From positions 1,312,001 through 1,376,000 of the forward strand of contig CM000151.3 of the NCBI GenBank assembly GCA_000004695.1: a DNA stretch of 64,000 nucleotides. The letters run 5' to 3'. The notes beneath the pieces were generated by a model, which saw nothing but the letters and a program-made list of their open reading frames with translations, did no database searches and was not told the origin of the DNA. Within the stretch, counting starts at the first letter, position 1. Every line of letters begins with the position of its first letter. Source of the stretch: Dictyostelium discoideum. Lineage: Eukaryota. The position numbers were made by a program, and so were the translations under genes. Positions 1 to 64,000 of this stretch are shown here, piece after piece.

Positions 1-449
1 CAATTCAACTCTCTATGATTTCTGCACAGGATATATTAAGTGTGATGAAGTTAATGGAAAAATAAAAGAGTTTGTATCATATTTTTTTATTTTTTTTTAT
101 ATTATTTTAACTAACTTTATTTAATTTATTTTCTAGTATATCTATAAAAAACATTATACCTAGTGGGTATAATAACCAATCAATATTACCAACAGACTTA
201 GCGTGTCTTCCTAATTTAAATAAACTGTATGTATAATTAAAATTAAAAAAAAATAAAAAAATAAAAAATTCTTATTAAACATTTTAAATATAATTTATAG
301 ATATCTCGAAAATCTAAATATATCAAAACAGCTTGTATTTTATCAATTCCCTCAAAAAATGGGTCAAGTAACATATAATTATGGAGACTATGAGTGTAGT
401 TCAATTGACCAAAAACTACCGGAAATTCCATTTTTGTAAGTTTGGCAAA

Positions 450-482
<33 letters not shown>

Positions 483-3400
483 CTTTTTTTCTTTTTTTGA
501 TATATATATATATATATTATTAAAATAAAAAAATAAAATAAAAGTATTCTAAAATAAAATTTTATTTTAAGTTATTTTTATTGTAAATTTATTTCTGGAA
601 CAACACTTAAAATGTCATACATATCGAAACAGACATTTTTTGAATTAGGAGATAGTTTTGTGCATTTTGAAAATGATGTTGTTGCGACTCATAATATCTC
701 AATGGTTTCATTTACAGCATATTCATTAAACTTTGCTGACTTTTCAAATTTTCAAGGTTTAGGATTTTTCAAAATGACTTTCAATCAAGATTTTATTATT
801 TCATCAATACAAAACTATTCAACCATTAAATCAAATTCCATACAAATAGAGCACAACATAGATATTCCCTATCCATTTTATATACCTATAAACAATTCCA
901 CTCAAAGATTATCAGTATATGCACGTTTTGAAAAACCAAGTTCAATGATAGATCTCTCAAGTTTAGTTTATTCAGATTTATCTCTTTCGGGAGTAGGAGA
1001 CAAGTTCAATTTAAATGGTGAGATTCCGATAATTCCACCGCCTGGTTGCAATTTTATAATAATGCATGGTAATTTTAATGTATTTCCAAATTTTACATAT
1101 TTTACAGGTGGCTTTACTTCTTTTCAGTCAAACTTTTCAATAGCTTTGCCATCCTATTCAGGTAAAAATACAATGTTTTCAATGATAAACAATAACTTGA
1201 TTGGAACAATTGATGAATCTTGGTGCAATGTCAATTTGATAATTTATAATAATAAATTAACAGGGCATGTTTAATTATAAATTAATTCATAATATAAAAA
1301 TAAACAAAATTAACTTTATCTAACTTTTAATTTTTTTTTTACAATAGAAAAATTCCTACATGTTTTACTTGTTATTTTTCAGATCCTGCAGTTTATACTT
1401 CTTTTTCTGGTAACCAATTTACCAACTACAACCAATCAATTGGGTGCCCTGAATTTGCACCAAGATTTGAATTGATGGACATTTCAACCAAAACTTTCCG
1501 TGTAACAGGTATTAATATAGGCTTTACTCCTATGAATTGGTTATTAAACTCAGTTTACTTTCCTTATAATTCCCAAGCTATCTCAACGGGATATGAATAT
1601 GTTGTATCGTACTTATTTTCAATTATTCCTAATCCAAAATACTTTGGTATATTATTTGTGTATCCAGCACCACCACAAACAATATACTTCCCTCTTGGTG
1701 ACCAATTCCCAAATCCAACCGGAATAAAAATAACATCAAATCAATTATTAATTACAGGTGAATTATTTTCAAGTTATATGGGTTACTCAAATCAATCAGT
1801 CCAATTTGAAGAAACATCTACTAATTGTACAATAAAAGATGGTAATTTCTTTAATATAACTTGTGAATTTGTACCATCATCTATTTCTACCTTAACATAC
1901 CCAACAATCATTAAAATTAAAAATGATAATTTAACAAGAAGAGTAATTGTCAATCCGTTAATCGGACAATTAAATCAAATTCCATGTCCTAATAGTTGCG
2001 ATGATATTAGTAATAGTATTTGTGATCTTAATCAAGGTATTTGTATCAGTTGTGTTGATGATTGTGGAATATTCGGTGAATGTAATTTTCAAACCAAAAC
2101 CTGTGATTGTGATTCAAATCATCAAGGTCCAAATTGTTCTATACCATTTATACAATGTCCAACAGGTTTAAATTCTTTAATTTGTAGTAGTGTAGATTAT
2201 AAAATGTGTAACAATCAAACTGGTGTTTGTACTTGCTCTCCAAATCAACAGGGTCAAGATTGCTCATTACCATTTAAACAATGTCCAGTTGGTTTGGATT
2301 CGTTAATATGTAGTGGAGGTAATAACAATTGTAATAATCAAACTGGCATTTGTTATTGTGATAGTAAATTTACAAATGATGATTGTTCAAAACCAAATCA
2401 ATATATATCATCTGTTTCACCATCAAACACAAATGGAGGTGAGGCATCATTTTTTGGTTGGTTTGGAGATATTCATTCAAATCCATCATTATTAATTGGA
2501 AATCAACAATGTCAACCAATTACATATAATTCTTCAATCGAAATTAGATGTATTGCACCACCAGGTAATGGAGTATATGATATTACTTTTAATCAAAATT
2601 ATATCATGTATCAATTAAGAAATGGTTACAGCTATCTTGAAATTTTTAGAAATTGTCCAAACAACTGTACAAATTCAAATCAAGGAAATTGTAATACTTC
2701 AAATGGAGAATGTAATTGTATAAACAATTATTACTCATTCGATTGTAGTTTAAAAAGAAATAATAATACAGGTGGTAACAATGGTGGTAATCCATCAATC
2801 GATCCATCAACAGGTGGGACTAATATTACTGATAATCAAGTAAATTTCCAAATTTATTTTATAAATTTATTTGAAATCGATTTCAACGGTAATATTGTAA
2901 ATCAATATTCATTACAAAGTAATTGGACTCTCAATAAGACTAAAGATTCACAAGAAAATAATATTTATAAATTAACACAAATCATTCAACAATCATGTGA
3001 AATTGTAACATTGATCGAAGAAATCTCAACATCTAAACAATATTCATTTGCAGGCTCAACATTCACATTAGATGCTGGTTCAATTAAATTAACAATTTCA
3101 ATATCAAATTATATTTATAAAAGCAGTTTAAATACATTACAACTTCAATTAATATCATCAGTAGATAACGAAAATGAAGAATCAGATTGTAATATTAAAC
3201 AAGTTTCTACAAATGAAACCAATACATCCTCATTTAAATATATTAAAATTTCAAAAGATAATAGAGTCCTTCAAGGTAGATTCATTAATCAAATACTATC
3301 AGATGGAAGACCAACATATTTGTCAACTGATATTAAAAGTGATGGTAATTCAGTAATTGCAACATTAAATCTACCACATTTTGTAAATCAATCAATTATC

Positions 3401-3601
3401 GATCCAGACTTTTCAGTTTTACTCGAAAATGATTTTAAATCAGAATGTGATACTAAAAACTCTCGTGAATGGTTAATACCAGTTGCTGTTGTAATTCCTG
3501 TTCTCAGTGTTTGTTTTATTGTAGTGATTATCTATATTATTTATAGGAAACAATTTATAGAGAAACCTCTAAAAATAAAATTAGCAGCTTTAGGAAATTA
3601 A
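1..3601 (+). CDS. LRR / EGF-like / IPT-like type I transmembrane protein, tandem paralogue A (exon 1 truncated by window start)
   Basis: Five-exon model, approx exons <1..69, 137..226, 301..435, 572..1264, 1348..3601; all intron phases are 2 and consistent. Exon 4 is ORF 612..1274 (plant-type LxxNxLxGxIP leucine-rich repeats, e.g. FNLNGEIPIIPP and NKLTG|KIP across the intron). Exon 5 is ORF 1472..3601 (Cys-rich EGF-like modules CDCDSNHQGPNC, IPT/TIG-like GWFGDIHSNPSLLIGNQQCQPI..IRCIAPPGNG, C-terminal TM WLIPVAVVIPVLSVCFIVVIIYIIY plus a short tail). About 90% nt identity to copies B and C, including introns. Intron 4 donor is GC (ACAGG|GCATGT) where B and C have GT. Confidence 0.7.
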
Positions 3602-3689
3602 AAATAAATAAATAAATAAATATTAATTGGTATATATATATATTTTGATCTATTCTTTTTTTATCTATAAATCTTTATTGTGATACAAA

Positions 3690-3960
3690 ATCCTTTACAG
3701 GAGGGTTGTTTCAATGATTGAATAAATGATAAATCAGCAACGATCAATATAATCGATTAAAAGAAATTGAGTATTATTTTGGAGTTATAATTAATTTGTA
3801 ATTAATTTTTCATTTATAACCATGAGAATTTCTTTTCACTTAATAAGTAATTGGTAAATAAAACAAGTAGTACCGAATAAACAAATTGAAGAGATTAAAT
3901 TATATTCATAAAATAATTTGATAATTGATTATTACCACTACTATTACAATTTGAAATTAC
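3690..3960 (-). pseudogene. Truncated, stop-containing duplicate of the C-terminal end of the 7TM giant gene (paralogous to 14640..14900)
   Basis: About 80% nt identity to 14640..14900, which on the minus strand encodes ...FQSIIFIVADSSFIQSLQQPSYKGF of the giant gene. Here the equivalent codons read F*SIILIVADLSFIQSLKQPSCKGF (CAA to TAA stop). Similarity ends near 3960-4020. It sits about 90 bp after the stop of copy A, as the intact gene sits 80 bp after copy C. Confidence 0.6.
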
Positions 3961-4473
3961 TAATTCTGAAATTCTATTTGGCTGTAATTGTAAATTTTGA
4001 ATCATTAATTATTATATTTGAATGATTTTTTGAAAGAATACACATAAAACTATAAATCCTCTTTATATATATATAAATAATAAACTTCTTTTATTCGTCT
4101 CTCTGTTGCTAAATCGTCTTCGTTTAAGAATAATTAACTAATATATAAACATGAATAATATTATAAACAGTGTACAACAATTCATTCTTTATTATTATAA
4201 TTAATCAACACAATATAAACCTCTTTAATGATTCCCAAAGACGTCACATTTTATTTTTTTTTTTTATTAAATCACTTAAAAAAAAAAAAAAAAAAAAAAG
4301 ATAACAGAGATGGTGTAATTTGGAAAAAAAAAAAAAAAAAATTGAAAAAAAAAAAAAATTAAAAAAAAAAAACAAATATGAATAAATTAAAAATGATTTG
4401 GATTTTATTTGTTAGCTCTCGTTGGATTAAAAATTGTCCAAATATTAAAAATAAAAATAATTATTCTAGAATG

Positions 4474-4849
4474 TTCATCTAATTCTGTATATTAAATACG
4501 TTGTATCTACAACTGAAAATATTTTAATACCATCAATAATTAATGGTATTTGAGATAACCTATCTTTACTATTTATTGGATTTAAATCATTTAAAATTAA
4601 AATGTTTTTTTTTACATTATTTAATTTTTTTAATATAGTTTTATGATATTTTACGATTTGATCAATTGTTGGATAACATTTTATAAAATGTAAATATAAT
4701 AATAAATCTTTTAAATTTAAATTTATATTATATCTCTTAACTTTGTTTGGAGATAAAAAAAACTATTTTTATCAATCCAAAATAAGATTTAAACAATCTT
4801 TCATTAGAAAAAAAAAAATTTCTACATTATATTCATTTAATAATGACAT
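4474..4849 (-). CDS. Candidate small gene: a stop-free 94-codon reading frame, possibly preceded by an ATG mini-exon
   Basis: Minus-strand frame with no stop from about 4756 to 4474 (..LSPNKVKRYNINLNLKDLLLYLHFIKCYPTIDQIVKYHKTILKKLNNVKKNILILNDLNPINSKDRLSQIPLIIDGIKIFSVVDTTYLIYRIR*), which is unlikely by chance in 80% AT DNA. A possible ATG exon (MSLLNEYN, 4849..4826) joins in frame through a weak, short GTAGAA..ATAG intron of about 63 nt. No canonical start inside the long frame, so it is absent from the ORF track. Confidence 0.25.
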
Positions 4850-5793
4850 TTTCGAAATATATGTAAAAAAAAAAAAGTTAGTGTAATTTTAAAAAAAGTT
4901 GGTGTAATTTAAATTTTTTTTTTTTATTTTTATTTTTTTTTTTTTTACTAAAATGCCCAAAGCATCCTCTTGGTAACCAGCCAAAGGATTCTTATTTAAA
5001 ATCAGATTTAATTAAAAATTTAAATTTAATTGCTGATGATATTATCACCAATTTAAATTTGAATTTTCAACAAAAAAGAACTAAAACAGCTATCAAAAAG
5101 AATTAAAAAAATTAATTCTGATCTTAAAAGCCATACAATATTTGGGATGTCAGATTTCAATTGAAAAATGTTTGAAGTTTTCAATTAACAATATCCTGAA
5201 AAAAAAAAAAGAAAATTGATTTAATAGGATGGGTTGAATCCAACTAAATGTTAAACATAAATAAATAAAAAAATAATCCAAAAATAAATTTTTTATTTTT
5301 CTCATTTTTTTTTTTTTTTTTTCAGATTACGCCATCTCTATTTGGTATTTTTTTTTTTTTTATTTTTTTTTTTTTTTTCAGATTACGCCATCTCTAATAT
5401 TATTTTTATTTTAACTGTGGAGGATATTTTTTTTTAATAAAAAAAAAACCTATAGTTGGTTTTCAATATAGTATGTTGTATAAAACTTTAGTATCATTTG
5501 TGTGCAAAAAACTGGTTCATAATTAAAACAATTTTCTAACACCTCAAATCTGATTTTTTTTTTTTATGATGCGCGTTGCCAAAAAAAAAAAAAAAAAAAA
5601 GATTCACAAGTCAGAAAATAATAAAAAAAAAAAGATATTTTTTCACAGTGGATATTTTTTTTTTTTGATATTTTTTCCTTATTTTTTTTTATTTTTTTTT
5701 TTTTTTCAAAAAAATATCTAATTAAACTGTGAATTGGTTTTATTGATTTTTTTTTTTTTATTTTTTTATTTATTTTGTTTTTTTAGATAATAA

Positions 5794-6213
5794 ATGGTTA
5801 ATTTTTTTATTTGTTTTTTGATGTGTTCAATGTTTTTTTGTTATATTAATTGCATTGAACCTCCAGTAGATGAATATAATTGTTTCTTTGATTTTATTAC
5901 AAAAATAAACCTTTTTTCATTCTATCCAAATACCAATGCTACTCACTATAATTTTTGCACAAATAATATTGTATGTGATGGAGTTACTGGAACAATAAAA
6001 GAGTATGTATTTTATTTTATTTTATTTTATTTTATTTTATTTTATTTTATTTTATTTTATTTTATTTTATTTTATTTTTTTTTTTTTTTTAACTAACTTT
6101 ATTAAATTTATTTTAGTATTACTATATTAAACACCTTAACTAGTGGATATAATAACCAATCAATATTACCAACAGACTTAGCGTGTCTTCCTAATTTTAA
6201 TAGAATGTAGGTA

Positions 6214-6262
<49 letters not shown>

Positions 6263-9200
6263 CCTAATAATTATACAGATATTTCCAAAATCTAGTTATA
6301 TCAAAAGAACTTGTATTTTATCAATTCCCACAAAAAATTAATGAAGTAACATATGATTATGGAGACTATCCTTGCAGTCCGATTGATCAAGAGCTACCTG
6401 GAACATTTGCCTTGTGAGTATTGAAATATTTTTTTTTTTTTGACTACTAAAATTATTTATTAAAAAAAAAAAAAAATAATATTCTAAAATAATATTTTAT
6501 TTTTAGTTATTTTTATTGTAAAACTATTTCGGGAACAACAATAAAAATATCACACATAATGAAACCTTCAATTTTTTATTTTAGAAATAGTTTTGTACAT
6601 TTCGAAAATGATGTTGTTGCAACTCATAATATCTCAACGATTTCATTTTCAGTGTTTTCATTAAGCTTTGCAGATTTTTCTAATTTTATAAGTTTGGGAA
6701 TTTTCCAAATAACTTTCAATCAAGATTTTGTTATTTCATCAATACAAAACTTTTCAACCATTAAATCAAATTCCATCTCAATAGATCACAACCAAAATAA
6801 TTTCTATCCATTTTATGTACCAATAAATAACTCCACTCAATCATTATCAATAGCGGCACTATTTGAAAAACCAAATTCAATGATAGATCTTTCAAGTTAT
6901 GGTTTTAAACATTTACTTTTATCGAAAGTTGGAGAAAAGTTTAATTTAAATGGTGAGATTCCGATAATTCCACCCACTAGTAGCAATTTTTTAATAAACT
7001 TAGGCAATTTTAATGTATTTCCAAACTTAACAAAATTTTCTGGGACTTTTAGTTCATCTGGGTCTAACTTTTCAATTGCTTTACCATCACATTCAGGTAA
7101 AAGTACAATGGTGTCTTTAGTAAATAATAACTTTTTTGGAACAATTGATGAATCTTGGTGCAATGCCAATTTGATAGTCACCGGTAATAAATTAACAGGG
7201 TATGTTTAAATTAATAAAAAAATAATCCATATAAATCTAAATATATCTAACTTTATAATTTTTTTTTTTTATTAATAGAAAAATACCTACATGTTTTACC
7301 TGTTATTTTTCAGATATCTCATTTTTTAATTATTTTTCTGGTAACCAATTTACAAACTACAACCAATCAATTGGGTGTTCTGAATTTGCACCAAGATTTG
7401 AATTGTTGGACATTTCAACCAATACTTTCCGTGTAACAGGTATTAATATAGGGTTTAACCCAAGATATTGGTTATTAAACTCAGTTGACTTTCTAAATAG
7501 TTACCAAGCTATCTCAACGGGATATGAATATGTTGTATCGTATATATTTGCAAGAATACCTAATCCAAAATACTTTAATGTTACATTTGTTCATCCAGCA
7601 CCATCACAAACAATATACTTCCCTCTTGGTGATCAATTACCAAATCCAACCGGTATTAAAATAACATCAAATCAATTAATAATTACAGGTGAATTATTTT
7701 CAAGTTATATGGGTTACTCAAATCAATCAGTCCAATTTGAAGAATCATCTACTAATTGTACAATAAAAGATGGTAATTTCTTTAATATAACTTGTGAATT
7801 TGTACCATCATCTATTTCTACCTTAACATACCCAACAATCATTAAAATTAAAAATGATAATTTAATAAGAAGAGTAATTGTCAATCCATTAATTGGACAA
7901 TTAAATCAAATTCCATGTCCCAATAATTGTGATGATCTTATTAATAAAATCTGTGATCTTTCTAAGGGTATCTGTGTCTGGAAAATTTGTAAAAATGATT
8001 GTGGAATTTTTGGCGAATGTAATGATCAAACTGGAGAGTGTGATTGTGATTCAAATCATCAAGGTCCAAACTGTTCTATACCATTTATACAATGCCCAAC
8101 AGGTTCAAATTCTTTAATTTGTAGTAGTGTAGATTATAATATGTGTAACAATCAAACTGGTATTTGTACTTGCTCAACAAATCAACAAGGTCAAAATTGT
8201 TCATTACCATTTAAACAATGTCCAGTTGGTTTGGATTCCTTAATATGCAGTGGAGGTAATAGCAATTGTAATAATCAAACAGGAGTTTGTTATTGTGATT
8301 CAAATCATCAAGGTTCAACTTGTTCAAAACCATTTAAACAATGTCCAACGGGTCTAAATTCTTTAATTTGTAGTAGTGTAGATAATAATATGTGTAATAA
8401 TCAAACTGGTGTTTGTACATGTTCTCCTAGTCAACAAGGTCAAGATTGCTCATTACCATTTAAGCAATGCCCAGTTGGTTTGGATTCCTTAATATGCAGT
8501 GGAGGTAATAACAATTGTAAAAATCAAACAGGTATTTGTTATTGTGATTCAAATCATCAAGACTCTGATTGCTCATTACCATTTAAACAATGTCCAGTTG
8601 GTTTGGATTCTTTAATTTGTAGTGGGGGTGATAACAACTGTAATAATCAAACTGGTGTTTGTACATGTTCTCCAAATCATCAAGACTCTGATTGCTCATT
8701 ACCATTTAAACAATGTCCAGTTGGTTTAGATTCTTTAATTTGTAGTGGGGGTAATAACAATTGTAATAATCAAACTGGAATTTGTTATTGTGATAGTAAA
8801 TTTACAAATGATAACTGCTCAAAACCAAATCAATATATATCATCTGTTTCACCATCGACCACAAATGGAGGTGAAGCATCATTTTTTGGTTGGTTTGGAG
8901 ATATTCATTCAAATCCATCATTATTAATTGGAGCTCAACAATGTCAACCAATTACATATAATTCTTCAATCGAAATTAGATGTATTGCACCACCAGGTAA
9001 TGGAGTATATGATATTACTTTTAATCAAAATGATATCATGTATCAATTAAGAAATGGTTACAGCTATCTTGAAATTTTTAGAAATTGCCCAAACAATTGT
9101 ACAAATTCAAATCAAGGAAATTGCAATACTTCAAATGGAGAATGTAATTGTATAAACAATTATTACTCATTCGATTGTAGTTTAAAAAGAAATAATAATA

Positions 9201-10042
9201 CAGGTGGTAACAATGGTGGTAATCCATCAATCGATCCATCAACAGGTGGAACTAATATTACTGATAATCAAGTAAATTTCCAAATTTATTTTAAAAATTT
9301 ATTTGAAATCGATTTCAACGGTAATATTGTAAATCAATATTCATTACAAAGTAATTGGACTCTCAATAAAACTAAAGATTCACAAGAAAATAATATTTAT
9401 AAATTGACTCAAATCATTCAACAATCATGTGAAATTGTAACATTGATCGAAGAAATCTCAACATATAAACAATATTCATTTGCAGGCTCAACATTCACAT
9501 TAGATGCTGGTTCAATTAAATTAACAATTTCAATATCAAATTATATTTATAAAAGCAGTTTAAATACATTACAACTTCAATTAATATCATCAGTAGATAA
9601 CGAAAATGAAGAATCAGATTGTAATATTAAACAAGTTTCAACAAATGAAACCAATACATCCTCATTTAAATATATTAAAATTTCAAAAGATAATAGAGTC
9701 CTTCAAGGTAGATTCATTAATCAAATACTATCAGATGGAAGACCAACATATTTGTCAACTGATATTAAAAGTGATGGTAATTCAGTAATTGCAACATTAA
9801 ATCTACCACATTTTGTAAATCAATCAATTATCGATCCAGACTTTTCAGTTTTACTCGAAACTGATTTTAAATCAGAATGTGACAATAAAAACTCTCGTAA
9901 ATGGTTAATACCAGTTGCTGTGACAGTCCCAATCGTTGGTCTTTGTTGTATTGGAGTGATTGTATATTTTTTATATAGAAAACATTTTATTGAGATACCT
10001 CTAAAAGTTAAATTAGAAAGTATTGGAAATAAAATAAAATAA
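5794..10042 (+). CDS. LRR / EGF-like / IPT-like type I transmembrane protein, tandem paralogue B (expanded EGF-module array, about 1296 aa)
   Basis: Exons approx 5794..6002, 6117..6206, 6279..6413, 6507..7199, 7279..10042. Donors GTATGT/GTAGGT/GTGAGT/GTATGT, acceptors after T-rich ..AG. Exon lengths 209/90/135/693 are identical to copy C. Exon 1 encodes a signal peptide (MVNFFICFLMCSMFFCYINC) plus a Cys-containing N-terminus. The last exon has six 41-aa C-x-C EGF-like modules versus two in A and C, then IPT-like, an extra EGF, a roughly 300-aa membrane-proximal domain and a TM (WLIPVAVTVPIVGLCCIGVIVYFLY). The ORF track called 7403 with a TTG start and the frame is open upstream of it, which supports splicing from exon 4. 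Confidence 0.75.
8060..8830 (+). repeat. Coding tandem array of about 123-bp (41-aa) EGF-like module units, six units in copy B
   Basis: Alternating units CSxPFxQCPTGxNSLICSSVDxNMCNNQTGxCTCSxxQQGQx and CSLPFKQCPVGLDSLICSGGxxNCxNQTGxCYCDSNHQxSx, each beginning CS[ILK]PF[IK]QCP, repeated head to tail. Copies A and C have one pair. Confidence 0.8.
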
Positions 10043-10779
10043 TATTAAATAAAATAAAAATAAATAAACAAATAAAATGATAAATTGTCACTATTATTTT
10101 ATTTTTTATATTATTTGTAAATATTATTTAAAAGATTAAGTTTTTATTTTTTTTATTTTTTTTTATTTTTTTTTTAGGTTTAAAAAATTAATTTTTTTTA
10201 TAATAATAATTTGGTCACTAAATGAAATTTCCAAACCTACCTGAAAAGAATATTCTAAACCAAAAAGAAAATTCTTATAATGTTAATCAAAACATTCAAA
10301 TCTGGCAAAAAAAAAAAAAAAAAAATGGAAAAAAAAATGAAAAAATAGCAAAGATTAAATTTTAATTTTTTTTTTTTAACAAAATTAATTATTAGACGTA
10401 AAGATGACGACTGAACATTTGATTTTTTTTTTAAAAAAGATCTTTGAGGCTACCCAAAAAAAAATGAAGAGGTAAAGTAGATATTAAAAAAAAAAAAATC
10501 CTAAAAAAAAAAAAATATCCAAAAATAAAATCAAAAATGTTTATTTCCCAATAAATATCTCAAATCATTTGTTCTTTTTTTTCAAAAATGAGATTACCAT
10601 ATCATTTCAAATAAAACCAATTTTATTATCAAAATAAATTATGGCAGTTATTAAAAAAATAAATGGATATGTTTTTTTACTTACCGAAGATTTTTTTTTA
10701 AATTGATAGTAAAAAAAAAAAAATCTTAATTTTTTTAACATTTTCCATTTTCCATTTTTTTTATAATAATTAGATTTTA

Positions 10780-13700
10780 ATGGGGAAATTTATTATTTGT
10801 TTTTTGTTGTGTTCAATGTTTTTTTGTTATGTTAATTGCATTGAACCTCCAATAGATGAATATAATTGTTTCCTAAATTTTATTACAAAAATAAACCTTT
10901 TTTCATTATTTCCAAAAACCAATGCCACTCACTATGATTTTTGCACAGGATATATAAAGTGTGATGGAGTTACTGGAACAATAAAAGAGTATGTATTTTA
11001 TTATTTTATTTTTTTTATATTATTTTAACTAACTTTATTAAATTTTTTATTAAAGTGTAACTATTTTAAACACTTTAAAAAGTGGATATAATAACCAATC
11101 GATTTTAGCAACAGACTTAGTGTGCCTTCCTAATTTAAATAGAATGTATGTGTATTTAAAACAATGAAATAAAATAAAATTGCTATTAAACATGTTTATT
11201 ATACTTTTATAGAAATCTCCAAAATCTAAATATATCTAAACAGCTTGTTTTTTATGAATTCCCACAAAAAATTGGTCAAGTAACATATAATTATGGAGAC
11301 TATGAGTGTAGTCCAATTGATCAAAAACTACCTGAAATTCCATCTTTGTAAGTTTGGCAAAATCCTTTTTTTTTCTTTTTTTTAAAAATTAAAATTATGG
11401 TATTCTAAAATAATATTTTATTTTTAGTTATTTTTATTGTAAATCCATTTCTGGAACAACATTTAAAATCTCATACATAACAAAACAGACAATCTTTTAT
11501 TTTGGAGATAGTTTTGTACATTTCGAAAATGATGTTCTTGAGACTCATAATATCTCAATGGTTTCATTTACAGCATATTCGTTAAACTTTGCTGACTTTT
11601 CAAATTTTAAAGGTTTGGGATTTTTCAAGATGACTTTCAATCAAGATTTTATTATTTCATCAATACAAAACTATTCAACCATTAAATCAAATTCCATACA
11701 AATTGAGCACGACACAGATTTTCCCTATCCATTTTATATACCAATAAATAATTTCACTCAAAGATTATCAGTATATGCACGTTTTGAAAAACCAAGTTCA
11801 ATGATAGATCTCTCAAGTTTAGTTTATTCGGATTTATCTCTTTCGGGAGTAGGCGACAAGTTTAATTTTAATGGTGAGATTCCGATAATTCCACCACCTG
11901 GTTGCAATTTTATAATAATGCATGGTAATTTTAATGTATTTCCAAATTTTACATATTTTACAGGTGGCTTTACTTCTTTTCAGTCAAACTTTTCAATATC
12001 CTTGCCATCCTATTCAGGTAAAAATACAATGTTTTCAATGATAAACAATAACTTGATTGGAACAATTGATGAATCTTGGTGCAATGTCAATTTGATAATT
12101 TATAATAATAAATTAACAGGGTATGTTTAATTAAAAATTAAAATAAAAATTAATTATATTAAAAAATAAATAAATATAAAAATAAACAAATTTAACTTTA
12201 TCTAACTTTTTTTTAATAATAGAAAAATACCTACATGTTTTACTTGTTATTTTTCGGATCCTGCGGTTTATACTTCTTTTTCTGGTAACCAATTTACAAA
12301 CTACAACCAATCAATTGGGTGTTCTGAATTTGCACCAAGATTTGAATTGATGGATTTTTCAACTAAAACTTTCCGTGTAACAGGTATTAATATAGGCTTT
12401 ACTCCTATGAATTGGTTATTAAACTCAGTTTACTTTCCTTATAGTTTCCAAGATATCTCAACGGGATATGAATATGTTGTGTCGTATTTATTTTCAATAA
12501 TACCTAATCCAAAATACTTTAATGTTACATTTGCTCATCCAGAACCATCACAAACAATATACTTCCCTCTTGGTGATCAATTACCAAATCCAACCGGTAT
12601 TAAAATAACATCAAATCAATTATTAATTACAGGTGAATTATTTTCAAGTTATATGGGTTACTCAAATCAATCAGTCCAATTTGAAGAATCATCTACTAAT
12701 TGTACAATAAAATATGGTAATTTCTTTAATATAACTTGTGAATTTGTACCATCATCTATTTCTACCTTAACATACCCAACAATCATTAAACTTAAAAATG
12801 ATAATTTAATAAGAAGAGTTATTGTCAATCCATTAATTGGACAACTAAATCAAATTCCATGTCCAAATAATTGCGATGATCTTAATAATAGTATTTGTGA
12901 TCTTAATCAAGGTATTTGTATCAGTTGTGTAGATGATTGTGGAATATTCGGTGAATGTAATTTTCGAACCAGAACCTGTGATTGTGATTCAAATCATCAA
13001 GGTCCAAATTGTTCTATACCATTTATACAATGTCCAACAGGTTTAAATTCTTTAATTTGTAGTAGTGTAGATTATAATATGTGTAACAATAAAACTGGTG
13101 TTTGTACTTGTTCTCCAAATCAACAAGGTCAAGATTGTTCATTACCATTTAAACAATGCCCAGTTGGTTTGTATTCGTTAATATGCAGTGGAGGTAATAA
13201 CAATTGTAACAATCAAACAGGTATTTGTTATTGTGATAGTAAATTTATAAATGATGATTGTTCAAAACCAAATCAATATATATCATCTGTTTCACCATCA
13301 ACCTCAAATGGAGGTGAAGCATCATTTTTTGGTTGGTTTGGAGATATTCATTCAAATCCATCATTATTAATTGGAAATCAACAATGTCAACCAATTACAT
13401 ATAATTCTTCAATCGAAATTAGATGTATTGCACCACCAGGTAATGGAGTATATGATATTACTTTTAATCAAAATGATATCATGTATCAATTAAGAAATGG
13501 TTACAGCTATCTTGAAATTTTTAAAAAATGTCCCAACAATTGTACAAATTCAAATCAAGGAAATTGTAATACTTCAAATGGAGAATGTAATTGTATAAAC
13601 AATTATTACTCATTCGATTGTAGTTTAAAAAGAAATAATAATACAGGTGGTAACAATGGTGGTAATCCATCAATCGATCCATCAACAGGTGGGACTAATA

Positions 13701-14485
13701 TTACTGATAATCAAGTAAATTTCCAAATTTATTTTAAAAATTTATTTGAAATCGATTTCAACGGTAATATTGTAAATCAATATTCATTACAAAGTAATTG
13801 GACTCTCAATAAGACTAAAGATTCACAAGAAAATAATATTTATAAATTAACACAAATCATTGAAATATCATGTGAAATTGTAACATTGATCGAAGAAATC
13901 TCAACATCTAAACAATATTCATTTGCAGGCTCAACATTCACATTAGATGCTGGTTCAATTAAATTAACAATTTCAATATCAAATTATATTTATAAAAGCA
14001 GTTTAAATACATTACAACTTCAATTAATATCATCAGTAGATAACGAAAATGAAGAATCAGATTGTAATATTAAACAAGTTTCAACAAATGAAACCAATAC
14101 ATCCTCATTTAAATATATTAAAATTTCAAAAGATAATAGAGTCCTTCAAGGTAGATTCATTAATCAAATACTATCAGATGGAAGACCAACATATTTGTCA
14201 ACTGATATTAAAAGTGATGGTAATTCAGTAATTGCAACATTAAATCTACCACATTTTGTAAATCAATCAATTATCGATCCAGACTTTTCAGTTTTACTTG
14301 AAAATGATTTTAAATCTGAGTGTGATACTTACAACTCTCGTAAATGGTTAATACCAGTTGCTGTGGCAGTTCCAATCTTTGGTGTTTGTTGTATTGGAGT
14401 GATTATATATTATTTTTATAGAAAACATTTTATTGAAATACCACTAAAAATAAAATTAGGAATTATTGGGAATAAAATAAAATAA
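10780..14485 (+). CDS. LRR / EGF-like / IPT-like type I transmembrane protein, tandem paralogue C (about 1129 aa)
   Basis: Exons approx 10780..10988, 11056..11145, 11213..11347, 11428..12120, 12223..14485. Same architecture and phases as copy B. Signal peptide MGKFIICFLLCSMFFCYVNC. TM WLIPVAVAVPIFGVCCIGVIIYYFY. Stop at 14483..14485. Confidence 0.75.
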
Positions 14486-14565
14486 ATAAAAAACCATTAT
14501 ATTAAAATTGTCGCTGTTATTACTTTATTTTATTTAATTTTTTAATTTATTTGTAAATATTTATT

Positions 14566-19617
<5,052 letters not shown>

Positions 19618-19919
19618 TCTTTTTCAAAATTATCATTATTATTATTAACAAATATAATAAAAAAAAAAACAAAAATAAAAAGAAGAAAAAAAAAAATGAA
19701 AAAAAAAAAAAAAAAAAAAATATCGGCAATTTTCAGTCAATTTTCATACTAAATTTTTGAGATTGCTTGGAAAAAAAAATTAAAATGTGAAAAAAAATAA
19801 AAATAAAAAAAATTAAATAATTAAAAATAAAAATAGATTTATTATTATTATATATATATAAATATAAAATTTACAAATTAAATTATTTTTTATTTATTTA
19901 ATTAAAAATACATTATAAT

Positions 19920-19954
<35 letters not shown>

Positions 19955-19956
19955 CC

Positions 19957-21399
19957 TCAAGATGTAAAAGCTTCTTTTTCTTCAGGTAAAATTTCAATAT
20001 TAATATTTAAAGTGACACTATTTTGAATTACAAAACCAGTTTGTGTAGTTACTAAAGAATTATTTATAAATGATCTCCAACCCCATTTATTTTCGGTATG
20101 GAATATATTTGTTGATGCTAATTTTCTATTTCTTGTGAAATCTTTATTTAATAATTCAAATGAAAATTGAACTTTTGATGGTGTTTGATCATCAAATTTA
20201 TATAAATAAATTGATAAGAAATCTTTTGATTCATCACTTAGGCCGCCATTGGGATAGAATTGAATTTTAAATTTTAAATTTCCAACCATAAATTCGGGAG
20301 ATTCGATTGACTTTGGTTTTGGATAATCTTGTAATTTTTGTGACCAATTTGTGATAACCCATTTATTTTGATAATTAAATTTCAATTCTCTAATTACTTT
20401 TAATTCAGATTGCAATATTTTAAAATCATCTTTAAGTCGGTTATATTCCAATTCTAATTTCTTATATTCCTTTTCAGATTTTTCAAATTTACATATATGT
20501 TGGTCGATTGTTGCTTCCATGTATTTACTATGGTCGATTAATTTCATGTGTTCGGACAACTCGGATCTTGGAAATTCTAGCATACATCCTGCTTCTCTAT
20601 ATTTACATTGTATCACTGTGAATGGACATTCATTCTCTATATGGTATTTTATTCTACCTCTTTCGATTGTGCAATTGAATGTGGGCGAATTACAATTTTG
20701 TGGACATTTAATTGGAAACTTTTCACATTCGGAATAGTGTACTTTACTATCATCAATCACCAACCCTTTCTCACCACAAAACTCACATTCTGATTTCAAC
20801 TTTTTACATTTCTCTGCATGGTCTTTTAATTGATTCTTTCTTAATCTTGTTTTACATTCCTTATCATTTGGACATTCAATAAATTGAAATTGACATTCCT
20901 TTATATGACCTTCTAACTCATCAACTTTTAAAATCTCTTTACAACCAAATTTTTCATCAATTTCAATTTTACCAGAATTTAAAATTCTAAATAAATTTGG
21001 ACAAAATATTTTTTTATTTCTAAATTCCTATTTGTGTATCAAAAAAAAAAATATATTTTTAAAATTATTAATAAAAAAAAAAAAAAATTGAAAAAAAAAA
21101 AAATTATTATTTTTACAAACCTTTTGTAAATAAATATTTTTTGATAATGAATCTACGGAATTCACTCTTGTTCTACATGTCATACATTCTTTTTTTGATT
21201 CCAAAGATTTCATCCAACATAATCTACAATGAACATGTCCTTCTTTACATTGTAAAGCTTCACATTTATTTACATCCATTATACATTCTTCACAAATTGG
21301 ACAATTAAAATTTTCTGATAAAGAAACTGGATCAACAATTAAATCATTTATTGTAAATTTTATTGGTGTAATATTTAATTGTGAAATTGTTGTTGTCAT
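19957..21399 (-). CDS. TRAF-like protein 1 (RING finger, TRAF-type zinc fingers, coiled coil, MATH domain), about 449 aa
   Basis: Exon 1 21121..21399 (C3HC4 RING: CPICEECIMDVNKCEALQCKEGHVHCRLCW..CMTCR). Phase-0 donor CAAAAG|GTTTGT. A 93-bp intron 21028..21120. Exon 2 19957..21027 (acceptor CAAATAG|). Cys/His TRAF zinc fingers (CPNDKECKTRLRKNQLKDHAEKCKKLKSECEFCGEKG...), coiled coil (LELEYNRLKDDFKILQSELK) and MATH-like C-terminus (YQNKWVITNWSQK...FKIQFYPNG). Confidence 0.75.
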
Positions 21400-21453
21400 T
21401 ATTATTAATTTAATTTAAATTATTTTTTTTATTTTTAGAATATTTAATTTAAT

Positions 21454-21490
<37 letters not shown>

Positions 21491-21559
21491 TTTTTTTTAT
21501 TTTAAGAATATTTATTATTATCTGTTTGTTTTACTCCAATATTAATTTTTTTACTATAA

Positions 21560-21591
<32 letters not shown>

Positions 21592-22018
21592 AAAGAAAAA
21601 AAAAATTCTAATTTTAAATTCTAATGATAATAATTTTCTTGTTTAAAAATAAATTATTTAAAAACTGGTAAAACAGACTGGTTTTATTTTCATTTTTTTA
21701 TGATTTTTTTTTTTTTTTTTTGTTTTTTTTTTCTGTTTTTTTATGAAAAAAAAAAGCTGGGATCATTTACCCGTATTAAAACAAAAACAAAAAATTTATA
21801 AATATCATTTCAAAAAAAAAAAAACAAAAATAAAAAAAAAAAAATAAAAATAATTATTTGAATTGATCTTTGATGACAATTGACCAGTGCACATGCTCTC
21901 TGATTTTTTAAAAATGCGCAAAATGTCATAAAAATAAATGCAAAAATAAAAAAAAAAATAAACTAATCTTAAAATGAATAAATTACAACCTTAAAGTTGT
22001 TTAAAGACACAACAATTC

Positions 22019-22072
<54 letters not shown>

Positions 22073-22435
22073 TTTTATTAAAATATTGTTGGTTGTTTTT
22101 GATTCAAGGGAAATAAATAAATAGATTTTTTTTTTTTAGCCAACAGAAGTGTATGTTTTTTTTTTTTTTTAATATCTATACAAGGTTGGGTTTTTTTTTC
22201 TTGTTTATTCCTAAGATTTTTTTTTTTCCTTTTTTTTTTTTTTAATTATTTTTATTTTTTTTATTTTTTATTATTGTATTTAGTTTTTTCTAAAAGTTGT
22301 GTTACAAATATTGGTAGTTTATGAAGAGATGGAGTTTTTGATTATTGTTTTTTTTTTTTTTTGTTTAGTTTATTTTGATTTGTAGTGAAAGGTTTGTTTT
22401 TTTTTTTTTTTTTTGTATTGGAGAGGTTTATAGTT

Positions 22436-24074
22436 TTAATGATTTGAAGTAGTTGTTGTTGTTGTAGTTGTGGTTGTGTTGTTAGTTGTTGATGAAGTAG
22501 TGTTGGTTGTAGAAGGTGATTGAACAGGAATTGAATTTGGAGTAGAAGAAGAGGAGGAGGTAGTTGAAGGTGAAGCAGAATGAGAATTTAAATTTGATGA
22601 CACATTTGCATTTGAATTTGAAGAGGAGGATTGATTAGAAGAAGAGATTGCCAAATTTGGGAATAAAGGTGATGGCAATTCAATTTGATTCATAGCATGT
22701 GATGGAATTAATGTTTTGGCTAGTTTTGGACCGATTGAAGTTTGTTCTGCGATTGTAAAGTTGAAGAGGGGTGGTAAAGGTTTACCATCTGGAAGACATG
22801 TCTTTGGATCTCTTAATTCATCAAAGAATGGATGTGCACAAATTTCAACTGGCTTTAATCTTGAGGATGGATCATAAAGTAAGATTTTTGAGATTAAATC
22901 AATTGATTCGGCCGGTACATCCTTAGCTTTGAATACTCTTGGCCATGGGTTTGCTTTGATCTCTGGGAATTTAAATGAGGTATAATATGGATTCATTGCA
23001 TGAATTTGTTCTTTGGTTGGTGTACCCAATACCTTTATAATCTCTACCAATTGGTCAATACCATTCTCACCAGGGAATAACGGTTGACCCAATAATAATT
23101 CTGCCAAAACACATCCTAATGACCAAACATCAATAGTTGTAGTATAGTTTGTTGATCCAAAAATTAATTCTGGTGCACGATAATGTCTTGAACAAATATA
23201 AGAAACATTAGTTTCTCCTTTAATTAATATCTTTGCACTTTAATAATTAAGTAATATATAAAAAAAATATATAAAAAATAAAGTTAGTATCAAAAAAAGG
23301 GTAAAAAAAAAAAAGTATAGAGAAAATTTACCTTCCAAAATCGCAAAGTTTTAATGTACTGGTTGATGTATCCAACAATAAATTTTGAGGTTTAATATCT
23401 CTATGACAAATTCCAAGTGAATGAATGTAGTTTATTGATCTACACAATTGATATATATATAACTAAAGTTTTTTTTAAAAAAAAAAAAAATTTACTTAGA
23501 AACATTTTCTAAATCTTTCTTGTTATCAATGTTATTAGTTTAATGTTTTAATTACCTTTACAAAAATGTTTGGAACAGGTTGTTTAGACATACTATAGTG
23601 TCTTGAAACTCTGTAAACTGTATCTGGCACATATTCCAATACTAAATTTAAATAAACTTCATCATTCTAGAAATTTGTAAAAGAATTGTTAGAAAATTAT
23701 GTTATTAATTGATCAATATATGTGAATGAATGAATATTAAATATATTTACATCTGATGTGTAGAAACTATTTTTTAATGAAACTATATTTATATGATTTA
23801 ACATCTTCATGATTTGTAATTCTCGATTCTATATTTATAAGAAAAAAGTTAATATACTTGGTTTTTTTTTTTGTTATTAATTTATGGACAAAAAATAATA
23901 ATTTACCTTGTATCTTTGGTCTTGTAAAACCTTTTTTATTGCTACAACCTCTTTGGTATCAGCCACAATTGCTTGAGTGACGACACCAAATGAGCCATTT
24001 CCAATTACCCCCTCTGTTATATAACAAACTCCATTTGATTTAATGATTACTTTATCAAATTTATTTGATCTTGG

Positions 24075-24108
<34 letters not shown>

Positions 24109-24255
24109 GTTGTTGTTGTTGTCTTTTTATTGCCATTATCATCTGTCTCCTTTTTATCTTTCTCTGTTGTGTAATAATATTAGTAATAAGTTATGTGTAT
24201 GATAAATAATAAATAAGAAAGATTTCTTACCCAATATCTGATCCTTTGAACTCAT
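22436..24255 (-). CDS. gskA: Glycogen synthase kinase 3 (GSK3 orthologue), six exons, 467 aa
   Basis: Exons (minus strand) 24231..24255 (MSSKDQIL), 23907..24163 (GNGSFGVV...[13 protein letters not shown]), 23751..23828 ([26 protein letters not shown]), 23556..23666 ([37 protein letters not shown]), 23332..23462 ([39 protein letters not shown]), 22436..23237 ([98 protein letters not shown]...). Near-perfect matches to GSK3 catalytic motifs from memory. Total 1404 nt = 467 aa, which matches the reported Dictyostelium GskA length. Ser/Thr/Asn-rich C-terminal tail. Confidence 0.9.
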
Positions 24256-24648
24256 TTTAAAGTTTTTTTATTATTATTATTATTATTTTATTTTTGAGTT
24301 TTTTTTTATTTTTTTTTTATTTTTTTTTTATTTTTGGTGATGTTATCTATTCTATTTGTAAAAGTTAAAGTTAATATTAAATTTCATGAAGATTGTTATA
24401 TTAAAATAATGAAACAAAAAAAAAAAAAAAAAAAAAATTTTAATTTTAAAAAAAAAAAAATTTTAAAAATTAATTTTAAAAAAAAAATTAAAAAATAAAA
24501 AAAAATAAAAAGTTGATTGATTTATGTGTATAGTGATTAGAAAAAAGAAAGAGGTGTATTGATATTTTATATTATTAAATTGTTATTATTATTATTATTT
24601 TTTTTTTTTTTTTAATTATTACAAAAATGTTTGTGTGGTTATTTAAAA

Positions 24649-24697
<49 letters not shown>

Positions 24698-25146
24698 ATT
24701 TTAAAATTTTTTTTTTTTTTTTTTTTAAAATTTTTTTTTCTTGGGTGTTGGTGTAAAGTGTTGGGTGTTTGATAAAAAATAATAAAAGAAAATAAATTAC
24801 CCACACAAAAAAAAAAAACAAAAAAAAAAACAAAAAAAGAAAAAGAAAAAAGAAAAAAGAATATGGTGATTGATTAATTGAATTATAATATGGAAAGTTA
24901 ATAATTTGGAAGTTTTCAAAAAATAAAAGAATAAATAAAAAAAAAAAAATAAATAATAAATAAATTAAATCTTTTATTAAAAACCATCCATAGTAAATTC
25001 TTGTTTTAATTTATTTATTTATTTATTTCTCTATTTTTTATATTTATTTATCTATTTGTATTTATTTATTTATTATTTATTTATTTATTTATTTTTTTTT
25101 TTTTTGATGCCCAAAATTAAAATTGGTTTATTTTAAGAAAAGAAAG

Positions 25147-25179
<33 letters not shown>

Positions 25180-25273
25180 CAAAGAATCAAATTAGATATT
25201 TACCTTACAGTGTGCTGTGCGATGGGTGATGTTTGTGTTGTTCAATCGATGATTATTTATTTTGGTTGCTTTG

Positions 25274-25306
<33 letters not shown>

Positions 25307-26746
25307 GATATTTACACCTTTATAGATTTAAAAATATTGTATCCAAGTTATATATATGTTGATATGTGATTATTGGTACAATTGTTTATATAAAATGATA
25401 TATAATATGTTTTGTTTTCTTTTTTCTTTTTTCTTTTTTTCTTTTTTTCTTTTTTTTTTCTTTTTTTTTTTTCTTTTCTTTTTTTCTTTTTTTTTTTTTC
25501 TATTTTGTTATTTTTTTTAATAATAAAAAAATAATATTATATGAACTAGATTGTTTTGAGATTGATTATAAATACATATATAAATATATATTGCTAATAT
25601 TAATATATATACATATAAAAAAAAATTTTGGTTTATATTAATGAAAAAAAAAAAAAAAAAATTTAAAAAAAATGAAATTTTTTTTATTTTTTTTTTTTTT
25701 TTAAATTTTTTTTTTTTTTTTATTTTTTTTAAAAAATAAAGGATGGGTTGGAAATGATTTGACATCCACAATTGGTTTTTTTTTATTAATAAAATTTTTT
25801 TTTTTTTTTTTAAAATAAAAAAAAAATTAACAATTTCCTTTTTAGAATATTTTAATTAATACTGAAATATTTGCGATTTAATTATTTAGTTATTAGGTGT
25901 ATACAGGCAAAGCGAATAAATTTATAGAAAAAATCTTGGTTTTAGTGTCAGGCTGAAAAAAAATAAAATAAAATGAAATAAAATAAAATGAAATAAAATA
26001 AAATAAGTGAAAAAAAAAAATCAAAATAAAATAAAATAAATAACATAAACTAAAATAAAAATAAAAATGATTAACCAAAAAAAAAAAACAAAAAAAAAAA
26101 ACAATGTTTAATTTTCCCAAAAGACTTATTTATTTAAGTTTTTTTAATTGTTATAAATAAATTGCATTAGAGGGGGCGCCAAGATTTTTTTTTTTTTTTT
26201 TTCAAATTTATTTTTGTTTTTATTTTTTTTTATAATTTTTTTTTTTTCATCATCATTTTCAAGTAATTTTTTAGGTCTTGCTTATTTTAAAAAGACGAAA
26301 CATTCAGAGTTTTTGTTAAACAAACAATTTTAAAATATTTTGTTTTTTTTTTTTTTTTTTTTTTTTTGATACTAAAACTTTTTTTTTTCAGTTTATTTTT
26401 TATTTTTTTATTTTTATTTTTATTTTTTTTTTTTTATAACTTCTTTTTTATTCAACCACTTTTTTTTTTTATCATTATTATTTTTTAATAAATAATATTA
26501 TTTATTTTAATTAAAATCATTAAAGTAAATGAAAGTGTGTTGGTTTAAGCATATTTATACATATTAAGTTAAAAGCGTGCAAATACAAACCAAACACAAA
26601 CACAAACACAAATATTCACATAAACACTAATACACAAAAATAAATAATAGAAAATAAATAGAAAAATAGTTTTTTGGAAAATAAATAATAGAAAATAAAT
26701 AAAAAAATATTTATACATACATACATACATACAATTCAAATAAATA

Positions 26747-28380
26747 ATGAAGTTTGATACAACTAAATATTATCTACTTTTAGAACTACCAGTTGATTGT
26801 TCACAAGATGATATAAAAAGATCATACCGTGCCTTAGCGTTAAGATATCATCCAGGTAAGTGTCAAGACATATATATATATATATATATATATAGATATT
26901 TAAATAAACCCAGCAGTCGCACCCACACCCACACACAAACTTACACAAACACCATTTTACACAAGGTTTATGATGATTTTTTTTTTTTTTTTTTTTTTAA
27001 TATTATAATACAACTCAAGTAAAGTAGTGGTATTAATAAACACAACTATATATATTGTTGTTTTGTAATTTAAAAATATTTTTTAGATAGAAATCCAGAT
27101 CCAACAGCAGCAGAAGCATTTAAAGAAATAGCAGAAGCATATGAAGTATTATCAGATCCAGAAAGAAGAAAATTGTATGATCAATATGGTGCAGAAGGTT
27201 TGAAGTTCTTTGAGAACGGAGCATTTGGTGAAGACGCAGCATATATTGCAAAGTTGATGGGATCATTGAAATTGATAGCATGTACAGGGTTTTTAATATT
27301 ATTGATAGCGATCCTTTTCCCAATATTCATAGTTGTCAAGACCAAAGGCGCCGTCGATTGGTCATGGGCAAAAGTATTTTCACCAGCATGGATCATCATG
27401 TCATTGGTTATAGTGTTTACAGCATTTTTGGCAATCCTTTCAAAGAAATTAACATTTTTCATTTGGGCAGCACACAATCTATTCATTATGACATTCATGG
27501 GTTTATTAGTATCGAAATTGGACGCAACCACTTACACAGCTTCATCCATGTTATGGTCAGAGGTTTTCATACCAATCTATGCATTGATTGTAACAAGTAT
27601 CCTACAGAAATATGAAATTTTCTCAAGAGAACACTATGAAAAACGTTTTTCATCACCAGAACATTTAGATACTTGTACAAATTTTGGTTTGGGTCATCCA
27701 GGTTTTATTTTACGTAAATTGTTGAGAGATTTAGTTGCAAGTTGGTTCTTTGTTTTCCTAATGTTAAAATTGGATCATGTAGTTGAATGGAATTGGTGGA
27801 TAAATTCAATTCCTGTCTTTTTTTACATCATTTTCTATTTGGTTTTAATGGCATTAGATAATAGTTCAAAAATGAACAATTTATCAATGGATGAAGATGA
27901 AAGAGCCTCAAATGAAAGTGTTAATAGTTTCTTATATTGTATTTTCATTTTCTTAATGATTCCAGTTATCTTATTTATTTCTTTATTAGCTGCTCATATC
28001 TCTGCTGATAGATTTGCAATTGCTAATGTATTCATTCCAATTTTTATTGTTTTAGGGTAATTATTTTATAATTTTTTTTCAAAATACATTTTAACATAAA
28101 AATATAATACTAATTAATTTATTTTTATTTTTATTATTATTATTATTATCATTATTATTATTATTACAATTATTATAGTCTTTTAACTTGTGCATATTGT
28201 ATTTTTGCATGTTGTGCTTTAGCTGCAGCAAAGGGACAAGGAATGGAAGATTTCCCAGGTGGTTCACCAACTCAAAATATCGCTTCAATCATTAACAGTA
28301 GAATGTTAAGACCACAAAAATTCTTGGAAGCTCAACACTTACCAACAACCAGTACCTCTGTTGGTGTAGAAAATGTTTAA
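26747..28380 (+). CDS. J-domain (DnaJ) protein with a polytopic membrane domain, about 426 aa, three exons
   Basis: Exons approx 26747..26855, 27087..28056, 28179..28380. Exon 1 ends ..RYHPG (donor CCAG|GTAAGT); exon 2 begins AT AGA AAT CCA GAT, so the spliced product reads [35 protein letters not shown], a canonical J domain whose HPD tripeptide is completed by splicing. About seven hydrophobic helices follow ([32 protein letters not shown], and others). Intron 2 donor GG|GTAATT, acceptor ATTATAG|. Final exon encodes ..[33 protein letters not shown]. Confidence 0.7.
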
Positions 28381-28571
28381 TTTTACCAAAATAAAGAGTA
28401 AAAAGTTCACATATATATAAAATTTTAAAAACTAAAAATAAAAAAAAAAACTAAAAATAAAAATCAAAAAAAAAAAAAAAAGAAATAATTTATTAAAAGA
28501 AAAAAAACAAATAAATATAATTTTGTACAGGTTTTTTTATTTTTTTAATTTTTTTTTTTAAATATATTTAA

Positions 28572-31500
28572 TTATTTTGTTGTTGTAGTTGTTGTAGTTG
28601 TAGTTGTAGTTGTAGTTGATTGAAATGGTTTAGTTTTTTTTAAATTATCTTGAGAATTAAAATCAATTTTTCTTTTAATTTGGAGTGGTGGTTTGTTAAT
28701 AGTTGGTTTTTGTTGTTGTGATTGTTGATTTGAAACTGTTTGCAATTGTTCTAATTTTGAAGGTGATGAAGATGAAATTATATTAATTTTACTATTACTA
28801 ACTTCTTCTAATGGTTTCTTAATAGGTAAATTATGATTAACAGTACTGTTAATACTATTTAATTTTGATTCCAAAGTTCTAATCTTTTTCTCATCGATTT
28901 TATTCTTTTTAATTAATTGTTCATAATTTTCAAAAAGTGTTGTTAATTCATCGTCTTTATCCAAGAGAGATTGTTGAAGTTGTTTGATTATTAGATCTTT
29001 TGAGTCATCTTGTTGAACATTATTGATTTGTTCCAATTGAATAGTTGAGATTTTCTCTTGTAATTGTTGGTTTTCATTGGTTGAATTTTCGAGTTTTTGT
29101 TGTAATTGATCGGATTGTTTTTGGAGATCATTTGATTTCTCAATGGATTCATTGTATTGTTGTTGTTTTTCATCAAATTTAGATTTCAATTGATGAATGG
29201 ATTCGATAGATAATTGTTTTTCATCTTGTAATTTTTGAATCTCCAAAGTGTTTATATTGAATTGTTGTTGTAAATGATTGACTTGTTGTTGTAATGTTGA
29301 AATTTTTTCAATGGATTCTTGATTTTGTAATTGTTGTTCCTCCAAATTTGATTTTAATTGTAAATTTGAATCGGATTGTGATTGTTTATCATCTTGTAAT
29401 TTTTGAATCACCAATATATTTAAATCAAATTCTTGTTTTAATTTATTTAATTCTTGTTTTGATTGTGAAAGTTTTTCAAGTGATTCATCGTATTGTTGTT
29501 GTTTTTCATCAAATTTAGATTTCAATTGATGAGTTGATTGAATTGAAGATTGTTTTTCATCTTGATGTTGTTGTTGAATTAATTCTCTTTCTTTTAAATA
29601 ATTTTCAGTTTGTTGAGAATGTAAATGTTCAAGTTGGGAAATTGATTGTTCCAATTGTTTAATTACCAAAGTATCTTTATCATTCTCTTTTCTCAAATGA
29701 GTATTTGATTCCTTTTCAAATTTAATTTCTTGTTCCAATTGATCCAATTTACATTGTAAGTTAGAGTTTTCATTAGTTTTTTCTTGTAAATTTTGAGTTA
29801 CTTCTTTAAATTCTTGAATCATTTCATCGAGTTTCGATTTAATATCATCAGATTTTGATTGATTTTCAAATGAATTTTGTTTTTCAAGTTCAACATTTTC
29901 CTTTAATTGAGTGATCATATCATTTTGAAGTTTATTTCTTTCCAATTCATTGGATAAATCCAAGAGTAATTGTTGATTCTTTGATTTTAACTCTGTTACA
30001 TGGTTTGATAATTGATCGATTGAACTATCAGAATTCTTTTTATTTGAATTAAATAATTGAATATCTTGTTTTAATGTTGAGATTTCATCTTGTTTTTCAA
30101 AGAGTTGTTGTTTTAATCTATCAAATTCCAATTGTAATTGATTCTTTTCATCTATTAATTCTTGATAATTTGATTGAGAATCATTGATTTCCATTTGATA
30201 ATCATTGATTTTCTTATTTAATTCCAATAAGGTTGAATTCAATGTAGAGACACCATCTTGTTTATCAGAGAGTACCTGTTTCAATTGATCTAATTCCAAT
30301 TGTAATTGATTCTTTTCATTTTGAATCACTTTAATATTGTTATCATATTCTTTAATATCTGATTGATAATTGGATATTTTTCTATTCAATTCAAATTCAA
30401 TTGAATTTAATAAAGTGATATCATCATGTTGTTCAGAGATTCTTTGTTTCAATTGATCCAATTCCAATTGTAATTGATTCTTTTCATTTTGTAAACTTTG
30501 AACATTTTCATTTGATTCAGTGATTTGTGATTGATAATCAGTGATGGTTGAATTCAATTGTAAGAGGTTATCATTCAATTTAGAGGTTTCATCTTGAAGA
30601 TCATTACACTTGACTAATGATTCTTTTATTGATTGATTACGTTGTGAAATTGTTTCTTCAAGTTTAATAATTTCATCTTTATCAATTTGTAAATCAATTT
30701 GTAATTGTTGTATCTTATAATCACTAGTTGAAAGATCCTGTTGTAATTGTTGAATTTTATGATTGTTTTTATCGATTTCCATCTCTTGTAATTGGATACA
30801 AGATTGTTTTTCATCTATCAACATTTTAGATTGTTCAATTTGTTCTTGTAAATCTTGATTATATTGTGAGCTTAATGATTGAATTTTCAATTCAAACTCT
30901 GTTAATTGATTTTGATTTTCTTCAATTTTTAATTCAAGTTTTGAAATGATTTCATTGGATTCATTTAGTTGACATTGTAATTGTGATTTCAAATCAGAGG
31001 TTTCATTTAGGGAATCTTGTAAGAGTGAAATTTGATTTTGAGAATTTTGAAGATCCAATGAATTTGAGGATTGTAATTGTTGAATTTGTTCCAATTGATC
31101 ATTGGATTGATCATTCAATTTGGATAATTTTAAAGAGAGAGATTGGCAAGTCTCTTGATATTGTTGTTTTTCATTTGATAATTCCTTGATTTCCAATTGT
31201 AATTCAATTACAGTCTTTTCAAATTGTGAAATTGAAAGTTTACATTCTTGAACCAATTCTTTACTTTCAGATAATTGTTGTTTCAATTGTTCTATTTGAT
31301 TATTGTAAAAGTTTAAATCATCAGATTGATTTTGATTGATTTGTTTGGAATTTTCTAAATCCATTTTCAAAGTTTGACATTTATATCTCTCTTCATCCAA
31401 TAGAATTGTGAGTTCACCTTGATGATTGGATTGTTCCTCATTGACTCGTTTAACTTGTTCGATTGATTTCTCTAATTGAGTTGTATATAGTTTTGATTCA

Positions 31501-34005
31501 TTAAATAAATTTATGGATTGTTGTAAATCTTGTTTCAAATTAAAGAGTTGATTTTGTTCAACTTGATAACGTTGATTTAATTCATCGAAATTTGATTTAC
31601 CAAGATTAATCTTGTCAAACAGTTGATCAATATCAATTGAATTTTTTTGTAATTGTTCTTGTTGTCTATTGAGATCATCTTGTTTCAATTGTAATTCACT
31701 AGTTAGTTGATCAATTGATTCCAGGGATTGATTATATTGGTCATCCTTTTCTGAAAGTTTTTTATTTAATTCAATCACTTGTAATGATAAAGAATGAATA
31801 GATTGTTGTTTTTTAATCGATTCATCATTTAATTGAACAAGTTTTTCATTTAATGAATTAATATCAACTGATTGATTATCTATTGTAGTTAAATGTTGAT
31901 TAATTGTTAATTGATTTTGTTGAATGGTTTGTTTCAATTGTTGAGTTTTTACTTGAAATTCTTGAATTGTTCTCTCTTTATTTGATAGTTCTTGGTCTTT
32001 TTCAGGTATAGTAATAGTTGATAATTGATTTAATTGTAATTTTATTGCTTCAATCTCTGTTGAGAGAGAATTACTTTCATCTTGTAATGATTTAATAGTT
32101 GATTTTAATTGATTAATAGTTTGACAATCCTCTCTAATTGAAGATAATAATTGTTGATTCTCTTGATTCTTTTGATTATTTATTTTATTTAACTCATTAA
32201 TTTGTTCAGAATAATCATTTATTAAACAATTTAGTGAATCCTTTTCAGAGTTTATATTTACAATTGTATGATTTAAAGTTGTAATCTTTTCTTGAAATTT
32301 ATTTAAACTTTCAGATTGATCTAATTTCATTTGTTCAATTTGATTCTCTTTCTCTTTTAGTTGATCTTGATGAGTTGAATTTAAATTCTCAATTATTGAA
32401 TATAATGATTCAAGTTCTTTTTTATTAGTTGTTAATTTATCTTGATGATTTGAGATTAAAAGTATTGAGTTTTCAAGTTTAATCTTTAAATCATTGTTTT
32501 CATTAGTGATTGTATTGATTTGGTCATTGGAATCCGATTGTTTATCATTTAATGATTGTAAATCTGAATTTAAATTATCAATTTCCTTTTGTTTATCAAT
32601 GATTTCATTGATTCTTTGAGTTAATAATGATTGTTGATTTGAATTTCTTTCAATTTGATCATCTAATTTCTTTTTTAATTCATTAAAATCAAAAGAGAGT
32701 TGTTGTTTTTCAATTTGATATTCATTTGAAATATTATTAAATTCTAAATTCAATTTATTATAATTTAATTTTGAAAGTGATAAATCATCTAATAACTTTG
32801 AATAATTATTTGATTTAGTGTCAAGTTGTGATTTTAAATCTTTTAGATCTTTATCTTGTTCAGTGATTAAAATTTGATAATCATTATTCTCCTTTGAGAT
32901 TTTATCAATCAATGATTTCGATTCGGTTCTTTCATTCTTTAATTTTTCATTTATTTCTTTATTCAATTGAGACACTGATTTCAGATTCTCTTGATATTCA
33001 GAGATTAACGATTGGTAACGTTCATTATCATCATCAGAGGTTGATTGTAAATCCGATACTTGGATTTGTAAATCCATAATTAAAATTTCAGATTCTTTAA
33101 GTTTCTCTTGCTCACTCTTTAGTTTATCACTTACAAATTCAAGTTTCTCCTCCAACTCTGTCATTATCAAAGTGGATGTTGATATCTCCTCGCTTTGGAT
33201 ATCAATGATTTGCTGATTCTTTTCATTATCTGCATTGAATTGATGTTGTAATTCTCTCAACTCTTTTTCATATTGCTGTTGTTTATCTCGTAATTGTTGT
33301 ATCATGATATCCTTATTTTCAATCTTACTCCTTTGATTGGACTCTTGCTCTTTGCTATCAGTTAATTGTTCTTGTAATTGTTGGATTTCAATCTCCATTT
33401 TCCCCATCTCCTTATTAGATTGCAATAAATATGATTTATTCTCTTTATTGGAATTCTCTAAATGCACTATCCTAACTTCTAAATTTGATTTATCACACCT
33501 TAATTTATCAGTTTCATTTATAAGTTTCTCTAATTTCTCTGTTTGTATTTCAATTTGTTTATTTGTTTTATCTTCAAATTCTCTCATCTCTTTTTGATGT
33601 TGTTTCTCCAAATTCCCTTTTTCAACTTTTAATTGATCAATTAATTCACAAACTTTTTGATGATTCGTTTTAGTTTGTTTTAATATTTCTTGTAATTTTT
33701 TAATTTCAATTTGACCATTATTAAATTTTTCTTCAACTAATTTTAACTAATAATAATAATAAAAAAAAATTAATAATTTTATTATTATATTATTATTATT
33801 ATTATTTTTTAAATATATATATATATATACATACTTCAGATAAAATTTTATTTTTTTCATTCTTTAATTCTGTTGCTGTTTTTTGAGTAACTTTTAAAAC
33901 ATCAGCTTGATTATCAAATTGTTGAGCTTTTTGTTTTATTCGTTTCTTTAAATCTTCATTTTCATCTTCAAGATGTTTTATCTTTTCATGTTGGTCTTTA
34001 TTCAT
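28572..34005 (-). CDS. Large coiled-coil protein (about 1780 aa), two exons
   Basis: Exon 1 33835..34005 (MNKDQHEKIKHLEDENEDLKKRIKQ...KILSE; donor GAA|GTATGT). Exon 2 28572..33746 (acceptor ATTATTAG|TTAAAATTAGTT; LKLVEEKFNNGQIEIKKLQ...). Heptad-rich Q/E/K/L sequence throughout with internal repeats (NEKNQLQLELDQLKQ three times). C-terminus ends in polyT ([15 protein letters not shown]). No motor or actin-binding domain recognised. Confidence 0.7.
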
Positions 34006-34615
34006 CTATGTATGTATTTATTATTTATTTAATTAAAAAAAAAAAAAAAATGTTATATAATATAATTTTTAATTTTTTTTAATGGATAAATAATTTATTT
34101 GTTAAGGTATGTTTAAAATAATATAATAAACATTTTTTTTTTCATTTTTTTTTTTAATTTTTATTTTTTTTTATGGAAAACTAAACATAACAGCTTTTTT
34201 TTTTTTTGGATTTTTTGGCGCAAAAAATGTTTGTATTGTTTTTTTTTAAAAAAAAGATATTTTGGGGAAAATTGGAAACAAAAAAAATAAAAATATAAAT
34301 AAAAAATAATCGATCAAAATTTTTTCTAAAAATATATGTTTTAATGAAAATATGTTTTTTTTTTTTTTTTTTTTTTTATTGGGTAGTATTTATAACTTTC
34401 AATAAAGATATATAAGGTTCAATTTTTAATTTTGAGAAAGAATCTTTAAATAATTGTTTGTTTTCCTTTGATAATTCTTTATTGAAATAAAATTCTGATG
34501 CTATAATAATAAACAATTTTTCATTTGTTTGAATTTTTGATGCAAATTCAGATTCCCTATAAAAATTTAATAAAATTAGTAAAATTTTTTTTTTTTTTAT
34601 AAATTAAATAAATAA

Positions 34616-34646
<31 letters not shown>

Positions 34647-34648
<2 letters not shown>

Positions 34649-37600
34649 ATAATACAAACAATAATTTAAAAGATCTTTTTGGTGAAGAAGTTAAAAATAA
34701 ATAAGTTAAAGCCCATAAACAATGAGTTGGATTTTGAATTTGGAAAAAATTTTGTAAACAAATGATAATCCAATAGTTGATTAAATGTTGATTTGTATTT
34801 TCAGAAGTATCATTTTCAACCAAGAAATCGAAAACCTTTGAAATGATTTGACACATTAATTTTGAGTTTGTTTTACTTTGTTTTAAAAATTCACCTAAAA
34901 TAAAGGATAAAACTTGATCGACTGAAGGGAATAAATCTACGATTACAACTGGTAATACCTCTGATAATACATGAGATTCGTATGAGAAATGAGAGACTAA
35001 ACGAATCTTATCGAATAACATCTTAACTTTTTCCATATTATTTACACGTGAGAATTTCTGTCTATCCAATGATGATAATGGATCACCACCACCACCACCA
35101 TTGATTAATGAATTACCACCACTACCACTATAATTATCATCCATAATAAAAGAGGACATAACCGAGTCCAATGCAGAGTTTAATGGTGATTCTATAGAAC
35201 TTGAACTGAATGAACCTTCAAATGCTGTCAATGAATTAACACCACCACTACCAATGGATGAGATGGATGATTTAGTGAACGATGGTGAATTGATACCAGT
35301 TTCATCACCGGTATAGATACAAGTAACCATTAAACCCAATGCAAGTAATGATCTAATTGGATTCTCTGATGGTAATGATTTCAAAGAGAAATGAGAGATC
35401 AATTCACGTTGTGAATGACTTAATGAAAATGAAACCAATAAACGATCCAAACCTCTGAAAACACCATAAACGATTGGTACAGGTGTGGATTGTTGTTGAC
35501 CCAATTGAATACATGTAGTAACGGCACGTTTTGTAAATAATGTTTCCTCTGCTTCTCTACTATACTGTTCAATCATTAAAAACATTGTTGCCAATACACG
35601 TAATGTCAATGATACCGGTGGGAAAGGTACACTTGATAGTCTAGTTGGTATCCAACGGAAAAGGAATTGTAGTAATGAACCTTGGATATATTTGTTGACT
35701 TTACCTTCCAATAGATAAAGTATGCCATCCAATGCACTAACTTGTAAAGAGATATTTTGATGATCCAATGCCGATTTCAACATTTCAAATATACCAACAC
35801 TATGAGCATTACTATCGCCAACATTTGGTGGTGTTTGTAAAATTGCAATACCTTTACAAATACCTAAAATCAAATGTTGTTTCAAAAGGAAATCATCAAT
35901 TTCATCTTGAGCATAAATTGTTGTAAAAGTTTTAAACATCCATATCACTTGTTCACGATTGAATAAATCTGATAACAATACTGTCGATTTCAATATATCT
36001 TTCTTTAACATTGGTGGACACATTGGGTTAACCAAGAAACTTTCAAAAGATTCTAAAAGTTTTTGAATGATTGGTGTGAAATTTACACCAATGAAATAAG
36101 GAGTTTTAAATAGACGTAAATCTGATAAGGAGATTTGATCGGAGCCAAATTGATTTGAAGAGAATGAACGTTCAATATTGAAATGATAAGCTGATAGAGA
36201 GGAGGAGGACATATTTTGATGATTACCACTGCTTTCACCAAACATTGACGAACTTGAGCTAACCGATTCAATGGCACCACCCAATGGTAGCTCTGATTGT
36301 GGCATATCGCCATAAATGGTTGAAAGAAGATGATTTAATTTCTTACCAGTTGGAGTATTTAAAAACATTAAATCCTTTTCACGTGGAATATGATTATAGG
36401 TTGACTTTGGTATGGTAGAGGTTTCCAATAGATTCACTTGACTATTAACACCAGTGACTTCAAAACACACTTTAATAATCATTGTAGCCATACCAGATAG
36501 AGACAAACATTTGCACTCCTCTGTAATTTCATCGCTACCCATTTCAGCGTCACCCAAAGGTGAAACGAAAATTGGTTCCAACATTTCCCAAATCTGTTTA
36601 AATTTGAATTCATCATCGATATCAACGAAATGAATGAAACTGACCAAAGCTTTAATATTTTGTTCAGGTGAAACATTACTTGAAAATATTGGACAATTTG
36701 GAATGATACCACCACCAAATTCATCCTCTGATGAAGTTGATACGGTTGGATAAATGAAATCGAATGCTTTGGTTGACAAGGGTATGATTGCACGTATAAA
36801 ACTATCGAATATTAATTGACCAATATGTGATCCGGGCATTGGGGTATAGGATTTGACATTGGTTAACAAAGAAACCAAGAATTTAATCATTTCATTTGAT
36901 TGAGTCAATGAGATTTGAGTTGGATCTTGTGAAAAATTCTCTTCCAATTCTCTTTGACCTGAAATGTAACCAAAATGAGGTCTAATCACCAAACAATACA
37001 GTTTATAAAGACAAAGTAACAAAGAACACCATTCACTATCATCTGTTATAGTTAGAATGGAAGCGGTACTCTTTAGAATGATTGAACGGGATAACTCCAA
37101 AACCAATTTAAAATCATATGGATTAATAATTTCAGCACGCCATCTTCTAAAGCTTTCAATGAAAGCCCAAGTTGAAACTTTAAGTAATTTTGATTCACAA
37201 AGTTCGCCCAATCCAAATTTATTGATGAAATTTGATAAACATCTAGTGGTCTCTCTTAATTCATCCCAAACTGAATCCGATAGAAATGGTGGACCACCCT
37301 TCAATGGATCAGTACCAATTTCACCTGCCAACCCTAATAAAGTATCAACTTTTTTCAATAAATAAGCTTGAATTTCATCTTGAAACTCTAAACTATAAAC
37401 AGAAGAAATAAACGCTGGTAATAATGTACCATCCAATGATTTAGATTCTAATAAACTAATAGTAGCATCTTTATCAATTTGTGATAATATTGAAATATTA
37501 TTAAAACTATGTTGATTTAAATTATTTGAATAATATCTTGATTTAATTAATTCAACAAAATAATCCCATGGTACAGTTTTTAAATCTGAAATTTGATTAT

Positions 37601-39149
37601 TTTTTTTAATTGTTTCAATTTGTAATTGAATTAATTTTTCAATATTATTTCCTTCTTCTTCTTCTTTTACTTTTTCTTTTTCTTTTTCTTTTTCTTCTTC
37701 TTCTTTTTCAATTATATTATTATTATTATTATTATTATTATTTGTTAATTCTTTTTCTTTTAATTTTTCAATTACATTATTATGAGTTGGTGTTATACCT
37801 TGATAAGCTGAAGATGGTGATAAATTTTTAATTAATTTTAAGAATAAAGATTGAACTGATTGATTTGTAGTTGATTTTACAAAATTTGACATGAAAATTT
37901 GATAAAGTTCTTGAATGATCTCTAAAGAATTTTGTGGACCATAAGTTTCAATTAAATTATTAATATTTAAATTTAAGATACGTTCCCCTGAAACTTGTAA
38001 ACTAATATCATCAGTTTGTAAGAAATTAACGATTAACAATTCTAAAGTCTCTCTATTTGCTGGTAAATAAGATAAAAGACGTAATAGTTTTTGTTTTTTT
38101 CTAAGATCCAATGAATTTGAAACTCTAGAGAATATTTTCACCAAATGTTGTGTAAATATTTCAATATATTGATTTTGATCAGAATTTGAACCACCTTTAA
38201 CTAGGAATTCAATCAACTTCTTTACAGTGGATTCATTAATTAATAAAACAATCTTATCTAAAAATGTTTCACTTAATTCAATATTTTGTGATTTCAATAC
38301 AACAATCGATTGACAATATAATAAAAATATGATATGATGAGTTAAAAAGTGCTCACAACCACAACTTTGCCAATTATTTGATAATGCATATTGTTTCCAA
38401 ACCAAATCTGCACCTTCGATAACTTGTTGATTTGGTAATCTACCTAATAACAATAATAGCTTAACAGCATGGATTGATGTACTTGTACCACCATATGATA
38501 ATAAACTTGTTGTTATCTCTTGAATGATTGTACCATTATCTAATGCCAATATACCTTTTAATGAATCCATAAACAAGTTAATCGTTGAGGAACTACCACC
38601 AACAGTTGGTGAAAGTAATAATGAAGATGATGGTTGTTTCATTAATGATGATCCCATTGCCATTGTTGTTACTGTTATTGTTGACGATGATGATGATGAC
38701 AATGGTGATACACTACCACTGCCAGTAGTAGTATTGGTAGCACCAAAATTTGGACTATTTGATAATGATTGTGCAGAAATATGTGGTACTAAATTCTTAT
38801 TGAAAAATATTGAACTATAATATAAAAGATGATTTATCAATTGAGTGAATAATACATTCTTTGGTTTATACAATGAAAATACTGATACAGCATTACGAAT
38901 TAATTTCAATAATAAAGTTGAAATGATTGCTGCACTTGGACCTGGTTGATGTTTATTATCATGATTCGATAAAAATCTTGATTGTCTTGCAGCTGAAATT
39001 CTAGCTTCTTCTGGTAATTTACAACCTGTTCTTAATAATACTAATAATGGTGGTAACCATCTTAATTCATATGCTTCTAAAATACTTTCACGTAATAATA
39101 ATATACGTTTTCTAATTAATGGATCACTTGGTGTTGTTGTGGTTGTATT

Positions 39150-39181
<32 letters not shown>

Positions 39182-39692
39182 ACGATGATGATGATGGTGA
39201 GGTTGCAGTTGATGATGACGATGACGATGATGATGTTGATTTATTTACAAATTGTGGTGAAACTGATAATAAAGCATCAGCCCATCTTGCAGCAGATAAA
39301 GATGAACTATGAAGTTTATCAATTAAAACATATAATCTTTCAACCTCTTCAATTGAATTAATAATGAAAAATGGTGAATCACCAAGTGATAAATTTGTAA
39401 ATAATTGATGAGAAATTTGTTGAGAGAATTTTTGATGTAATGTACTATTTGGTTGAACGATTGTAACAATTAAAATTAAAATATCAATTGTTTGAGAATA
39501 TTGTAAATTTGATAATAAAAAACTTAAAAATCGTTCTCTAAAATCTGTATCTGGATATTTATCATTTGGATCATATAAATATCTAACAAAAGAATGACAA
39601 TTTTCAATAATAGTTGGTATTGTATAACTATATGGGTGTGAACTATTATTACCAATTACTGTACTATTATTTAATGACTGACTAGAATTTGA

Positions 39693-39761
<69 letters not shown>

Positions 39762-42700
39762 TGATGAAATATTTGGTGTTGAATTTAATGATTGGCTTTT
39801 ATTTTGATTAGTTTGTTGTTGTTGTTGTGGTGGTGGTTGGAAAAATAATTTTTTAATATCATCAATACTAACTGAAGAATCTGGGAATAATTTTCTATAA
39901 ATAAACATTGAACCTAATAAATCATAACTATAAGATAATACTTGATTTGGTTTTGATAATAGACAATGAGTTTCTTTTAATTCTTCAATGAAATAAGTTG
40001 GGAAATGATTTTCTTTATCGAATAATGATAAGTCTAAACCAAATTTACTTAATTTACTAAGCATCAATAGGATAGCAATTTTCAATTCATGTGAATGTGT
40101 AGTTTGATATTCAATCATTGAGCCAATGATTAATGGTTCAAATAATTTGAAATTTAATTTTCTATCTTCATTGGAAATGATACGATTAATCTCTGAATTA
40201 CTATAACTATAATTAATATTATGACTTGATGGTACTTCATTGATGAAATCATAATGTTGTTTAAGATTTGGTGTACCAAAGGTTAACAATGATGAAAACA
40301 CTGATCTAGAATTTAAAAACATTTCATCATGTGAATTACTACTACTTGAATGTGATTCAATTGATCTTGGTTCATATTGTTTCAATGAGGATGAAGATGA
40401 ATTAATACCACCACTGCCACCACCACCACCGCCACCAGTACTAATGAAACCACCACCAATATTCAAATCTCTTGATTTTTGTGATAATGAACTAATTGAT
40501 ACAATTGGTGTTGGTTTCATAGTTACTAAAAATAATTCATTTATACATTTAATTACTGATACAGGTTCTTGTTCGAAATGAGTCGTTAAATAACCAATGA
40601 TCTCTTCTGTATAGGGTAATATAGTTTTACCAGCACATTTTAACATTACTGATAAAGTTTCAAAACATGCTTGTCTAAGTTGAGAAAATCTATCAATACC
40701 AAAAATTGTGATTGAATTAATACGAGCTGTTAAAAGTTTTGAATAAAGTTTGATATAATGTATCGAATGAGTGAAAGAACCTAAATGAGTTGGTGCCTTG
40801 AGTAGTGGTGAATTTACATGAATACCACTTGGATTTGATTTAACCTCTTTCAAAGGTGGTGTAGGTCTAAACTGAATGATATTAGTTGCAATATTGATAA
40901 TACGTACTATATGGCGCAATACATTATGACAATAGGTGCCAAGTACATTCTCAGCACCCCTACTAAGATAACCCAATATCTCAATGATATCAATATGAAC
41001 ATCGAAATCTGTTGCAACCCAAGTCAAACCAACCCTATCCAAAGCCAATGGTAAAATATCGCCAACAAATGATAACATTGGATTTGCTAAAACCGAAGAA
41101 AGTGTACGACACTGTTCTGGTGTATCGGGTGGGAATGAATAGGTTTTACAAATTAAATTTAAAGCACCATAACAACCACGTATCTTATCATCTGGATGTG
41201 GATTTGAAAGTTGATTAACCAATAAACCAATAACATGTGAAAGATTTGCAAATATCTTTCTCTTTCTTAATACAGTATTCTCATAATCTTGAACATCAAA
41301 TGTCTCTCTAACCTTACTAGATATACCCTTCATTGAATGACGTTCCAATGGTGCTGTGAATACAAGTTTTGGTATAACTCTAACCAATGATTTACCTGCA
41401 CTATTTCTAACTCTAAAATCATTATCACTTAATTGTTCAATTAAAAAATCTAAAACTTTTGATTGAATTGGTATTGCAACTGCGCCACCAGTTTCTGAAT
41501 TATTCTTATTATTATTACTATTATTGCTATTATTATTATTTTCATTAATTTTTATTGATGAAGTTGAAATTGATAAATTTGGACCATTTATAACGACATT
41601 CATTACATTTGATTTTTGTTGAATATTTTGTTCAAGATATTCAATTACAATATAGTCAATCATTGATAAAGTTTCTAGAATTTCCAATTTAACTAACCAA
41701 TAAGTTGAACTACTAACACAAAGTAAATGACGTAATGTTACCAATGCCCAATCAGAGAATTTACTTTGTGATAGAATTGGTAAACATTCACTAATACCTG
41801 TACAAGCTAATTTCGCAGTTATCGAACTTGAATCCATTAATGCACGTAATAAAAATATTAATAAAGTTGGAATTGATAGATTATCTTCTAGCAATGCTAT
41901 ATTGGTTGGATAGATTTGATTACTGGTTATATGATCGGTTTCAAGATAACCTCTAATTAAACAACCAATCATCAATGCTGTACCTCCTCTAAGTAATGGA
42001 TCACTATCATTTAAATAATATAAAAACTCTTCTTTAGGTTCTAAACTAAATGTATGATTTGATACACCTGTTGTACTATTAATTCCACTCATTGTTGATG
42101 ATGTTAAATTATGTTGTTGTTGTTGTTGTTGCTGTTGTTGTTGTTGTTGTTGTTGTTGCTGTTGTTGTTGAGTAATTGGTGTAAACAATTTAAAATTTAA
42201 ATCAGAAGGTGAAATATTTAATAAATAATCTCTACAAATATGATCTTCTGCTGATGTTACTGTATTTGAATCAATAGTTGAAGGTTGATGTTTAAAAAAT
42301 TCATCATTAAATAATTTTGGAAAGAATTTTACAGATTGTGCTAAACAATTTAAAACTACAGCTTTTAAACTAACTCTAATCGATGATTGTTGATTAAAAC
42401 ATAAATGTCTAAGTTGAGCAATCACTTCTCTAACCAATGGTTTTGGCCAACTATATTCATAAGGTCCAAATGTTACCAATAATTGTTGTAATAACTCTAA
42501 ACTTAATCCAACAATATTATGATCATATGGTTCACCATCAATTGGTACTTGAATATATTTTAATATAAAATGTACGAAAAATTGAATCTTTAATGAAAAT
42601 CCATCTAAAATTTTAATATCATTTGCTTTTTTTTTTTAAAAAAAAAAAAATAATTAGTATATTATGTAAAAAATAAATTAATAAATTAATAAATAAATTA

Positions 42701-43925
42701 ATACTTACATGATAATTCTTCAGCTAATTTAATTAATTGTAAATAAGAGAATAAAACACCTAATATTTTTGAATTTTGTAAAGTATTTGTATTACTACTT
42801 GCAGGTATACATGATGCTGAAGTAATTGAAGAGATTGGTGGAGAATTTGGAAAAGTGAAATTGTATAGAAATTCAATTGTAAATTCAAACAATGGTCTTG
42901 GATGATATCTACAAATGGATGTTATGGATAGGGAGGCAGCACGACGCACTGCTGCAGATGGTTGTTGAAGATTTCTACTGAATAGATCAATCAATTGATG
43001 AACTTCGTTCTCCTTTAAGTAGGGTATTAAAATTTTGGAGATGTTCTCCATCGAGATTGAAATACTCTCCTGTAATGACTCATCCTCAATGATACTCAAC
43101 AAACTATTGATTGGTGGTACCAATGATAATATATACTTTCTACATTTCGATGGTCTAATAAAACTACAAATCTCTCCAAACTTTATCAATGCAATACGTT
43201 GTGATTTCAATGGAAATGGTTTGGATAATATTTGATTTGCTGTATTAAATATTGAATTTGCATTACCATTACTATTATTCGTATTATTTCCTGGTGTCGT
43301 ATTTCCACTATTATTATTACTACTACTATTACTATTACTATTACTATTACTATTACTATTACTACTAAAATTATTATATAAATTATTTGATGAATTTGAT
43401 GTTGAATGTGATGGTGATTGAGTCGATGGTGATTGTTGGTAATTTGGTGTGGTTGGTACTGATGGTGTCACTGAATTTTGTGATAAATGATCTGTTAAAT
43501 TGGTTGATAATCTCTTTTCATTATTATGTTGATGTGGTTTACCTTTTAAAACTTTAAATAATTCAAATAATATTCTTTCATGATATGAATATACTAAAAT
43601 CTAAAATAAATAATAATAATAATTAGAAATCAATAAAAAACAATGATCAATTATGATGATTGAAATAATAACTTACTTTTATAGTTCTATTTAAACTTTC
43701 TTCAGCAACAGAATAAACATTTAAATCTTTATCACCATGTGCTCTTAAGAGTAATGAGATTGCAATTGATAAAAATCTTGGAAAATCTGCTGTATTTCTA
43801 AGTGATGGTGCACATATTTGCTCTGAAATCGTTCTACATGCTTCAATCTTTTCTTTCCTTAAATTTTGATCCTCTGTATCTATTGGTGATGCTGATAATA
43901 TATCTAATCCACGAATAAGATCCAT
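34647..43925 (-). CDS. htt: Huntingtin orthologue (about 3030-3040 aa as modelled), three exons
   Basis: Exon 1 43677..43925: MDLIRGLDILSASPIDTEDQNLRKEKIEACRTISEQICAPSLRNTADFPRFLSIAISLLLRAHGDKDLNVYSVAEESLNRTIK aligns with the human HTT N-terminal HEAT region (..[54 protein letters not shown]). Exon 2 42709..43600: ..RIALIKFGEICSFIRPSKCRKYILSLVP versus human [28 protein letters not shown]. Exon 3 34647..about 42625 (alternative acceptor at 42604): ITAKLACTGISECLP, YWLVKLEILETLSMIDY and DFRVRNSAGKSLVRVIPKLVF match human VTCKLACTAVRNCV, YWLVRTELLETLAEIDF and [21 protein letters not shown]. A polyQ of about 21 Q at 42110..42170 falls in exon 3, not at the extreme N-terminus. Confidence 0.85.
42110..42170. 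repeat. (CAA/CAG)n polyQ-encoding tract inside htt exon 3
   Basis: Plus-strand (TTG)n with two CTG interruptions; it encodes ..[25 protein letters not shown] on the minus strand. Confidence 0.9.
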
Positions 43926-44602
43926 CTTTTTTTTTTATAAAAAAAAATCTATCTATCTATATTTTGTGTATTATATGTTTATATTATAGGTGTATTATTG
44001 TGTGCTTTATATACGAATATAATTATTTGGTATTTATATAATTATTATTATTATTATCTACTATTATTTTTGCTGTGGTGTGTGAGAGTGTGTGTTGTGG
44101 AATAAAATAAAATGGGTGGTGGAAAATTGAGGATGAAAGGGTGGTATTTAAATATATTTAAAAAAAAAAAAACAATAAATAAATAAATAAATAAAAAATT
44201 TAAATTTTAGTATGTCTATAGACAAAATATCTATATAATACTATTGTTTAACCAAACAAATAATATACGTGTGATAGTTTGGGAAAGACAAAAAAAAAAA
44301 AAAATTTTTAAAAAAAAAATTAAAAAAAAAAAGGGAAAAAAAAGAAATTTTTTTGCCCCAAGAGTATTTCAATTTTTTTAATTAAAAAAAAAAAAATTAA
44401 AAAAATTAAAAAAAAAAAAAATAATTAAAAAAAAAATTAAAAAAAAAAAAAAATATTTATAAAAAAAAAAAAAAAAAAAAAAAGTTAGCACCTTTATTGC
44501 AATTTATTTAATAACTGTAGTAATAAACATATTAAAAATTACTATTATAAAATAATTTAATAATAATATTATAATAATAATAATAATAAAATAATAATAA
44601 TA

Positions 44603-45892
44603 ATGTCAGAGAAAATCCATATCACCCAAAACTCAGGAAATGTAGATCACACCGTAGAAGCTTTAGGACATGCAATCTCAGGTGGTGTTGCAGGTATGGC
44701 CGCTATTGCCTTAACCTATCCATTTTCAACTGTTTCAACTCGTTTACAAGGTATTTATTTATTTTATTTTATTTTTATTAAAAATAAAATTACCAATATT
44801 AATATTAATTTTAAAATTTAAAAAATAAAAATAAAAAAAAAAAAAAAATAAAAAGTTCAACAAAAGAAACAACAACAAGGACAACAAAGTGAAATTACAA
44901 CAGTTCCATATAAGAATTCAATTGATGCATTTAAAAGAATTATTAAAGAAGAGAATTGGAGAACATTATACAGTGGTTTGAAATCAGCACTCATTGGTAT
45001 TGGTGCATCATCATTTGTTTATTACTATTGGTATACTTTATTAAAATCAATTTCTTTAAAATTAAAAAATAAACAAGAACTTGGTACAATTGAAAATTTA
45101 GCAATTGCTGCATTAGCAGGTAAGTCTTAATAATAATAATAATAATAATTTTATTTATATATATATTAAATATTAAATATTAATATTAATATATATTTTT
45201 ATAGGTTGTGCAAATGTTTTAACAACCTTACCAATTTGGGTTGTAAATACCCGTTTACAAATTAATTCCGATAAGGGTATTGTTGGACAATTCAAATACA
45301 TTATTAAGAATGAAGGATTTGGTGGATTATACAAAGGTTTAATTCCAGCTTTAATCTTAGTTTCAAATCCATCTGTTCAATTTGTTTCATACGAAAAATT
45401 AAGAGCACTTTGGAGAAGACAAAGTGGTAGAACTAAATTAGTAAGTCGAGAAATTAAAATTATATATTTAAAAAAAAAAAAAAAAAAAAAAAAAGTCAAA
45501 AATTTATTAATTTGTTTTTATTTTAATTTTTTTTAAAAAGGGTGGATTAGAAGTATTCATTTTAGGTGCAATTGCAAAATTAATTGCTGGTATTGTTACA
45601 TATCCATATCTTTTAGTTAAAAGTAGATTACAATCACAATCTGGTAATGCAAGCAACCCAGAATCACAACAACAACAATATAAAGGTACACTTGATGCCA
45701 TCGGTAAGATTTTCAAAAGTGATGGATTTTTAGGTTTCTTTAAAGGAATGCCATCAAAAATGGTTCAAACAGTTATTGGTGCTGCCTTTATGTTTTTAGT
45801 AAAGGATAAAGTAGTAATTCATGCTGTAGCAATCTTATTCTACTTAAAGAGATTATTAAACAAGAATAATAAAAGAGTTTAAAAAAAAAAAC
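44603..45892 (+). CDS. Mitochondrial carrier family (SLC25-type) protein, four exons, about 300 aa
   Basis: Exons approx 44603..44750, 44856..45119, 45205..45440, 45541..45892 (donors GTATTT/GTAAGT/GTAAGT; acceptors AAAAAG|, ATAG|, AAAAAG|). Three carrier signature repeats: PFSTVSTRLQ, PIWVVNTRLQ, PYLLVKSRLQ. Hydrophobic helices flank each one. Resembles the peroxisomal/ANT-like subgroup but is not assigned further. Confidence 0.7.
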
Positions 45893-46011
45893 AGAAAAAC
45901 AGAAAAACACAAAATAAAATAAAAACACATTCACATGGTTGTGTGTATAATTTAAATTTTAATTAAAATAATAAGTCTTTTTTTATTTTTTTTTACTTTT
46001 TTATTTTTTTT

Positions 46012-46601
46012 TTAACTTTGCAAAGGTAAAATTTCTTCAGTTGCAAATATTTCAATTTCAATAGTTATTGAATCATTTATCAAAAATCCATTTGCATCAT
46101 TTAAAAGGTCAGCTCTTTTAATGAATTGAGAGGAACCATAACCAGCTGAACCATTTTCAGAATCATATTTTTGACAACCTCTCTTTTCATAAACTTCATC
46201 AGAAATTTGATTATTTACTAAATGAATATAATAATTTACAATGATAGATTTATCATCTTGAGTTTTGTATAAAAAGATTGAACAATAATTTAACTTCTTT
46301 TTACCAAAAGGGAACCATTTTAAAAAGAATGTTGAATTACCAATCTTAAATAATGGTGATTTGATATAATCCTTTGATATACCCTGTTGTTCTTGTTCAG
46401 AGTAATTTGAAATTACCCATTTATTTTTATAAACTGCTTGTGGTAATGATCCACCATTTGGACTATCACTCATTTGAACATTATTAATATTATTATTATT
46501 ATTATTAATAAAATGACTATTACTATTATTATTTTGTTGAGATTGTTGGGATTGTTGTTGTTGTTGAGATTGTTGTTGTTGTTGAGATTGTTGTTGTTGA
46601 G

Positions 46602-46668
<67 letters not shown>

Positions 46669-47377
46669 TTGTTGTTGTTTTTGAATTAAAATTGAATCAT
46701 TTAATTCTTTAAATAAAATTTCAAGTTCGGTAATTTTTTTATTTTGACCATTTAAAAGTAAACAGAATTCAGTATTTTTTAATTCTAATTCATTAATTTT
46801 TAAATCTTGTTGATTTAAAATATTTGAAATGAATTGATGATGATTATCACCCTCTGTTAAATGTTGAGATAATTTTGATCTCCTAATCATTGCATTACAA
46901 CCACCTTTACTATATCTACATTGAATGATTGTTTCTGGACAAAACGATTTCTGATGTTGGTTAATCTCTTTCTTTTTAAATGGTAAATGACAATCTAAAC
47001 ATTTTATCGTAATCTCTTGACACCAATTGGCATTATGTGATTCCTTATTGATCTTATTTATAATGTCACCACAATACTCACAAGATATCTTTACGTATGG
47101 ACATATTAAATCGTGTTGTTCCTTTGTATTCTTCCTAAAATCAGGACATTGTGTAAACTCTTGGAATGGTAATTTACTAAATTCTTCACAATTCTTACAA
47201 CTTATAAATCCATATTGACATTCCTTTAAGTGTTCCTCCAATTCATTGATTTGAATTATCTCTTTACATCCATTAACTTCATCTTTTATAAAATCAATTG
47301 TATCAAAAAAACTATTTGGACAATGAATCTAAAAAAAATGAATAATATTAGAATATATATATATATAAGTATGTATT

Positions 47378-47409
<32 letters not shown>

Positions 47410-47900
47410 GTTTATTTAAAATTATTTACTTTAAAAGTTGTAAATTTTTGAGTTACTAATAAATTACTTGATAAACTTTCAATTGATTCAACATCAACAC
47501 CACATTGAATGCAATTTTTTTTCTTTTCTAAATGTTTTTCCCAACAGTTTAGACAAGTTGTATAATGACCATTTTTACATTGAACTGCTTTGAATTTATC
47601 TGCATGAAAACTATTAACCAATAAATCAGAACATATTGTACAAAAGTATTTCTTTGATATGTTCTCTTTATCAACTACTAAGTTACTAATTGGTATATCT
47701 AATTGATTATTAATTTCATTTTTATTATTACTATTATTTTTATTATTATTATTGTGATTGTTATTGTTATTAATATTATTATTGTTATTGTTATTGTTAT
47801 TGTTGCTGTTGCTATTGTTATTGTTGTTATTGTTGTTGTTGCTGTTATTATTGGTAAAGCTTGATTGTTCAATGGTAATATCTTCTAATTCAAACTCCAT
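46012..47900 (-). CDS. TRAF-like protein 2 (RING, TRAF zinc fingers, coiled coil with polyQ, MATH), about 596 aa
   Basis: Exon 1 47430..47900 (Asn-rich N-terminus, RING CTICSDLLVNSFHADKFKAVQCKNGHYTTCLNCWEKHLEKKKNCIQC; donor AAA|GTAAAT). A 101-bp intron. Exon 2 46012..47328 (acceptor TTTTTTTTAG|ATTCATTGTCC; IHCPNSFFD..CKEIIQINELEEHLKECQYGFISCKNCEEF...). A polyQ of about 60 residues at 46535..46680. C-terminal MATH-like YKNKWVISNYSEQ. Same two-exon plan and orientation as TRAF-like 1. Confidence 0.75.
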
Positions 47901-48339
47901 TTTATATATTTTGTATATTTATGTTCTATTCTTTATAATTTTTTAAATATATAAAAAAAAAATAAAGAAATATTTATAAAAATGTTTATTTGTGGATTGA
48001 GGTTAGTGGCAATGAAATTAAAATTAATTCAAAAAAAAAAAAAAAAAAAATTCAAAAAAAAAAAATAAAAAATTAATTTATTTATTTATTTTTATTTTTT
48101 TTTGGATTTTTTCCCGTTAAAAGATCAATATTTCCATACACATTCAAAAGTTTTTTTTGAATTGTAAAAAAATGGACAAAAACTAAACGATTATAATTTA
48201 AATGGGAAAAAAAAAAAATTAAAAATATAAAAAAAAAAAAAAAAAAAGAATTTAAAAAAAAGAATCAAATTCTAAAAAAAATAAAAATAGAAAAAAAAAA
48301 TAAAAAAAAATAAAAAAAGAAACACATTAAGATACACAT

Positions 48340-48788
48340 CAAAGTCTATCACCAGAGATTGAGGAACATTTACTCTGGACCAAAATAATAATAATTTATT
48401 GGGTGGTGATCTTGTCTCCTATAGAAATAATGTTCCACAAATTGGTTAGTATACTTTTTTTTAAAAAACTATAAAAAATAATATTTAATCGATAAATAAT
48501 AAATAATAATAATAAATAATAAATAAAAAAATAATAAATAATAAATAAAAAAATACCAATTTATTATAAAAATTTTCTTTTTTTATAAATTTAGTTGGTG
48601 ATACATCTAATGAAATTTATGAAAGTTTGAAGAACCAATTAAAATATAGATATGCAGATGGTAATATAAAAAAAGCAAATGATTATATAAATTGTATTTA
48701 TTTAAGAGATTGTTATCAAGATTTGATTAGAGATAAAAAATCAAATAAATATATATTATTAACAATCAATTTCATCCAACAAATGTAA
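48340..48788 (+). CDS. Candidate small gene (partial model; first coding exon not identified)
   Basis: A stop-free frame GTFTLDQNNNNLLGGDLVSYRNNVPQI ends at donor ATTG|GTTAGT (about 48444). Acceptor TTATAAATTTAG| at 48593/94. An 82-codon stop-free exon 48595..48788 (VGDTSNEIYESLKNQLKYRYADGNIKKANDYINCIYLRDCYQDLIRDKKSNKYILLTINFIQQM*). No in-frame ATG in the upstream segment, so another 5' exon is presumably needed. Lies in the 1.1-kb gap between two annotated genes. Confidence 0.3.
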
Positions 48789-49016
48789 ACAATAATTATT
48801 GAATTGTCAAATTCATTTAAACATAATAATTATAAAAGATTTTATAAAAAAAATTTTCTTTGAATTTTCTTTTTTATTTTATTATCAATAAAAAAAAATA
48901 TCTTTTACTGGTTTACCCACAACACTTTTTTTTTTTTCTTTTTTTTTTTTCAATTTTTTTTTTTTCAATTTTTTTTTTTTCTTTTTTCATTTTAATTTTT
49001 AATAATATAAAAAAAA

Positions 49017-49033
49017 ATGACAATTTCTTTGAA

Positions 49034-49098
<65 letters not shown>

Positions 49099-49610
49099 GT
49101 GAAGATGAAAAATTATTTTGGAAAGTTTTTCATAATAAATTTTTATTTTTTAAAATTATAAATAGTATAGAAGAATTAAAATTTGATTTTCCAAATATTT
49201 CAACCTATTATGATTTAAATATTAGAAAGAAATTTAAGAATATTAATGATTTAGGTTCAATGGCATTATATAAACAATATTCAATATTAAAAGATAAATT
49301 AAAACATAACGATTATATTCATTTAAGTCCAAGTTCAATAAGAGAATTTATAAGATATTGTGATGATAAATCAATAATCTCACAAGTTTATTCAAAATTT
49401 AAATTAGAGTTCAATTTACTAGTTAACCCAATTTCAATTGCATTTTCAAGTAATAATATTCAAGCTTTAGATTTATTCATTTTCAATTTTAATTTACAAA
49501 TTGATAAATCATCATTTCAAGATATTATCGAATCAAAAAATTCTCAATTACAAAAATATATTTTAAATTTAATAATTAATAATAATAATTCAAATAATAA
49601 TAATAATTCA

Positions 49611-49679
<69 letters not shown>

Positions 49680-52559
49680 TCAAATAAGATTTTAATTAAA
49701 TTACCAAAATTAAAAAGATTATTAAACTTATATTTTTGTGGTGAATCAATTGATAATGAAGTTTTGAAATTAATTATAAATTTATATAAAATTGATAGTT
49801 TAAAAGAATTAATTGATGAAAATGAAATTGAAAGTTTTGAAAAAATTAATATAAAAAAATTTATTGAAATAAATGATATTTTCATTCAAAAGGTTTTAGT
49901 AGATTTAAAAATTGTTGAAAAATCAAAAGAAACTTTTAATTTTGGTGGTGATGGTAGTGGTGGTGATTATTTAAATGATAAAACTATTGAAGAACTTTTA
50001 ATTATGATTGAAATTATTTATAAAATTGGTAAAGGATTAAGTGATTCTGATGTAAATAATTTAATGAATACAAAAATTATTAATAGGGCATCATCATCAT
50101 TGGAGAGTAAAGAGAGTTTTAAACAGTTAAAGAAATTAATAGTTTTAGAGAGTAATTCATATTATTTAGAATTCTTTGAAACTTATGGTGAACCTGTATT
50201 AAATCAAGGTTATAATTATTATACCAATTTTTATAATTATTCTTTTCAAACTTTTAATCCACAAGGACTTCAATCTTTAATTGATTCAGCATTTGATTAT
50301 ACTCATTGGATTTATCCAATTTCAAAAAAAGATGATCCTATTAATTTTAAGAAATTAATTAAAATAGTCTTAAATGATCAACAAAGAGTTGTTGATTTTT
50401 TTAAATTATTTTATAATCAATCTAAATCTAATAATTTTAAATTTTTAAAACTACAACAACAACCACCACCACCACAAGAAGGAGAAAAAGAAGAAACCAT
50501 TGAAATAAAATGTAGAAATATAAAAGAAATATTTGATATAGTGGTTTCTTTATTAAATAGAAATATATGGGAGCAGTTAATGAATATTAGAGGTTTTCCA
50601 ATATCATTACTAACTTCAATACCACAAAATATAAGTAAAAATAAAAGAAAGAAATTTTCATTTGAAGATTCAATTTTTTATATTGAAAAAATTATAAAAT
50701 CAATTGAAATCATTTCAATCACTCATAAAAGACAATTATCAATATTACCATTCAATTTTAAAACTACAAAACATATTGATTACTTTTTCAAAACTATTGA
50801 AATTTTCACTTTTAAATGTAAATATTTAGATTTCAATAATGATCAAGAATTAATTGATTATTTTTGTGATAATATTCCAATATCAGCTATACCACTTTTA
50901 TTTGATGATGATGATGATGATGATAATATAACTACCGACAGTCAAAATATTCTTAAACAAATCTTAATTAATAAACAATTTAAGTATTGGTTTAAATTAT
51001 GTAATATTTTAGAAATTAAAAAGTTTGAATCATTAATTTATAATTTAAGTTCAAAAAGAAATTGGATTAAAAAAGATATTGAAACTGAAAAAATATCACT
51101 TTTATTAAAGTTTTTATTTGAACAATCAGAATTTTCAAAATTTTTTAATAAAAATAAAAGTAATGGTTCTAGTAGTGGTAGTAGTACAGAAAATGATTTA
51201 AATGAATCAATTATTATTGAATTTTTTCAAGATGTTATTTTTCATTTAATTGATAGGGAAATTAAAATTTCACAACTTGATACATTAATTAATATTGATT
51301 TTAATTATCAACCATTTGTATCATTCCTATTTGCATTAACTTCAATTGGGTATGATTATTTTGAAATTTCATTCATAATATTAAATCAAATTCAAAATAA
51401 ATTTTCAATAATTTCAAATCAGTTAACGTCAATTGATATTTTTGAAAGAATATCAGAAGAAATTTATCAAGATGAAGATTATAATCAAGATATTTATGAT
51501 GAAGAACATTTAATTTCATCAATTGATATGTGTTGGTTAATAAATAGTTTCCTAATGATTATACCAAGTGATTTTTATAAAGCTTGCTCCTCTTTATTTT
51601 CAAGACTTTTCTTATTTCTTTCAAGATGTAAAGATATTAATTTGGGAATATTGGATTCTATTAGATTACTATTAGAGAATAAATCAATTGAATTAAATAT
51701 TGAACCAAAAAAATTAATTGATATTTATCTTTCAATAAAGTCAATTAAGTTATCAGAATATCAAAAAAATAGAACCATTAAAGAAGGAACAGTTGATTTT
51801 AACTTTAAACTTGATTTTATTAAAAATTCAAGCGTTGAAATACTATTGGAATTATTAATTAGTGATAATATAAATCAACTATATAATAATAGTGAAATAG
51901 TTGTACGATATTATTCTATCACTCAAGATTTAATTTATTTATTACAATTGAATGAAATCAATTTATATTATAGGGTTTTGGATTTACATTATTATTTTAT
52001 TGGTAAAAACAATGGTCGTTTAAATGAATCTGATATTAAATATATAGAATCTGCTATTTTAAAAAGCCTTCAACTTTCAATTAAACTATTTAGATCAGAA
52101 AGACAACTTGTTAGATTCATTGAAAATTGTAATATTACTATCGAAAATATACTATATCATTCTTTAATGAATAATAGATTGGATTTCATTAAGTTTTTAA
52201 ATGATAATTACCACCCAATTCAACCAATAAAATATACTTCAATATTTCTTATATTTTCTTCAAATCATTTGGATATTGCAAAGTATTTACTTTCTAATCT
52301 TAAAGATAAAATTCTTATTGAAAAAATTGAATGTAAAACTCTTTTCAATCTTTTATTTAGAGGTGGTTTTTTAGAAATGTTTCAACTTTTATTAGACCAC
52401 TATCCTAATCTTATTAGTTTAGATCAAGATTCTTTCAATTTTGATGAATTTATATCTTTTCAAATTTGTAAACCTGCTATATTATACTACTATAATAATT
52501 TACCAATTAAGTGTAAAGTTTTAAAAAAGGTACTAGAAGAGTCTATTTTAAAACAATAA
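49017..52559 (+). CDS. Hypothetical 1180-aa Asn/Lys/Ile-rich protein (possible weak ankyrin-like C-terminal repeats)
   Basis: Single long ORF with two polyN tracts (49040..49090, 49590..49680), a D7 acidic run, and C-terminal segments such as HSLMNNRLDFIKFLNDNYHP / SSNHLDIAKYLLSNLK / LLFRGGFLEMFQLLLDHYPNLISLD. No confidently recognisable catalytic domain. Confidence 0.55.
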
Positions 52560-52679
52560 AAAATAAAGTTTAAATTGTTTCCTTTCAATGTAAAATTTTT
52601 ATTTTAATAATTTCTAAGTATTGTTTTTCTTTTTTTTTTTTTTTTTTTTCTTCCTTTTATTAATTTTTTTTAAAAGATA

Positions 52680-53478
52680 TCCAGTATTTAAAGGAGATTA
52701 TGTTTGAAAGCGCTGATCCTGGAATTCAATAAACTCTGAAAGTTTATTTTCTAAAATTAATAATTTGTTTAAGGAATTCATTTAGGTCTTTAAATTTACT
52801 CGGATCTTTTGAAAGAGTTATTATAATTTTTTTTTTGTGGTTAATTTCAGAGGCTCTAATTTTTTCGAGTTGAGTTGATGCATTGATTGCGATTATAATG
52901 TAGTATAGTTCCTATTTGAATGTTTGCAATTAGTTTTATTCCTTCTATTATGAGTATTGGTGTGATAGAAATTGATTTTCGTCCCGGAATAGGCATCCTC
53001 AATTATATTTCCACTTTTCTCACCTATTAAGGATCTGTGTGTAGTAATTTTCTCTTTGTTAATAGGGAACCTCTTATATTGTTATTGTATAGAATTGTTC
53101 TTGCTATTGCTTCGATCACCAGTAAAAAGTTTTTTTTTTTTATAATTGATAAATCAATGTTTATCCATTAAAAAGTAATTGATAGTTTTATTTATAGATT
53201 TTAATTTTTTAAAAGTAAAGAGGTTATTCCTTTTTTACTTTGATTTTTCAAATATATGGAATTTTAATTTTAAAATGAATTTTAATAGAGTAGTTGTTAT
53301 TGTTATTATCAATTTTTAGATATCTACACTTATGTATTTTATTTGAACTCCAGAATCAGTTCTTCCCAACATTATATCCTTGCAGGTTAGTTTTCTTAAT
53401 TTAATTTTTAGTTAAAGGAAATCTTTTTGGTCTTTTGCTCGGTTCTTTTGAAATAGTAAATTAAAAAAAAAATAAAAA
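52680..53478. mobile_element. Non-coding island of lower AT content about 100 bp downstream of the tRNA 3' end; possible truncated TRE3-type (tRNA-gene-targeted non-LTR) retroelement remnant
   Basis: An 800-bp stretch with composition unlike the surrounding intergenic DNA (GCGCTGATCCTGGAATTC, GTCCCGGAATAGGCATCCTC). No ORF of 60 aa or more on either strand. An A-run (TTAAAAAAAAAATAAAAA, 53461..53478) at the tRNA-proximal edge. Internal 22-bp direct repeats TACTCGGATCTTTTGAAAGAGT (52796) and TGCTCGGTTCTTTTGAAATAGT (53434). Its position relative to the tRNA matches the known TRE3 insertion preference. Confidence 0.3.
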
Positions 53479-53533
53479 TTACTTTTATATTCTAGTTTAT
53501 AATTTTATATAAAATGCTAAACCTTGTTATTGG

Positions 53534-53545
53534 GAATCGAACCTG
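53534..53545 (-). promoter_or_regulatory. External B box (ex-B box) downstream of tRNA-Pro
   Basis: The reverse complement reads GGTTCGATTCCC, a second copy of the pol III B-box consensus GGTTCGANTCC, about 30 nt beyond the tRNA 3' end. This arrangement is typical of Dictyostelium tRNA genes. Confidence 0.6.
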
Positions 53546-53572
53546 TGAACTTTGAAATAACAAGATAAAATT

Positions 53573-53643
53573 GGGGAGATCCGAGAATCGAACTCAGGAC
53601 GCTACCACCCAAAGGTAGCATTATACCACTTAACTAATCTCCC
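53573..53643 (-). tRNA. tRNA-Pro (anticodon UGG), 71 nt, no intron
   Basis: Reverse complement of 53573..53643: GGGAGAT TA GTTA AGTGGTA TAAT G CTACC TTTGGGT GGTAG CGTC CTGAG TTCGATT CTCGG ATCTCCC C. 7-bp acceptor stem, D stem GTTA/TAAT (one G-U), anticodon loop TTTGGGT (U33, anticodon TGG, G37), T arm CTGAG/TTCGATT/CTCGG, discriminator C. A-box and B-box-like sequences are present. Confidence 0.85.
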
Positions 53644-54580
53644 TTTTTGATGAAATTGAAGATTTATAGTAAAAAAAATTCCAAAAGTATTATTTTATCA
53701 CTTTTAAAATATACTTAAGTGGTAAAATAGATTATTTGAGTGGTATAATCTCCCTTTTTGATCAAATTGAAGTTTTTTTAAAAATAATATCCCAATTTTT
53801 TCCTTTTTGAAAGAATGGAAGGTTTATTGAAAAAAAATATCCCAGTTTACTAATTCTCCTTGATTATTTTAAACTTTATTATATCATAAAATGGAATTTC
53901 ATATTCCTTACCTCCCAATACTACATTAATACGAAAATTACACTAAAAACTACAACAACAACAACTACAACAACAACTACAACAACAACTACAGAAACAA
54001 TCAATCAAAAAACATCTTCCTAATATTTTTAAAAATAAAAACTGTATAAAAAATTGAGGCCTTTAGAATTATAAACCCAAGGAGTGGTAATTAACCAATG
54101 AATTATTCATTTTAAAAAAAAAAAACTTTAAAAGAATCCTAATAATAAAAAAGCTATAACAAAACTAGGGCCTAATAGTTTTTAAAAACTCTATATGAGA
54201 ATCAACTTACAATTGCATTACCCAATCCAAAAAAAAAAATGAATGTATTAAATAAGTTAATAAAATCTTTTTGTATTTTTTATTTTTTTATTAAATATCA
54301 GGATAGAAATGATTTAAATTTATTTAATGAAAAATCAATTCTTTGTATATAAAAAAAAAAAAAAAAGATTTTTTAACTGAAAATGAGATCAAATTTTGAT
54401 CGGGTTACAAAACAATTTTCAAAGTATTTTAATTAAATTTTTTTTTTTTTTTTTTTTTTTTTCCTTTTTTTTTTTTTTTTTTTTAATCAGTTAAAAAAAA
54501 AAAAAAATCAACATTTTATTATTTTTTTTTCCAACTTTTTTTCATAATACAAATAATAATATAACAATAATTAATAACAA

Positions 54581-55291
54581 ATGGGGTCAGGAGAATCAAA
54601 AAACTTTGGTAATATTGCTCAACAATCAAGATTAGATCATGCAGATTTAACAGTATTATTAAAACAATTTAATGCAATTTCAAAGAATGGTGAAATTAAA
54701 AAAGATGATTTAAAGAAAATCATTGAAAAAAAGTATGGTAGTGATAGTTCTTTAACAGCAATTCTATATAATTTATTTGATCGTGATGGTGATAAAACTA
54801 TTAATTTCACAGAGTTTGCTTTAGCATATGGTTTTTTAGTTAATAAAACTTTAGACGATGTTGTCGATACAAGTTTTCATTGTATGGATTTAAATGGTGA
54901 TGGAAATATTAGTAAAGGTAAACAAAATAAAAAAATAAAAAATAAAAAATAAAAAAAAATAATAAATAATTTAATATTTATTTAATATTTATTTAATATT
55001 TATAAAGGTGAATTAAGAGCAGTAGTAATGATGAATAAGAAAATGGAGAAATATATTCAAAATGATAAAAAAGTACCATTAGATAAATTAACATTATTAC
55101 CAATTGAAGTTTCAAAAATTAATCAAGAAGCTGATGATTTATTCCTTCAATTAGATGTTAATAAAGATGGTGGTGTTTCAAAACAAGAATTTATTCAATT
55201 AGCTTCTTCAAGTCCTGAATTAAAAAAGAAATTAACTTCATATTTAGTTCGTGATGAAGCACTTGATTTCTTTGGTACCACAAAATAAATT
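54581..55291 (+). CDS. EF-hand calcium-binding protein with N-terminal MGxxxS myristoylation motif, two exons, about 206 aa
   Basis: Exon 1 54581..54917 (MGSGESKNF...; EF loops [13 protein letters not shown] and [11 protein letters not shown]; donor AAAG|GTAAAC). Exon 2 55008..55291 (acceptor TATAAAG|GTGAATTAAGA, so ..ISKG|ELRAV completes the EF hand; third EF loop [13 protein letters not shown]). The ORF-track pieces 54581..54952 and 55028..55288 are in compatible frames. Confidence 0.7.
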
Positions 55292-55437
55292 TAGAAAAAT
55301 AAAAATAAAAATAAAAATAAAAAAAATAATAATAATATCAAACTATGTACTAAAATAAAAAAAAATAAAAATAAAAATAAAAAAAAATAAAATGTATTTT
55401 AAAATAAGGGATTATTATTATTATTATTTAAATAAAT

Positions 55438-55496
<59 letters not shown>

Positions 55497-55730
55497 TATT
55501 ATTATTATTTAAAAAAAAAAATTAATATTGGTTATTATTATCATTATTGTTATATGGTATTGTTTCTATTTATTTATATATTTGATTTGATTATTTCTTA
55601 TATATGAATATTTATTTATATTTATTTATTTTATTTTGGATATTTATGTTTTGAATATTTATGTTTTGTATATTTATATTACTACAATTACGCTACGACT
55701 AATTTGTTCATTTTTTAATTTTTTAAAATT

Positions 55731-58700
55731 TTATTTTCTTGGTGGAATGATTGGTTTTTTAGTAAGATTGAGATCTGATGTTTGTGGTGAATGTGGTGGT
55801 GTTGCAGTTGGAGTTGTTGTATTTGTTGTTGGTGGAAATGGAACAGGTGAATTATTATTAATATTATTATTATTATTTACAGCAACATTAACAGCACTAC
55901 CTCCACGTGGTGGTAATGGCATAACTCTTGGTTTACCAGTTGGAGGTGTTGTAAAATCAGTATTGCTATTATTATTATTATTATTGGCAGATGATGGTAA
56001 TGAAAGATCATCTTTAGTTATATTATTATTATTAGTATTATTTTTTACAGAAGAAGGTACAAAAGAGGAATGTGATGTTGATGGTACAAATGTTGATGCA
56101 GATCTTGCACTATTATTTGGTGCTGCTTGTTTCAAATTTGATAATTTTGATGGGAAAGCAATTGGTTTAGCTGGTTGGTTTGTTGTTGTTGTAGTTGTTG
56201 TTGTTGTTGAAGAATTTGAAGTATTATTATTATTTATTAATGTTGATACAGGAGCAGGTGCTGTAAATGAACCTGGTTTAGGTAAGGGTCTTGTTGTTTT
56301 TGTTGGTACAGTATTATTATTTTCATTTTGTTGTGTTATTACAGGTTGAGAAGGAGTAGGAGTAGTGGTTGGTGTTACAGATAATGGTCTTTGTTGTCTT
56401 GATGGAATTGGTGGTGCTTGTTCAGTTGTGGCAGGTTGTTGTTGTTGTGGGGATGATGTTTGATTTGAATTTGTTATAAATGTTTTCTTTATAGTTGAAG
56501 TTGGTCTTGGTTTTGCAATTGGTGTTTGTGATGGTAATGGTGTTGAAGCTGAATCAACAATTGTTGGTGGTTCATCAATAACAACTGTAGTATTAGTAGT
56601 AGTGGTAGTAGGTGTAATTGTTGCAGAAGATTTTGATTTTGGTGGTGGAGGTGGTAATGGTTTTGAAGGAATTGCATGAACTGGTTTTGATTGTTGTTGT
56701 TGTTGTTGTAATGCACCAGCAGCAGTTTGAGTTCTATGTAATGATTTTGGAGAATCAGAAGAGATACCATTTGAAGAAGGATTAGTAGTTGCAATTGTAC
56801 TTCTTTTAATATGATCTAAAACTTTATCAGCATTTCTAGAATATTCTTCACGATGTGGTTTAATTAATTCATCCAAATCAGTGAACCATTCCATTTTTTG
56901 TTCGTAAGAATCTGCAACCAATGTGAATCTTCTACCGGTGGTACCAGGTTGACTAATTTCAAAGGTATTACAAAATGAACTACCTCTATTCTCCTCGCCA
57001 TCAACATTTGTAGAGGCAATGATGAATAGAGTTTCGAGACGAATTGATTTCTTATCTTTTTGAGTTCTCATAATAATATCATTAAAGAGATAATAATGCA
57101 TTCTACCAGAGATTTTATCTTTTTCCTCGGTTAATTCACCAAAAGTTGCTTCACGAATCAAGTAACGAGTTGGAGTGAAGAATACAAATTTCTCGGGTGC
57201 TTGTAATTTTTCATGAATTTTATACATTTTTTGATGAATTTCAGCTTTTCTTTTACTTTCATTAACAGAGAGAACCACCTCTTGAATTTCAGTGTATGCT
57301 TTCTCTAGATTCGCTAAATCCGGATGACCTTCACAACTATTCTTTATGAGTTCTCTTAGTAGTAATGGATATTTACAAAGACGTTGAACTGGTTTAATTA
57401 GAAAACTCTCTAAATTACATTGTCTACATTCTGTACTTGCTTGTTTCTCCTCTAGAAACTGTTTAAATGATGGTATCTTTTTACTACAACGTGCAATATG
57501 GTCGGCTGAAATGGTCTGATTTGCACAATAACCACTATAGATTTTCAAATATTTAAAGAAATAGATAAAACATGTACCAACTGTATGATTTGGTTTCTCA
57601 TCTGGTGCTTTTTGTAAGAGGTCACTTAACAACTCTTTATTTACATTCAATAGTAATTGAATATTTGAAAATATTATTGAAATATCTTTATCGGGTATAA
57701 TCTTTGACTCCTTTAATGGTGTCAATATAAAATTTACAATTATATTTAAATCTGCTATATAATCTTTCTCTGTATTAATAATTTCATTAATTACCATGTT
57801 TCTCATTTTATTTTCACCTTCTTCTTTCATTACATTTTGATGTATAACTTGTGCAAATGCTCTTGTAACTTTAATTACAACTTCTCTCTTTGTACCACCA
57901 TTTGGTGATGATATAACTGATGATCCTGATGATAATTCTGTTTTATCACCAACTAAATTATTTGTTGAATTATTATTATTATTATTTGTTGTTGTAGTAG
58001 TTGTACCACTATCTGTTCCACCACCAACATTTATATTCTCTGTAGATGGTGATGTATTTAATCCTCCACTACCTGTTGTTGTTGTAGTTGTTGTTATATT
58101 ACTTAAATCACTTGATGATATTGATTTTTCAATACCTTCACTATTAATTGGTGTTGGTGTTGATGTTCTACTACCATTACTATTATTATTATTATTTGTT
58201 GTTTCATTATTTTCAATATTTGAATCTGTTGTATTATTCTGTATTATATTTGCATCTTCTGAACTTATACTATTTCTATCTGTTGTATTATTCGCTAAAT
58301 TATTACTACTACTATTATTATTATTATTACTCTCTATAAATGATTTACTTGGTGATGAATCAATTTGAACTGGTGAAGTTGATCTTTCAATAATTAATGA
58401 ATTTGATTTTTTAACAGAGAATATCTTTGAAATTACAGATGGTTCTCTAGTTAATTGTACTTTAGTTGGTGTTGAATCTTTATCTTTTTGTTCAGTAATA
58501 TCTTCTTTTTCTTTTTCTTTTTCTTTTTGTTCCCTTTTAGATTTTTCTTTTTCTTCTTTTAATTTCTCTTTTTCTTCTTTTTGTTTTTGTTTTTCCATTT
58601 CTAAACGTTCCTTTTCATCTTTAATCTTTTGTTCTTTTTCTTCTTTTTGTTTTTGTTTTTCCATTTCTAAACGTTCTTTCTCATCTTTAATCTTTTGTTC

Positions 58701-59168
58701 TTTTTCTTCTTTTTGTTTTTGTTTCTCCATTTCTAATCTTTCTTTTTCCTCTTTTTGTTTTTGTTTCTTTAAATTCTTATCTTCTTTTGAATTCAATTTA
58801 TTTGATGATCCTTTTGATTTAGTTGGTGTAATCATTGAATCTGGTGTTGATGTTGCTGATGTTGGTGTTGTTGAATTTGTTGTTTCTGATTCATCTGTTG
58901 TTGATGTTGTTGCTGTTGTTGTTGTTGTTGTTGCAGTAGTAGTAGGAGAAGTAGTAGTGGCAGTAGTTGTGGTGGTATTATTTGATGATGATGATAATGA
59001 CGATGATGATTCTTTTTGTTGTTCATCTTCAATATTTAAACTATCCCTATTACTACTGATATCACTATTTGTATCATTAACAACTTGTTGATCTATGGCA
59101 ACTTCTTTTTTATTTTCTTCTGATTGTTCATCTATTGTTAAAACATATCGAAAAAATTTAATTTTCAT
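55731..59168 (-). CDS. Rho guanine-nucleotide exchange factor (DH-PH), 1145 aa, with a Lys/Glu-rich tandem-repeat coiled coil and a Pro/Thr-rich C-terminus
   Basis: DH domain: VINEIINTEKDYIADLNIIVNFILTPL...LIKPVQRLCKYPLLLRELIKN. PH-like: RMHYYLFNDIIMRTQKDKK...RFTLVADSYEQKMEWF. N-terminal region holds three copies of a 22-aa unit (KDEKERLEMEKQKQKEEKEQKI) encoded by a 66-bp DNA repeat at about 58598..58795. C-terminal third is Pro/Thr/Asn-rich with PPPPK. Confidence 0.75.
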   Translation of the reverse strand: MKIKFFRYVLTIDEQSEENKKEVAIDQQVVNDTNSDISSNRDSLNIEDEQQKESSSSLSSSSNNTTTTTATTTSPTTTATTTTTTATTSTTDESETTNSTTPTSATSTPDSMITPTKSKGSSNKLNSKEDKNLKKQKQKEEKERLEMEKQKQKEEKEQKIKDEKERLEMEKQKQKEEKEQKIKDEKERLEMEKQKQKEEKEKLKEEKEKSKREQKEKEKEKEDITEQKDKDSTPTKVQLTREPSVISKIFSVKKSNSLIIERSTSPVQIDSSPSKSFIESNNNNNSSSNNLANNTTDRNSISSEDANIIQNNTTDSNIENNETTNNNNNSNGSRTSTPTPINSEGIEKSISSSDLSNITTTTTTTGSGGLNTSPSTENINVGGGTDSGTTTTTTNNNNNNSTNNLVGDKTELSSGSSVISSPNGGTKREVVIKVTRAFAQVIHQNVMKEEGENKMRNMVINEIINTEKDYIADLNIIVNFILTPLKESKIIPDKDISIIFSNIQLLLNVNKELLSDLLQKAPDEKPNHTVGTCFIYFFKYLKIYSGYCANQTISADHIARCSKKIPSFKQFLEEKQASTECRQCNLESFLIKPVQRLCKYPLLLRELIKNSCEGHPDLANLEKAYTEIQEVVLSVNESKRKAEIHQKMYKIHEKLQAPEKFVFFTPTRYLIREATFGELTEEKDKISGRMHYYLFNDIIMRTQKDKKSIRLETLFIIASTNVDGEENRGSSFCNTFEISQPGTTGRRFTLVADSYEQKMEWFTDLDELIKPHREEYSRNADKVLDHIKRSTIATTNPSSNGISSDSPKSLHRTQTAAGALQQQQQQSKPVHAIPSKPLPPPPPKSKSSATITPTTTTTNTTVVIDEPPTIVDSASTPLPSQTPIAKPRPTSTIKKTFITNSNQTSSPQQQQPATTEQAPPIPSRQQRPLSVTPTTTPTPSQPVITQQNENNNTVPTKTTRPLPKPGSFTAPAPVSTLINNNNTSNSSTTTTTTTTTNQPAKPIAFPSKLSNLKQAAPNNSARSASTFVPSTSHSSFVPSSVKNNTNNNNITKDDLSLPSSANNNNNNSNTDFTTPPTGKPRVMPLPPRGGSAVNVAVNNNNNINNNSPVPFPPTTNTTTPTATPPHSPQTSDLNLTKKPIIPPRK

Positions 59169-59673
59169 TTTTAATATTTTTCCAAATTCGAGAGTGATTA
59201 GTATTTTTTTTTTTTTTTTAGAAAATTATTGTTGTTGTTGTTGTTGTGTGATTGTGAATTAGTAATGCGTGTGTGTGAGTGATTTTTTTTTTTTTTTTTT
59301 TTTTTTTTTGGTATGTTTATATTATTTAATGTGATATAAAAATAAATAAATAAATAAAAAATAAAATAAAAATAAAAATAAAATAATATATTTACCTTTG
59401 GTCATTTTTTTTTTTTTTTTTTTATTTAATTTTGAATTTTTTTTTTTAAAAAAAAAAATATATATATATTTGTATTAAATTTTAATTATTGCTACTATTA
59501 TACATAAATTATTACTTTATAATTGGTTAATATTTTTTTTTTTTTTTTTTTTTATTGAATGTGTGATAAAGTGGTAAAATGGTTAGTGTTAGGAAAAAAA
59601 AAAAAAGAAAAAGAAAAACAATGATTGTAAAATTATTTTGATTAAATTATTATGAATGAGGGGGAATTTTTAT

Positions 59674-59708
59674 GTGGTTTGTGGTTTGTGGTTTGTGGTT
59701 TGTGGTTT
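59674..59708. repeat. (GTGGTTT)5 heptanucleotide microsatellite
   Basis: Five perfect tandem copies of GTGGTTT in intergenic DNA. Confidence 0.9.
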
Positions 59709-59799
59709 TTTGTGTATGTATGGTATTTTTTTAAGTGTTGATTTATTTAAATATATATGTATATATATACACAGTTTTTTATTTAAATTTTTTTTTTTT

Positions 59800-59844
<45 letters not shown>

Positions 59845-61617
59845 ATTTTTTATTGTTCTATTTTTATTTTTATTTTTTTTTTTTTTTATTTTTATTATTT
59901 ATCAACTTTATTTCAAAATCTTTTATTTTACAAAAATGAGATTGAAGTTAGATTTAAAAAAAAAAAAAGTGAGAATGGTTTAAAAATAAATAAATAAATA
60001 AATTAATATAAAAACGAATTAATAAACCAATAAATAAATAAATAAATTTGTGAATAAATAAAGCGAGATGGCTTTTTTTTTTTTTTTTTGAAAGAGAAAA
60101 AAAAAAAAAAAATTGAAAAAAAAAAGGATTTGATTTTTTTTTTTTTTTTTTTTTTGTTTAAAGGCAATTTTCAAGGTATTTTCAAATAAAAAAATCGTGA
60201 AAAAAAAAAAAAAATTTGAATAGAGATATTAAAAAATTTAATACCATTGAATAAATAATTGGTGTATTATGTAAAAAAAAAAAAAAAAAAAAAAAAATAA
60301 AACAAAACAAAATGAAAAAAAAATTAAAATTATAAAAAAAAATAAAATAAAATAATAATCAAAAGTAAGAAATGGATTTTGGTTCTTTTTGTTGTGGGAT
60401 AACAAATTTTCTATTTTTGTAATTTTTATTTTTTTTTTTTTTTTTATTTTTAGTTTTTTTTTTTTTTTTTTTTTAAATGTGTTTCCAATAAAATCAAATA
60501 TAGTTGATTATTTTACAGACAAATCAAAACTTAAAATTTAGATTTTATTTCATTTCCTTATTGATGATATCTTAAAATTAAAGATTAAAAGGTTTACCAT
60601 TGGTGCAAGGCCATAGATCGAAATCACTTTTATCTATTACACACAATTCCAATTTCACACAATTCCAATAACCAATCATTATCTTTTTACCACAAAAAAA
60701 TTTATTAAAAAAAAAAATATAAAAAAAATAAAATATAAAATAAAATAAAATAAAATAAAATAAAATAATAATAATAATAAAGTAAACATAAAGAAAAAAA
60801 ATTTTAAAATAAAATAAGAAATGGAATCATTTAAATAAAAAAAAAAAAATAAAAAAAAAAAAGAAAAAAAAAATTATATGAAATAAAAAAAAAAAAAAAA
60901 AAAAAAATTTATTTATATGAAAAAATAATTGTAATTAAACATTTATTCAACTAATTATTAACTGTAACTTATTTGAAATTTTTTAATGAATGCATTTTTT
61001 ATATCTTTTTGAAAAAAAAAAAAAAAAAAAGGTGAATGGTAAAATGTATTGTTTTATGGTGAAAATAAACAAATTTCAAATTCACTAAAAGCAAAAAAAA
61101 AAACTTTATTATTCAATTTTGTTAAAGGTAAAAATAAAAATAAAAAAAATTGAATAAATAAAGTTTTTTTTTGATTTTAGTGTTTTATAGTGAAAATAAA
61201 AATAAAAATAAAAATAAAAATAAATAAAAAAAGTACATCCACTTATCTTTTTTCATATTTATTTTTAAATAATAGAATTATGATTTCGTGTCTGTAGTAT
61301 TTTTTTTTTTTTTTTTTTTTATTTTATTTTTAATTTTTTTATATTTATTTTTTGATTATTATTTTTAATAAAAAAAACAGAAACCAAAAAAAAAAAATAA
61401 AGAAAGGAATTAATAAAAAAAAATAAAAAAACAAAAAACAATTAATTTTTTATTTTTATTTTTATTTTTTTTTTCCTGAAAAAAAAGTTTTCGTTACTCG
61501 CTTGTAAAAAAAAAAAAAAAAATTTCAAAAAAAAAAAAAATTGTATGCCTGCTTTAAAAATTAATTTTTCAAATTTTTTTCAGTCTTTTTCGCAATAATT
61601 TCCGATAACATCACAAT

Positions 61618-62599
61618 ATGGGGTATGTCACACTCACTCATTATCACTCCACAATGTCACTATGTCTCTTTTTATATCAATACAAATAATAGATAAATGA
61701 TAAATGATAAAGATTAATTGAAAATTGTTAATAGATAATCATAATAAAGTTGTGTGGTAAAAAAGAGATAATCACACTCACCACTCAATCAATCATCACA
61801 AACACACACGCATCATGTATCACACATATATCATATCATAACACATACTCGCACGACCAATTTTAAACTCTACATCATACTAATATGAAAACAATAATTG
61901 AAAAAATAGTAAGCCAAATGGTTTAAAAACAGCTAGAAAGCTTAGAAATCACAGAAGAGTCCAAAGATGGAACGATAAACTCTACAAAAAGGCTCATTTC
62001 GGTACTGCTCTTAAAGGTTTGTATTTTAATGAAGAGAGTGAAAATTAAGAGAAAATCAAAACAATAAACTAACAACTTTTTTTTATTTCAAATATAGCCA
62101 ATCCATTCGGTGGTGCCTCCCATGCCTCTGGTATCGTCGTAAGCAGACTTGGTATCGAAGGTATGTTTTAAAGAAACAAAGAAACAAAAAATAATACAAA
62201 AACTAAAAATCACAAATACTAATTCTTTTTTTTATTATTTTTAAAAATACAGCCAAACAAGTAAGGATTTATTTTATTTAGGTTTAGGTTAAATTTTTTA
62301 ATATATTTTTAGGGGTTTATACTAATTTTTAATTATCTATTTTATTACAGCCAAATTCTGCCATCCGTAAATGTGTCAGAGTTCAATTAAAAAAGAACGG
62401 TAAAAAGATCACTGCTTTCGTTCCAAACGATGGTTGTTTAAATTACATCCAAGAAAATGACAAAGTTTTAGTTGCTGGTCTCGGTCGTTCAGGTCACTCT
62501 GTCGGTGATATTCCAGGCGTCCGTTTCAAGGTTGTCAAAGTTTCATCCGTCTCCCTCATTGCCATCTACCGTGGTATCAAAGATAAACCAAACGTATAA
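61618..62599 (+). CDS. rps23: 40S ribosomal protein S23 (uS12), five exons including an 8-nt micro-exon, 143 aa
   Basis: Exons approx 61618..61622 (ATGGG, donor GTATGT), 61910..62016 ([35 protein letters not shown]), 62098..62161 ([21 protein letters not shown]), micro-exon 62253..62260 (CCAAACAA, giving AKQ; flanked by ..ATACAG| and |GTAAGG), 62351..62599 ([82 protein letters not shown]). Matches eukaryotic RPS23 throughout. Only the model with the micro-exon keeps the frame. Confidence 0.85.
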
Positions 62600-63028
62600 A
62601 TAAATATTGGGATAATAAATCTTTTTTAAAAAAAAAAGTAAATTCATTTTTTAAATATGGTCATTCATTTATATATTTATTTTTCCATCACTTTTTTTTA
62701 AAAAAATTAATATGTTTTTTTATTTTAAAAAATAAAAGAATTATTATAATAATAATACAAATAATTTTTAAACTTGAATATTTGAATTTTTTATTTATTT
62801 TAAATTCAATTTGCCAATTTTTTTAAAAAAAAAAAAAGAAAAAGAAAAAAAAAGTCTTTTTTTTTTTTATTTTTTTAAAATTAAATTAATAAACACCACC
62901 CCGAATACAAACAAATAATTTGTTTTTTTTATTTTATTTTTTTAAAATTTTATTTTTTTTTCATCCATATAAACATATAATATACATATATATTAAATTT
63001 TTAATAATAATAATAATAATAATAAATA

Positions 63029-63826
63029 ATGAAAATTAATGGGAAAACATTTGTGGTGACAGGTGGAGCTTCAGGTTTAGGATTAGAGACAAGTAGACAT
63101 CTTAGATCATTAGGAGCAAATATATTTATAATGGATATGAATGAAGAAAATGGTAGAAAAGTTGTTGAAGAATTAGGTAGTGATAAAACTATGTTTTCAT
63201 CAGTTGATATAACATTGGAGGATTCTGTTAAATTATCATTAGAACATTGTTTAAAGAAATTTAAAGAAATTCATGGTGTTATAAATTGTGCAGGTGTTGC
63301 AGCTGCACAAAGGGTAATTAAAAGGGATGGTCAAGTTCATCCATTGGATTTATTCACTCGTGTAGTTATGGTTAATCTTATTGGTACTTTCAATGTAATT
63401 AGATTAGTTGCTGATATAATACATAACCAAAATCAACCATCATCAAAAGATGGTGGTGAAGAAGAGGAAGAGAAAGGTGTTTTCATTATGACTGCATCAG
63501 TTGCTGCATTCGAGGGTCAGGTAGGCCAATCTGCATATTCTGCAAGCAAAAGTGGTGTTGTTGGTATGACACTACCAATGGCTAGAGAATTTGCTACTTT
63601 AAAAATTAGAATCAATACAATTGCACCTGGAACATTCGAAACACCAATGGTGGAAATGTTACCTCAAGCTGCAATTAAATCAATCAATGAATCAATTCCT
63701 TTTCCATCTAGAATGGGTAAACCAAAAGAATTTGCTTTCTTATGTCAACATTTAATTGAAAATACTTATATAAATGGTGAAGTTATTAGATTAGATGGCG
63801 CACTTCGTTTATCAAAATTGTAAAAA
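63029..63826 (+). CDS. Short-chain dehydrogenase/reductase; 3-hydroxyacyl-CoA dehydrogenase type-2 (HSD17B10)-like; 265 aa, single exon
   Basis: TGGASGLG Rossmann motif. NCAGVAAAQ. Catalytic YSASKSGVVGMTLPMAREF. Then [47 protein letters not shown], closely parallel to human HSD17B10 ([90 protein letters not shown]). Confidence 0.85.
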
Positions 63827-64000
63827 ATCAAAAATCAAAAATCAAAAAATCAAAAAAAAATCAAAAAAAAAAAAAATCAGAAATGAAAAAATCCAACAAT
63901 CAATATTGATTGAAATAAAAATAGATTGGCCATAATACCATAATACCATAATACATAATACCAAAAGTTTAATTAATTTTTTTTTTTTTTTTTTTTTTTT

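Follow-up and report, generated by a model that had tools for sequence, protein, structure and literature searches.

According to Kibler et al. in 2003, comC of Dictyostelium discoideum reportedly acts upstream of lagC/lagD, which are the genes tgrC1/tgrB1. Developmentally essential, comC encodes a protein whose EGF domains are accompanied by a signal peptide and a transmembrane (TM) segment (listed as S+T; PMC4931340), and the comC mutant aggregates aberrantly (PMC2873529). TgrB1 and TgrC1, for their part, are dictyostelid type-I surface glycoproteins with IPT/TIG domains and short tails, whose genes lie in expanding, dynamic clusters; the Tgr ectodomain is made up of repeated TIG domains ("characteristic TIG repeats"), and tgrB1 and tgrC1 constitute a divergent ligand/receptor pair that shares a promoter. 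The plant LRR receptor-like proteins signal via a co-receptor and are also encoded in tandem arrays with variable heads, while the glycosylated lysosomal membrane protein (GLMP; PDB 6nyq, 8r8q) is lysosomal and serves the dipeptide transporter MFSD1 as an accessory subunit.

The stretch of D. discoideum DNA analysed here (hereafter the window) spans 64,000 nt, and positions 1–14,485 contain three head-to-tail five-exon genes, all on the + strand (copies A, B and C; Table 1). These genes are three of the four tandem paralogues DDB_G0272334, DDB_G0272336, DDB_G0272364 and DDB_G0272366 of AX4 chromosome 2, which belong to the dictyostelid ComC family. Direct-repeat families recurred three times in the window, with start-to-start spacings of 5931–5937 and 4921–4944 nt and an ungapped identity of 84–95%; and gene models of five exons kept the frame in all three copies, the introns being GT-AG with the exception of a non-canonical GC donor in intron 4 of copy A (1265–1347), which donor is retained in the orthologues of two other loci (L001 and L004). 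The repeats, the in-frame models and the AX4 annotation thus bear out the preliminary description of three near-identical tandem genes sharing a five-exon structure. Our copy A model equals XP_645151 apart from gene-model differences; that of copy B is identical to XP_645152 across residues 1–1270, the annotated C-terminus alone being different; and that of copy C corresponds to XP_645153 save 13 residues that are spliced out in the annotation. An intron of 39 nt is annotated at 1069–1107 and at 11925–11963. The comparison thus allows three gene models of AX4 to be put right. A search of the literature by gene ID returned no mention of DDB_G0272334, DDB_G0272336 or DDB_G0272366; the array genes had been annotated in AX4 before and are unstudied, and are not a new family.

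The fourth copy that had been postulated does exist upstream: the 3' end of DDB_G0272334 lies ca. 2.4 kb upstream of the copy A start codon (ca. 2.5 kb before window position 1), with an RNase T2 gene on the opposite strand between the two, as found in an AX2-type locus (L005) that is 99.9% identical. The argument by which that copy had been deduced—namely, that the window opens inside copy A—does not stand, because the window edge merely cuts copy A.

Table 1. Features of the array and of its right-hand boundary. Positions are those of the window unless protein residues are indicated.
Feature	Position	Strand	Remarks
Copy A (DDB_G0272336)	2..3601	+	5' end cut by window edge; model and comparison with XP_645151
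Copy A exons	2-69 (partial exon 1), 137-226, 301-435, 572-1264, 1348-3601	+	
EGF-module array, copy A	2115..2353	+	1.9 units; Tandem Repeats Finder
Remnant of multi-pass gene 3' end, 84 codons	3667..3918	-	tblastn/blastn, repeat family D10; just downstream of copy A
Copy B (DDB_G0272364), 1296 aa	5794..10042	+	B-type divergent LRR head, four extra EGF modules
Copy B exons	5794-6002, 6117-6206, 6279-6413, 6507-7199, 7279-10042	+	
EGF-module array, copy B	8018..8794	+	6.3 units of 123 nt (41 aa), two-module superperiod of 249 nt; Tandem Repeats Finder
Copy C (DDB_G0272366), 1129 aa	10780..14485	+	
Copy C exons	10780-10988, 11056-11145, 11213-11347, 11428-12120, 12223-14485	+	
EGF-module array, copy C	12990..13228	+	1.9 units; Tandem Repeats Finder
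ComC supersandwich domain, copy C	13661..14296	+	galactose-mutarotase-like predicted fold; closest, GLMP luminal domain
Copy C domains, N-terminal part	signal-like 1-20; LRR_ComC 90-374; beta-sandwich 1 409-489; beta-sandwich 2 497-585		protein residues
Copy C domains, C-terminal part	EGF modules ~590-722; TIG ~729-797; EGF ~815-850; supersandwich 856-1067; TM 1084-1108; tail 1109-1129		protein residues
Convergent neighbour, 1683-aa ORF	14566..19617	-	bounds the array on the right, a position conserved across D. discoideum, D. citrinum and D. firmibasis

The proteins share one order of domains: a signal-like segment, a Cys-capped ComC-type LRR solenoid, two beta-sandwiches, EGF modules in variable number, one IPT/TIG domain, one EGF domain, the supersandwich, the TM segment and the tail. 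The Pfam model LRR_ComC (PF24141) matched residues 90–374 of copy C over its entire length (model positions 1–288 of 288; 309.8 bits, the cut-off being 27) and matched exon 4 alone in copies A, B and C with 237–249 bits; the generic LRR_1 model gave no match (8.2 bits). In all three copies the LRR is followed, in the expected order, by Beta-sand_ComC_1st and Beta-sand_ComC_2nd (PF24142 and PF24143), which scored 40.9–44.5 and 77.9–82.8 bits, respectively (cut-off 27). EGF_2 matched between the sandwiches and the supersandwich (26–55 bits; cut-off 22.1), and ComC_SSD (PF22933) was found near the membrane (244.8–247 bits; cut-off 24; model positions 2–222 of 222). The IPT/TIG domain is single and was detectable only when the segment was scanned alone, with 24.8 bits against a Pfam threshold of 20.9. 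Hydropathy analysis of copy C revealed only an N-terminal segment (4–22) and one TM segment (1086–1104), indicating a type-I topology. Pfam and hydropathy accordingly sustain the stack of LRR, EGF, IPT/TIG, single TM segment and short tail that had been read from the sequence; the conserved cytoplasmic tail, previously given as 18 aa, has that length in copy A—where it ends in KIKLAALGN—and is of 21 aa in B and C.

Every copy was matched by all four ComC-specific Pfam families, and is on this ground placed in the ComC family by models that were built on, and named after, ComC itself. The earlier suggestion of a distinct new surface-receptor family is consequently to be abandoned, the genes being moreover annotated in AX4, and the locus no longer counts as a candidate new family. 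The array proteins resemble ComC in having the same ordered set of ComC-type LRR, two beta-sandwiches, EGF modules and supersandwich, along with the signal peptide and the TM segment; but comC is a single, developmentally essential gene, whereas the array comprises four tandem paralogues. Furthermore, what led to the selection of copy B was its induction in dedifferentiation and not in development (PMC7190356). The family is large, with 154 representative clusters at E<1e-30; among the best 150 of these the supersandwich was present in 147 and the TIG domain in 124, but the ComC-type LRR head in only 26. Ten long representatives of the family all bear names of the type "hypothetical" or "EGF-like". 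When a 1532-aa relative from D. firmibasis was used for searching, the matches were dominated by FNIP-repeat proteins.

Regarding the age of the array, the preliminary description had estimated about 90% identity among the copies, introns included, which figure is fair as an average but hides a strong difference between the 5' and the 3' parts. Exon 4 of copies A and C is 95.2% identical, as against 83.0% for A–B and 83.4% for B–C; the identity of exon 5 across A, B and C is 94.3–95.8% over aligned columns; and the introns are identical at 66–97% of the aligned positions, with many length differences. The conclusion that the duplications were recent proved to be misleading, in that D. citrinum and D. 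firmibasis also carry the array, which in every case ends at the same giant multi-pass gene in convergent orientation. Its origin thus goes back at least to the common ancestry of these two species and D. discoideum, and the B-type LRR lineage is older than the split between strains. In a tree of the region from the TIG domain to the supersandwich, the AX4 copies A, B and C grouped together (100% bootstrap) and not with their positional orthologues, the dS of this region being 0.03–0.06 between paralogues versus 0.13–0.17 between orthologues; the ~95% identity of the 3' halves is therefore attributable to gene conversion—that is, concerted evolution—and not to recent duplication. The LRR head and the TM segment with the tail keep copy-specific lineages, and the head has only 31–63% amino-acid identity to the D. 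citrinum copies, versus 85–89% for the supersandwich. The array consequently evolves as a mosaic, with a fast-changing head, a homogenised TIG–supersandwich base and a copy-specific TM segment and tail.

The stalk also changes in length. Copy B is 167 aa longer than copy C because it has 6.3 EGF-module units instead of 1.9, and its exon 5 differs among strain alleles (920 aa in AX4_B, 842 in FIR_B and 932 in FIW_B): slippage both adds EGF modules and removes them. The comparison of orthologous loci confirmed that copy number, too, varies between isolates, as had been anticipated, the range across strains extending from about 3 to 6 or more. Some arrays contain split, truncated or fused copies (209+887 aa in L003; 133+1134 aa in L005) or fragments (the 400-aa ACTFIR_012384, and one of 335 aa in D. 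firmibasis), and in some strains the array is interrupted by a transposase gene and by unrelated genes. These disrupted copies and insertions, together with the non-canonical GC donor of copy A and the wild-type outcome of a copy B knockout in the assay used (PMC7190356), might be taken to mean that the genes are redundant birth-and-death paralogues of little individual function, churning toward pseudogenisation. We nevertheless hold this to be quite improbable: in three lineages, which lie ca. 0.1–0.2 apart in dS, the reading frames and splice sites of copies A, B and C have remained intact; dN/dS lies between 0.1 and 0.6, and hence below 1, in every well-sampled domain; the GC donor is itself conserved; and even in D. 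firmibasis and D. citrinum the supersandwich retains an identity of 83–89%. All the domains are under purifying selection, which is weakest in the head, as judged from a comparison covering three lineages (AX4 and isolates of tropical or cryptic lineages).

The same data bear on whether this is a tgr-like, polymorphic kin-recognition or allorecognition locus, whose variable heads would tell self from non-self at aggregation. That the array genes are not tgr genes themselves, as the preliminary description had maintained, is corroborated by their structure. Although they share with TgrB1 and TgrC1 the type-I topology, the IPT/TIG fold, the short tail and the expanding, dynamic cluster, the array proteins have one TIG domain, an LRR block, sandwiches, EGF modules and a supersandwich in place of the TIG repeats, and the genes lie head-to-tail on the + strand instead of as a divergent ligand/receptor pair. 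A recognition role of the tgr kind would accord with the differences in copy number and EGF-module number between isolates, with an LRR head that evolves faster than the rest (dN/dS up to 0.45–0.53 among copy B orthologues) and with the action of the prototype comC in intercellular communication, which gene is, moreover, said to act upstream of lagC/lagD. Nor is the lack of dN/dS values above 1 decisive against that role, since the tgrB1 orthologues in the same genome set are also only 80–90% identical with a dN/dS below 1, as is likewise found for tgrB1/C1. The dS between AX4 and the tropical isolates, however, was ca. 0.10–0.24 in the larger domains, thus overlapping the 0.07–0.16 found for the TRAF, kinase and multi-pass genes that flank the array, so that the array genes are not hyper-polymorphic in the manner of tgr. 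With dN/dS below 1 and a dS on a par with that of the flanking genes, the three lineages display neither excess polymorphism nor any sign of ancient balanced alleles, and the signature of a polymorphic recognition receptor that had been expected is not borne out; the positional orthologues are, in addition, recognisable across strains.

What is known of expression refers to copy B only, and derives from the selection criteria of Nichols et al., who picked that gene in a screen for an early, strong induction in dedifferentiation combined with "minimal expression during development" (PMC7190356). That timing fits developmental kin recognition poorly. Cells lacking copy B behaved as wild type in the sole marker that was scored, the induction of PCNA in dedifferentiation (PMC7190356). 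Considering these observations along with the single TIG domain and the head-to-tail arrangement, we regard a tgr-like role as decidedly unlikely, and no result here shows the array acting as a kin-recognition system.

The reading that we favour, and consider rather probable, is that of an old mosaic array of ComC-family type-I surface receptors, whose LRR-headed products bind their ligands when the cells return to feeding. The array proteins would be cell-surface binding receptors, with the LRR head as the ligand-binding part, each paralogue possibly having a specificity of its own, and with the EGF/TIG stalk setting the reach from the membrane. Since the tail is too short for signalling alone, we propose that the base composed of supersandwich, TM segment and tail probably serves to anchor the protein and to link it with some other component of the membrane. 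The reported expression of copy B in disaggregated cells brought back to food would point to a role in the return to the feeding state, for example in the adhesion to—or the recognition of—particles, bacteria or substratum, rather than in developmental self-recognition. Were the heads to carry distinct specificities, the locus would constitute a compact LRR receptor array outside plants and animals; and if this reading is true, gene conversion would preserve a common membrane base while the tips and the stalk length diversify, and the array would offer a handle on the large and almost unstudied ComC/supersandwich family of the social amoebae.

The predicted structure of a 90%-identical orthologue, an AlphaFold2 model of full length with a pLDDT of ~90 over the LRR and the sandwiches, matches in fold the LRR ectodomains of plants, the IPT domains of plexins and GLMP. 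For the LRR head the match to a plant LRR ectodomain (PDB 5xkj) was weak (Foldseek E ~1e-3). By analogy, the array proteins may be likened to the plant LRR receptor-like proteins (TMM/ERL1 ectodomains, PDB 5xkj), which likewise cross the membrane once, have a very short cytoplasmic tail and bear their LRR solenoid on the outside of the cell, but which have no counterpart of the stalk of beta-sandwiches, EGF modules, TIG domain and supersandwich. The variable LRR positions were not significantly enriched in predicted beta-strands (55/93 versus 66/138; p=0.11, from the secondary-structure string only), and a ligand-driven pattern of variation in the head is for this reason not demonstrated. The supersandwich regions of copies A and B are near-identical to that of copy C, having been homogenised by gene conversion.

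With GLMP, the array proteins share a supersandwich ectodomain, a single TM segment and a short tail; GLMP, however, is devoid of the LRR, EGF or TIG head and is lysosomal, and a profile search of all PDB sequences recovered no GLMP homology at the sequence level, even at E<=10. A GLMP-like base supplies, nonetheless, a testable idea of how short-tailed ComC-type proteins couple to the cell. A neighbour that could be considered in this respect is the convergent multi-pass gene, whose product has a signal-like N-terminus, an Asn-rich ectodomain of ~1330 aa and seven strong hydrophobic segments—possibly eight—near the C-terminus, and which gave no Pfam match either whole or as two pieces at E up to 10. 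The remnant beside copy A, which has 76% amino-acid identity to residues 1577–1660 of the multi-pass protein and was found among the loci compared in the AX4/AX2 lineage only, shows that a tract of A/C duplication or conversion extended beyond the stop codon and into the neighbouring multi-pass gene.

If, as one possibility, the array and this neighbour were an obligate two-gene module, the supersandwich–TM–tail base would dock on the multi-pass protein as GLMP does on MFSD1, and the LRR proteins would act as exchangeable subunits that bind the ligand for one multi-pass receptor or transporter. That the multi-pass gene is the conserved convergent neighbour in three species, that a piece of it was carried along in the copy A tract and that the tail is short but conserved would agree with such an arrangement; against it are the missing sequence-level relation to GLMP, the other ComC-family tandem pair (L008, of the DDB_G0279859 type), which is without a multi-pass neighbour, and the circumstance that adjacency within conserved synteny is weak evidence. 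A partnership of the array with the multi-pass gene may thus be envisaged from conserved adjacency and fold analogy, and we deem the obligate module unlikely. Less likely still, and in our estimation very unlikely, is a more far-reaching reading, in which array and neighbour would form one recognition machine: the interchangeable LRR-headed subunits, each with a ligand specificity of its own and docking through their GLMP-like supersandwich–TM base onto the multi-pass protein, would provide a small combinatorial repertoire for sensing bacteria, particles or other cells on the return to feeding, with gene conversion maintaining a uniform docking base under heads that diversify. As to further copies of the neighbour, a gene on the minus strand within the ACTFIW array (L002), with a product of 1889 aa, was considered as a second multi-pass copy and was rejected, for it displayed no tblastn similarity to the multi-pass gene and is, according to Pfam, a cbEGF/TIG protein.

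The window is AT-rich, having a G+C content of 15–31% in 2-kb steps, and its first 14.5 kb contain direct-repeat families in three copies, with spacings of 5931–5937 and 4921–4944 nt and ungapped identities of 84–95%. From the stop-free stretches and the surrounding DNA we built five-exon models of three genes, referred to as copies A, B, and C, whose short, AT-rich introns are of the GT-AG type, the one exception being the GC donor of intron 4 in copy A. Exons 1 to 4 measure 209, 90, 135, and 693 nt in every copy, the last exon alone differing in length. Exon 4 is 95.2% identical between A and C, versus 83.0% between A and B and 83.4% between B and C; exon 5 is 94.3–95.8% identical in all pairs when only aligned columns are counted; and the introns, which often differ in length, match at 66–97% of aligned positions. 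The repeat spacing, the shared five-exon models, and these region-wise identities bear out the three-copy tandem repeat of the preliminary description. The greater length of copy B results from its EGF-module array, with 6.3 units of 123 nt against 1.9 in A and C; its intron 1, for its part, measures 114 nt instead of the 67 nt of A and C because of a (TATTT)16 microsatellite.

Features of the array, its surroundings, and the comparison loci (positions within the window or within the locus named)
Feature	Location	Positions	Strand	Remarks
Copy A	window	start 140 nt before window, end 3601	+	five-exon model
Copy B	window	5794-10042	+	five-exon model, 1296 aa
Copy C	window	10780-14485	+	five-exon model, 1129 aa
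Annotated 39-nt intron, copy A	window	1069-1107		within exon 4
Annotated 39-nt intron, copy C	window	11925-11963		within exon 4
Intron 4 of copy A	window	1265-1347		GC-AG
Remnant of multi-pass 3' end	window	3667-3918	-	84-codon pseudogene, just downstream of copy A
Microsatellite	window	6008-6088		intron 1 of copy B
EGF-module array of copy B	window	8018-8794		
Uninterrupted frame, copy B 3' end	window	~9990-10042		
Multi-pass gene ORF	window	14566-19617	-	1683 aa
Substitution cluster	window	16391-16648		within multi-pass gene
TRAF-type zinc finger / MATH gene	window	19957-21399	-	
ORF without Pfam match	window	28572-33611	-	1679 aa
Huntingtin homologue	window	34647-43471	-	
TRAF-type zinc finger / MATH gene	window	46012-47241	-	
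ORF without Pfam match	window	49017-52559	+	1180 aa
RNase T2 gene	L002 (ACTFIW array)	8583-9529	-	inserted
Giant gene, cbEGF (~23 repeats) + TIG	L002 (ACTFIW array)	14382-20674	-	inserted, unrelated
DDE_1 transposase gene	L003 (ACTFIY)	20121-21976	-	inside array
ComC-family tandem pair	L008	5343-14200		DDB_G0279859 type

Cluster look-up and pairwise alignment identified copies A, B, and C as DDB_G0272336 (XP_645151), DDB_G0272364 (XP_645152), and DDB_G0272366 (XP_645153), respectively, all identical to our models apart from gene-model differences, and the best protein matches of the three were D. discoideum proteins. The window thus belongs to AX4 chromosome 2, with which the huntingtin homologue found further along is consistent. 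The proteins gave strong matches, in order, to the four Dictyostelium ComC-based Pfam families: LRR_ComC, over the full model length in copy C (309.8 bits, cut-off 27), Beta-sand_ComC_1st (41–45 bits, cut-off 27), Beta-sand_ComC_2nd (78–83 bits, cut-off 27), and ComC_SSD (245–247 bits, cut-off 24). EGF_2 scored 26–55 bits (cut-off 22.1), and IPT/TIG scored 24.8 bits (cut-off 20.9) in an 88-aa segment scanned alone. The hydropathy profiles indicate a signal-like N-terminus and a single TM helix, followed by a tail of 18 aa in A or 21 aa in B and C; copy C carries 27 N-glycosylation sequons and 52 cysteines. The domain stack formerly proposed, the IPT/TIG domain included, is accordingly upheld, but the suggestion of a distinct family is not, since a named ComC family, matched here through four domains, already exists.

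Kibler et al. reportedly placed comC, the prototype of the family, upstream of lagC/lagD in 2003. This developmentally essential gene, whose product has EGF domains, a signal peptide, and a TM segment, is conserved in group 4 only (PMC4931340); its mutant aggregates aberrantly (PMC2873529), and the gene has been cited as important in intercellular communication (PMC8865844). An exhaustive HMMER search yielded 560 representative clusters at E<1e-3, of which 154 also passed E<1e-30, and each of the 10 that could be named was dictyostelid. Among the best 150 clusters the supersandwich was present in 147 and the TIG in 124, but the LRR head in only 26, so that what the wider family conserves is the TIG-EGF-supersandwich-TM base; the ComC-type LRR head marks out a subfamily. 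Another ComC-family tandem pair, ~30% identical, lies in L008, and tandem duplication may be common in the family.

A fourth paralogue, DDB_G0272334, ~80% identical, lies outside the window. In L005, a locus from another assembly, presumably that of AX2-214 (Holland et al., bioRxiv 10.1101/2025.08.01.668227), which matches 20 kb of the window at 99.885% identity, the 3' end of this paralogue is ~2.4 kb upstream of copy A, an opposite-strand RNase T2 gene lying between the two. All four paralogues are annotated as hypothetical or EGF-like domain-containing proteins and nothing more, and the AX4 models contain three probable errors. XP_645151 bypasses intron 4 of copy A (donor GCATGT, versus GTATGT in B and C), and so lacks 11 residues, VNLIIYNNKLT, which every other copy conserves; the GC donor is kept in the A orthologues of two loci from tropical isolates (L001 and L004). 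In A and C, 39 nt (GT...AG) within exon 4 are spliced out, which removes GNFNVFPNFTYFT; the counterpart in copy B begins with GGC and is unspliceable, all orthologues conserve the 13 residues, and the annotated intron is probably spurious. Finally, the annotated C-terminus of DDB_G0272364 leaves the uninterrupted frame over the last ~25 residues, and since that frame encodes YRKHFIEIPLKVKLESIGNKIK, the same as the orthologue tails, the 3' end as annotated is probably incorrect.

We compared eight loci across strains and species. The new assemblies, as described by Holland et al. (bioRxiv 10.1101/2025.08.01.668227), are those of AX2-214, of two D. discoideum isolates from the tropics, of two lineages that may be cryptic sister species, and of D. 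citrinum, among others. In the tropical D. discoideum isolates ACTFIR and ACTFIW, copies A, B, and C each have a clear positional orthologue, and the multi-pass, TRAF, and kinase genes come next, just as in the window; upstream of those orthologues ACTFIR has a 400-aa fragment and ACTFIW at least three further copies, the ACTFIW array being interrupted by two inserted genes. ACTFIY has split copies and a transposase gene. Within the 24-kb loci retrieved, we counted at least four copies in D. citrinum and, in D. firmibasis, at least two together with one fragment; a further D. firmibasis paralogue, RB653_010123, lies outside the locus. Since the counts differ among loci, ACTFIR, ACTFIW, and ACTFIY included, copy-number variation is real. 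The alleles of copy B differ as well, exon 5 encoding 920, 842, or 932 aa and the number of EGF-modules varying. Birth-and-death churn, empty of function, is an explanation of such an array that we consider improbable. D. discoideum, D. citrinum, and D. firmibasis share both the array and the convergent multi-pass gene that bounds it on the right, so the duplication is not a recent one, contrary to the earlier proposal.

The 95% identity behind that proposal is instead kept up by conversion, as neighbour-joining trees with bootstrap and Nei-Gojobori estimates show. In the LRR-exon tree the B-type copies form one clade across strains (100%), and A and C cluster by lineage; from the TIG to the supersandwich all three AX4 copies are united in one clade (100%), and the tropical copies in a second (97%); in the TM and tail the grouping is again by copy type (100%). 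The supersandwich dS is 0.03–0.06 between AX4 paralogues, versus 0.13–0.17 between positional orthologues, a pattern of concerted evolution of the TIG-to-supersandwich region through gene conversion. Relative to copy C, the supersandwich is 85–89% identical in D. citrinum and 83% in full-length D. firmibasis copies, and the LRR exon 32–63% and 37–46%, respectively.

The dN/dS ratios were 0.12–0.60 for the LRR, 0.23–0.62 for the beta-sandwiches, and 0.11–0.39 for the supersandwich; no well-sampled domain reached 1, and "infinite" values occurred only in segments of 48–72 codons lacking synonymous change between the two tropical isolates. Among the flanking genes the ratio was 0.01–0.02 for the TRAF gene at 19957–21399, which is extremely conserved between isolates, unlike its neighbours, 0.04–0.05 for the kinase, and 0.30–0.32, between AX4 and the tropical isolates, for the multi-pass gene. 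The fast protein evolution reflects a lack of constraint or patchy adaptation. Between AX4 and the tropical isolates dS was ~0.10–0.24 in the larger ComC-like domains, versus 0.07–0.16 in the flanking genes, by which comparison we found no excess of the neutral diversity expected of long-lived balanced alleles, and the variable LRR positions were not significantly enriched in predicted strands. In the same genomes the orthologues of tgrB1 are 80–90% and those of tgrC1 65–70% identical, with dN/dS<1 (Holland et al., bioRxiv 10.1101/2025.08.01.668227), in comparison with the 89.6% between copy C and its ACTFIR orthologue. A tgr-like role in kin recognition seems to us quite unlikely.

In the multi-pass protein a signal-like start precedes an Asn-rich ectodomain of ~1330 aa, which contains two poly-Asn tracts, and seven strong hydrophobic segments, possibly eight, lie in the last 350 residues; neither the whole nor its parts gave a Pfam match at any threshold. 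Its TM region is 71–79% identical in D. firmibasis and D. citrinum. The remnant beside copy A, seen in the AX4/AX2 lineage only and not detected in the tropical isolates, shows that one A/C duplication or conversion tract crossed the intergenic spacer into the multi-pass gene. The conserved adjacency and this remnant are in keeping with the earlier idea that the gene may be a functional partner of the array, but the pair in L008 has no such neighbour, so that they argue for it only weakly; an obligate complex of the array proteins with the multi-pass protein we regard as unlikely. Nine base substitutions separate the window from L005, and seven of them fall within 260 nt of a low-complexity part of this gene; at all seven the window has G or C where L005 has T or A, which could reflect either an error in the reference or assembly or a local cluster of mutations.

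For P0002, which is 90% identical to copy C and its positional orthologue in another isolate, the AF2 model had a pLDDT of ~90 over the LRR and sandwiches and of 70–85 over the TIG and supersandwich, with low values over the EGF stalk; Foldseek against the PDB matched it with GLMP, plexin IPT segments, plant LRR ectodomains, and carbohydrate-enzyme supersandwiches. When the supersandwich-TM-tail of copy C was modelled separately (pLDDT 73), the top Foldseek match was again GLMP (6nyq_C, E=1.8e-6, TM-score 0.50). GLMP, a short-tailed type-I protein, is the accessory subunit of the multi-pass transporter MFSD1. The two are alike in predicted fold, although a search for a sequence-level link between the supersandwich and GLMP found none, and we propose the likeness as an analogy worth testing, not as membership.

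The array thus encodes, in tandem, four type-I glycoproteins of the ComC family, in which the LRR head diverges fast, the stalk varies in length, and the base is conserved and subject to conversion; of this identity and these evolutionary dynamics we are nearly certain. The LRR head would bind ligand with a specificity differing by paralogue, the stalk would fix the reach from the membrane, and the supersandwich-TM-tail base would probably couple to another membrane component, because the short conserved tail cannot signal alone. In searchable literature text only DDB_G0272364 was found among the four paralogues. Nichols et al. (PMC7190356) picked this copy, B, as a gene strongly induced early in dedifferentiation and minimally expressed in development, and its knockout was wild type for PCNA induction. 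Copy B is therefore transcribed; these data argue against a developmental self-recognition role for that copy, and its reported timing would point to the transition back to feeding. We hold this functional part only tentatively, and the explanation as a whole, uniting identity, dynamics, and function, to be somewhat probable.

Because the genes are annotated and the family curated, the core of the finding was already known. New, and descriptive, are the mosaic of conversion and divergence along the genes, the variation of EGF-module number among alleles and of copy number among strains, the three probable annotation errors, and the predicted GLMP-like fold of the ComC supersandwich base, none of which would greatly surprise specialists. 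Elsewhere in the window are two TRAF-type zinc finger / MATH genes, two long ORFs without Pfam match, the minus-strand one of which is unrelated to the multi-pass gene by tblastn, and a huntingtin homologue with N- and C-terminal HEAT regions.

Follow-up and report, generated by a model that had tools for sequence, protein, structure and literature searches.

The window analysed here is a 64,000-nucleotide stretch of Dictyostelium discoideum DNA (NCBI GenBank assembly GCA_000004695.1, contig CM000151.3, positions 1,312,001 to 1,376,000 of the forward strand). Its G+C content is about 23% overall and ranges from about 15 to 31% in 2-kb windows. The first 20 kb contain three tandem genes of the ComC family (EGF-like domain-containing protein ComC) on the + strand and a large − strand ORF, which is convergent with the third of these genes. 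Copy A occupies positions 612..3601 according to its Pfam matches, and the window starts inside its duplication unit. Copy B, delimited by Pfam matches and self-BLAST, lies at approximately 5794..10042 and has extra EGF repeats. Copy C spans 10790..14485 by Pfam, with an approximate start that was read from the sequence. The protein of copy A is 100% identical over 750 aa to DDB_G0272336 of D. discoideum AX4, and copy C is identical to DDB_G0272366 outside the intron columns. Thus, the window represents chromosome 2 of the AX4/AX2 lineage. The only tRNA gene in the window, tRNA-Pro(TGG), is located on the − strand at 53573..53643.

All three copies match the Pfam families LRR_ComC, Beta-sand_ComC_1st and Beta-sand_ComC_2nd (the two ComC beta-sandwich domains), EGF_2, and ComC_SSD. 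These matches exceed the Pfam gathering scores, with 245–247 bits for ComC_SSD and 226 bits for LRR_ComC, and A, B, and C can be assigned to the ComC family. The original prediction, made from the sequence without database searches, called these genes LRR-EGF-IPT genes. The IPT part of this label was not reproduced: the ComC-specific domains were matched instead, and a TIG/IPT match is absent from A, B, and C at E < 0.01. When comparing the three genes, differences in size can be noted. The large exon of copy B comprises 879 codons, compared with 709 and 712 codons in copies A and C, and copy B contains additional tandem repeats within positions 8018..8794, with a unit length of about 125 bp or a multiple thereof, which correspond to EGF-like modules and are not present in A and C.

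The level of identity between the copies varies strongly along their length. A self-BLAST comparison showed that positions 1..3679 (copy A) are homologous to 10920..14565 (copy C) with 90.9% identity. A central segment of about 1 kb, which corresponds to the ComC supersandwich domain region, is 97–100% identical in DNA between all three copies (2426..3426, 8858..9858, and 13301..14301). Roughly the final 200 bp of coding sequence and large portions of the 5′ halves are only about 71–85% identical in the A/B and B/C comparisons. Copies A and C are closer to each other, with 81% at the 3′ end and mostly 83–96% in the 5′ half. Such a distribution suggests that the three genes evolve in concert through gene conversion.

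The convergent neighbour of copy C is an intact ORF of 1683 codons on the − strand (14566..19617). The predicted protein has a signal peptide, a long Asn-rich repetitive ectodomain with poly-N tracts, a Cys-rich module, and C-terminal hydrophobic segments. The Kyte–Doolittle profile indicates eight or nine such segments between residues 1339 and 1673. The protein had originally been labelled a 7TM giant; the number of hydrophobic segments is not exactly seven, and no Pfam family was found for the protein at E < 0.01, so that these results do not support the label or membership of a 7TM/GPCR family.

An exhaustive HMMER search revealed that the relatives of the neighbour protein are dictyostelid proteins annotated as “hypothetical” or “transmembrane”, with long matches of at most 44% identity. 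A word-indexed search with its C-terminal 510 aa gave no match, and exact look-ups of the 1683-aa protein and of AX4 DDB_G0272334 (P0028) returned no record. The missing database record of this protein and of its 95%-identical orthologues looks like an indexing gap rather than a lack of annotation. The long matches belong to a family of large dictyostelid transmembrane proteins without a Pfam model, which share about 30–44% identity with the neighbour protein and which also occur in tandem arrays. Among them, DLAC_10607 (A0A151Z4C0) of Tieghemostelium lacteum and ACTFIW_002090 of D. discoideum share its Cys-rich module, its C-terminal multi-pass region, and its last hydrophobic segment. The last 27 codons of the gene encode this final segment, which is conserved in the family members P0002, P0006, P0007, and P0013 and across members of the family from D. 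discoideum, D. dimigraforme, and T. lacteum.

For comparison, orthologous loci were reached by homology search with copy C in the genomes of wild isolates from the D. discoideum and D. citrinum clades, the assemblies being those of Holland et al. 2025 (PMC12745789). The loci are designated below by L numbers. Genes are called at positions orthologous to the neighbour gene in L002, L007, and L008; they encode 1703, 1693, and 1674 aa, respectively, and all are convergent with the last ComC copy. In the D. discoideum isolate represented by L001, three paralogues of the gene (1563, 1589, and 1588 aa) are arranged head to tail in a tandem array at another locus (10001..24778). This array suggests that the neighbour gene belongs to an expanding, uncharacterised dictyostelid family that has no Pfam model.

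A fragment of this neighbour gene, hereafter referred to as the parent, was predicted to lie directly after copy A, in the same position and orientation that the intact gene has relative to copy C, and the present analysis supports this prediction. A local alignment of 3600..4100 with 14480..15100 was performed with a reverse-complement control. Positions 3678..3918 align with 14649..14889 on the same strand (+/+), without gaps and with 211 of 241 bases identical (87.6%). The alignment score is 334, compared with 54 for the control, and the E value in self-BLAST is 1e-81. The match had been expected against the reverse complement of 14480..14950; in that direction the score of 54 corresponds to background only, and the true match is direct. 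The identity over the 241 ungapped bases is far above the level of about 60% that had been taken as the background of AT-rich DNA. The reading frame of the parent is kept on the − strand of this first piece, with 76% aa identity over 84 aa (residues 1577–1660 in tblastn). A tblastn search of the window with the parent protein revealed no further relic beyond 3667..4039.

The homology is not restricted to coding sequence. The intergenic DNA 3′ of copy A (3602..3677) is homologous to the intergenic DNA between copy C and the parent (14486..14565). The homology of A and C ends at 3679/14565 and resumes at 3678/14649; hence, 83 bp of the parent (14566..14648), comprising its last 27 codons and the stop codon, are absent at the right end of this intergenic segment. 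Given the conservation of the final hydrophobic segment in the family, these 83 bp are genuine coding sequence that has been lost by the relic. The fragment had been predicted to span 3690..3960 and to represent the very end of the gene. Homology is indeed found there; the contiguous match covers only 3678..3918, and the final 83 bp are lacking.

The first piece carries disabling mutations. In the part that corresponds to residues 1577–1656 of the parent, four in-frame stop codons were found: Q1584* (CAA>TAA, 3895–3897), S1611* (TCA>TAA, 3814–3816), E1615* (GAA>TAA, 3802–3804), and Q1630* (CAA>TAA, 3757–3759). A single change of CAA to TAA had been noted previously; such a change is present, and it is one of two of this kind among the four stops. 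The 30 differences between the piece and the parent were polarised with the orthologues in three other genomes as reference. The relic branch accounts for 23 changes, distributed as 9, 6, and 8 over the three codon positions, whereas the five changes on the branch of the intact gene are all in third positions (0, 0, and 5); two of the 30 are ambiguous. This contrast indicates that the copy evolves neutrally, whereas the parent is under constraint. The stop codons, the neutral substitution pattern, and the flanking homology agree with the original description of the fragment as pseudogenised, and with its arrival beside copy A through the duplication that produced the ComC-family array.

Two further pieces of the parent follow the first one. 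The second piece (3918..3955, − strand) is the tail of the “beta” piece and corresponds to parent positions 16089..16117 and a few bases beyond: 26 of 29 bases are identical between 3918..3946 and 16089..16117. The third piece (3951..4078, − strand) corresponds to 17911..18044, that is, to residues 524–570 approximately. The alignment of 3951..4044 with 17911..18014 is robust, and the last 30 bp or so (to about 4078 and 18044) are of low complexity and uncertain. The three pieces are collinear with the parent and have the same orientation; stretches of about 1.2 kb and 1.8 kb of the parent are missing between them.

The choice of the null model is important for the third piece. With random unmasked segments of the window, 18 of 400 reached or exceeded the observed score, a null that was inflated by poly-N and poly-A matches. 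After masking of simple repeats, 3919..4100 aligned with the remaining part of the parent with a score of 79 (null 31.8 ± 5.0, maximum 51), none of 500 trials reached this score, and the best match was the piece at 17911. The score of the third piece itself is 80, compared with 38 ± 4.6 for dinucleotide shuffles. Its identity to the parent is about 70–77%, with exact boundaries that are uncertain. The same part of the intact gene evolves fast (84–90% identity between strains), and the low identity of the piece seems to fit this rate. The identity to the L007 orthologue is 80.5%, and the piece retains ancestral states that are common to the L007 and L008 genes and have been lost from the AX4 gene. 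A collinear third piece with ancestral states indicates that the copy beside A once reached at least residue 524 or so of the 1683.

Relics of the parent were also found in other genomes. L002 (GCA_054859385.1) is collinear with the window at about 90–96% identity and contains three ComC genes followed by the convergent 1703-aa orthologue of the parent. Its relic after copy A consists of two parts, 4337..4437 (parent 14870..14972, about 84%) and 4434..4513 (parent 16025..16104, about 82%), and it lacks parent 14649–14869. The relic of L006 (GCA_054859355.1) covers parent 14778..14972 and 16026..16117 and has two small internal deletions; window positions 3807..3920 are 86% identical to L006 13795..13908. 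A second relic in the L002 genome follows another ComC copy in L009 (256..674), a locus upstream of L002, and is 92% identical to that of L006. No relics were detected in the fetched parts of L003, L004, L005, L007, and L008, even at word size 7. The number of ComC copies in the array varies from three to five or more among isolates and species.

In a multiple alignment, the 83-bp gap is common to the window relic and to those of L002 and L006; the L009 relic has the gap and derived substitutions as well. Derived substitutions that occur in no intact gene are found in both the window relic and the L006 relic, ACCGAATAAACAAATTG versus ATTGAATAAACCAATTG and AATTTG versus AATTCA, and the L002 relic, where it overlaps, carries the same derived TTG. 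The shared gap and substitutions indicate that the three relics descend from one ancestral pseudogene. By its position, the window relic would be the orthologue of the L002 relic after copy A, with about 20 bp of sequence overlap and a shared 5′ flank. The junction at parent 14972|16025 is identical in the L002 relic and in the L006 and L009 relics. The first piece is about 88% identical to the genes of the discoideum clade and 74% identical to the D. citrinum gene; accordingly, the duplication probably took place after the split from D. citrinum.

The relics of the other isolates are decisive for the nature of the end at 3918. The fragment was originally described as ending abruptly, and the ungapped homology does stop sharply at 3918/14889; what follows is not unrelated DNA, since two collinear parent pieces come next. 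The end was further taken to be the breakpoint of the segmental duplication, and the duplicated unit to be the ComC-family gene with no more of its neighbour than the 3′ end. Neither view holds. At a primary breakpoint, homology should end alike in all orthologous copies with nothing beyond, whereas the relics of L002, L006, and L009 retain the parent past 14889 (14870–14972 and 16025–16117), and the window itself contains matches to 16089–16117 and 17911–18014. Window positions 3918..3955 are identical to L006 14034..14071 at 36 of 38 bases and also match L009 583..625. Consequently, a segment of about 125 bp that is present in a relic of the L006 type has been deleted from the window lineage; the deletion lies between “...AAAATAATTTG” and “ATAATTGATTATTA...” and shows a TTG microhomology where the ends meet. 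Judging from this comparison, 3918/3919 is a lineage-specific secondary deletion junction and not the original breakpoint. The true breakpoint lies further into the neighbour gene or beyond it, at a position that the window alone cannot place. In general, the point where homology stops in one genome may differ from the duplication breakpoint, and sister genomes can reveal the difference.

Several other explanations of the fragment were considered. An AT-rich, low-complexity background could imitate homology in a window of about 23% G+C, where hundreds of spurious low-complexity BLAST matches have E < 1e-10. The probability of this explanation is negligible in view of the 241 ungapped and non-repetitive bases at 87.6% identity, the score of 334 against 54, the preserved frame with 76% aa identity, and the presence of the same relic at the orthologous place in other genomes. 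It is also highly improbable that the duplicated unit included only the last 250–330 bp of the neighbour, with 3918/14889 as its edge: the sharp stop of the contiguous homology would be expected in this case, but the collinear pieces beyond 3918, the longer relics of L002, L006, and L009, and the deletion of about 125 bp relative to L006 would not. A later transfer by gene conversion from the junction of copy C and the parent, with 3918 as the end of the conversion tract, is very unlikely. Conversion is clearly active in the array, given the identity of 97–100% over the central 1 kb of A, B, and C compared with about 80% at their 3′ ends. However, the relic has 23 private changes and the 83-bp deletion, both in common with the orthologous relics in other genomes, which argues for an old copy and not for a recently converted one; moreover, more diverged collinear pieces lie past 3918, and a deletion relative to an L006-type relic explains the junction.

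The fragment could also have been retained for a function. It might serve copy A as a 3′ UTR or terminator, or it might give rise to antisense read-through RNA that feeds RNA interference with the parent gene as the target. Because transcription of copy A proceeds towards the relic, read-through RNA would be antisense to the coding strand of the parent; perfect runs of about 19–21 nt are shared with the parent, for example AATTATATTCATAAAATAATT; and relics persist in three genomes. On the other hand, the relic has been deleted differently in each lineage, L002 has lost nearly all of the part that the window retains, and the substitutions on the relic branch are evenly spread and include four stops. 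The loss of most of the relic in a lineage-specific manner speaks against a functional role, and we regard retention for function as highly unlikely. The more specific scheme, in which read-through from copy A would yield RNA complementary to the 3′-terminal part of the neighbour mRNA and the Dictyostelium RNAi machinery would let the relic regulate its parent, is even less probable.

The reading that we prefer is that window positions 3678 to about 4078 are, very probably, an unprocessed (duplicated) pseudogene relic without function, derived from the convergent gene for the 1683-aa membrane protein (14566..19617). The tests for an unprocessed pseudogene gave parent homology, disabling lesions, relaxed substitutions, and homology of the non-coding flank. 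The homology runs into flanking non-coding DNA, and neither the poly-A tail nor the target-site duplication of a retrocopy is present; since the homology spans the intergenic flank, duplication took place at the DNA level and not through a retrocopy. The parent ORF has no intron in the region of the relic, and therefore intron loss is unusable as a criterion. We infer that the relic lacks a function, and it may still have a residual role in the 3′ region of copy A or as a source of antisense RNA.

We infer the following order of events. In an ancestor of the D. discoideum clade, a ComC-family gene would have undergone segmental duplication along with much of its convergent neighbour; the copy would have included no less than 3.4 kb of the 3′ part of the neighbour, as far as about residue 524, and possibly the whole gene. 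The extra copy of the neighbour would not have been maintained and would have gained stop codons. An 83-bp deletion, which removed the last 27 codons, and a deletion of about 1.05 kb (parent 14973–16024) would have occurred early; both are present in all relics that still cover those positions. The module of a ComC gene plus relic would then have been duplicated again. Two relics are present in one wild-isolate genome (L002 and L009), and the junction 14972|16025 is common to both relic types, which suggests that the module was re-duplicated after the first deletions. Different further pieces would have been lost in each lineage, and in the AX4 lineage the deletion of about 125 bp with TTG microhomology would have produced the “abrupt end” at 3918/3919. 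This history relies on copy-to-copy orthology, which gene conversion among the ComC copies makes uncertain.

The relic is an ordinary pseudogene fragment in the course of decay; fragments of this kind are familiar, and the genome is well studied. Like other unprocessed pseudogene fragments, it combines DNA homology to a neighbouring parent, including the intergenic flank, with truncation, stop codons, a neutral pattern of substitution, and erosion by deletions. Nothing essential distinguishes it from them; its one peculiarity is that it derives from the convergent neighbour of an expanding gene family and has been re-duplicated together with a member of that family. Copies A, B, and C belong to the ComC family, whereas the relic is not a ComC gene and is merely carried along with them. 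Its value is modest and is that of a marker for the growth of the ComC-family array on chromosome 2. It indicates that the first duplication took in most or all of the convergent neighbour gene, and that lineages of the D. discoideum clade have lost different parts through deletions of about 30 bp to 1 kb, at least one of which has junctional microhomology.

The array resembles the rapidly evolving tgrB1/tgrC1 hotspot (Holland et al. 2025, PMC12745789), which was described in the same wild-isolate genomes and is also a polymorphic tandem array of genes for surface proteins with duplication, gene conversion, and pseudogenes. The hotspot is a different locus with a different gene family, and the word “comC” is absent from the main text of that paper.

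A few additional features of the array can be noted. After copy B, no convincing relic of the parent was found, and the homology of B and C fades in T-rich DNA at about 10173/14595. Beyond the relic, the spacer between A and B (4060..5400) shows neither nucleotide similarity nor a tblastx match to the spacer between B and C, to the fetched loci, or to the rest of the window. The motif “TTTTTTCAGATTACGCCATCTCT” occurs twice in this spacer, at about 5315 and 5370. In L002, a short spacer (4560..4700) with a long inverted repeat, AAAATTGGGCAATTTCTTAATTTTT ... AAAAATAAGAAATTGCCCAATTTT, is the counterpart of the 1.5-kb unique spacer of AX4 (3919..5394). The inverted repeat may represent a hairpin or a small mobile element.

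Other genes are also located between the ComC copies. Just after the relics of L006 and L009, a − strand gene for a protein of 1808–1889 aa lies between ComC copies (L006 14382..20674 and L009 930..6963). The product is strongly internally repetitive and has no Pfam match, and a tblastn comparison of the parent protein with this gene in L006 revealed no match. A ribonuclease T2 gene on the − strand was found between ComC copies in several genomes, and L003 also contains a DDE_1 transposase-like gene between the copies; the regions concerned are L003 18503..21976, L006 8583..9529, L007 8281..9241, and L009 11737..12745. Neither gene was detected at the corresponding place in the window. Thus, insertions, and not only duplications, have contributed to the remodelling of the array.

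Follow-up and report, generated by a model that had tools for sequence, protein, structure and literature searches.

The window analysed here is a stretch of 64,000 nucleotides from Dictyostelium discoideum (GenBank assembly GCA_000004695.1, contig CM000151.3, positions 1,312,001 to 1,376,000 of the forward strand), and all positions given below are counted from its first letter. Three tandem ComC-family genes of AX4 chromosome 2 lie in it, referred to as copies A, B and C (DDB_G0272336, DDB_G0272364 and DDB_G0272366, respectively). The gene model of copy B is based on P0001, which is 99% identical to copy B and maps to exons 5794-6000, 6118-6204, 6280-6411, 6508-7200 and 7280-9961. The 3' end is provisional, as the gene would either read through to 10042 or be spliced at the intron annotated at 9962-10178. 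The main features of the gene, other than its EGF-like array, are as follows.

5794..10042, + strand: copy B (DDB_G0272364), gene of a ComC-family type I membrane protein (P0001 mapping, Pfam)
7279..10042, + strand: last, large exon of copy B (donor GT at 7200-7201, acceptor AG at 7277-7278, in frame; P0001 and P0095 mapping)
8834..9064, + strand: IPT/TIG-like beta-sandwich directly 3' of the array (AF2 pLDDT 89-96; Foldseek matches to plexin, Met and EBF IPT domains, rmsd 2-3.5 A)
9902..9976, + strand: transmembrane helix (WLIPVAVTVPIVGLCCIGVIVYFLY), then a basic tail (translation)

The product of copy B consists of a signal peptide, LRR_ComC, two beta-sandwiches, the EGF array, the IPT-like domain, an EGF domain, the ComC supersandwich and a transmembrane helix, in that order. 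In Pfam the family is described by LRR_ComC (PF24141), Beta-sand_ComC_1st and Beta-sand_ComC_2nd (PF24142 and PF24143) and ComC_SSD (PF22933), for which copy B scores 230.8, 36.2, 78.9 and 247.1 bits, respectively. Copy B is a member of the ComC family, with all four family domains above the curated cut-offs and in the family order. Like the rest of the family, it carries EGF-like domains between the family domains, one transmembrane helix and a short tail. The founding member, comC, is a developmental cell-communication gene; unlike comC itself, copy B is an uncharacterised paralogue within the chromosome 2 tandem cluster. A total of 93 relatives were retrieved, nearly all of them from Dictyostelium genome annotations, plus one Logan-assembly sequence. 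A knockout of DDB_G0272364 was equal to the wild type in a dedifferentiation assay, the sole assay reported (PMC7190356).

The EGF-like array of copy B

The first-pass annotation gave the last-exon ORFs as 879 aa in B compared to 709 aa in A and 712 aa in C. This is confirmed if the ORFs are measured from their first TTG (position 7403 in B); the true last exon begins 41 codons 5' of that TTG, which leaves the length differences between the copies unaffected. In the A/B/C protein alignment, B has a single block insertion and the identity elsewhere is 91-93%. The proposal of four extra EGF-like modules holds as well, with six modules of 40-42 aa in B (8093-8833) and two each in A and C. Together the extra modules make up 165 aa (41, 42, 41 and 41) of the 167-170 extra residues. 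The earlier statement that they are the whole difference is true for nearly all of the length but not for the remainder, which comprises an insertion of 2 aa (WK) and, in the comparison with A, a tail of 3 aa (KIK). The array and its DNA repeat are composed as follows.

2156..2401, + strand: two-module array of copy A (A1 and A2)
7988..8092, + strand: 'EGF0', a non-repeated EGF-like domain preceding the array (Tandem Repeats Finder array start at 8018; lag-249 identity of 80-90% from 8005)
8018..8794, + strand: DNA tandem repeat of 3.1 x 249 bp (86% matches) or 6.3 x 123 bp (77% matches) (Tandem Repeats Finder, lag analysis)
8093..8218, + strand: module B1, 42 aa, type X with six Cys
8219..8341, + strand: module B2, 41 aa, Y head with an EGF0-type tail, one of the four extra modules
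8342..8467, + strand: module B3, 42 aa, type X, one of the four extra modules
8468..8590, + strand: module B4, 41 aa, type Y, one of the four extra modules
8550..8727, + strand: most recently homogenised stretch (exact repeat 8550-8604 = 8673-8727; lag-123 identity of 95-98% along some 100 bp)
8591..8713, + strand: module B5, 41 aa, mosaic, one of the four extra modules
8714..8833, + strand: module B6, 40 aa, final Y module with a distinct tail (DSKFTND), corresponding to A2 and C2
13031..13276, + strand: two-module array of copy C (C1 and C2)

Cysteines are found in 6/6 modules of B at positions 1, 10, 17/18, 24/25, 26/27 and 35/36, with the spacing C-x(n)-C-x(n)-C-x(n)-C-x-C-x8-C. Pfam EGF_2 (PF07974) recognises six stretches in the 247-aa array, so that every module is matched (59.7 bits compared to a cut-off of 22.1, E = 3.4e-16). 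EGF_laminin also matches the array, and the match to EGF_TEN is weaker. The PROSITE PS00022 signature, C-x-C-x5-G-x2-C, is present in B1-B3, and its Gly is replaced by Asp in B4 and B5 and by Asn in B6. Calcium-binding EGF domains have the consensus D/N-x-D/N-E/Q immediately before the first Cys. This acidic consensus is absent from the B modules, each of which is preceded by (S/K)(L/K/I)PF(K/I)Q and starts with C-P-(T/V)-G. Judged by their motifs, the array modules appear to be EGF-like domains of the non-calcium-binding kind.

Searched by sequence against all PDB chains, the array gave no match at E <= 1. The best Foldseek matches were Notch1 EGF4-7, EGF8-12 and EGF20-24 (E = 1e-7 to 1e-5, large rmsd). 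In the AF2 model of 7895-9082, built on a 32-sequence alignment, only the IPT-like domain is confident; since the array has a pLDDT of 45-66, the model was set aside for array geometry and for the 1-3, 2-4 and 5-6 disulphides of the EGF fold. As in the metazoan EGF stalks of Notch, tenascin/teneurin and NELL, the six-Cys modules of about 40 aa stand head to tail in B, and a kinship to the Notch, tenascin and NELL stalks would be one of fold level only. Unlike in those stalks, the modules of B have no calcium-binding consensus, and the signature Gly is replaced in B4-B6.

The alternating 41-aa unit of the first-pass annotation is recovered as X and Y modules of 40-42 aa; their order, X-Y-X-Y-Y'-Y, is however not a strict alternation. 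B1 shares 93-94% identity with A1 and C1 and 95% with the first module of the ACTFIR allele, and B3 is 87% identical to B1 and 91-92% to A1 and C1. B4 is 89% identical to B2, and B6 is 93% identical to A2. The remaining module, B5, is a mosaic in the alignment, with a head matching B6 (Y), a core equal to B3 (X) and a tail equal to B4. Its nearest relatives belong to another strain, namely module 5 of L002 (95%) and module 3 of L002_12223 (93%). The tail of B2 is 87-89% identical to EGF0 tails compared to 85% to B4, and the 3' half of EGF0 lies inside the DNA repeat; on these grounds the tail of this internal module would derive from EGF0.

The span expected for the array, 8060-8830, was about right (8018-8794 by Tandem Repeats Finder, with scores of 831 and 1104; 8093-8833 by module boundaries). 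A head-to-tail repeat with a period of 123 bp is indeed detected. The natural repeat unit is the 249-bp X-Y module pair, of which B has three; this unit is favoured because matches amount to 86% at 249 bp compared to 77% at 123 bp, in agreement with the lag analysis. A fast-changing 123-bp minisatellite is not supported in copy B. Nor is the near-perfect DNA repetition of the first-pass annotation borne out. The modules are 11-30% diverged, identity within B reaches 87-89% for the best pairs, and exact repeats in the array extend to at most 55 bp.

Age and variation among strains and relatives

The strain comparison comprised five other assemblies besides AX4. The B-type gene has six modules in AX4, six in a near-identical lab-lineage assembly, six in a cryptic sister species and four in one wild D. 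discoideum, these being few and diverged strains. The earlier claim of length variation among paralogues can thus be extended to strains, as the syntenic B-type gene of the D. discoideum isolate GCA_054859385.1 has four modules compared to six in AX4. The reading of these as alleles of one gene is based on synteny and on LRR-exon identity (85% to B compared to 67% to A and C), in a cluster where orthology is blurred by gene conversion. Between AX4 and the four-module isolate, divergence amounts to several percent in the neighbouring gene as well. A cluster that is hyper-polymorphic relative to the genome was considered and rejected, since this neighbour, a non-ComC gene, itself differs by 4-8% between the two strains. 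A MAFFT global alignment of the AX4 and ACTFIR arrays places a gap of 246-249 bp at the 5' end; owing to the 249-bp periodicity, the position of the indel is ambiguous and no exact breakpoint is claimed for the four-module allele.

Across the relatives, the number of modules ranges from 0 to 9. In D. citrinum and D. firmibasis there are multi-module arrays of 4-5 and 5-9 modules, respectively, in which CPTG and CPVG alternate, and two modules are the rule for A/C-type genes in almost all genomes examined. In one isolate, GCA_054859235.1, a different cluster gene carries a triplicated X module whose copies are 98.4% identical at the DNA level, the only near-perfect, recent expansion. The gene number of the tandem cluster is variable too. 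Literature searches on comC with lagC or tgrC1 and on the gene ID gave no account of the module variation, and neither 'EGF' nor 'comC' occurs in the wild-genome and tgr paper (PMC12745789).

The first-pass annotation had also linked the variation to rapidly evolving surface proteins, a picture which is not supported for the array of copy B. Between like modules of B, dS is 0.24-0.76. For the B module pairs, it is 0.38-0.74 with a dN/dS of about 0.2; these dS estimates are noisy, with no more than 22-49 synonymous sites behind them. Positive selection on the modules is not indicated, as like-module pairs give a dN/dS of about 0.1-0.35. Each B module is 91-95% identical to some module of another strain or paralogue and at most 89% identical to any within its own array. 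The order Xt-Yy-Xt-Yy-Yt-Yf is also found in the B-type gene of GCA_054859205.1, the cryptic sister species, and in a different (334-type) paralogue of GCA_054859355.1. Because this six-module order is common, position by position, to the sister species and to a different paralogue type, the array is considered old. The order would predate the split between AX4 and the cryptic sister species, and the comparisons point to a stable domain array kept by purifying selection rather than a hypervariable minisatellite.

Changes in array length

Overall, the data are probably best explained by an old six-module array whose length has been shifted by unequal exchange and which would serve as a stalk. 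Out-of-register homologous recombination, as unequal crossing-over or gene conversion within or between the tandem paralogues, would add or remove whole modules in frame. The exchanges may take place at the conserved core CN[N/D]QTGxCxC and at the module junctions SLPFKQ-CPVGLDS. Unequal crossing-over, already suggested by the first-pass annotation, is the best mechanism given the mosaic B5, the EGF0-derived tail of B2 and the reciprocal zero-module genes. A B2 tail nearest to the EGF0 tail is the product expected from an exchange between EGF0 and a final module. The reciprocal product is found in D. citrinum P0019 and P0020, where an EGF0 head is fused to a final-module tail with zero modules. 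In copy B the change would have happened long ago, and the family is probably still undergoing the same process, as indicated by the four-module B allele, the range of 0-9 modules in relatives and the fresh triplication in one isolate.

The direction of change is less evident. It is almost an even call whether the multi-module array is ancestral to the subfamily, with A, C and the four-module B allele as deletion products of unequal exchange; B would then have no 'extra' modules, and A and C would be short by four. Such a contraction is consistent with the multi-module alternating arrays of D. citrinum and D. firmibasis, with the six-module order in two paralogue types and the sister species, and with the dS of the B module pairs, which is at least as high as the largest A-B gene divergence (0.32). 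Moreover, X-Yf would be restored without a scar if the B1/B2 junction recombined with the B5/B6 junction. On the other hand, the two-module state of A/C-type genes in nearly every genome argues for the opposite polarity, the B2 tail shows that internal modules can come from a two-module gene, and polarity is erasable by gene conversion copying arrays between paralogues.

Somewhat unlikely is a block transfer, by which B received all or most of the array through non-allelic gene conversion, e.g. from a DDB_G0272334-type gene. The 334-type gene of GCA_054859355.1 would be a suitable source, having the same six-module order and a module 5 that is 95% identical to B5, and evidence for conversion is strong over the 3' halves of the cluster genes. 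However, the B-type genes of AX4 and GCA_054859205.1 both pair the array with a B-type LRR exon, so a transfer would predate their split, and donor and recipient are indistinguishable. Such a transfer is in any case compatible with length change by unequal exchange and does not exclude it.

AT-rich Dictyostelium repeats are generally difficult to assemble (PMC12745789), but a mis-assembled repeat number in AX4 is very improbable. The stretch 7990-8900 is found base for base in the independent assembly GCA_054883475.1, a near-identical lab-lineage assembly (99.885% identity with the window across 20 kb), and modules that are at most 89% identical are unambiguous to assemble. An unrelated insert in B, e.g. 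a mobile element or a low-complexity expansion, has next to no likelihood, since alignment identifies the extra length as repeated modules: 4/4 extra units have the six-Cys EGF pattern and a Pfam EGF_2 match, and they align with A1, A2, C1 and C2 at 73-92% DNA identity.

A putative stalk and comparison with known systems

Divergence is unevenly distributed along the genes. Between A and B, dS falls from 0.32 in the LRR exon to 0.20 5' of the array and 0.09 3' of it. The C-terminal part is 88-98% identical within species compared to 75-83% between species, and the LRR part is 29-69% identical within species. The array might form a glycosylated, disulphide-stiffened stalk that spaces a fast-diverging head (LRR and beta-sandwiches) from a membrane-proximal base (IPT, EGF, supersandwich and transmembrane helix), the latter possibly held nearly identical among paralogues by gene conversion. 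The four extra modules would bring four more N-x-T sequons and, at the usual size of an EGF module, an ectodomain longer by about 10 nm. Module number may thereby alter the reach or specificity of the ectodomain, as the first-pass annotation suggested.

A bolder and quite doubtful proposal is that the chromosome 2 cluster encodes polymorphic recognition receptors with a 'variable head, adjustable stalk, constant base', the EGF array serving as a recombination joint for head shuffling. If so, the LRR heads would diversify, for a ligand that might sit on another amoeba or on prey, stalk length could tune intermembrane distance or head reach in module steps, gene conversion would keep the signalling base uniform, and new heads would be shuffled onto this constant base through the array. 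If module number sets the projection of the LRR head, the cluster would offer a natural stalk-length series, with 0, 2, 3, 4 or 6 modules in proteins that are nearly identical elsewhere. As Dictyostelium is genetically tractable, this series could be used to test the role of ectodomain length in cell-cell or cell-prey recognition.

EGF repeat-number variation among paralogues is in itself an expected and well-understood phenomenon. The cluster would be a compact case in which the head diversifies, the stalk changes in module number and the base evolves in concert, and these three processes in one ComC-family cluster parallel the better-known tgr allorecognition locus. According to PMC12745789, the Dictyostelium tgr locus recombines and duplicates. 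Like the tgr genes and the FLO adhesins of yeast, the ComC cluster combines in-frame gain and loss of coding repeats, chimeric units, variation among paralogues and strains, and a tandem location. Unlike classic coding minisatellites, with their near-identical and highly mutable repeats, copy B has repeats that appear old (86% identical) and stable across lineages.

Gene cluster and domain architecture

A protein search placed the window on Dictyostelium discoideum AX4 chromosome 2 and identified copy B as DDB_G0272364 (99% identity to P0001, its AX4 model of 1293 aa) and copies A and C as DDB_G0272336 and DDB_G0272366. These are the only three ComC-family copies within the window, which has a G+C content of approximately 22–30%, while a fourth paralogue, DDB_G0272334, lies upstream beyond the window edge. 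The LRR_ComC domain, two ComC beta-sandwiches, EGF_2 and the ComC supersandwich domain all score above the curated Pfam cut-offs, and all four genes encode ComC-family proteins. Read from its translation, copy B has a signal-like hydrophobic stretch at the N-terminus and a single transmembrane helix followed by a short basic tail. Within the repeat array, modules were delimited by cysteine-pattern parsing.

Features of the cluster and of copy B (window coordinates)
612-14485: genes A, B and C together
2156-2401: two-module array of copy A
7988-8092: EGF0, the non-repeated EGF before the array
8093-8218: module B1
8219-8341: module B2
8342-8467: module B3
8468-8590: module B4
8591-8713: module B5
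8714-8833: module B6
9902-9976: transmembrane helix of copy B
13031-13276: two-module array of copy C

Counted from the first TTG, the ORFs of A, B and C are 709, 879 and 712 aa long, as reported in the first-pass annotation. The true last exon of B begins at 7279 (donor GT 7200-7201, acceptor AG 7277-7278), 41 codons upstream of this TTG. The last exons of A and C likewise begin 41 codons earlier, which leaves the length differences among the copies unchanged.

Several gene models of the region look aberrant. In the AX4 model of DDB_G0272364, a splice joins 9961 to 10179 (region 9962-10241); it falls within the predicted transmembrane helix and leaves the protein with an unrelated C-terminal sequence. 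Since the read-through ORF to 10042 (…VYFLYRKHFIEIPLKVKLESIGNKIK) agrees with newer annotations and other species, this terminal intron looks mis-annotated. The C-terminus of the DDB_G0272334 model is likewise aberrant. Within the LRR exon, the AX4 models of A (1071-1109) and C (11927-11965) omit 39 nt in frame, losing NFNVFPNFTYFTG; since this stretch is retained in the uninterrupted reading frame and in newer annotation, the mini-intron is probably spurious. Adjoining the cluster is a minus-strand ORF (14566-19617) of 1683 aa, with many predicted membrane-spanning stretches near the C-terminus. It also contains long poly-Asn runs, which are encoded by (ATT)61 at 16099-16282 and (TAT)26 at 16815-16893. 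No Pfam family was found for it at E <= 0.1, and its position is conserved in all five other assemblies.

The module array of copy B

A, B and C align with 91–93% identity and one block insertion, in B. Copy B has six EGF-like modules and A and C two each, so that the four extra modules claimed earlier are indeed present. They do not make up the whole length difference: they account for 165 aa of the 170 (A) or 167 (C), the remainder being a WK insertion and a KIK tail. All modules carry six cysteines at fixed positions, Pfam EGF_2 matches six separate stretches of the array and Tandem Repeats Finder calls an array at 8018-8794. In addition, 7990-8900 is found exactly, base for base, in the independent assembly GCA_054883475.1 (99.885% identity to the window across 20 kb), probably the AX2-214 genome of PMC12745789. 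Together, these results show that the array is real. Both the EGF-like nature of the modules and ComC-family membership were borne out by the tests that were run.

The repeat had also been described as a 123-bp minisatellite, almost perfect at the DNA level. However, the match is 77% for a 123-bp period and 86% for a 249-bp period. The best module pairs within B share 87–89% DNA identity (B1-B3 87, B2-B4 89, B4-B5 87), all other comparisons 68–82%. No exact repeat is longer than 55 bp (8550-8604 = 8673-8727), and identity of 95–98% at lag 123 is confined to the ~100 bp surrounding it. On unit identity, the minisatellite class fails for B. Two alternating module types, X and Y, do exist, but the order is X-Y-X-Y-Y'-Yf (Y' being the mosaic B5 and Yf the final module), and strict alternation of a 41-aa unit breaks down. 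At the DNA level the repeat divides most naturally into 249-bp X-Y pairs, and it begins inside EGF0.

Between module pairs of B, dS is 0.38 (B1B2 vs B3B4) and 0.65–0.74 (vs B5B6) and dN 0.08–0.18, with dN/dS around 0.2, all from few sites. At the gene level, copies A and B differ by a dS of 0.32 across the LRR exon, 0.20 in the sequence immediately 5' of the array and 0.09 beyond its 3' end. The module-pair values equal or exceed these, which makes the intra-array duplications no younger than the divergence of B from A/C. Modules were also compared with those of four other assemblies, whose loci were obtained by exact protein look-ups. Each B module has its closest relative in another strain or paralogue (91–95%), closer than any within its own array. 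The six-module order of AX4 B (Xt-Yy-Xt-Yy-Yt-Yf, by head and tail subtypes) recurs in the B-type gene of GCA_054859205.1 (annotated 'D. cf. discoideum'), whose LRR exon shares 82% identity with B vs 70–71% with A and C, and in a DDB_G0272334-type gene of GCA_054859355.1. As this order is shared across lineages and paralogue types, the array of copy B is an old domain run kept by selection.

Variation in module number and probable unequal exchange

The proposed PCR check for length alleles was done in silico on the public assemblies of PRJNA1300491 (PMC12745789), and length variation among strains was confirmed. GCA_054859385.1 carries a B-type gene whose LRR exon shares 85% identity with B and 67% with A and C; its array consists of four modules, Xt-Yy-Xt-Yf, one X-Y pair short of the six in AX4. 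The genes there run in the order RNase T2, A-type, B-type, C-type, large minus-strand gene, in agreement with the window-covered portion in AX4 and with the whole order in the AX4-like assembly L004. Across the subfamily, module counts range from 0 to 9. At the syntenic loci of five other assemblies (L001–L005), the interval from RNase T2 to the large minus-strand gene contains one to three ComC-family genes.

Module and gene numbers
DDB_G0272334: 3 modules
DDB_G0272334 relatives in another D. discoideum isolate: 4 and 6 modules
D. firmibasis paralogues: 5, 7 and 9 modules
D. citrinum paralogues: 0-5 modules
L004 and GCA_054859385.1: 3 ComC-family genes in the interval
GCA_054859235.1: 2 ComC-family genes in the interval
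GCA_054859355.1: 1 ComC-family gene in the interval

The LRR types of the cluster genes also differ among strains. Protein P0094 (L003 10001-18749; ACTFIY_009553, annotated with 2407 aa) is a fusion of two neighbouring ComC-family genes, a six-module B-type gene and, after it, a four-module A/C-type gene.

The likely mechanism is out-of-register homologous exchange, in line with the unequal crossing-over suggested initially, and three observations speak for it. First, B5 is a mosaic: its first ~66 nt are the B6 head with three differences, its core is that of B3 and its last ~40 nt are the B4 tail. Second, B2 has a tail that resembles that of EGF0 (87–89%) more closely than the tail of any other module. 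If EGF0 and the final Y module recombined out of register inside their shared CN(N/D)QTGxCxC core, B2 would receive an EGF0-type tail and EGF0-X-Yf would become EGF0-X-Yy-X-Yf, the four-module architecture of the other isolate. Third, D. citrinum P0019 and P0020 join the EGF0 head straight to the final-module tail with zero modules between, as predicted for the reciprocal product; P0018 has no repeat modules and also misses EGF0, and all three resemble deletion products of this exchange. Even module numbers (0, 2, 4, 6) fit exchange at lag 249, while odd numbers and Y-head/X-tail chimeras (B5, DDB_G0272334 module 2) fit lag 123.

As to polarity, A and C could equally have been shortened from a longer array by a scarless reverse exchange. 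Gene conversion could also have copied arrays between paralogues. Out-of-register exchange may still be acting: in GCA_054859235.1, the X module is triplicated in the gene adjoining the large minus-strand gene (L005 12245-12616) with 98.4% DNA identity among copies. Unlike the old array of AX4 B, this is a recent, minisatellite-like expansion in single 123-bp steps.

Structural context and putative function

The domain directly after the array is confidently predicted as an IPT/TIG-like sandwich (pLDDT 89–96), with structural matches to the IPT domains of plexin, Met and EBF. The array itself is modelled poorly (pLDDT 45–66), its best structural matches being Notch1 EGF runs; a sequence search for a solved relative found none, and the calcium-binding (cbEGF) consensus is absent from the modules. 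Every repeat module of A, B and C carries an N-x-T sequon in a conserved CNNQTG core (NQT, or NKT in C1, where the Q-to-K change leaves it intact), which gives B four sequons more than either neighbour.

From the IPT domain to the transmembrane helix, paralogues share 88–98% identity within species vs 75–83% between species (A, B, C and P0001-P0020), while the LRR part shares 29–69% among paralogues of one species. The fall in dS between A and B along the gene, from the LRR exon to the part 3' of the array, belongs to the same pattern. It indicates that the base evolves in concert while the head diversifies, and the EGF array sits between these two regimes. The array is best read as an adjustable-length stalk joining a variable ligand-binding head to a constant base. 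From general EGF module dimensions, four extra modules would add an estimated ~10 nm.

Functional data were found from one experiment only, a dedifferentiation screen in which knockout of DDB_G0272364 left PCNA induction at wild type (PMC7190356). The focussed part of that screen covered genes induced early in dedifferentiation; the criterion for DDB_G0272364 is not given there. A literature search found no paper describing module-number change in this cluster. That the cluster as a whole is a family of head-stalk-base recognition receptors, with the EGF array doubling as a recombination joint, seems rather unlikely. Changes in the number of coding modules by unequal recombination are, in themselves, a familiar process in tandem surface-protein gene clusters.

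Follow-up and report, generated by a model that had tools for sequence, protein, structure and literature searches.

The huntingtin gene hd of Dictyostelium discoideum: four exons, 3095 amino acids and an easily missed 3'-terminal exon

A four-exon gene on the minus strand

The minus strand of the window—the whole 64,000-nucleotide stretch of Dictyostelium discoideum DNA that was analysed—carries a gene whose coding sequence (CDS) begins at 43925 and ends at 34376 (Table 1). Joined, its four exons form 9288 nt, with no internal stops, and encode a protein of 3095 amino acids (aa). The exons have a GC content of 20–30%, as against 3.9% in intron 3. Almost certainly, this gene is the single-copy huntingtin gene of D. 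discoideum that has already been described, hd or htt (DDB_G0272344), with its four exons and 3095 aa. The start codon, the first two exons and the two alternative acceptors for exon 3 lie where the initial annotation had put them. A different start codon was considered, and was rejected: published constructs begin at this same ATG, 43925.

The 5' junctions of the gene agree with those of its relatives. In comparisons with seven dictyostelid orthologues, whose protein sequences are gene predictions, the exon 1/2 junction (...NRTIK/ILVYSYHER) is gapless against six, the seventh model (P0006) being gapped at that place, and at the exon 2/3 junction every one of the seven can be aligned.

Upstream, a gene for a mitochondrial carrier starts at 44603 on the plus strand and is transcribed divergently from hd. 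The two ATGs are 677 bp apart in the window; the published figure is 608 bp. We do not take 608 bp for the full intergenic length, since primer F608 maps 595 bp upstream.

Table 1. Parts of the hd gene, in window coordinates
Feature	Position	Strand	Remarks
5' flank	43926..44520	-	595 bp; hd promoter of Myre et al.
Exon 1	43677..43925	-	249 nt, 83 codons, phase 0; starts MDLIRGLDIL
Intron 1	43601..43676	-	76 nt, GTAAGT...TTTTAG, 14.5% GC
Exon 2	42709..43600	-	892 nt, ends 1 nt into a codon; S/N-rich low-complexity stretch and Htt_N-HEAT_1 match
Intron 2	42626..42708	-	83 nt, GTAAGT...AAAAAG, 6% GC
Exon 3	34660..42625	-	7966 nt; most of the protein: Htt_N-HEAT, central region, Htt_C-HEAT
Inter-acceptor segment	42605..42625	-	21 nt: Ser-completing CA, NDIKIL, first base of D
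PolyQ tract	42114..42170	-	19 Gln, residues 533-551, 17 CAA and 2 CAG, within exon 3
Intron 3	34557..34659	-	103 nt, GTTTGT...TACTAAT...TATAG, 3.9% GC, phase 2
Exon 4	34376..34556	-	181 nt: 1 nt completing Leu, 59 codons, TAA

Family membership and the published locus

The call of a huntingtin orthologue, made in the initial annotation from the letters alone, proves correct. Three Pfam models match the protein well above their gathering cut-offs: Htt_N-HEAT_1 (PF20926; 113.8 bits, cut-off 31.2), Htt_N-HEAT (PF12372; 115.2 bits, cut-off 26.2) and Htt_C-HEAT (PF20927; 124 bits in two stretches, cut-off 25.3). In the PDB, ten huntingtin sequences match, human HTT structures among them, the best with E = 1.3e-76 in six stretches; the sole match to anything else is a low-complexity one to NDC1 (2e-05). 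Every one of the 16 database hits is a huntingtin or a huntingtin-domain protein. The KLACT, YWLV and ETL motifs and the RVR..SL.R..PKL block, which had been read by eye as signatures of HTT, align formally with residues 767–962 of the mammalian protein at 31% identity (E = 3e-29).

In overall design the amoeba protein is much like human and other mammalian HTT (PDB 6EZ8, 6X9O and others): the size is similar, the same Pfam models recognise the N- and C-terminal HEAT regions, and seven collinear BLASTP blocks pair residues 23–3092 with residues 114–3129, the extreme C-terminus included. Local identity is only about 26–41%, however, and the hd gene has 4 exons whereas the human HTT gene has 67.

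A search with the Pfam model Htt_bridge (PF20925) returned no match at E <= 0.01; the approximately 1300 residues between the HEAT matches could hold a divergent bridge. The same domain is absent from the precomputed domain lists of all seven dictyostelid orthologues, and present in those of most metazoan hits. Nor was a vertebrate-type N-terminus of N17, polyglutamine (polyQ) and proline-rich region found, residue 23 of the amoeba protein already pairing with mammalian residue 114. Non-vertebrate huntingtins in general lack this combination (PMC8004120), and its absence here therefore has no bearing on family membership.

The nearest relative in the homology search is the orthologue of D. purpureum (DICPUDRAFT_95859, P0001; 2927 aa), 74% identical over its full length. 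The D. purpureum gene has three introns at positions and in phases identical to those of D. discoideum, and its C-terminal exon peptide is nearly identical; the protein is 168 aa shorter, chiefly in low-complexity tracts. Both species have a gene for a mitochondrial carrier upstream, in divergent orientation, whereas the downstream neighbors differ: a polyketide synthase in D. purpureum, a coiled-coil-like ORF in the window. No D. discoideum entry was returned by this search, and when the 3095-aa model was looked up by exact sequence in the protein collection there was likewise no match. Because the collection apparently lacks the D. discoideum protein, that look-up is uninformative and is no evidence against the model. 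The UniProt entry for this protein is presumably Q76P24.

Identity with the published hd protein was judged by length, number of exons, and length and position of the polyQ tract. Myre et al. (2011; PMC3084204) describe a gene of four exons encoding 3,095 aa with a 19-residue polyQ at residue 533, found no alternative forms by RT-PCR spanning exons 1 to 4, and used the 595 bp 5' to the ORF as the hd promoter, which drove GFP in all cell types. The published primers fit the window closely. Eighteen of 19 match exactly and at one place only; the remaining one, HtE2-E3_R, has a single mismatch, at its 3' end. P3-HtNF and the forward primer of the 5' arm both begin exactly at the ATG, the forward primer for the promoter maps to 44488..44520, exactly 595 bp upstream of it, and the knockout arms fall inside exon 2. 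Small differences exist, nonetheless. The gap between the knockout arms is 274 bp in the window and 278 bp in the paper, and the polyQ tract contains two CAG codons rather than the single CAG that was published (PMC3084204).

The 3' end of the gene and the choice of splice sites

The three-exon gene of the initial annotation can be reproduced, at 3039 aa with the acceptor at 42625 or 3032 aa with that at 42604, and the length of some 3095 aa that it gave as the published one is indeed that of the published protein and of the four-exon model. It is the end of the gene that was wrong. The stop codon at 34647–34649, taken for the terminus, lies inside intron 3 and is reached only by read-through. 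The 56-aa deficit is thus an annotation artefact, the result of missing the 3'-terminal exon, because translation carried past the phase-2 donor (34660/GT) enters intron 3 and ends at the TAA at 34647. Addition of exon 4 brings in 59 aa and removes three of read-through, which accounts for the full difference with the repeats unaltered. The junction that was missed is 34659/34557; checks at 42600..42710 and 43600..43680, where it was proposed that transcripts be inspected, would have overlooked exon 4 entirely.

Several lines of evidence converge on this exon, which encodes ESEFASKIQTNEKLF...LLKVINTTQ. Its peptide has a gapless counterpart in D. purpureum (SFKLLESEFASKIQTNEKLF), and six more dictyostelids have a recognisable one. 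An AATAAA overlaps the stop codon, at about 34375–34380, and the poly(A) site would be expected shortly beyond it. The last 148 residues of the protein, which span the exon 3/4 junction, align with residues 2988–3125 of the 3137 in mammalian HTT (E = 5e-11), and primer HtE3-E4_R of the published set maps to 34527..34556, with its 3' terminus at the first exon-4 base. Eight in-frame GT..AG pairings can join exon 3 to the terminal ORF. Seven of these remove conserved residues; 34659..34557 alone leaves the orthologue alignment gapless. A point against the model is its donor, GTTTGT, a less canonical site than the GTAAGT with which introns 1 and 2 begin. Judged by these alignments, exon 4 is the part of the gene that encodes the last conserved portion of the huntingtin C-terminal region.

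Could the gene nonetheless have three exons and end at 34647, the 56 or so residues having been lost to a mis-placed acceptor, to a micro-exon near 42600–43680, or to strain differences in the (AAT)n and (CAA)n tracts? The gene is rich in homopolymer tracts that might vary between strains, and there are indeed tandem acceptors in frame, with 21 nt between them, at 42625 and 42604. The choice between them shifts the length by only 7 aa, however, and the longer option, 42625, was already the correct one; the orthologue alignments at the exon 1/2 and exon 2/3 junctions leave no room for a micro-exon; and with exon 4 added and the repeats untouched the protein comes to exactly 3095 aa with its polyQ at 533. 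We regard the three-exon reading, in any of these forms, as having next to no chance of being right, and the four-exon CDS at 34376..43925 should supersede it.

The tandem acceptors pose a question of their own. TTTTAG/A at 42604 is closer to the acceptor of intron 1 (TATTTATTTTAG) than is AAAAAG/C at 42625, and it keeps the frame, so that the main mRNA might use it and encode 3088 aa, with Y in place of SNDIKILD. Against this, the seven residues skipped are conserved: NDIKILD aligns with SDIKILD in D. purpureum, IDIKILD in P. violaceum and SDPKILD in T. lacteum, and in D. purpureum the corresponding 21 nt are nearly identical whereas intron 2 itself fails to align. The 42604 acceptor would also start the polyQ tract at residue 526; only 42625 yields both of the published values, 3095 aa and 533. 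Principal use of 42604 is highly improbable, then, and was rejected on the conservation of NDIKILD and the published position of the tract. The 21 nt between the acceptors are coding, and 42625 is for that reason the true start of exon 3.

Were intron 3 retained in enough transcripts to matter biologically, the result would be an isoform of 3039 aa, ending ...SFKLLFVL, that lacks the last conserved C-terminal segment. The donor is weaker than the other two, and since read-through adds just three codons before the stop, a stable truncated product is conceivable. Primers in exons 3 and 4 revealed no alternative forms across growth and development, however (Myre et al., PMC3084204), and conservation of the exon-4 peptide extends from dictyostelids to mammals, an argument for the full-length C-terminus as the functional form. 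Retention on this scale is, in our estimation, very unlikely. Somewhat less far-fetched, and still improbable, is that the tandem acceptors or the weak GTTTGT donor see low-level or regulated use and give rise to minor huntingtin isoforms. If so, one of these would lack NDIKILD, or would break off at ...KLLFVL and so lose the conserved C-terminal segment, and such forms could have evaded RT-PCR analyzed on agarose gels.

The polyglutamine tract and the meaning of the locus

As the initial annotation observed, exon 3 holds the glutamine run, several hundred residues into the protein; the run comprises 19 residues, rather than the 21 or so estimated. It starts at residue 533, is encoded mostly by CAA, and lies in a linker whose mammalian counterpart is residues ~301–767. 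This linker varies among dictyostelids: where the tract lies, the D. purpureum protein shows only QQ...EQQQQ, and a Q run is absent from the other species. The linker, which is of low complexity and variable between lineages, separates the first N-terminal HEAT block from the main N-HEAT domain. Because the linker is lineage-variable and the protein has no vertebrate N17–polyQ–proline module, the tract is taken to be an independent homopolymer insertion in Dictyostelium, with no positional homology to the disease tract.

The product of the gene is predicted to be a HEAT-repeat solenoid of 3095 aa. From the literature, Dictyostelium huntingtin would act as a large scaffold, the loss of which is described as pleiotropic, with defects in the cytoskeleton, the contractile vacuole, streaming, aggregation, spore formation and basal autophagy.

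The hd gene has been in print since 2011, together with the four-exon structure, the length and the unusual position of the polyQ tract, and knockouts have been the subject of later work, so the locus carries little biological weight as a finding; its significance in that regard is small. Its use lies elsewhere, as a test of the scan itself. Where a genome is very AT-rich and its introns are short, a stop in frame only a few codons beyond a non-canonical donor can mimic the end of a gene, and a conserved terminal exon is then lost.

Exon structure and the length of the protein

The window is ~25% G+C throughout, and its minus strand contains an open frame of 2610 codons (34647..42479) with two shorter ones upstream of it (42698..43471 and 43647..43925). 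The initial annotation had placed a three-exon huntingtin gene here, with two candidate acceptors for exon 3. Both acceptors are found exactly where it put them, at 42625 and 42604, and with the stop at 34647 its length is reproduced: 3039 or 3032 aa. The length that it cited, ~3095 aa, is that published (PMC3084204, PMC8004120) and that of the four-exon coding sequence; the shortfall that had puzzled it stems from an overlooked fourth exon.

Read past the apparent stop, the minus strand runs AAA TTA TT/GTTTGTATTATAA... Intron 3 is 103 nt long and 3.9% G+C, contains TACTAAT, ends in TTTTTATAG, and is followed by an open frame to a TAA at 34376; its donor, GTTTGT, is non-canonical. Splicing from 34660 to 34556 occurs in phase 2 (TT+G = Leu), drops three read-through residues (FVL) and adds the 59 residues of exon 4 (ESEFASKIQTNEKLF...LLKVINTTQ), a net gain of 56. 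With acceptor 42625, the coding sequence becomes 9288 nt—exactly 3095 aa. Eight in-frame GT..AG pairings connect exon 3 to the terminal frame, and only 34660/34556 retains every conserved residue. An AATAAA hexamer at 34375..34380 (−) overlaps the stop codon (CAA TAA AAA...), precedes ~20 A, and is a plausible candidate for the htt poly(A) signal.

Acceptor 42604 would give 3088 aa and a polyQ tract at residue 526, both in conflict with Myre et al. 2011. In a MAFFT alignment NDIKILD, the heptapeptide encoded between these acceptors, is kept in D. purpureum, P. violaceum and T. lacteum, and the exon 1/2 junction is free of gaps in six of seven dictyostelid orthologues, with a gap in the seventh model, P0006. 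The exon 4 peptide is kept in all seven of these orthologues, which are gene predictions, and in D. purpureum it hardly differs. The last 148 residues, spanning the exon 3/4 junction, match 2988–3125 of a 3137-aa mammalian HTT (E = 5e-11), and so, judged by this similarity, exon 4 codes for the conserved extreme C-terminus of huntingtin. At the D. purpureum genomic locus, L001, introns occupy all three htt positions in the same phases, and the phase-2 intron divides the same Leu codon, before ESEFASKIQ.

Features of the window
Feature	Position	Strand	Details
htt start codon ATG	43925	−	minus-strand reading
Intron 1 donor GTAAGT	after 43677	−	minus-strand reading
Intron 1 acceptor TTTTAG	before 43600	−	minus-strand reading
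Intron 2 donor GTAAGT (second such)	after 42709	−	minus-strand reading
Exon 3 candidate starts	42625, 42604	−	both acceptors in-frame; minus-strand reading
Gene directly 3' of htt	28572..34005	−	1679-codon ORF after a short exon 1 (ATG 34005; donor ~33835)
Mitochondrial-carrier family gene (Mito_carr, multi-exon)	44603..~45700	+	divergent, 677 bp from htt ATG
TRAF-type zinc-finger + MATH-domain protein	46012..47900	−	
tRNA-Pro(TGG)	53573..53643	−	sole tRNA in window
Tmemb_185A (transmembrane Fragile-X-F) homologue	27173..28060	+	
RhoGEF-domain protein	55731..59168	−	

Identity with the published hd gene

That this is a huntingtin orthologue, as had been proposed, is borne out by Pfam domains, PDB matches and collinear BLASTP blocks. 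Htt_N-HEAT_1, Htt_N-HEAT and Htt_C-HEAT exceed their gathering thresholds four- to five-fold; the Pfam bridge domain finds no match in this protein or in any of the seven dictyostelid orthologues. Ten huntingtin sequences in the PDB match, the best, 6EZ8, over six stretches (E = 1.3e-76). Seven collinear blocks align with mammalian HTT, from 23–105 (mammalian 114–198) to 2911–3092 (mammalian 2950–3129), and the motifs quoted initially (KLACT, YWLV..E.LET, RVR...SL.R..PKL) are real, at 31% identity (E = 3e-29). A protein collection without D. discoideum huntingtin itself returned seven dictyostelid huntingtins, at 51–74% identity, plus metazoan huntingtins, and every protein returned carries huntingtin Pfam domains.

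D. discoideum hd (DDB_G0272344) has been described as single-copy, with four exons, 3,095 aa and a 19-residue polyQ at residue 533; the same study saw no alternative splicing by RT-PCR with exon-specific primers for exons 1 to 4 (Myre et al. 2011, PMC3084204). A length of 3095 aa and 19 triplets are likewise stated in a second source (PMC8004120). We mapped the primers of the former study, as given in its text and in Tables S1 and S2. All but one of the 19 have exact, unique matches in the window; HtE2-E3_R (42440..42466) has one mismatch, at its 3'-terminal base (primer G, window C). The promoter forward primer begins 595 bp 5' of the ATG, as stated there, and the reverse primer of the exon 3–exon 4 pair (34527..34556) has its 3' end on the first base of exon 4. 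The knockout arms are 274 bp apart (42846..43119), versus a stated 278 bp. Since primer and promoter-primer positions match, the window carries the published hd locus itself, and the published exon 4 is the one found here. None of the mismatched base, the 274 versus 278 bp, an extra CAG in the polyQ tract, the GTTTGT donor or the use of predicted orthologue proteins affects this conclusion: the feature is real, rightly identified as huntingtin, and already known.

Neighbouring genes

The mitochondrial-carrier gene also lies divergent and upstream of huntingtin in D. purpureum (L001 1155..2310), and hence the pairing is conserved; on the other side, D. purpureum has a polyketide synthase where the window has the gene at 28572..34005 (−). 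The 1679-codon ORF of the latter, in which Q, E, K, N and L abound and 'EKNQLQLELDQLKQ' segments recur many times in near-identical form, has no Pfam match and looks like a coiled-coil protein. The TRAF-type/MATH protein has an internal Q-rich tract (~60 residues) that opens with a long uninterrupted Q run and goes on with S-interrupted ones, and an N-rich ORF (47412..47900) is probably its first exon. Three tandem ComC-like copies (612..3601, 6559..10042 and 11558..14485, +) look like a local gene triplication. Each long ORF has ComC beta-sandwich, EGF and supersandwich domains (Pfam E ~1e-73), and is presumably joined by an intron to the ~190–220-aa ORF 5' of it; the first of these short ORFs, the one scanned, has an LRR_ComC domain. 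The large ORFs at 14566..19617 (−) and 49017..52559 (+) have no Pfam matches.

The polyglutamine tract and function

The glutamine run was correctly assigned to exon 3, but comprises 19 residues rather than ~21: 533–551, at 42170..42114 (−), encoded by 17 CAA and two CAG (the 4th and 13th codons). Myre et al. 2011 (PMC3084204) describe a CAA repeat with a single CAG interruption; the difference reflects either strain (AX3 versus the sequenced strain) or loose wording. Dictyostelium residue 23 pairs with mammalian residue 114, and the vertebrate N17–polyQ–proline module therefore has no counterpart here. The tract sits instead in a linker, flanked by the conserved SPSDLNFKLF and EPKEEFL.YL.D.DPLLRG blocks, that varies in length and composition in every species compared. 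D. purpureum has QQ...EQQQQ at this site, and the other dictyostelids compared have no Q run there. From these alignments we infer that the tract would be a lineage-specific homopolymer expansion, of a kind common in the D. discoideum genome, without positional homology to the disease tract, a point already made by Myre et al. 2011 (PMC3084204).

The 595-bp hd promoter is active in all cell types (Myre et al. 2011, PMC3084204), and impaired basal autophagy was described in 2026 (PMC12954983). By analogy with metazoan huntingtin, the D. discoideum protein most likely acts as a large HEAT-repeat scaffold.

Follow-up and report, generated by a model that had tools for sequence, protein, structure and literature searches.

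What kind of DNA lies between a tRNA gene and the end of its protein-coding neighbour in Dictyostelium discoideum, and did a retroelement put it there? We address this question for positions 52680-53478 (the island hereafter) of a 64-kb stretch of genomic sequence, which we call the window and which consists throughout of Dictyostelium nuclear DNA with a GC content of 23.5%. A first-pass annotation had described these positions as a compositionally distinct, non-coding segment lying where TRE3 retrotransposons insert, and had offered a structured non-coding RNA (ncRNA) as the alternative. The observation as a whole proved partly correct, and we tentatively favor, with less than even confidence, the reading that the island is an old, inert and decayed relic of a 5'-truncated retroposition event made by TRE3-type machinery.

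The genes near the locus encode a huntingtin homologue, a TRAF-like protein, an EF-hand protein, a RhoGEF, ribosomal protein S23 and a short-chain dehydrogenase. The island sits in a spacer of ~1 kb between the gene for tRNA-Pro and a plus-strand ORF of 1180 codons whose stop codon is at 52559; the two genes are convergent, and a spacer of ~1 kb is long for convergent Dictyostelium genes. Look-ups of this 1180-aa ORF, of the RhoGEF ORF and of a 46-aa ORF within the island gave no record. Elsewhere in the window, the plus strand of 612-14485 carries a two-ORF unit (~190-220 aa, then ~710-880 aa) three times in a row, and these units resemble a gene family expanded by tandem duplication. The rps23 gene (61618-62600) has an apparent 8-nt micro-exon (CCAAACAA), and its first intron, unusually rich in CA, has the highest non-ORF GC of the window.

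Two further genomes were available for comparison at this locus. One (L002, NCBI assembly GCA_054883475.1) is 99.1% identical to the window over 11 kb and matches it at 100% identity over 52976-53530. The other, which we call the sister genome (L005, assembly GCA_054859355.1, JBTAPG010000035.1), is ~96% identical in coding sequence and 60-90% identical in non-coding sequence, with many indels; despite being labelled D. discoideum it is much farther from the window than the 99.1% strain, and by these divergences may represent a deep lineage or a cryptic species. In the annotation that NCBI gives for GCA_054883475.1 (L002 1-1048), the gene upstream of the island is extended to a 1233-aa product that ends at window position 54023. 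As reconstructed, this model needs an intron of ~1.3 kb with the island and the tRNA gene inside it, and its last exon (window 53841-54023) is an (ACA)n / ACAACAACAACT repeat specifying poly-Thr; in the sister genome the annotation of the same gene ends at the normal stop codon, and the (ACA)n / ACAACAACAACT repeat is largely missing. The 1233-aa model is probably a prediction artefact.

The tRNA-Pro(UGG) gene is the sole tRNA gene of the 64-kb window according to both ARAGORN and Rfam. It is followed directly by a TTTT Pol III terminator and, 30 nt downstream of its 3' end, by an external B box (GGTTCGATTCC); such ex-B boxes, described for about 80% of the tRNA genes of D. discoideum, are a landmark for TRE3 targeting (PMC5911963). 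Its other flank has an organization of its own. Three direct repeats of ~50 nt (53635-53684, 53746-53795 and 53795-53844, with identities of 82% and 70%) lie upstream, the first of them spanning the first 9 nt of the tRNA together with the 5' flank, and an inverted partial copy of the 5' part of the tRNA is found at 53729-53757 (against 53611-53640). This upstream repeat region corresponds to the landing zone of TRE5 and DGLT-A, and it differs by indels in the sister genome (42 gapped positions in 53700-53799).

That the island is non-coding is borne out, no ORF longer than 48 aa being present in any frame of 52680-53478, but its compositional distinctness holds only for part of its length. 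A markedly higher GC had been claimed over 800 bp; the core, 52700-53125, does reach 29.3% GC, ~2 SD above the mean of the non-ORF 400-nt windows of the whole stretch (18.8 ± 5.0%), among which equally high values come only from the rps23 intron/exon and tRNA regions, and the adjacent coding gene, at ~20% GC, lies below it. The full segment, however, has 24.9% GC against 23.5% for the window and is heterogeneous, with 15.6% GC in 53126-53330 and 27% in 53331-53462. Nor is it free of homopolymers, as had been stated, since it includes the T10 and T12 runs of Table 1 and three T6 runs. Runs of T or A of at least 10 nt occur 4-5 times per kb of non-coding DNA here. The minus strand here is A-rich (47% A), and the sense strands of non-LTR elements are usually A-rich.

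The location is one where TRE3 elements are expected. They typically insert 40-150 bp downstream of tRNA genes (PMC5911963), with 14-305 bp seen (PMC5006619, Table 1), and in the transcriptional orientation of the tRNA gene (PMC5911963). The placement of the island beyond tRNA-Pro was described correctly: its tRNA-side edge (53478) is 95 bp from the 3' end of the tRNA, and the repeat copy DR2 and the 5' end of the body introduced below are 107-116 and 190 nt from it, all within the 14-305 bp seen for TRE3 (PMC5006619). Since TRE3 elements are oriented like the tRNA, however, their oligo(A) tail must face away from it, and the oligo(A) run on the tRNA side, which had been put forward as a TRE3 landmark, is at the wrong end (PMC5911963). 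The run itself is real, but the sister genome has A11 at the equivalent place, so that it is not obviously the tail of an element; and because that A11 stands beside different sequence, we read the A10 of the window as ancestral flank. As a general caution, finding oligo(A) beside a Dictyostelium tRNA gene does not suffice to identify an element tail.

The one strong feature within the segment is a pair of direct repeats (Table 1). The two copies, DR1 and DR2, are ~77% identical with one 5-nt gap, and their alignment score of 61 compares with 27.5 ± 3.2, and a maximum of 40, in 300 dinucleotide shuffles. On the minus strand the tRNA is followed in turn by the ex-B box, T10, DR2, a body of 547 nt, A10, DR1, 90 nt of flank, A20 and the end of the neighbouring gene. 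Judged from the sequence, the succession DR2-body-A10-DR1 follows the canonical arrangement of a poly(A)-tailed retroposed insert and its target-site duplication, and we infer from it that the repeat is a target-site duplication and the A-run a tail. Only the minus orientation fits an insertion, because on the plus strand there is no A-run adjoining DR2. For a T run of at least 10 nt to begin within any particular 12-nt slot of the local non-coding DNA, the chance is ~0.05. A target-site duplication around the whole of 52630-53478 was also looked for in both orientations, and was rejected with just 8-10 nt A/T-rich matches. The distal flank of DR1 is either the original spacer downstream of the tRNA or an older relic.

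Table 1. Coordinates of the features at the tRNA-Pro locus, in window positions
Feature	Position	Strand	Basis and state in the sister genome (L005)
Distal flank, moderately GC-rich, between T20 (52630-52649) and DR1	52650-52740	no strand	91-95% identity to L005
DR1, tRNA-distal direct-repeat copy, putative downstream target-site duplication	52741-52818 (weakly 52737-52826)	minus	alignment; present in L005
A10 on minus strand (T10 on plus), putative poly(A) tail	52827-52836	minus	between body and DR1; degenerate T7GCTTT in L005
Body between repeats, 547 nt, non-coding, A-rich on minus	52837-53383	minus	composition; no homologues, Pfam match or periodicity; folding z-scores ~0
Body, GC-rich part	52837-53125		
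Body, AT-rich part with T12 (53130-53141)	53126-53330		
Body, part with 27% GC	53331-53383		
Segment of ~396 bp missing from L005	52999-53394	no strand	comparison with L005 and L002
DR2, tRNA-proximal direct-repeat copy, putative target-site duplication, upstream in element sense	53384-53457 (weakly 53381-53466)	minus	alignment
A10 on plus strand (T10 on the tRNA strand), taken for ancestral flank rather than a tail	53463-53472	plus	A11 with different neighbouring sequence in L005
External B box (GGTTCGATTCC on tRNA strand)	53533-53543	minus	read from sequence; conserved in L005
tRNA-Pro (anticodon UGG)	53573-53643	minus	ARAGORN; Rfam tRNA, 57 bits; identical in L005

Comparison with the sister genome gives the structure a relative age. 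That genome shares 52655-52998 with the window at 86-95% identity, with indels of 1, 2 and 15 nt, frame-breaking ones among them, and carries DR1, the T-run in degenerate form and the distal 160 nt (the 3' part) of the body; after the gap of ~396 bp there follow ~100 poorly alignable nt and then the conserved ex-B box and tRNA. The 23% divergence between DR1 and DR2 exceeds the non-coding divergence between the window and the sister genome, and this, together with DR1, the run and the 3' end of the body being shared by the sister genome, indicates that the putative insertion predates the split of the two lineages. Loss of the ~396 bp in the sister lineage is favored over a gain in the window because the repeat-body-repeat structure is continuous across the segment. 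The indels and the missing ~396 bp further imply that the sequence is under no constraint and is dispensable.

The repeat could also have arisen without any mobile element. The island would then be an ordinary, fast-evolving spacer between convergent genes, in which 75-90 nt were duplicated locally at the DNA level by slippage, unequal exchange or repair synthesis, the A/T runs being the usual intergenic ones and the raised GC a local fluctuation. Such runs are indeed very frequent here, and the many indels between the window and the sister genome fit a spacer of this kind. The ~50-nt repeats at 53635, 53746 and 53795 upstream of the tRNA show local duplication too, and the locus is thus prone to such events. 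A plain spacer would moreover be expected to look as the island does in the searches described below, with no similarity to proteins, to Pfam or Rfam families, or to loci with DGLT-A, Skipper or DIRS-1, and with a single copy in the Dictyostelium DNA sampled (the 64-kb window and ~150 kb of other loci). We nevertheless consider this account somewhat unlikely: the core, with its 29% GC, stands ~2 SD over the non-coding DNA and above the adjacent coding gene, the spacer is long for convergent genes, and the repeat, the A-run and the orientation must all be coincidences, when one retroposition event explains all three.

If the body came from a retroelement transcript or a cellular gene, traces of a coding sequence might survive on the minus strand, and one frame there is indeed stop-poor: over 293 codons it has 12 stops, where the other two minus frames have 27-32 and the plus frames 18-28. 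A frame as open was found in 60 of 5000 dinucleotide shuffles, and within the body the 5 stops in 181 codons equal the number expected of a real ORF decayed by 15%. A pseudogene, whether a decayed minus-strand ORF of a cellular gene or a retroelement ORF diverged past recognition, would account for these counts. The remaining coding tests speak otherwise. Searched exhaustively with HMMER against 1.84 billion representative proteins, the most open minus frame had no match at E <= 0.001, no Pfam family matched any of the six frames of the island, and a word-indexed search with the three minus frames found no homologue among the best 8000 candidates of 5.8 billion proteins, a weak negative. Base composition varies little between codon positions (island, p = 0.84; body, p = 0.16) and first positions show no excess of G, and we therefore take the openness of the frame to be mostly chance. 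Codon periodicity survived in almost all host or transposon ORFs that were decayed by 15% in silico, and in just 0-7% of the samples of transposon ORFs so decayed was p as high as that of the body (p > 0.16). There are, in addition, 1- and 2-nt indels among the differences from the sister genome. A decayed ORF was accordingly rejected as the main reading of the island, with no homologue, Pfam match or codon periodicity behind the stop-poor frame, and we consider a pseudogene quite unlikely. Two further coding candidates were also set aside: reverse-transcriptase motifs seen by eye in the minus frames went unsupported by Pfam and the protein searches and were an over-reading, and a nuclear copy of mitochondrial genes, suggested by hydrophobic, T-rich plus frames, gave no Pfam match and no rRNA match.

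The structured ncRNA named as an alternative to TRE3 is not supported either. A functional non-coding RNA gene, or a regulatory element tied to the tRNA gene, would explain a GC content nearer to that of RNA genes than of spacer, and the 86-95% identity of 52655-52998 to the sister genome is somewhat above that of several other spacers. Rfam at E <= 1, however, found the tRNA alone and no other family; the DUSE-type upstream sequence element of Dictyostelium ncRNA genes is absent near the island; and the folding energy of the GC-rich core equals that of shuffled sequences on both strands (z = 0.07 and -0.14). A structured ncRNA gene was rejected on these three tests, with the 396 bp also missing from the sister genome. 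With those bases dispensable there and the retained part broken by indels, we regard any functional RNA or regulatory element here as very unlikely.

Neither the 64-kb window nor ~150 kb from other Dictyostelium loci yielded a second copy of the island, a sample far too small to decide whether it is repeated. BLASTN against three loci with such elements beside tRNA genes, L001 and L004 (both with DGLT-A) and L006 (with a Skipper-2-like element), gave no match to the island, and a locus with Skipper-1 and DIRS-1 (L013) showed no similarity. Around six tRNA genes in other Dictyostelium loci no non-LTR elements were found, and a scan of metagenomes with a 19-mer of the island returned chance matches alone, in GC-rich bacterial contigs. 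Another Dictyostelium locus has a repeated structure of its own: in D. dimigraforme (L014, 3213-6192 and 17009-21159) an ORF pair (~260 aa and ~620 aa) occurs twice within 20 kb and adjoins an LTR-element integrase fragment, has no Pfam match on record, and may be an unclassified two-ORF repeat.

These searches also bear on the idea that the island is a fragment of some other class of mobile element, such as a DNA transposon, a thug-type element or an unclassified repeat, or of organellar or extrachromosomal DNA, be it mitochondrial or rDNA. A GC content of 27-30%, unlike that of the local non-coding DNA, and the lack of coding capacity would suit the non-coding parts of such sources. Set against this, the island has no terminal inverted repeats beyond low-complexity pairings of T-runs with A-runs, it matches none of the loci with DGLT-A (including its LTR), Skipper-1, Skipper-2 or DIRS-1, and it gives no organellar rRNA, tRNA or protein signal. 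We consider such an origin unlikely.

The history that we tentatively prefer would then run as follows. A 5'-truncated, poly(A)-tailed RNA copy (the body with its A10, its sense strand being the minus strand, which is the tRNA strand) would have been inserted ~110-190 bp downstream of tRNA-Pro by target-primed reverse transcription, duplicating ~75-90 nt of target into DR1 and DR2. The copy would have drifted neutrally, its flanking repeats now being 23% diverged, the sister lineage would have lost ~396 bp of it, and what remains would be a relic without present function. Retroposition is supported by a repeat far above chance, an A10 where a minus-sense tail must lie, the tRNA orientation, the distance from the tRNA, the GC of the core and the A-rich minus strand; we count against it the lack of a coding remnant, the long duplication, the frequency of A/T runs here and the single copy in the DNA sampled. 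The island is probably an ordinary relic, non-coding, unstructured and unconstrained, for which TRE3 is the candidate family by layout.

As a relic of a tRNA-targeted retroelement it would count as one more among the ~150 landings of TRE3 type known from D. discoideum and would carry little weight alone, although it illustrates how such a relic may decay, by drift and by a 396-bp loss in a sister lineage. Its wider relevance would lie in the long flanking duplication and the lack of an ORF2 remnant, which leave room for a non-autonomous passenger RNA and so bear on how tRNA genes are targeted.

Among the systems known in Dictyostelium and elsewhere, the tRNA-associated LTR elements resemble the island in their association with tRNA genes. 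Skipper-2 (formerly DGLT-P), with LTRs of 208 bp, also lands downstream, at 8-23 bp from tRNA genes, and DGLT-A lands 13-33 bp upstream; the distance and side of the island fit neither Skipper-2 nor the solo LTRs of DGLT-A / H3R, the loci with these elements show no similarity to it, and an A-run beside a repeat copy, as in the island, is not an LTR feature. Another comparison is with processed pseudogenes and SINE-like non-autonomous retroposons, which are moved in trans by LINE enzymes, as by L1 in mammals. A non-coding body, a 3' A-run and a target duplication are, by this analogy, what target-primed reverse transcription of a non-element RNA generically yields. The island differs in having no known parent gene or family and a single copy in the DNA sampled, and we know of no SINE-like or other non-autonomous retroposon family described in Dictyostelium. 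That the body is a non-coding, non-autonomous poly(A) retroposon that used the TRE3 integration machinery and made unusually long target-site duplications of ~80 nt is highly improbable; were it true, the targeting of tRNA genes could be borrowed in trans.

The comparison with TRE3 itself (TRE3-A, -B, -C and -D, non-LTR elements of the L1 clade, known here by their published description) is mixed. Target-site duplications are 12-16 bp in TRE5-A and usually 7-20 bp in L1, and the ~75-90 nt flanking the body are much longer than expected for the class. TRE3 elements have an oligo(A) end and short UTRs, most of the ~150 copies are truncated, and 61% of D. discoideum tRNA genes have a TRE (PMC5911963, PMC5006619); a 5'-truncated copy of 550-800 bp would be expected to keep part of ORF2, because the UTRs are short, and yet the island has no detectable remnant of ORF1 or of ORF2 (endonuclease, reverse transcriptase, zinc finger). 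The lack of ORF2 remnants and the long duplication argue against a canonical TRE3 3' end. The TRE3 families comprise 11-67 copies each. Of the TRE3 interpretation first proposed, then, the tail side was wrong and a coding remnant is lacking, but the position stands and the direct repeats with their A-run are insertion-like. As in TRE3, the distance downstream of the tRNA is right, the A10 on the tRNA strand adjoins the distal repeat copy (although such runs are common here), the minus strand is A-rich in keeping with the tRNA orientation, and the insert, flanked on both sides by a putative target duplication, would be 5'-truncated with its A-run at the tRNA-distal end. If the island was retroposed, we infer that TRE3 enzymes were the agent: by analogy with described insertions the machinery would most likely belong to the TRE3 group of non-LTR retrotransposons, since these are the elements known to land at this place in the orientation of the tRNA.

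Follow-up and report, generated by a model that had tools for sequence, protein, structure and literature searches.

The window, a 64-kb stretch of Dictyostelium discoideum DNA, contains an ordinary gene for ribosomal protein uS12/S23 (rps23) at positions 61618-62599, in AT-rich DNA typical of Dictyostelium. Its four introns are all of the GT...AG type (287, 81, 92, and 90 nt), and the spliced CDS of 432 nt encodes a protein of 143 aa ending in KDKPNV. The gene and its parts are as follows.

61618-62599, forward strand: uS12/S23 (rps23) gene, with exons of 5, 107, 63, 8, and 249 nt
61487..61617, forward strand: putative promoter and 5' leader, with GTTTTCGTTACTCGCTTGT, an A run, TGTATGCCTGCTTTAAAAATTAA (TATA-like), a T run, and TCAGTCTTTTTCGC...ATCACAAT, followed by the ATG
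61618..61622, forward strand: coding part of exon 1, ATGGG (Met and two bases of Gly2), followed by gtatgt
61623..61909, forward strand: intron 1, 287 nt, GTATGT...TAG, phase 2 in codon 2
61910..62016, forward strand: exon 2, 107 nt
62017..62097, forward strand: intron 2, 81 nt, GTTTGT...TAG, with ACTAAC at 62068
62098..62160, forward strand: exon 3, 63 nt, 3' end ..ATCGAAG
62161..62252, forward strand: intron 3, 92 nt, GTATGT...ACAG, A-rich, with TACTAAT at 62217-62223
62253..62260, forward strand: micro-exon CCAAACAA, the last two bases of Ala59 with Lys60 and Gln61, directly before Pro62
62261..62350, forward strand: intron 4, 90 nt, GTAAGG...ACAG, T-rich, with TACTAAT at 62320-62326
62351..62599, forward strand: exon 5, 249 nt, starting CCAAAT (Pro62), with the stop codon TAA at 62597-62599

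AATAAA occurs at 62599 and 62614, at the 3' end of rps23. The promoter and start site within 61487..61617 are presumptive assignments.

The surroundings of rps23 contain further genes and repeats, and the order RhoGEF-rps23-SDR is kept in related Dictyostelium loci.

612-14485, forward strand: three tandem paralogous ComC-like genes with ComC beta-sandwich, EGF, and supersandwich domains, each split into an ORF of ~200 aa and one of ~700-880 aa
46012-47241, reverse strand: TRAF-type zinc finger/MATH gene
53573-53643, reverse strand: tRNA-Pro(UGG) gene, the sole match in the window in an Rfam scan at gathering threshold
53650-54300, beside the tRNA-Pro gene: repeated fragments (..CTCCCTTTTTGAT.AAATTGAAG..) and a (CAA/CTA)n tract, which could be the remnant of a tRNA-targeted retroelement
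55731-59168, reverse strand: RhoGEF gene, divergent from rps23 and ~2.4 kb from it
59225-59285 and 59600-59712, reverse strand: tracts upstream of the RhoGEF gene, CA-rich on that gene's own sense strand (..ATCACTCACACACACGCATTACTAATTCACAATCACACAACAACAAC.. and (CCACAAA)5 followed by ATTCCCCCTCATTCATAATAATTTAATC)
60592-60700: isolated C-rich stretch ~1 kb upstream of rps23, within intergenic DNA of ~90% A+T, with two copies of the direct repeat CACACAATTCCAAT and no Rfam match
63029-63823, forward strand: short-chain dehydrogenase (SDR) gene, 430 nt downstream of rps23

Both RhoGEF tracts are conserved in most related loci and have no Rfam match, and the first shares CACACACGCAT with intron 1 of rps23.

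The coding model was derived by an exhaustive, depth-first search that tried each ATG within 61000-62700 as a start, with all GT-AG introns from 30 to 1500 nt long. A single model in this interval encodes the uS12 protein, and this model needs the 8-nt exon. An earlier note on this DNA had maintained that one reading alone gives the conserved protein, and had assigned the gene (rps23/uS12), the 8-nt exon, and a 287-bp intron 1 after ATGGG; the search and an identical reference protein bear out each of these assignments. By exact-sequence look-up, the 143-aa product is the same as EAL71277.1 / RS23_DICDI ('40S ribosomal protein S23 [Dictyostelium discoideum AX4]'), and PF00164 (Ribosom_S12_S23) is precomputed for the protein identical to it and for its gene calls. 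Residues 1-142 align to residues 1-142 of the 40S S23 chain 7oya_X2 (E=2e-75, phmmer against the PDB), and translation and PDB alignment place both the eukaryotic MGK N-terminus and the conserved decoding-centre loop in the product. Reading through into rps23 from upstream hits a stop codon at 61899-61901, seen directly in the sequence. In the long introns of Limulus the same search returned spurious 2-3-nt exons, so that it is trustworthy only over short gaps such as those in rps23. The gene is most probably single-copy and constitutively expressed from its five-part CDS.

The micro-exon is bounded by atacag| upstream and |gtaagg downstream, just where it had been described. Any micro-exon that fits this position must match AG-CNAARCAR-GT, and this pattern has one match on the two strands of the 64 kb, exactly at 62253; for the 190 nt that separate exons 3 and 5, local base composition predicts 3e-5 matches. 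The match is far beyond chance. Skipping of the micro-exon gives ..IEAKFCHP*, with the frame shifted and a stop after five codons. The junctions had been put at 62161/62253 and 62260/62351; the second stands, and the first becomes 62160/62253, given that exon 3 ends at 62160. The micro-exon is not new: as one GT-AG model alone gives EAL71277.1, the reference annotation must already hold the 8-nt exon. The remark that predictors often miss such exons is inapplicable here, EAL71277.1 being the micro-exon model and AKQ being present in 10 of 10 other Dictyostelium annotations. CCAAACAA is identical in 11 Dictyostelium loci with diverged flanking introns. The loci carrying the uS12 protein in the protein look-up are all genome assemblies, and it is from the deposited protein, from conservation, and from the model being unique that usage of the micro-exon is predicted.

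Orthologous loci were compared from eight further Dictyostelium genomes with an identical protein (L001-L008), D. purpureum (L009), D. citrinum (L010), and the more distant dictyostelids Heterostelium (L011), Acytostelium (L012), and Cavenderia (L013). The exhaustive search gave a unique model in each. The 5/107/63/8/249 structure recurs in the 10 other Dictyostelium loci, all closely related (the CDS differs at 0-10 sites, and at 39 in D. purpureum), and the comparison with D. purpureum that the earlier note had proposed finds both this structure and CCAAACAA there. D. discoideum and D. purpureum split ~400 My ago (figure cited in PMC4683709), and the micro-exon is therefore old. A second protein search found no further dictyostelid proteins with the exon-5 peptide.

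Outside this group the gene is organized differently. Heterostelium and Acytostelium have one 286-nt exon over the region and Cavenderia one of 421 nt, each with a single intron elsewhere, the uS12 intron of group 1-2 dictyostelids lying at N97^D98. Anaeramoeba uS12 has exons of 4/107/321 nt, and the fish and Limulus genes have introns at K54^V55 and E95^E96; the Macleaya uS12 model is chimeric. None of Heterostelium, Acytostelium, Cavenderia, Anaeramoeba, the fish, and Limulus has the micro-exon or introns 2-4. Given these different structures, group-4 Dictyostelium is the only group among the genomes compared in which introns 3 and 4 are seen, and with them the 8-nt exon. Intron 2 nearly coincides with an Anaeramoeba intron (nt 112 vs. 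111), and the CDS is broken right after ATGG in Anaeramoeba and Limulus also. Given the near-match of intron 2, joint loss of introns in groups 1-2 may be an alternative to gain in group 4; adjacent, 3'-ward introns tend towards joint loss in Dictyostelium, a loss described as RT-mediated (PMC4683709).

The comparison also revealed errors in deposited models. D. citrinum, Acytostelium, and Heterostelium all have models that get the 5-nt coding exon 1 wrong; in each, an ATGGG|GT start lies upstream. Every Dictyostelium locus keeps ATCACAATGGG|GTATG at the end of exon 1, as does Acytostelium (L012 position 3068), and the corresponding sequence in Heterostelium is ATGGG|GTAGAG (L011 position 3099). 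The D. citrinum model (L010:2739-3011) runs across the intron-1 acceptor and so begins MKYSKPNG, and ATGGG|GTATGT is found 262 nt upstream of that start. The Acytostelium protein is annotated as MSAKPQG, with ATCACAATGGG|GTATGC inside its annotated intron, and the Heterostelium protein is annotated with 196 aa despite an upstream ATGGG|GTAGAG. In Cavenderia the model (247 aa, L013:3001-5089) is fused to an upstream HTH_3 gene, and no upstream ATGGG was found. The mis-calls and the fusion give wrong N-termini, one extended protein, and one fused protein. As the mis-calls all fall at the 5-nt exon, and the 8-nt exon is annotated, the annotation-vulnerable exon is the 5-nt coding start and not the 8-nt exon.

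Intron 1 differs in composition from the other introns of the gene. Its base fractions are A.44, C.19, G.09, and T.29, and C makes up.03-.10 of introns 2-4. The intron had been called C/A-rich, with quoted strings that are located at 61629-61660 and 61773-61817; the C enrichment holds, and the sequence is better described as C-rich and G-poor. The same is seen in 11 of 11 Dictyostelium loci, where the C fraction of intron 1 is 0.14-0.29 vs. 0.01-0.14 in the other introns and where intron 1 is always the longest (155-318 nt vs. 58-97 nt). Along its length the intron is organized as a C-rich zone (61623-61672, 30% C), an AT-rich middle zone with all five GATAA and both TAAATGA of the intron, and a second C-rich zone (61773-61870, 34% C). 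The following elements can be distinguished.

61629..61660, forward strand: C-rich block 1, CACACTCACTCATTATCACTCCACAATGTCAC, mean identity 0.74 across species
61689..61712, forward strand: AT-rich block with two TAAATGA and three of the five GATAA, ~0.8-0.9 per-base identity in group-4 species
61773..61870, forward strand: C-rich block 2, a low-complexity CA/ATCA tract with 34% C and 4% G, identity 0.45
61878..61884, forward strand: putative branch site TACTAAT, conserved, 27 nt from the 3' splice site

Conservation was measured as mean identity to the window in a locus-wide alignment of ten species (nine other Dictyostelium loci). Positions -140..-1, the putative promoter and leader, are the most conserved non-coding stretch of the locus (0.86), and the background at -700..-401 stands at 0.49. 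Introns 2 and 3 have 0.58 and intron 4 has 0.66. The first 98 nt of intron 1 reach 0.74-0.75 among what are close relatives, with block 1 missing in two (L007 and D. purpureum), and the second C-rich tract has 0.45. Block 2 gives way in orthologs to other C-rich repeats; L004, for instance, carries (CACT)n, and L006 and L010 have CAA/ATCA runs. Conservation of the long CA tract is thus limited to composition, whereas the 5' part of the intron is conserved in sequence. Since the compared species are close relatives, the identity of 0.74 in the 5' part may partly reflect nearness to the splice site or promoter rather than a function of its own, and the compositional conservation of the CA tract could be due to mutation bias rather than selection.

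It is plausible from the alignment, with modest probability, that the 5' part of intron 1 (61623-61720) has a regulatory role, as a continuation of the conserved promoter block and for example as an intronic enhancer or by intron-mediated enhancement. The first ~98 nt may hold transcriptional or splicing-efficiency signals that extend the promoter, and the remaining C-rich, G-poor stretch would be an unstructured low-complexity spacer, turning over by slippage and indels with its composition kept. Intron 1 itself is the intron next to the start codon that distant eukaryotes have in almost the same position. The promoter-proximal regulatory content proposed in the earlier note is compatible with the conserved first ~98 nt; the long CA tract lacks sequence conservation.

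Alternatively, the C-rich tracts themselves may be functional sense-strand cis-elements, either DNA sites for a CA/GT-box factor such as GBF or a protein platform on the pre-mRNA, that raise the transcription or splicing of a gene with very high expression, and such elements may also lie at the 5' ends of other genes. Although its sequence turns over, intron 1 stays C-enriched in 11 of 11 Dictyostelium loci. The window has few C-rich, G-poor tracts in its non-coding DNA, and intron 1 holds both copies of CACACTCAC in the 64 kb and 5 of the 16 CACAC of the window. The 11-mer CACACACGCAT also occurs twice in the 64 kb, its second copy lying in the 5' region of the divergent RhoGEF gene, on that gene's sense strand, a hint, drawn from two genes only, that sense-strand CA tracts may recur at gene 5' ends. 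However, the main tract lies at the neutral level of conservation (0.45 vs. 0.49) and varies in the form of simple repeats ((CACT)n, CAA runs), as is typical of slippage. The k-mers shared by deep intron-1 orthologs (TCAATCA, ATCACAT, AATGATAA) are barely above shuffled controls, no motif in these deep comparisons clearly exceeding them, and the recurrence amounts to two genes' worth of evidence. The tract presumably resembles the CAEs (C/A-rich promoter elements) and the G boxes bound by GBF, but GBF drives post-aggregation genes and ribosomal protein genes are growth-phase genes, a timing at odds with such a role. A cis-element function of the tracts is therefore possible but doubtful, and a promoter-extending 5' part followed by a spacer is preferred.

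Splicing of so small an exon can be accounted for by the introns around it. The 5' ends of rps23 introns are of GTAWGK type and the 3' ends are YAG, and an ACTAA motif lies 15-36 nt before the 3' end in every intron of every ortholog. Because introns 2-4 are short (58-97 nt across loci) and each carries its own 5' end, TACTAAT-type branch site, and YAG, each intron flanking the micro-exon would be recognized as a unit by intron definition. Exon-spanning recognition would then be unneeded and no minimal exon size required, which would make an 8-nt exon usable. Introns 3 and 4 are probably removed sequentially and not simultaneously, as the 3' and 5' splice sites are only 8 nt apart. Downstream of the micro-exon, intron 4 contains a conserved repeat, the one conserved element other than splice signals to stand out.

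62277..62290, forward strand: TTTAGGTTTAGGTT element, starting 16 nt into intron 4, 17-30 nt past the micro-exon
62308-62313, forward strand: third TTTAGG of intron 4

TTTAGGTTTAGGTT is found in all group-4 loci, with TTTAGCATTTAGCAT at the matching place in D. purpureum, and is a candidate intronic splicing enhancer. To our knowledge, a conserved TTTAGG repeat downstream of a micro-exon has no described counterpart. The literature on Dictyostelium micro-exons, rps23, promoter motifs of ribosomal protein genes, and CA-rich elements, as far as searched, yielded nothing particular to this gene. RNAalifold over ten species found no conserved structure across intron 3, the micro-exon, and intron 4 (-1.4 kcal/mol, no covariation). 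Pairing of the TTTAGG repeat with CCAAA was considered and rejected, both for the lack of covariation and because D. purpureum carries TTTAGC.

A wider proposal would combine these observations. Within ~100-250 nt past the start codon, the sense-strand C-rich tracts and the conserved GATAA/TAAATGA block would form an undescribed 5'-proximal expression element, kept in composition and shared with the RhoGEF gene, and the TTTAGG repeat would separately be a dedicated micro-exon splicing enhancer. As a whole, this is considered improbable.

The micro-exon could also be a regulated switch, in which skipping leads to an early stop and an NMD substrate and allows uS12 or growth signals to tune the gene's own mRNA. 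Several ribosomal protein genes of yeast, worms, and mammals tune themselves in this way, the skipped product of rps23 does stop early, and the conserved TTTAGG repeat lies just 3' of the micro-exon. The micro-exon and exon 5 also both begin AG|CCAAA after similar acceptors, the acceptor regions of introns 3 and 4 (62228-62257 and 62326-62355, including CCAAA) being 77% identical over 30 nt. However, this likeness amounts to T-rich low complexity and native coding CCAAA, RNAalifold found no conserved structure around the micro-exon, and both flanking introns have strong conserved signals that fit constitutive use. A regulated switch is accordingly judged highly unlikely. Origin of the micro-exon by duplication was likewise rejected, introns 3 and 4 being otherwise dissimilar and their acceptor likeness, for the reason given, not being evidence of duplication. 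Constitutive inclusion by intron definition is the preferred reading.

The weakest proposal, that excised intron 1 yields a small RNA (box C/D or H/ACA snoRNA, miRNA, or Class I RNA), is not supported by the small-RNA and snoRNA searches suggested in the earlier note, which were run with Rfam and a box C/D scan and gave no candidate. The intron is 3-4 times longer than the other introns of the gene and unusually C-rich, and a box-C-like string, GTGATGA, is found on its antisense strand. However, the Rfam scan of 61000-63000 gave no family match in intron 1 at E<=10, with only chance matches or none there and also in 59150-61000 at E<=1. The box C/D scan looked for a box C (RUGAUGA) close to the 5' end and, 55-160 nt away, a box D (CUGA) close to the 3' end. 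CTGA is absent from the sense strand of intron 1 in 13 of 13 orthologs, which argues against a box C/D snoRNA, and in the 13 orthologous introns no C..D box pair occurs on the sense strand, with antisense pairs arising only by chance in two loci. The minimum free energy of intron 1 is -25.5 kcal/mol vs. a shuffle mean of -29.8 (z=+1.18; less stable than 178 of 200 shuffles), and the antisense strand has z=+1.26. As folding is no better than that of shuffles, a hairpin-based RNA (H/ACA, miRNA precursor) is ruled out, and the C-rich tract is in addition not conserved in sequence. DDB_G0283293, the host of CD38, is taken here to be a gene other than rps23. All 47 D. discoideum box C/D snoRNAs except CD38 (in an intron of DDB_G0283293) are intergenic, and rps23 is unmentioned in that work (PMC8817022). 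A small RNA in intron 1 is thus extremely improbable.

Taken as a whole, the locus is a known uS12 gene, very probably with a constitutive micro-exon and an intron 1 that hosts no small RNA. Scientifically very little hangs on it, since the reference annotation already has both the gene and the micro-exon right, and the practical value lies in annotation quality: the 8-nt exon is handled well and the 5-nt start is wrong in at least three dictyostelid genomes. The locus also provides a compact natural test case for a spliceosome working by intron definition on two introns 8 nt apart, and a candidate for asking whether C-rich first introns affect expression in a genome of 80-90% A+T.

Relative to the CAEs and G boxes of Dictyostelium developmental genes, the tract of rps23 intron 1 appears alike in its CACAC/GTGTG runs within AT-rich non-coding DNA at the 5' end of a gene, and would differ in being intronic, in belonging to a growth-phase gene, and in not being conserved in sequence. 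GBF-bound elements are characterized by paired half-sites of GTGTG/GGGTG type and by developmental induction. Introns of ribosomal protein genes host snoRNAs in animals. Intron 1 of rps23 resembles such host introns, known from animals and some plants, in its unusual length, but differs in lacking box C/D or H/ACA features, structure, and a conserved core, and the snoRNAs of D. discoideum differ in turn in being almost all intergenic (PMC8817022). The protein resembles solved 40S uS12 chains (PF00164) over its full length and is ~80% identical to the vertebrate proteins. A start-codon-proximal interruption of the gene is common to rps23, Anaeramoeba, and Limulus, whereas the fish and Limulus genes carry introns at K54^V55 and E95^E96 in place of rps23 introns 3 and 4. 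In contrast to the SRRM4-type regulated neuronal micro-exons of animals, the 8-nt exon of rps23 is apparently not alternatively spliced. Its likeness is to the constitutive micro-exons of short-intron genomes, with which it shares a tiny internal exon, canonical AG/GT borders, and strong branch sites on both sides, and like them it is frame-essential and conserved between species.
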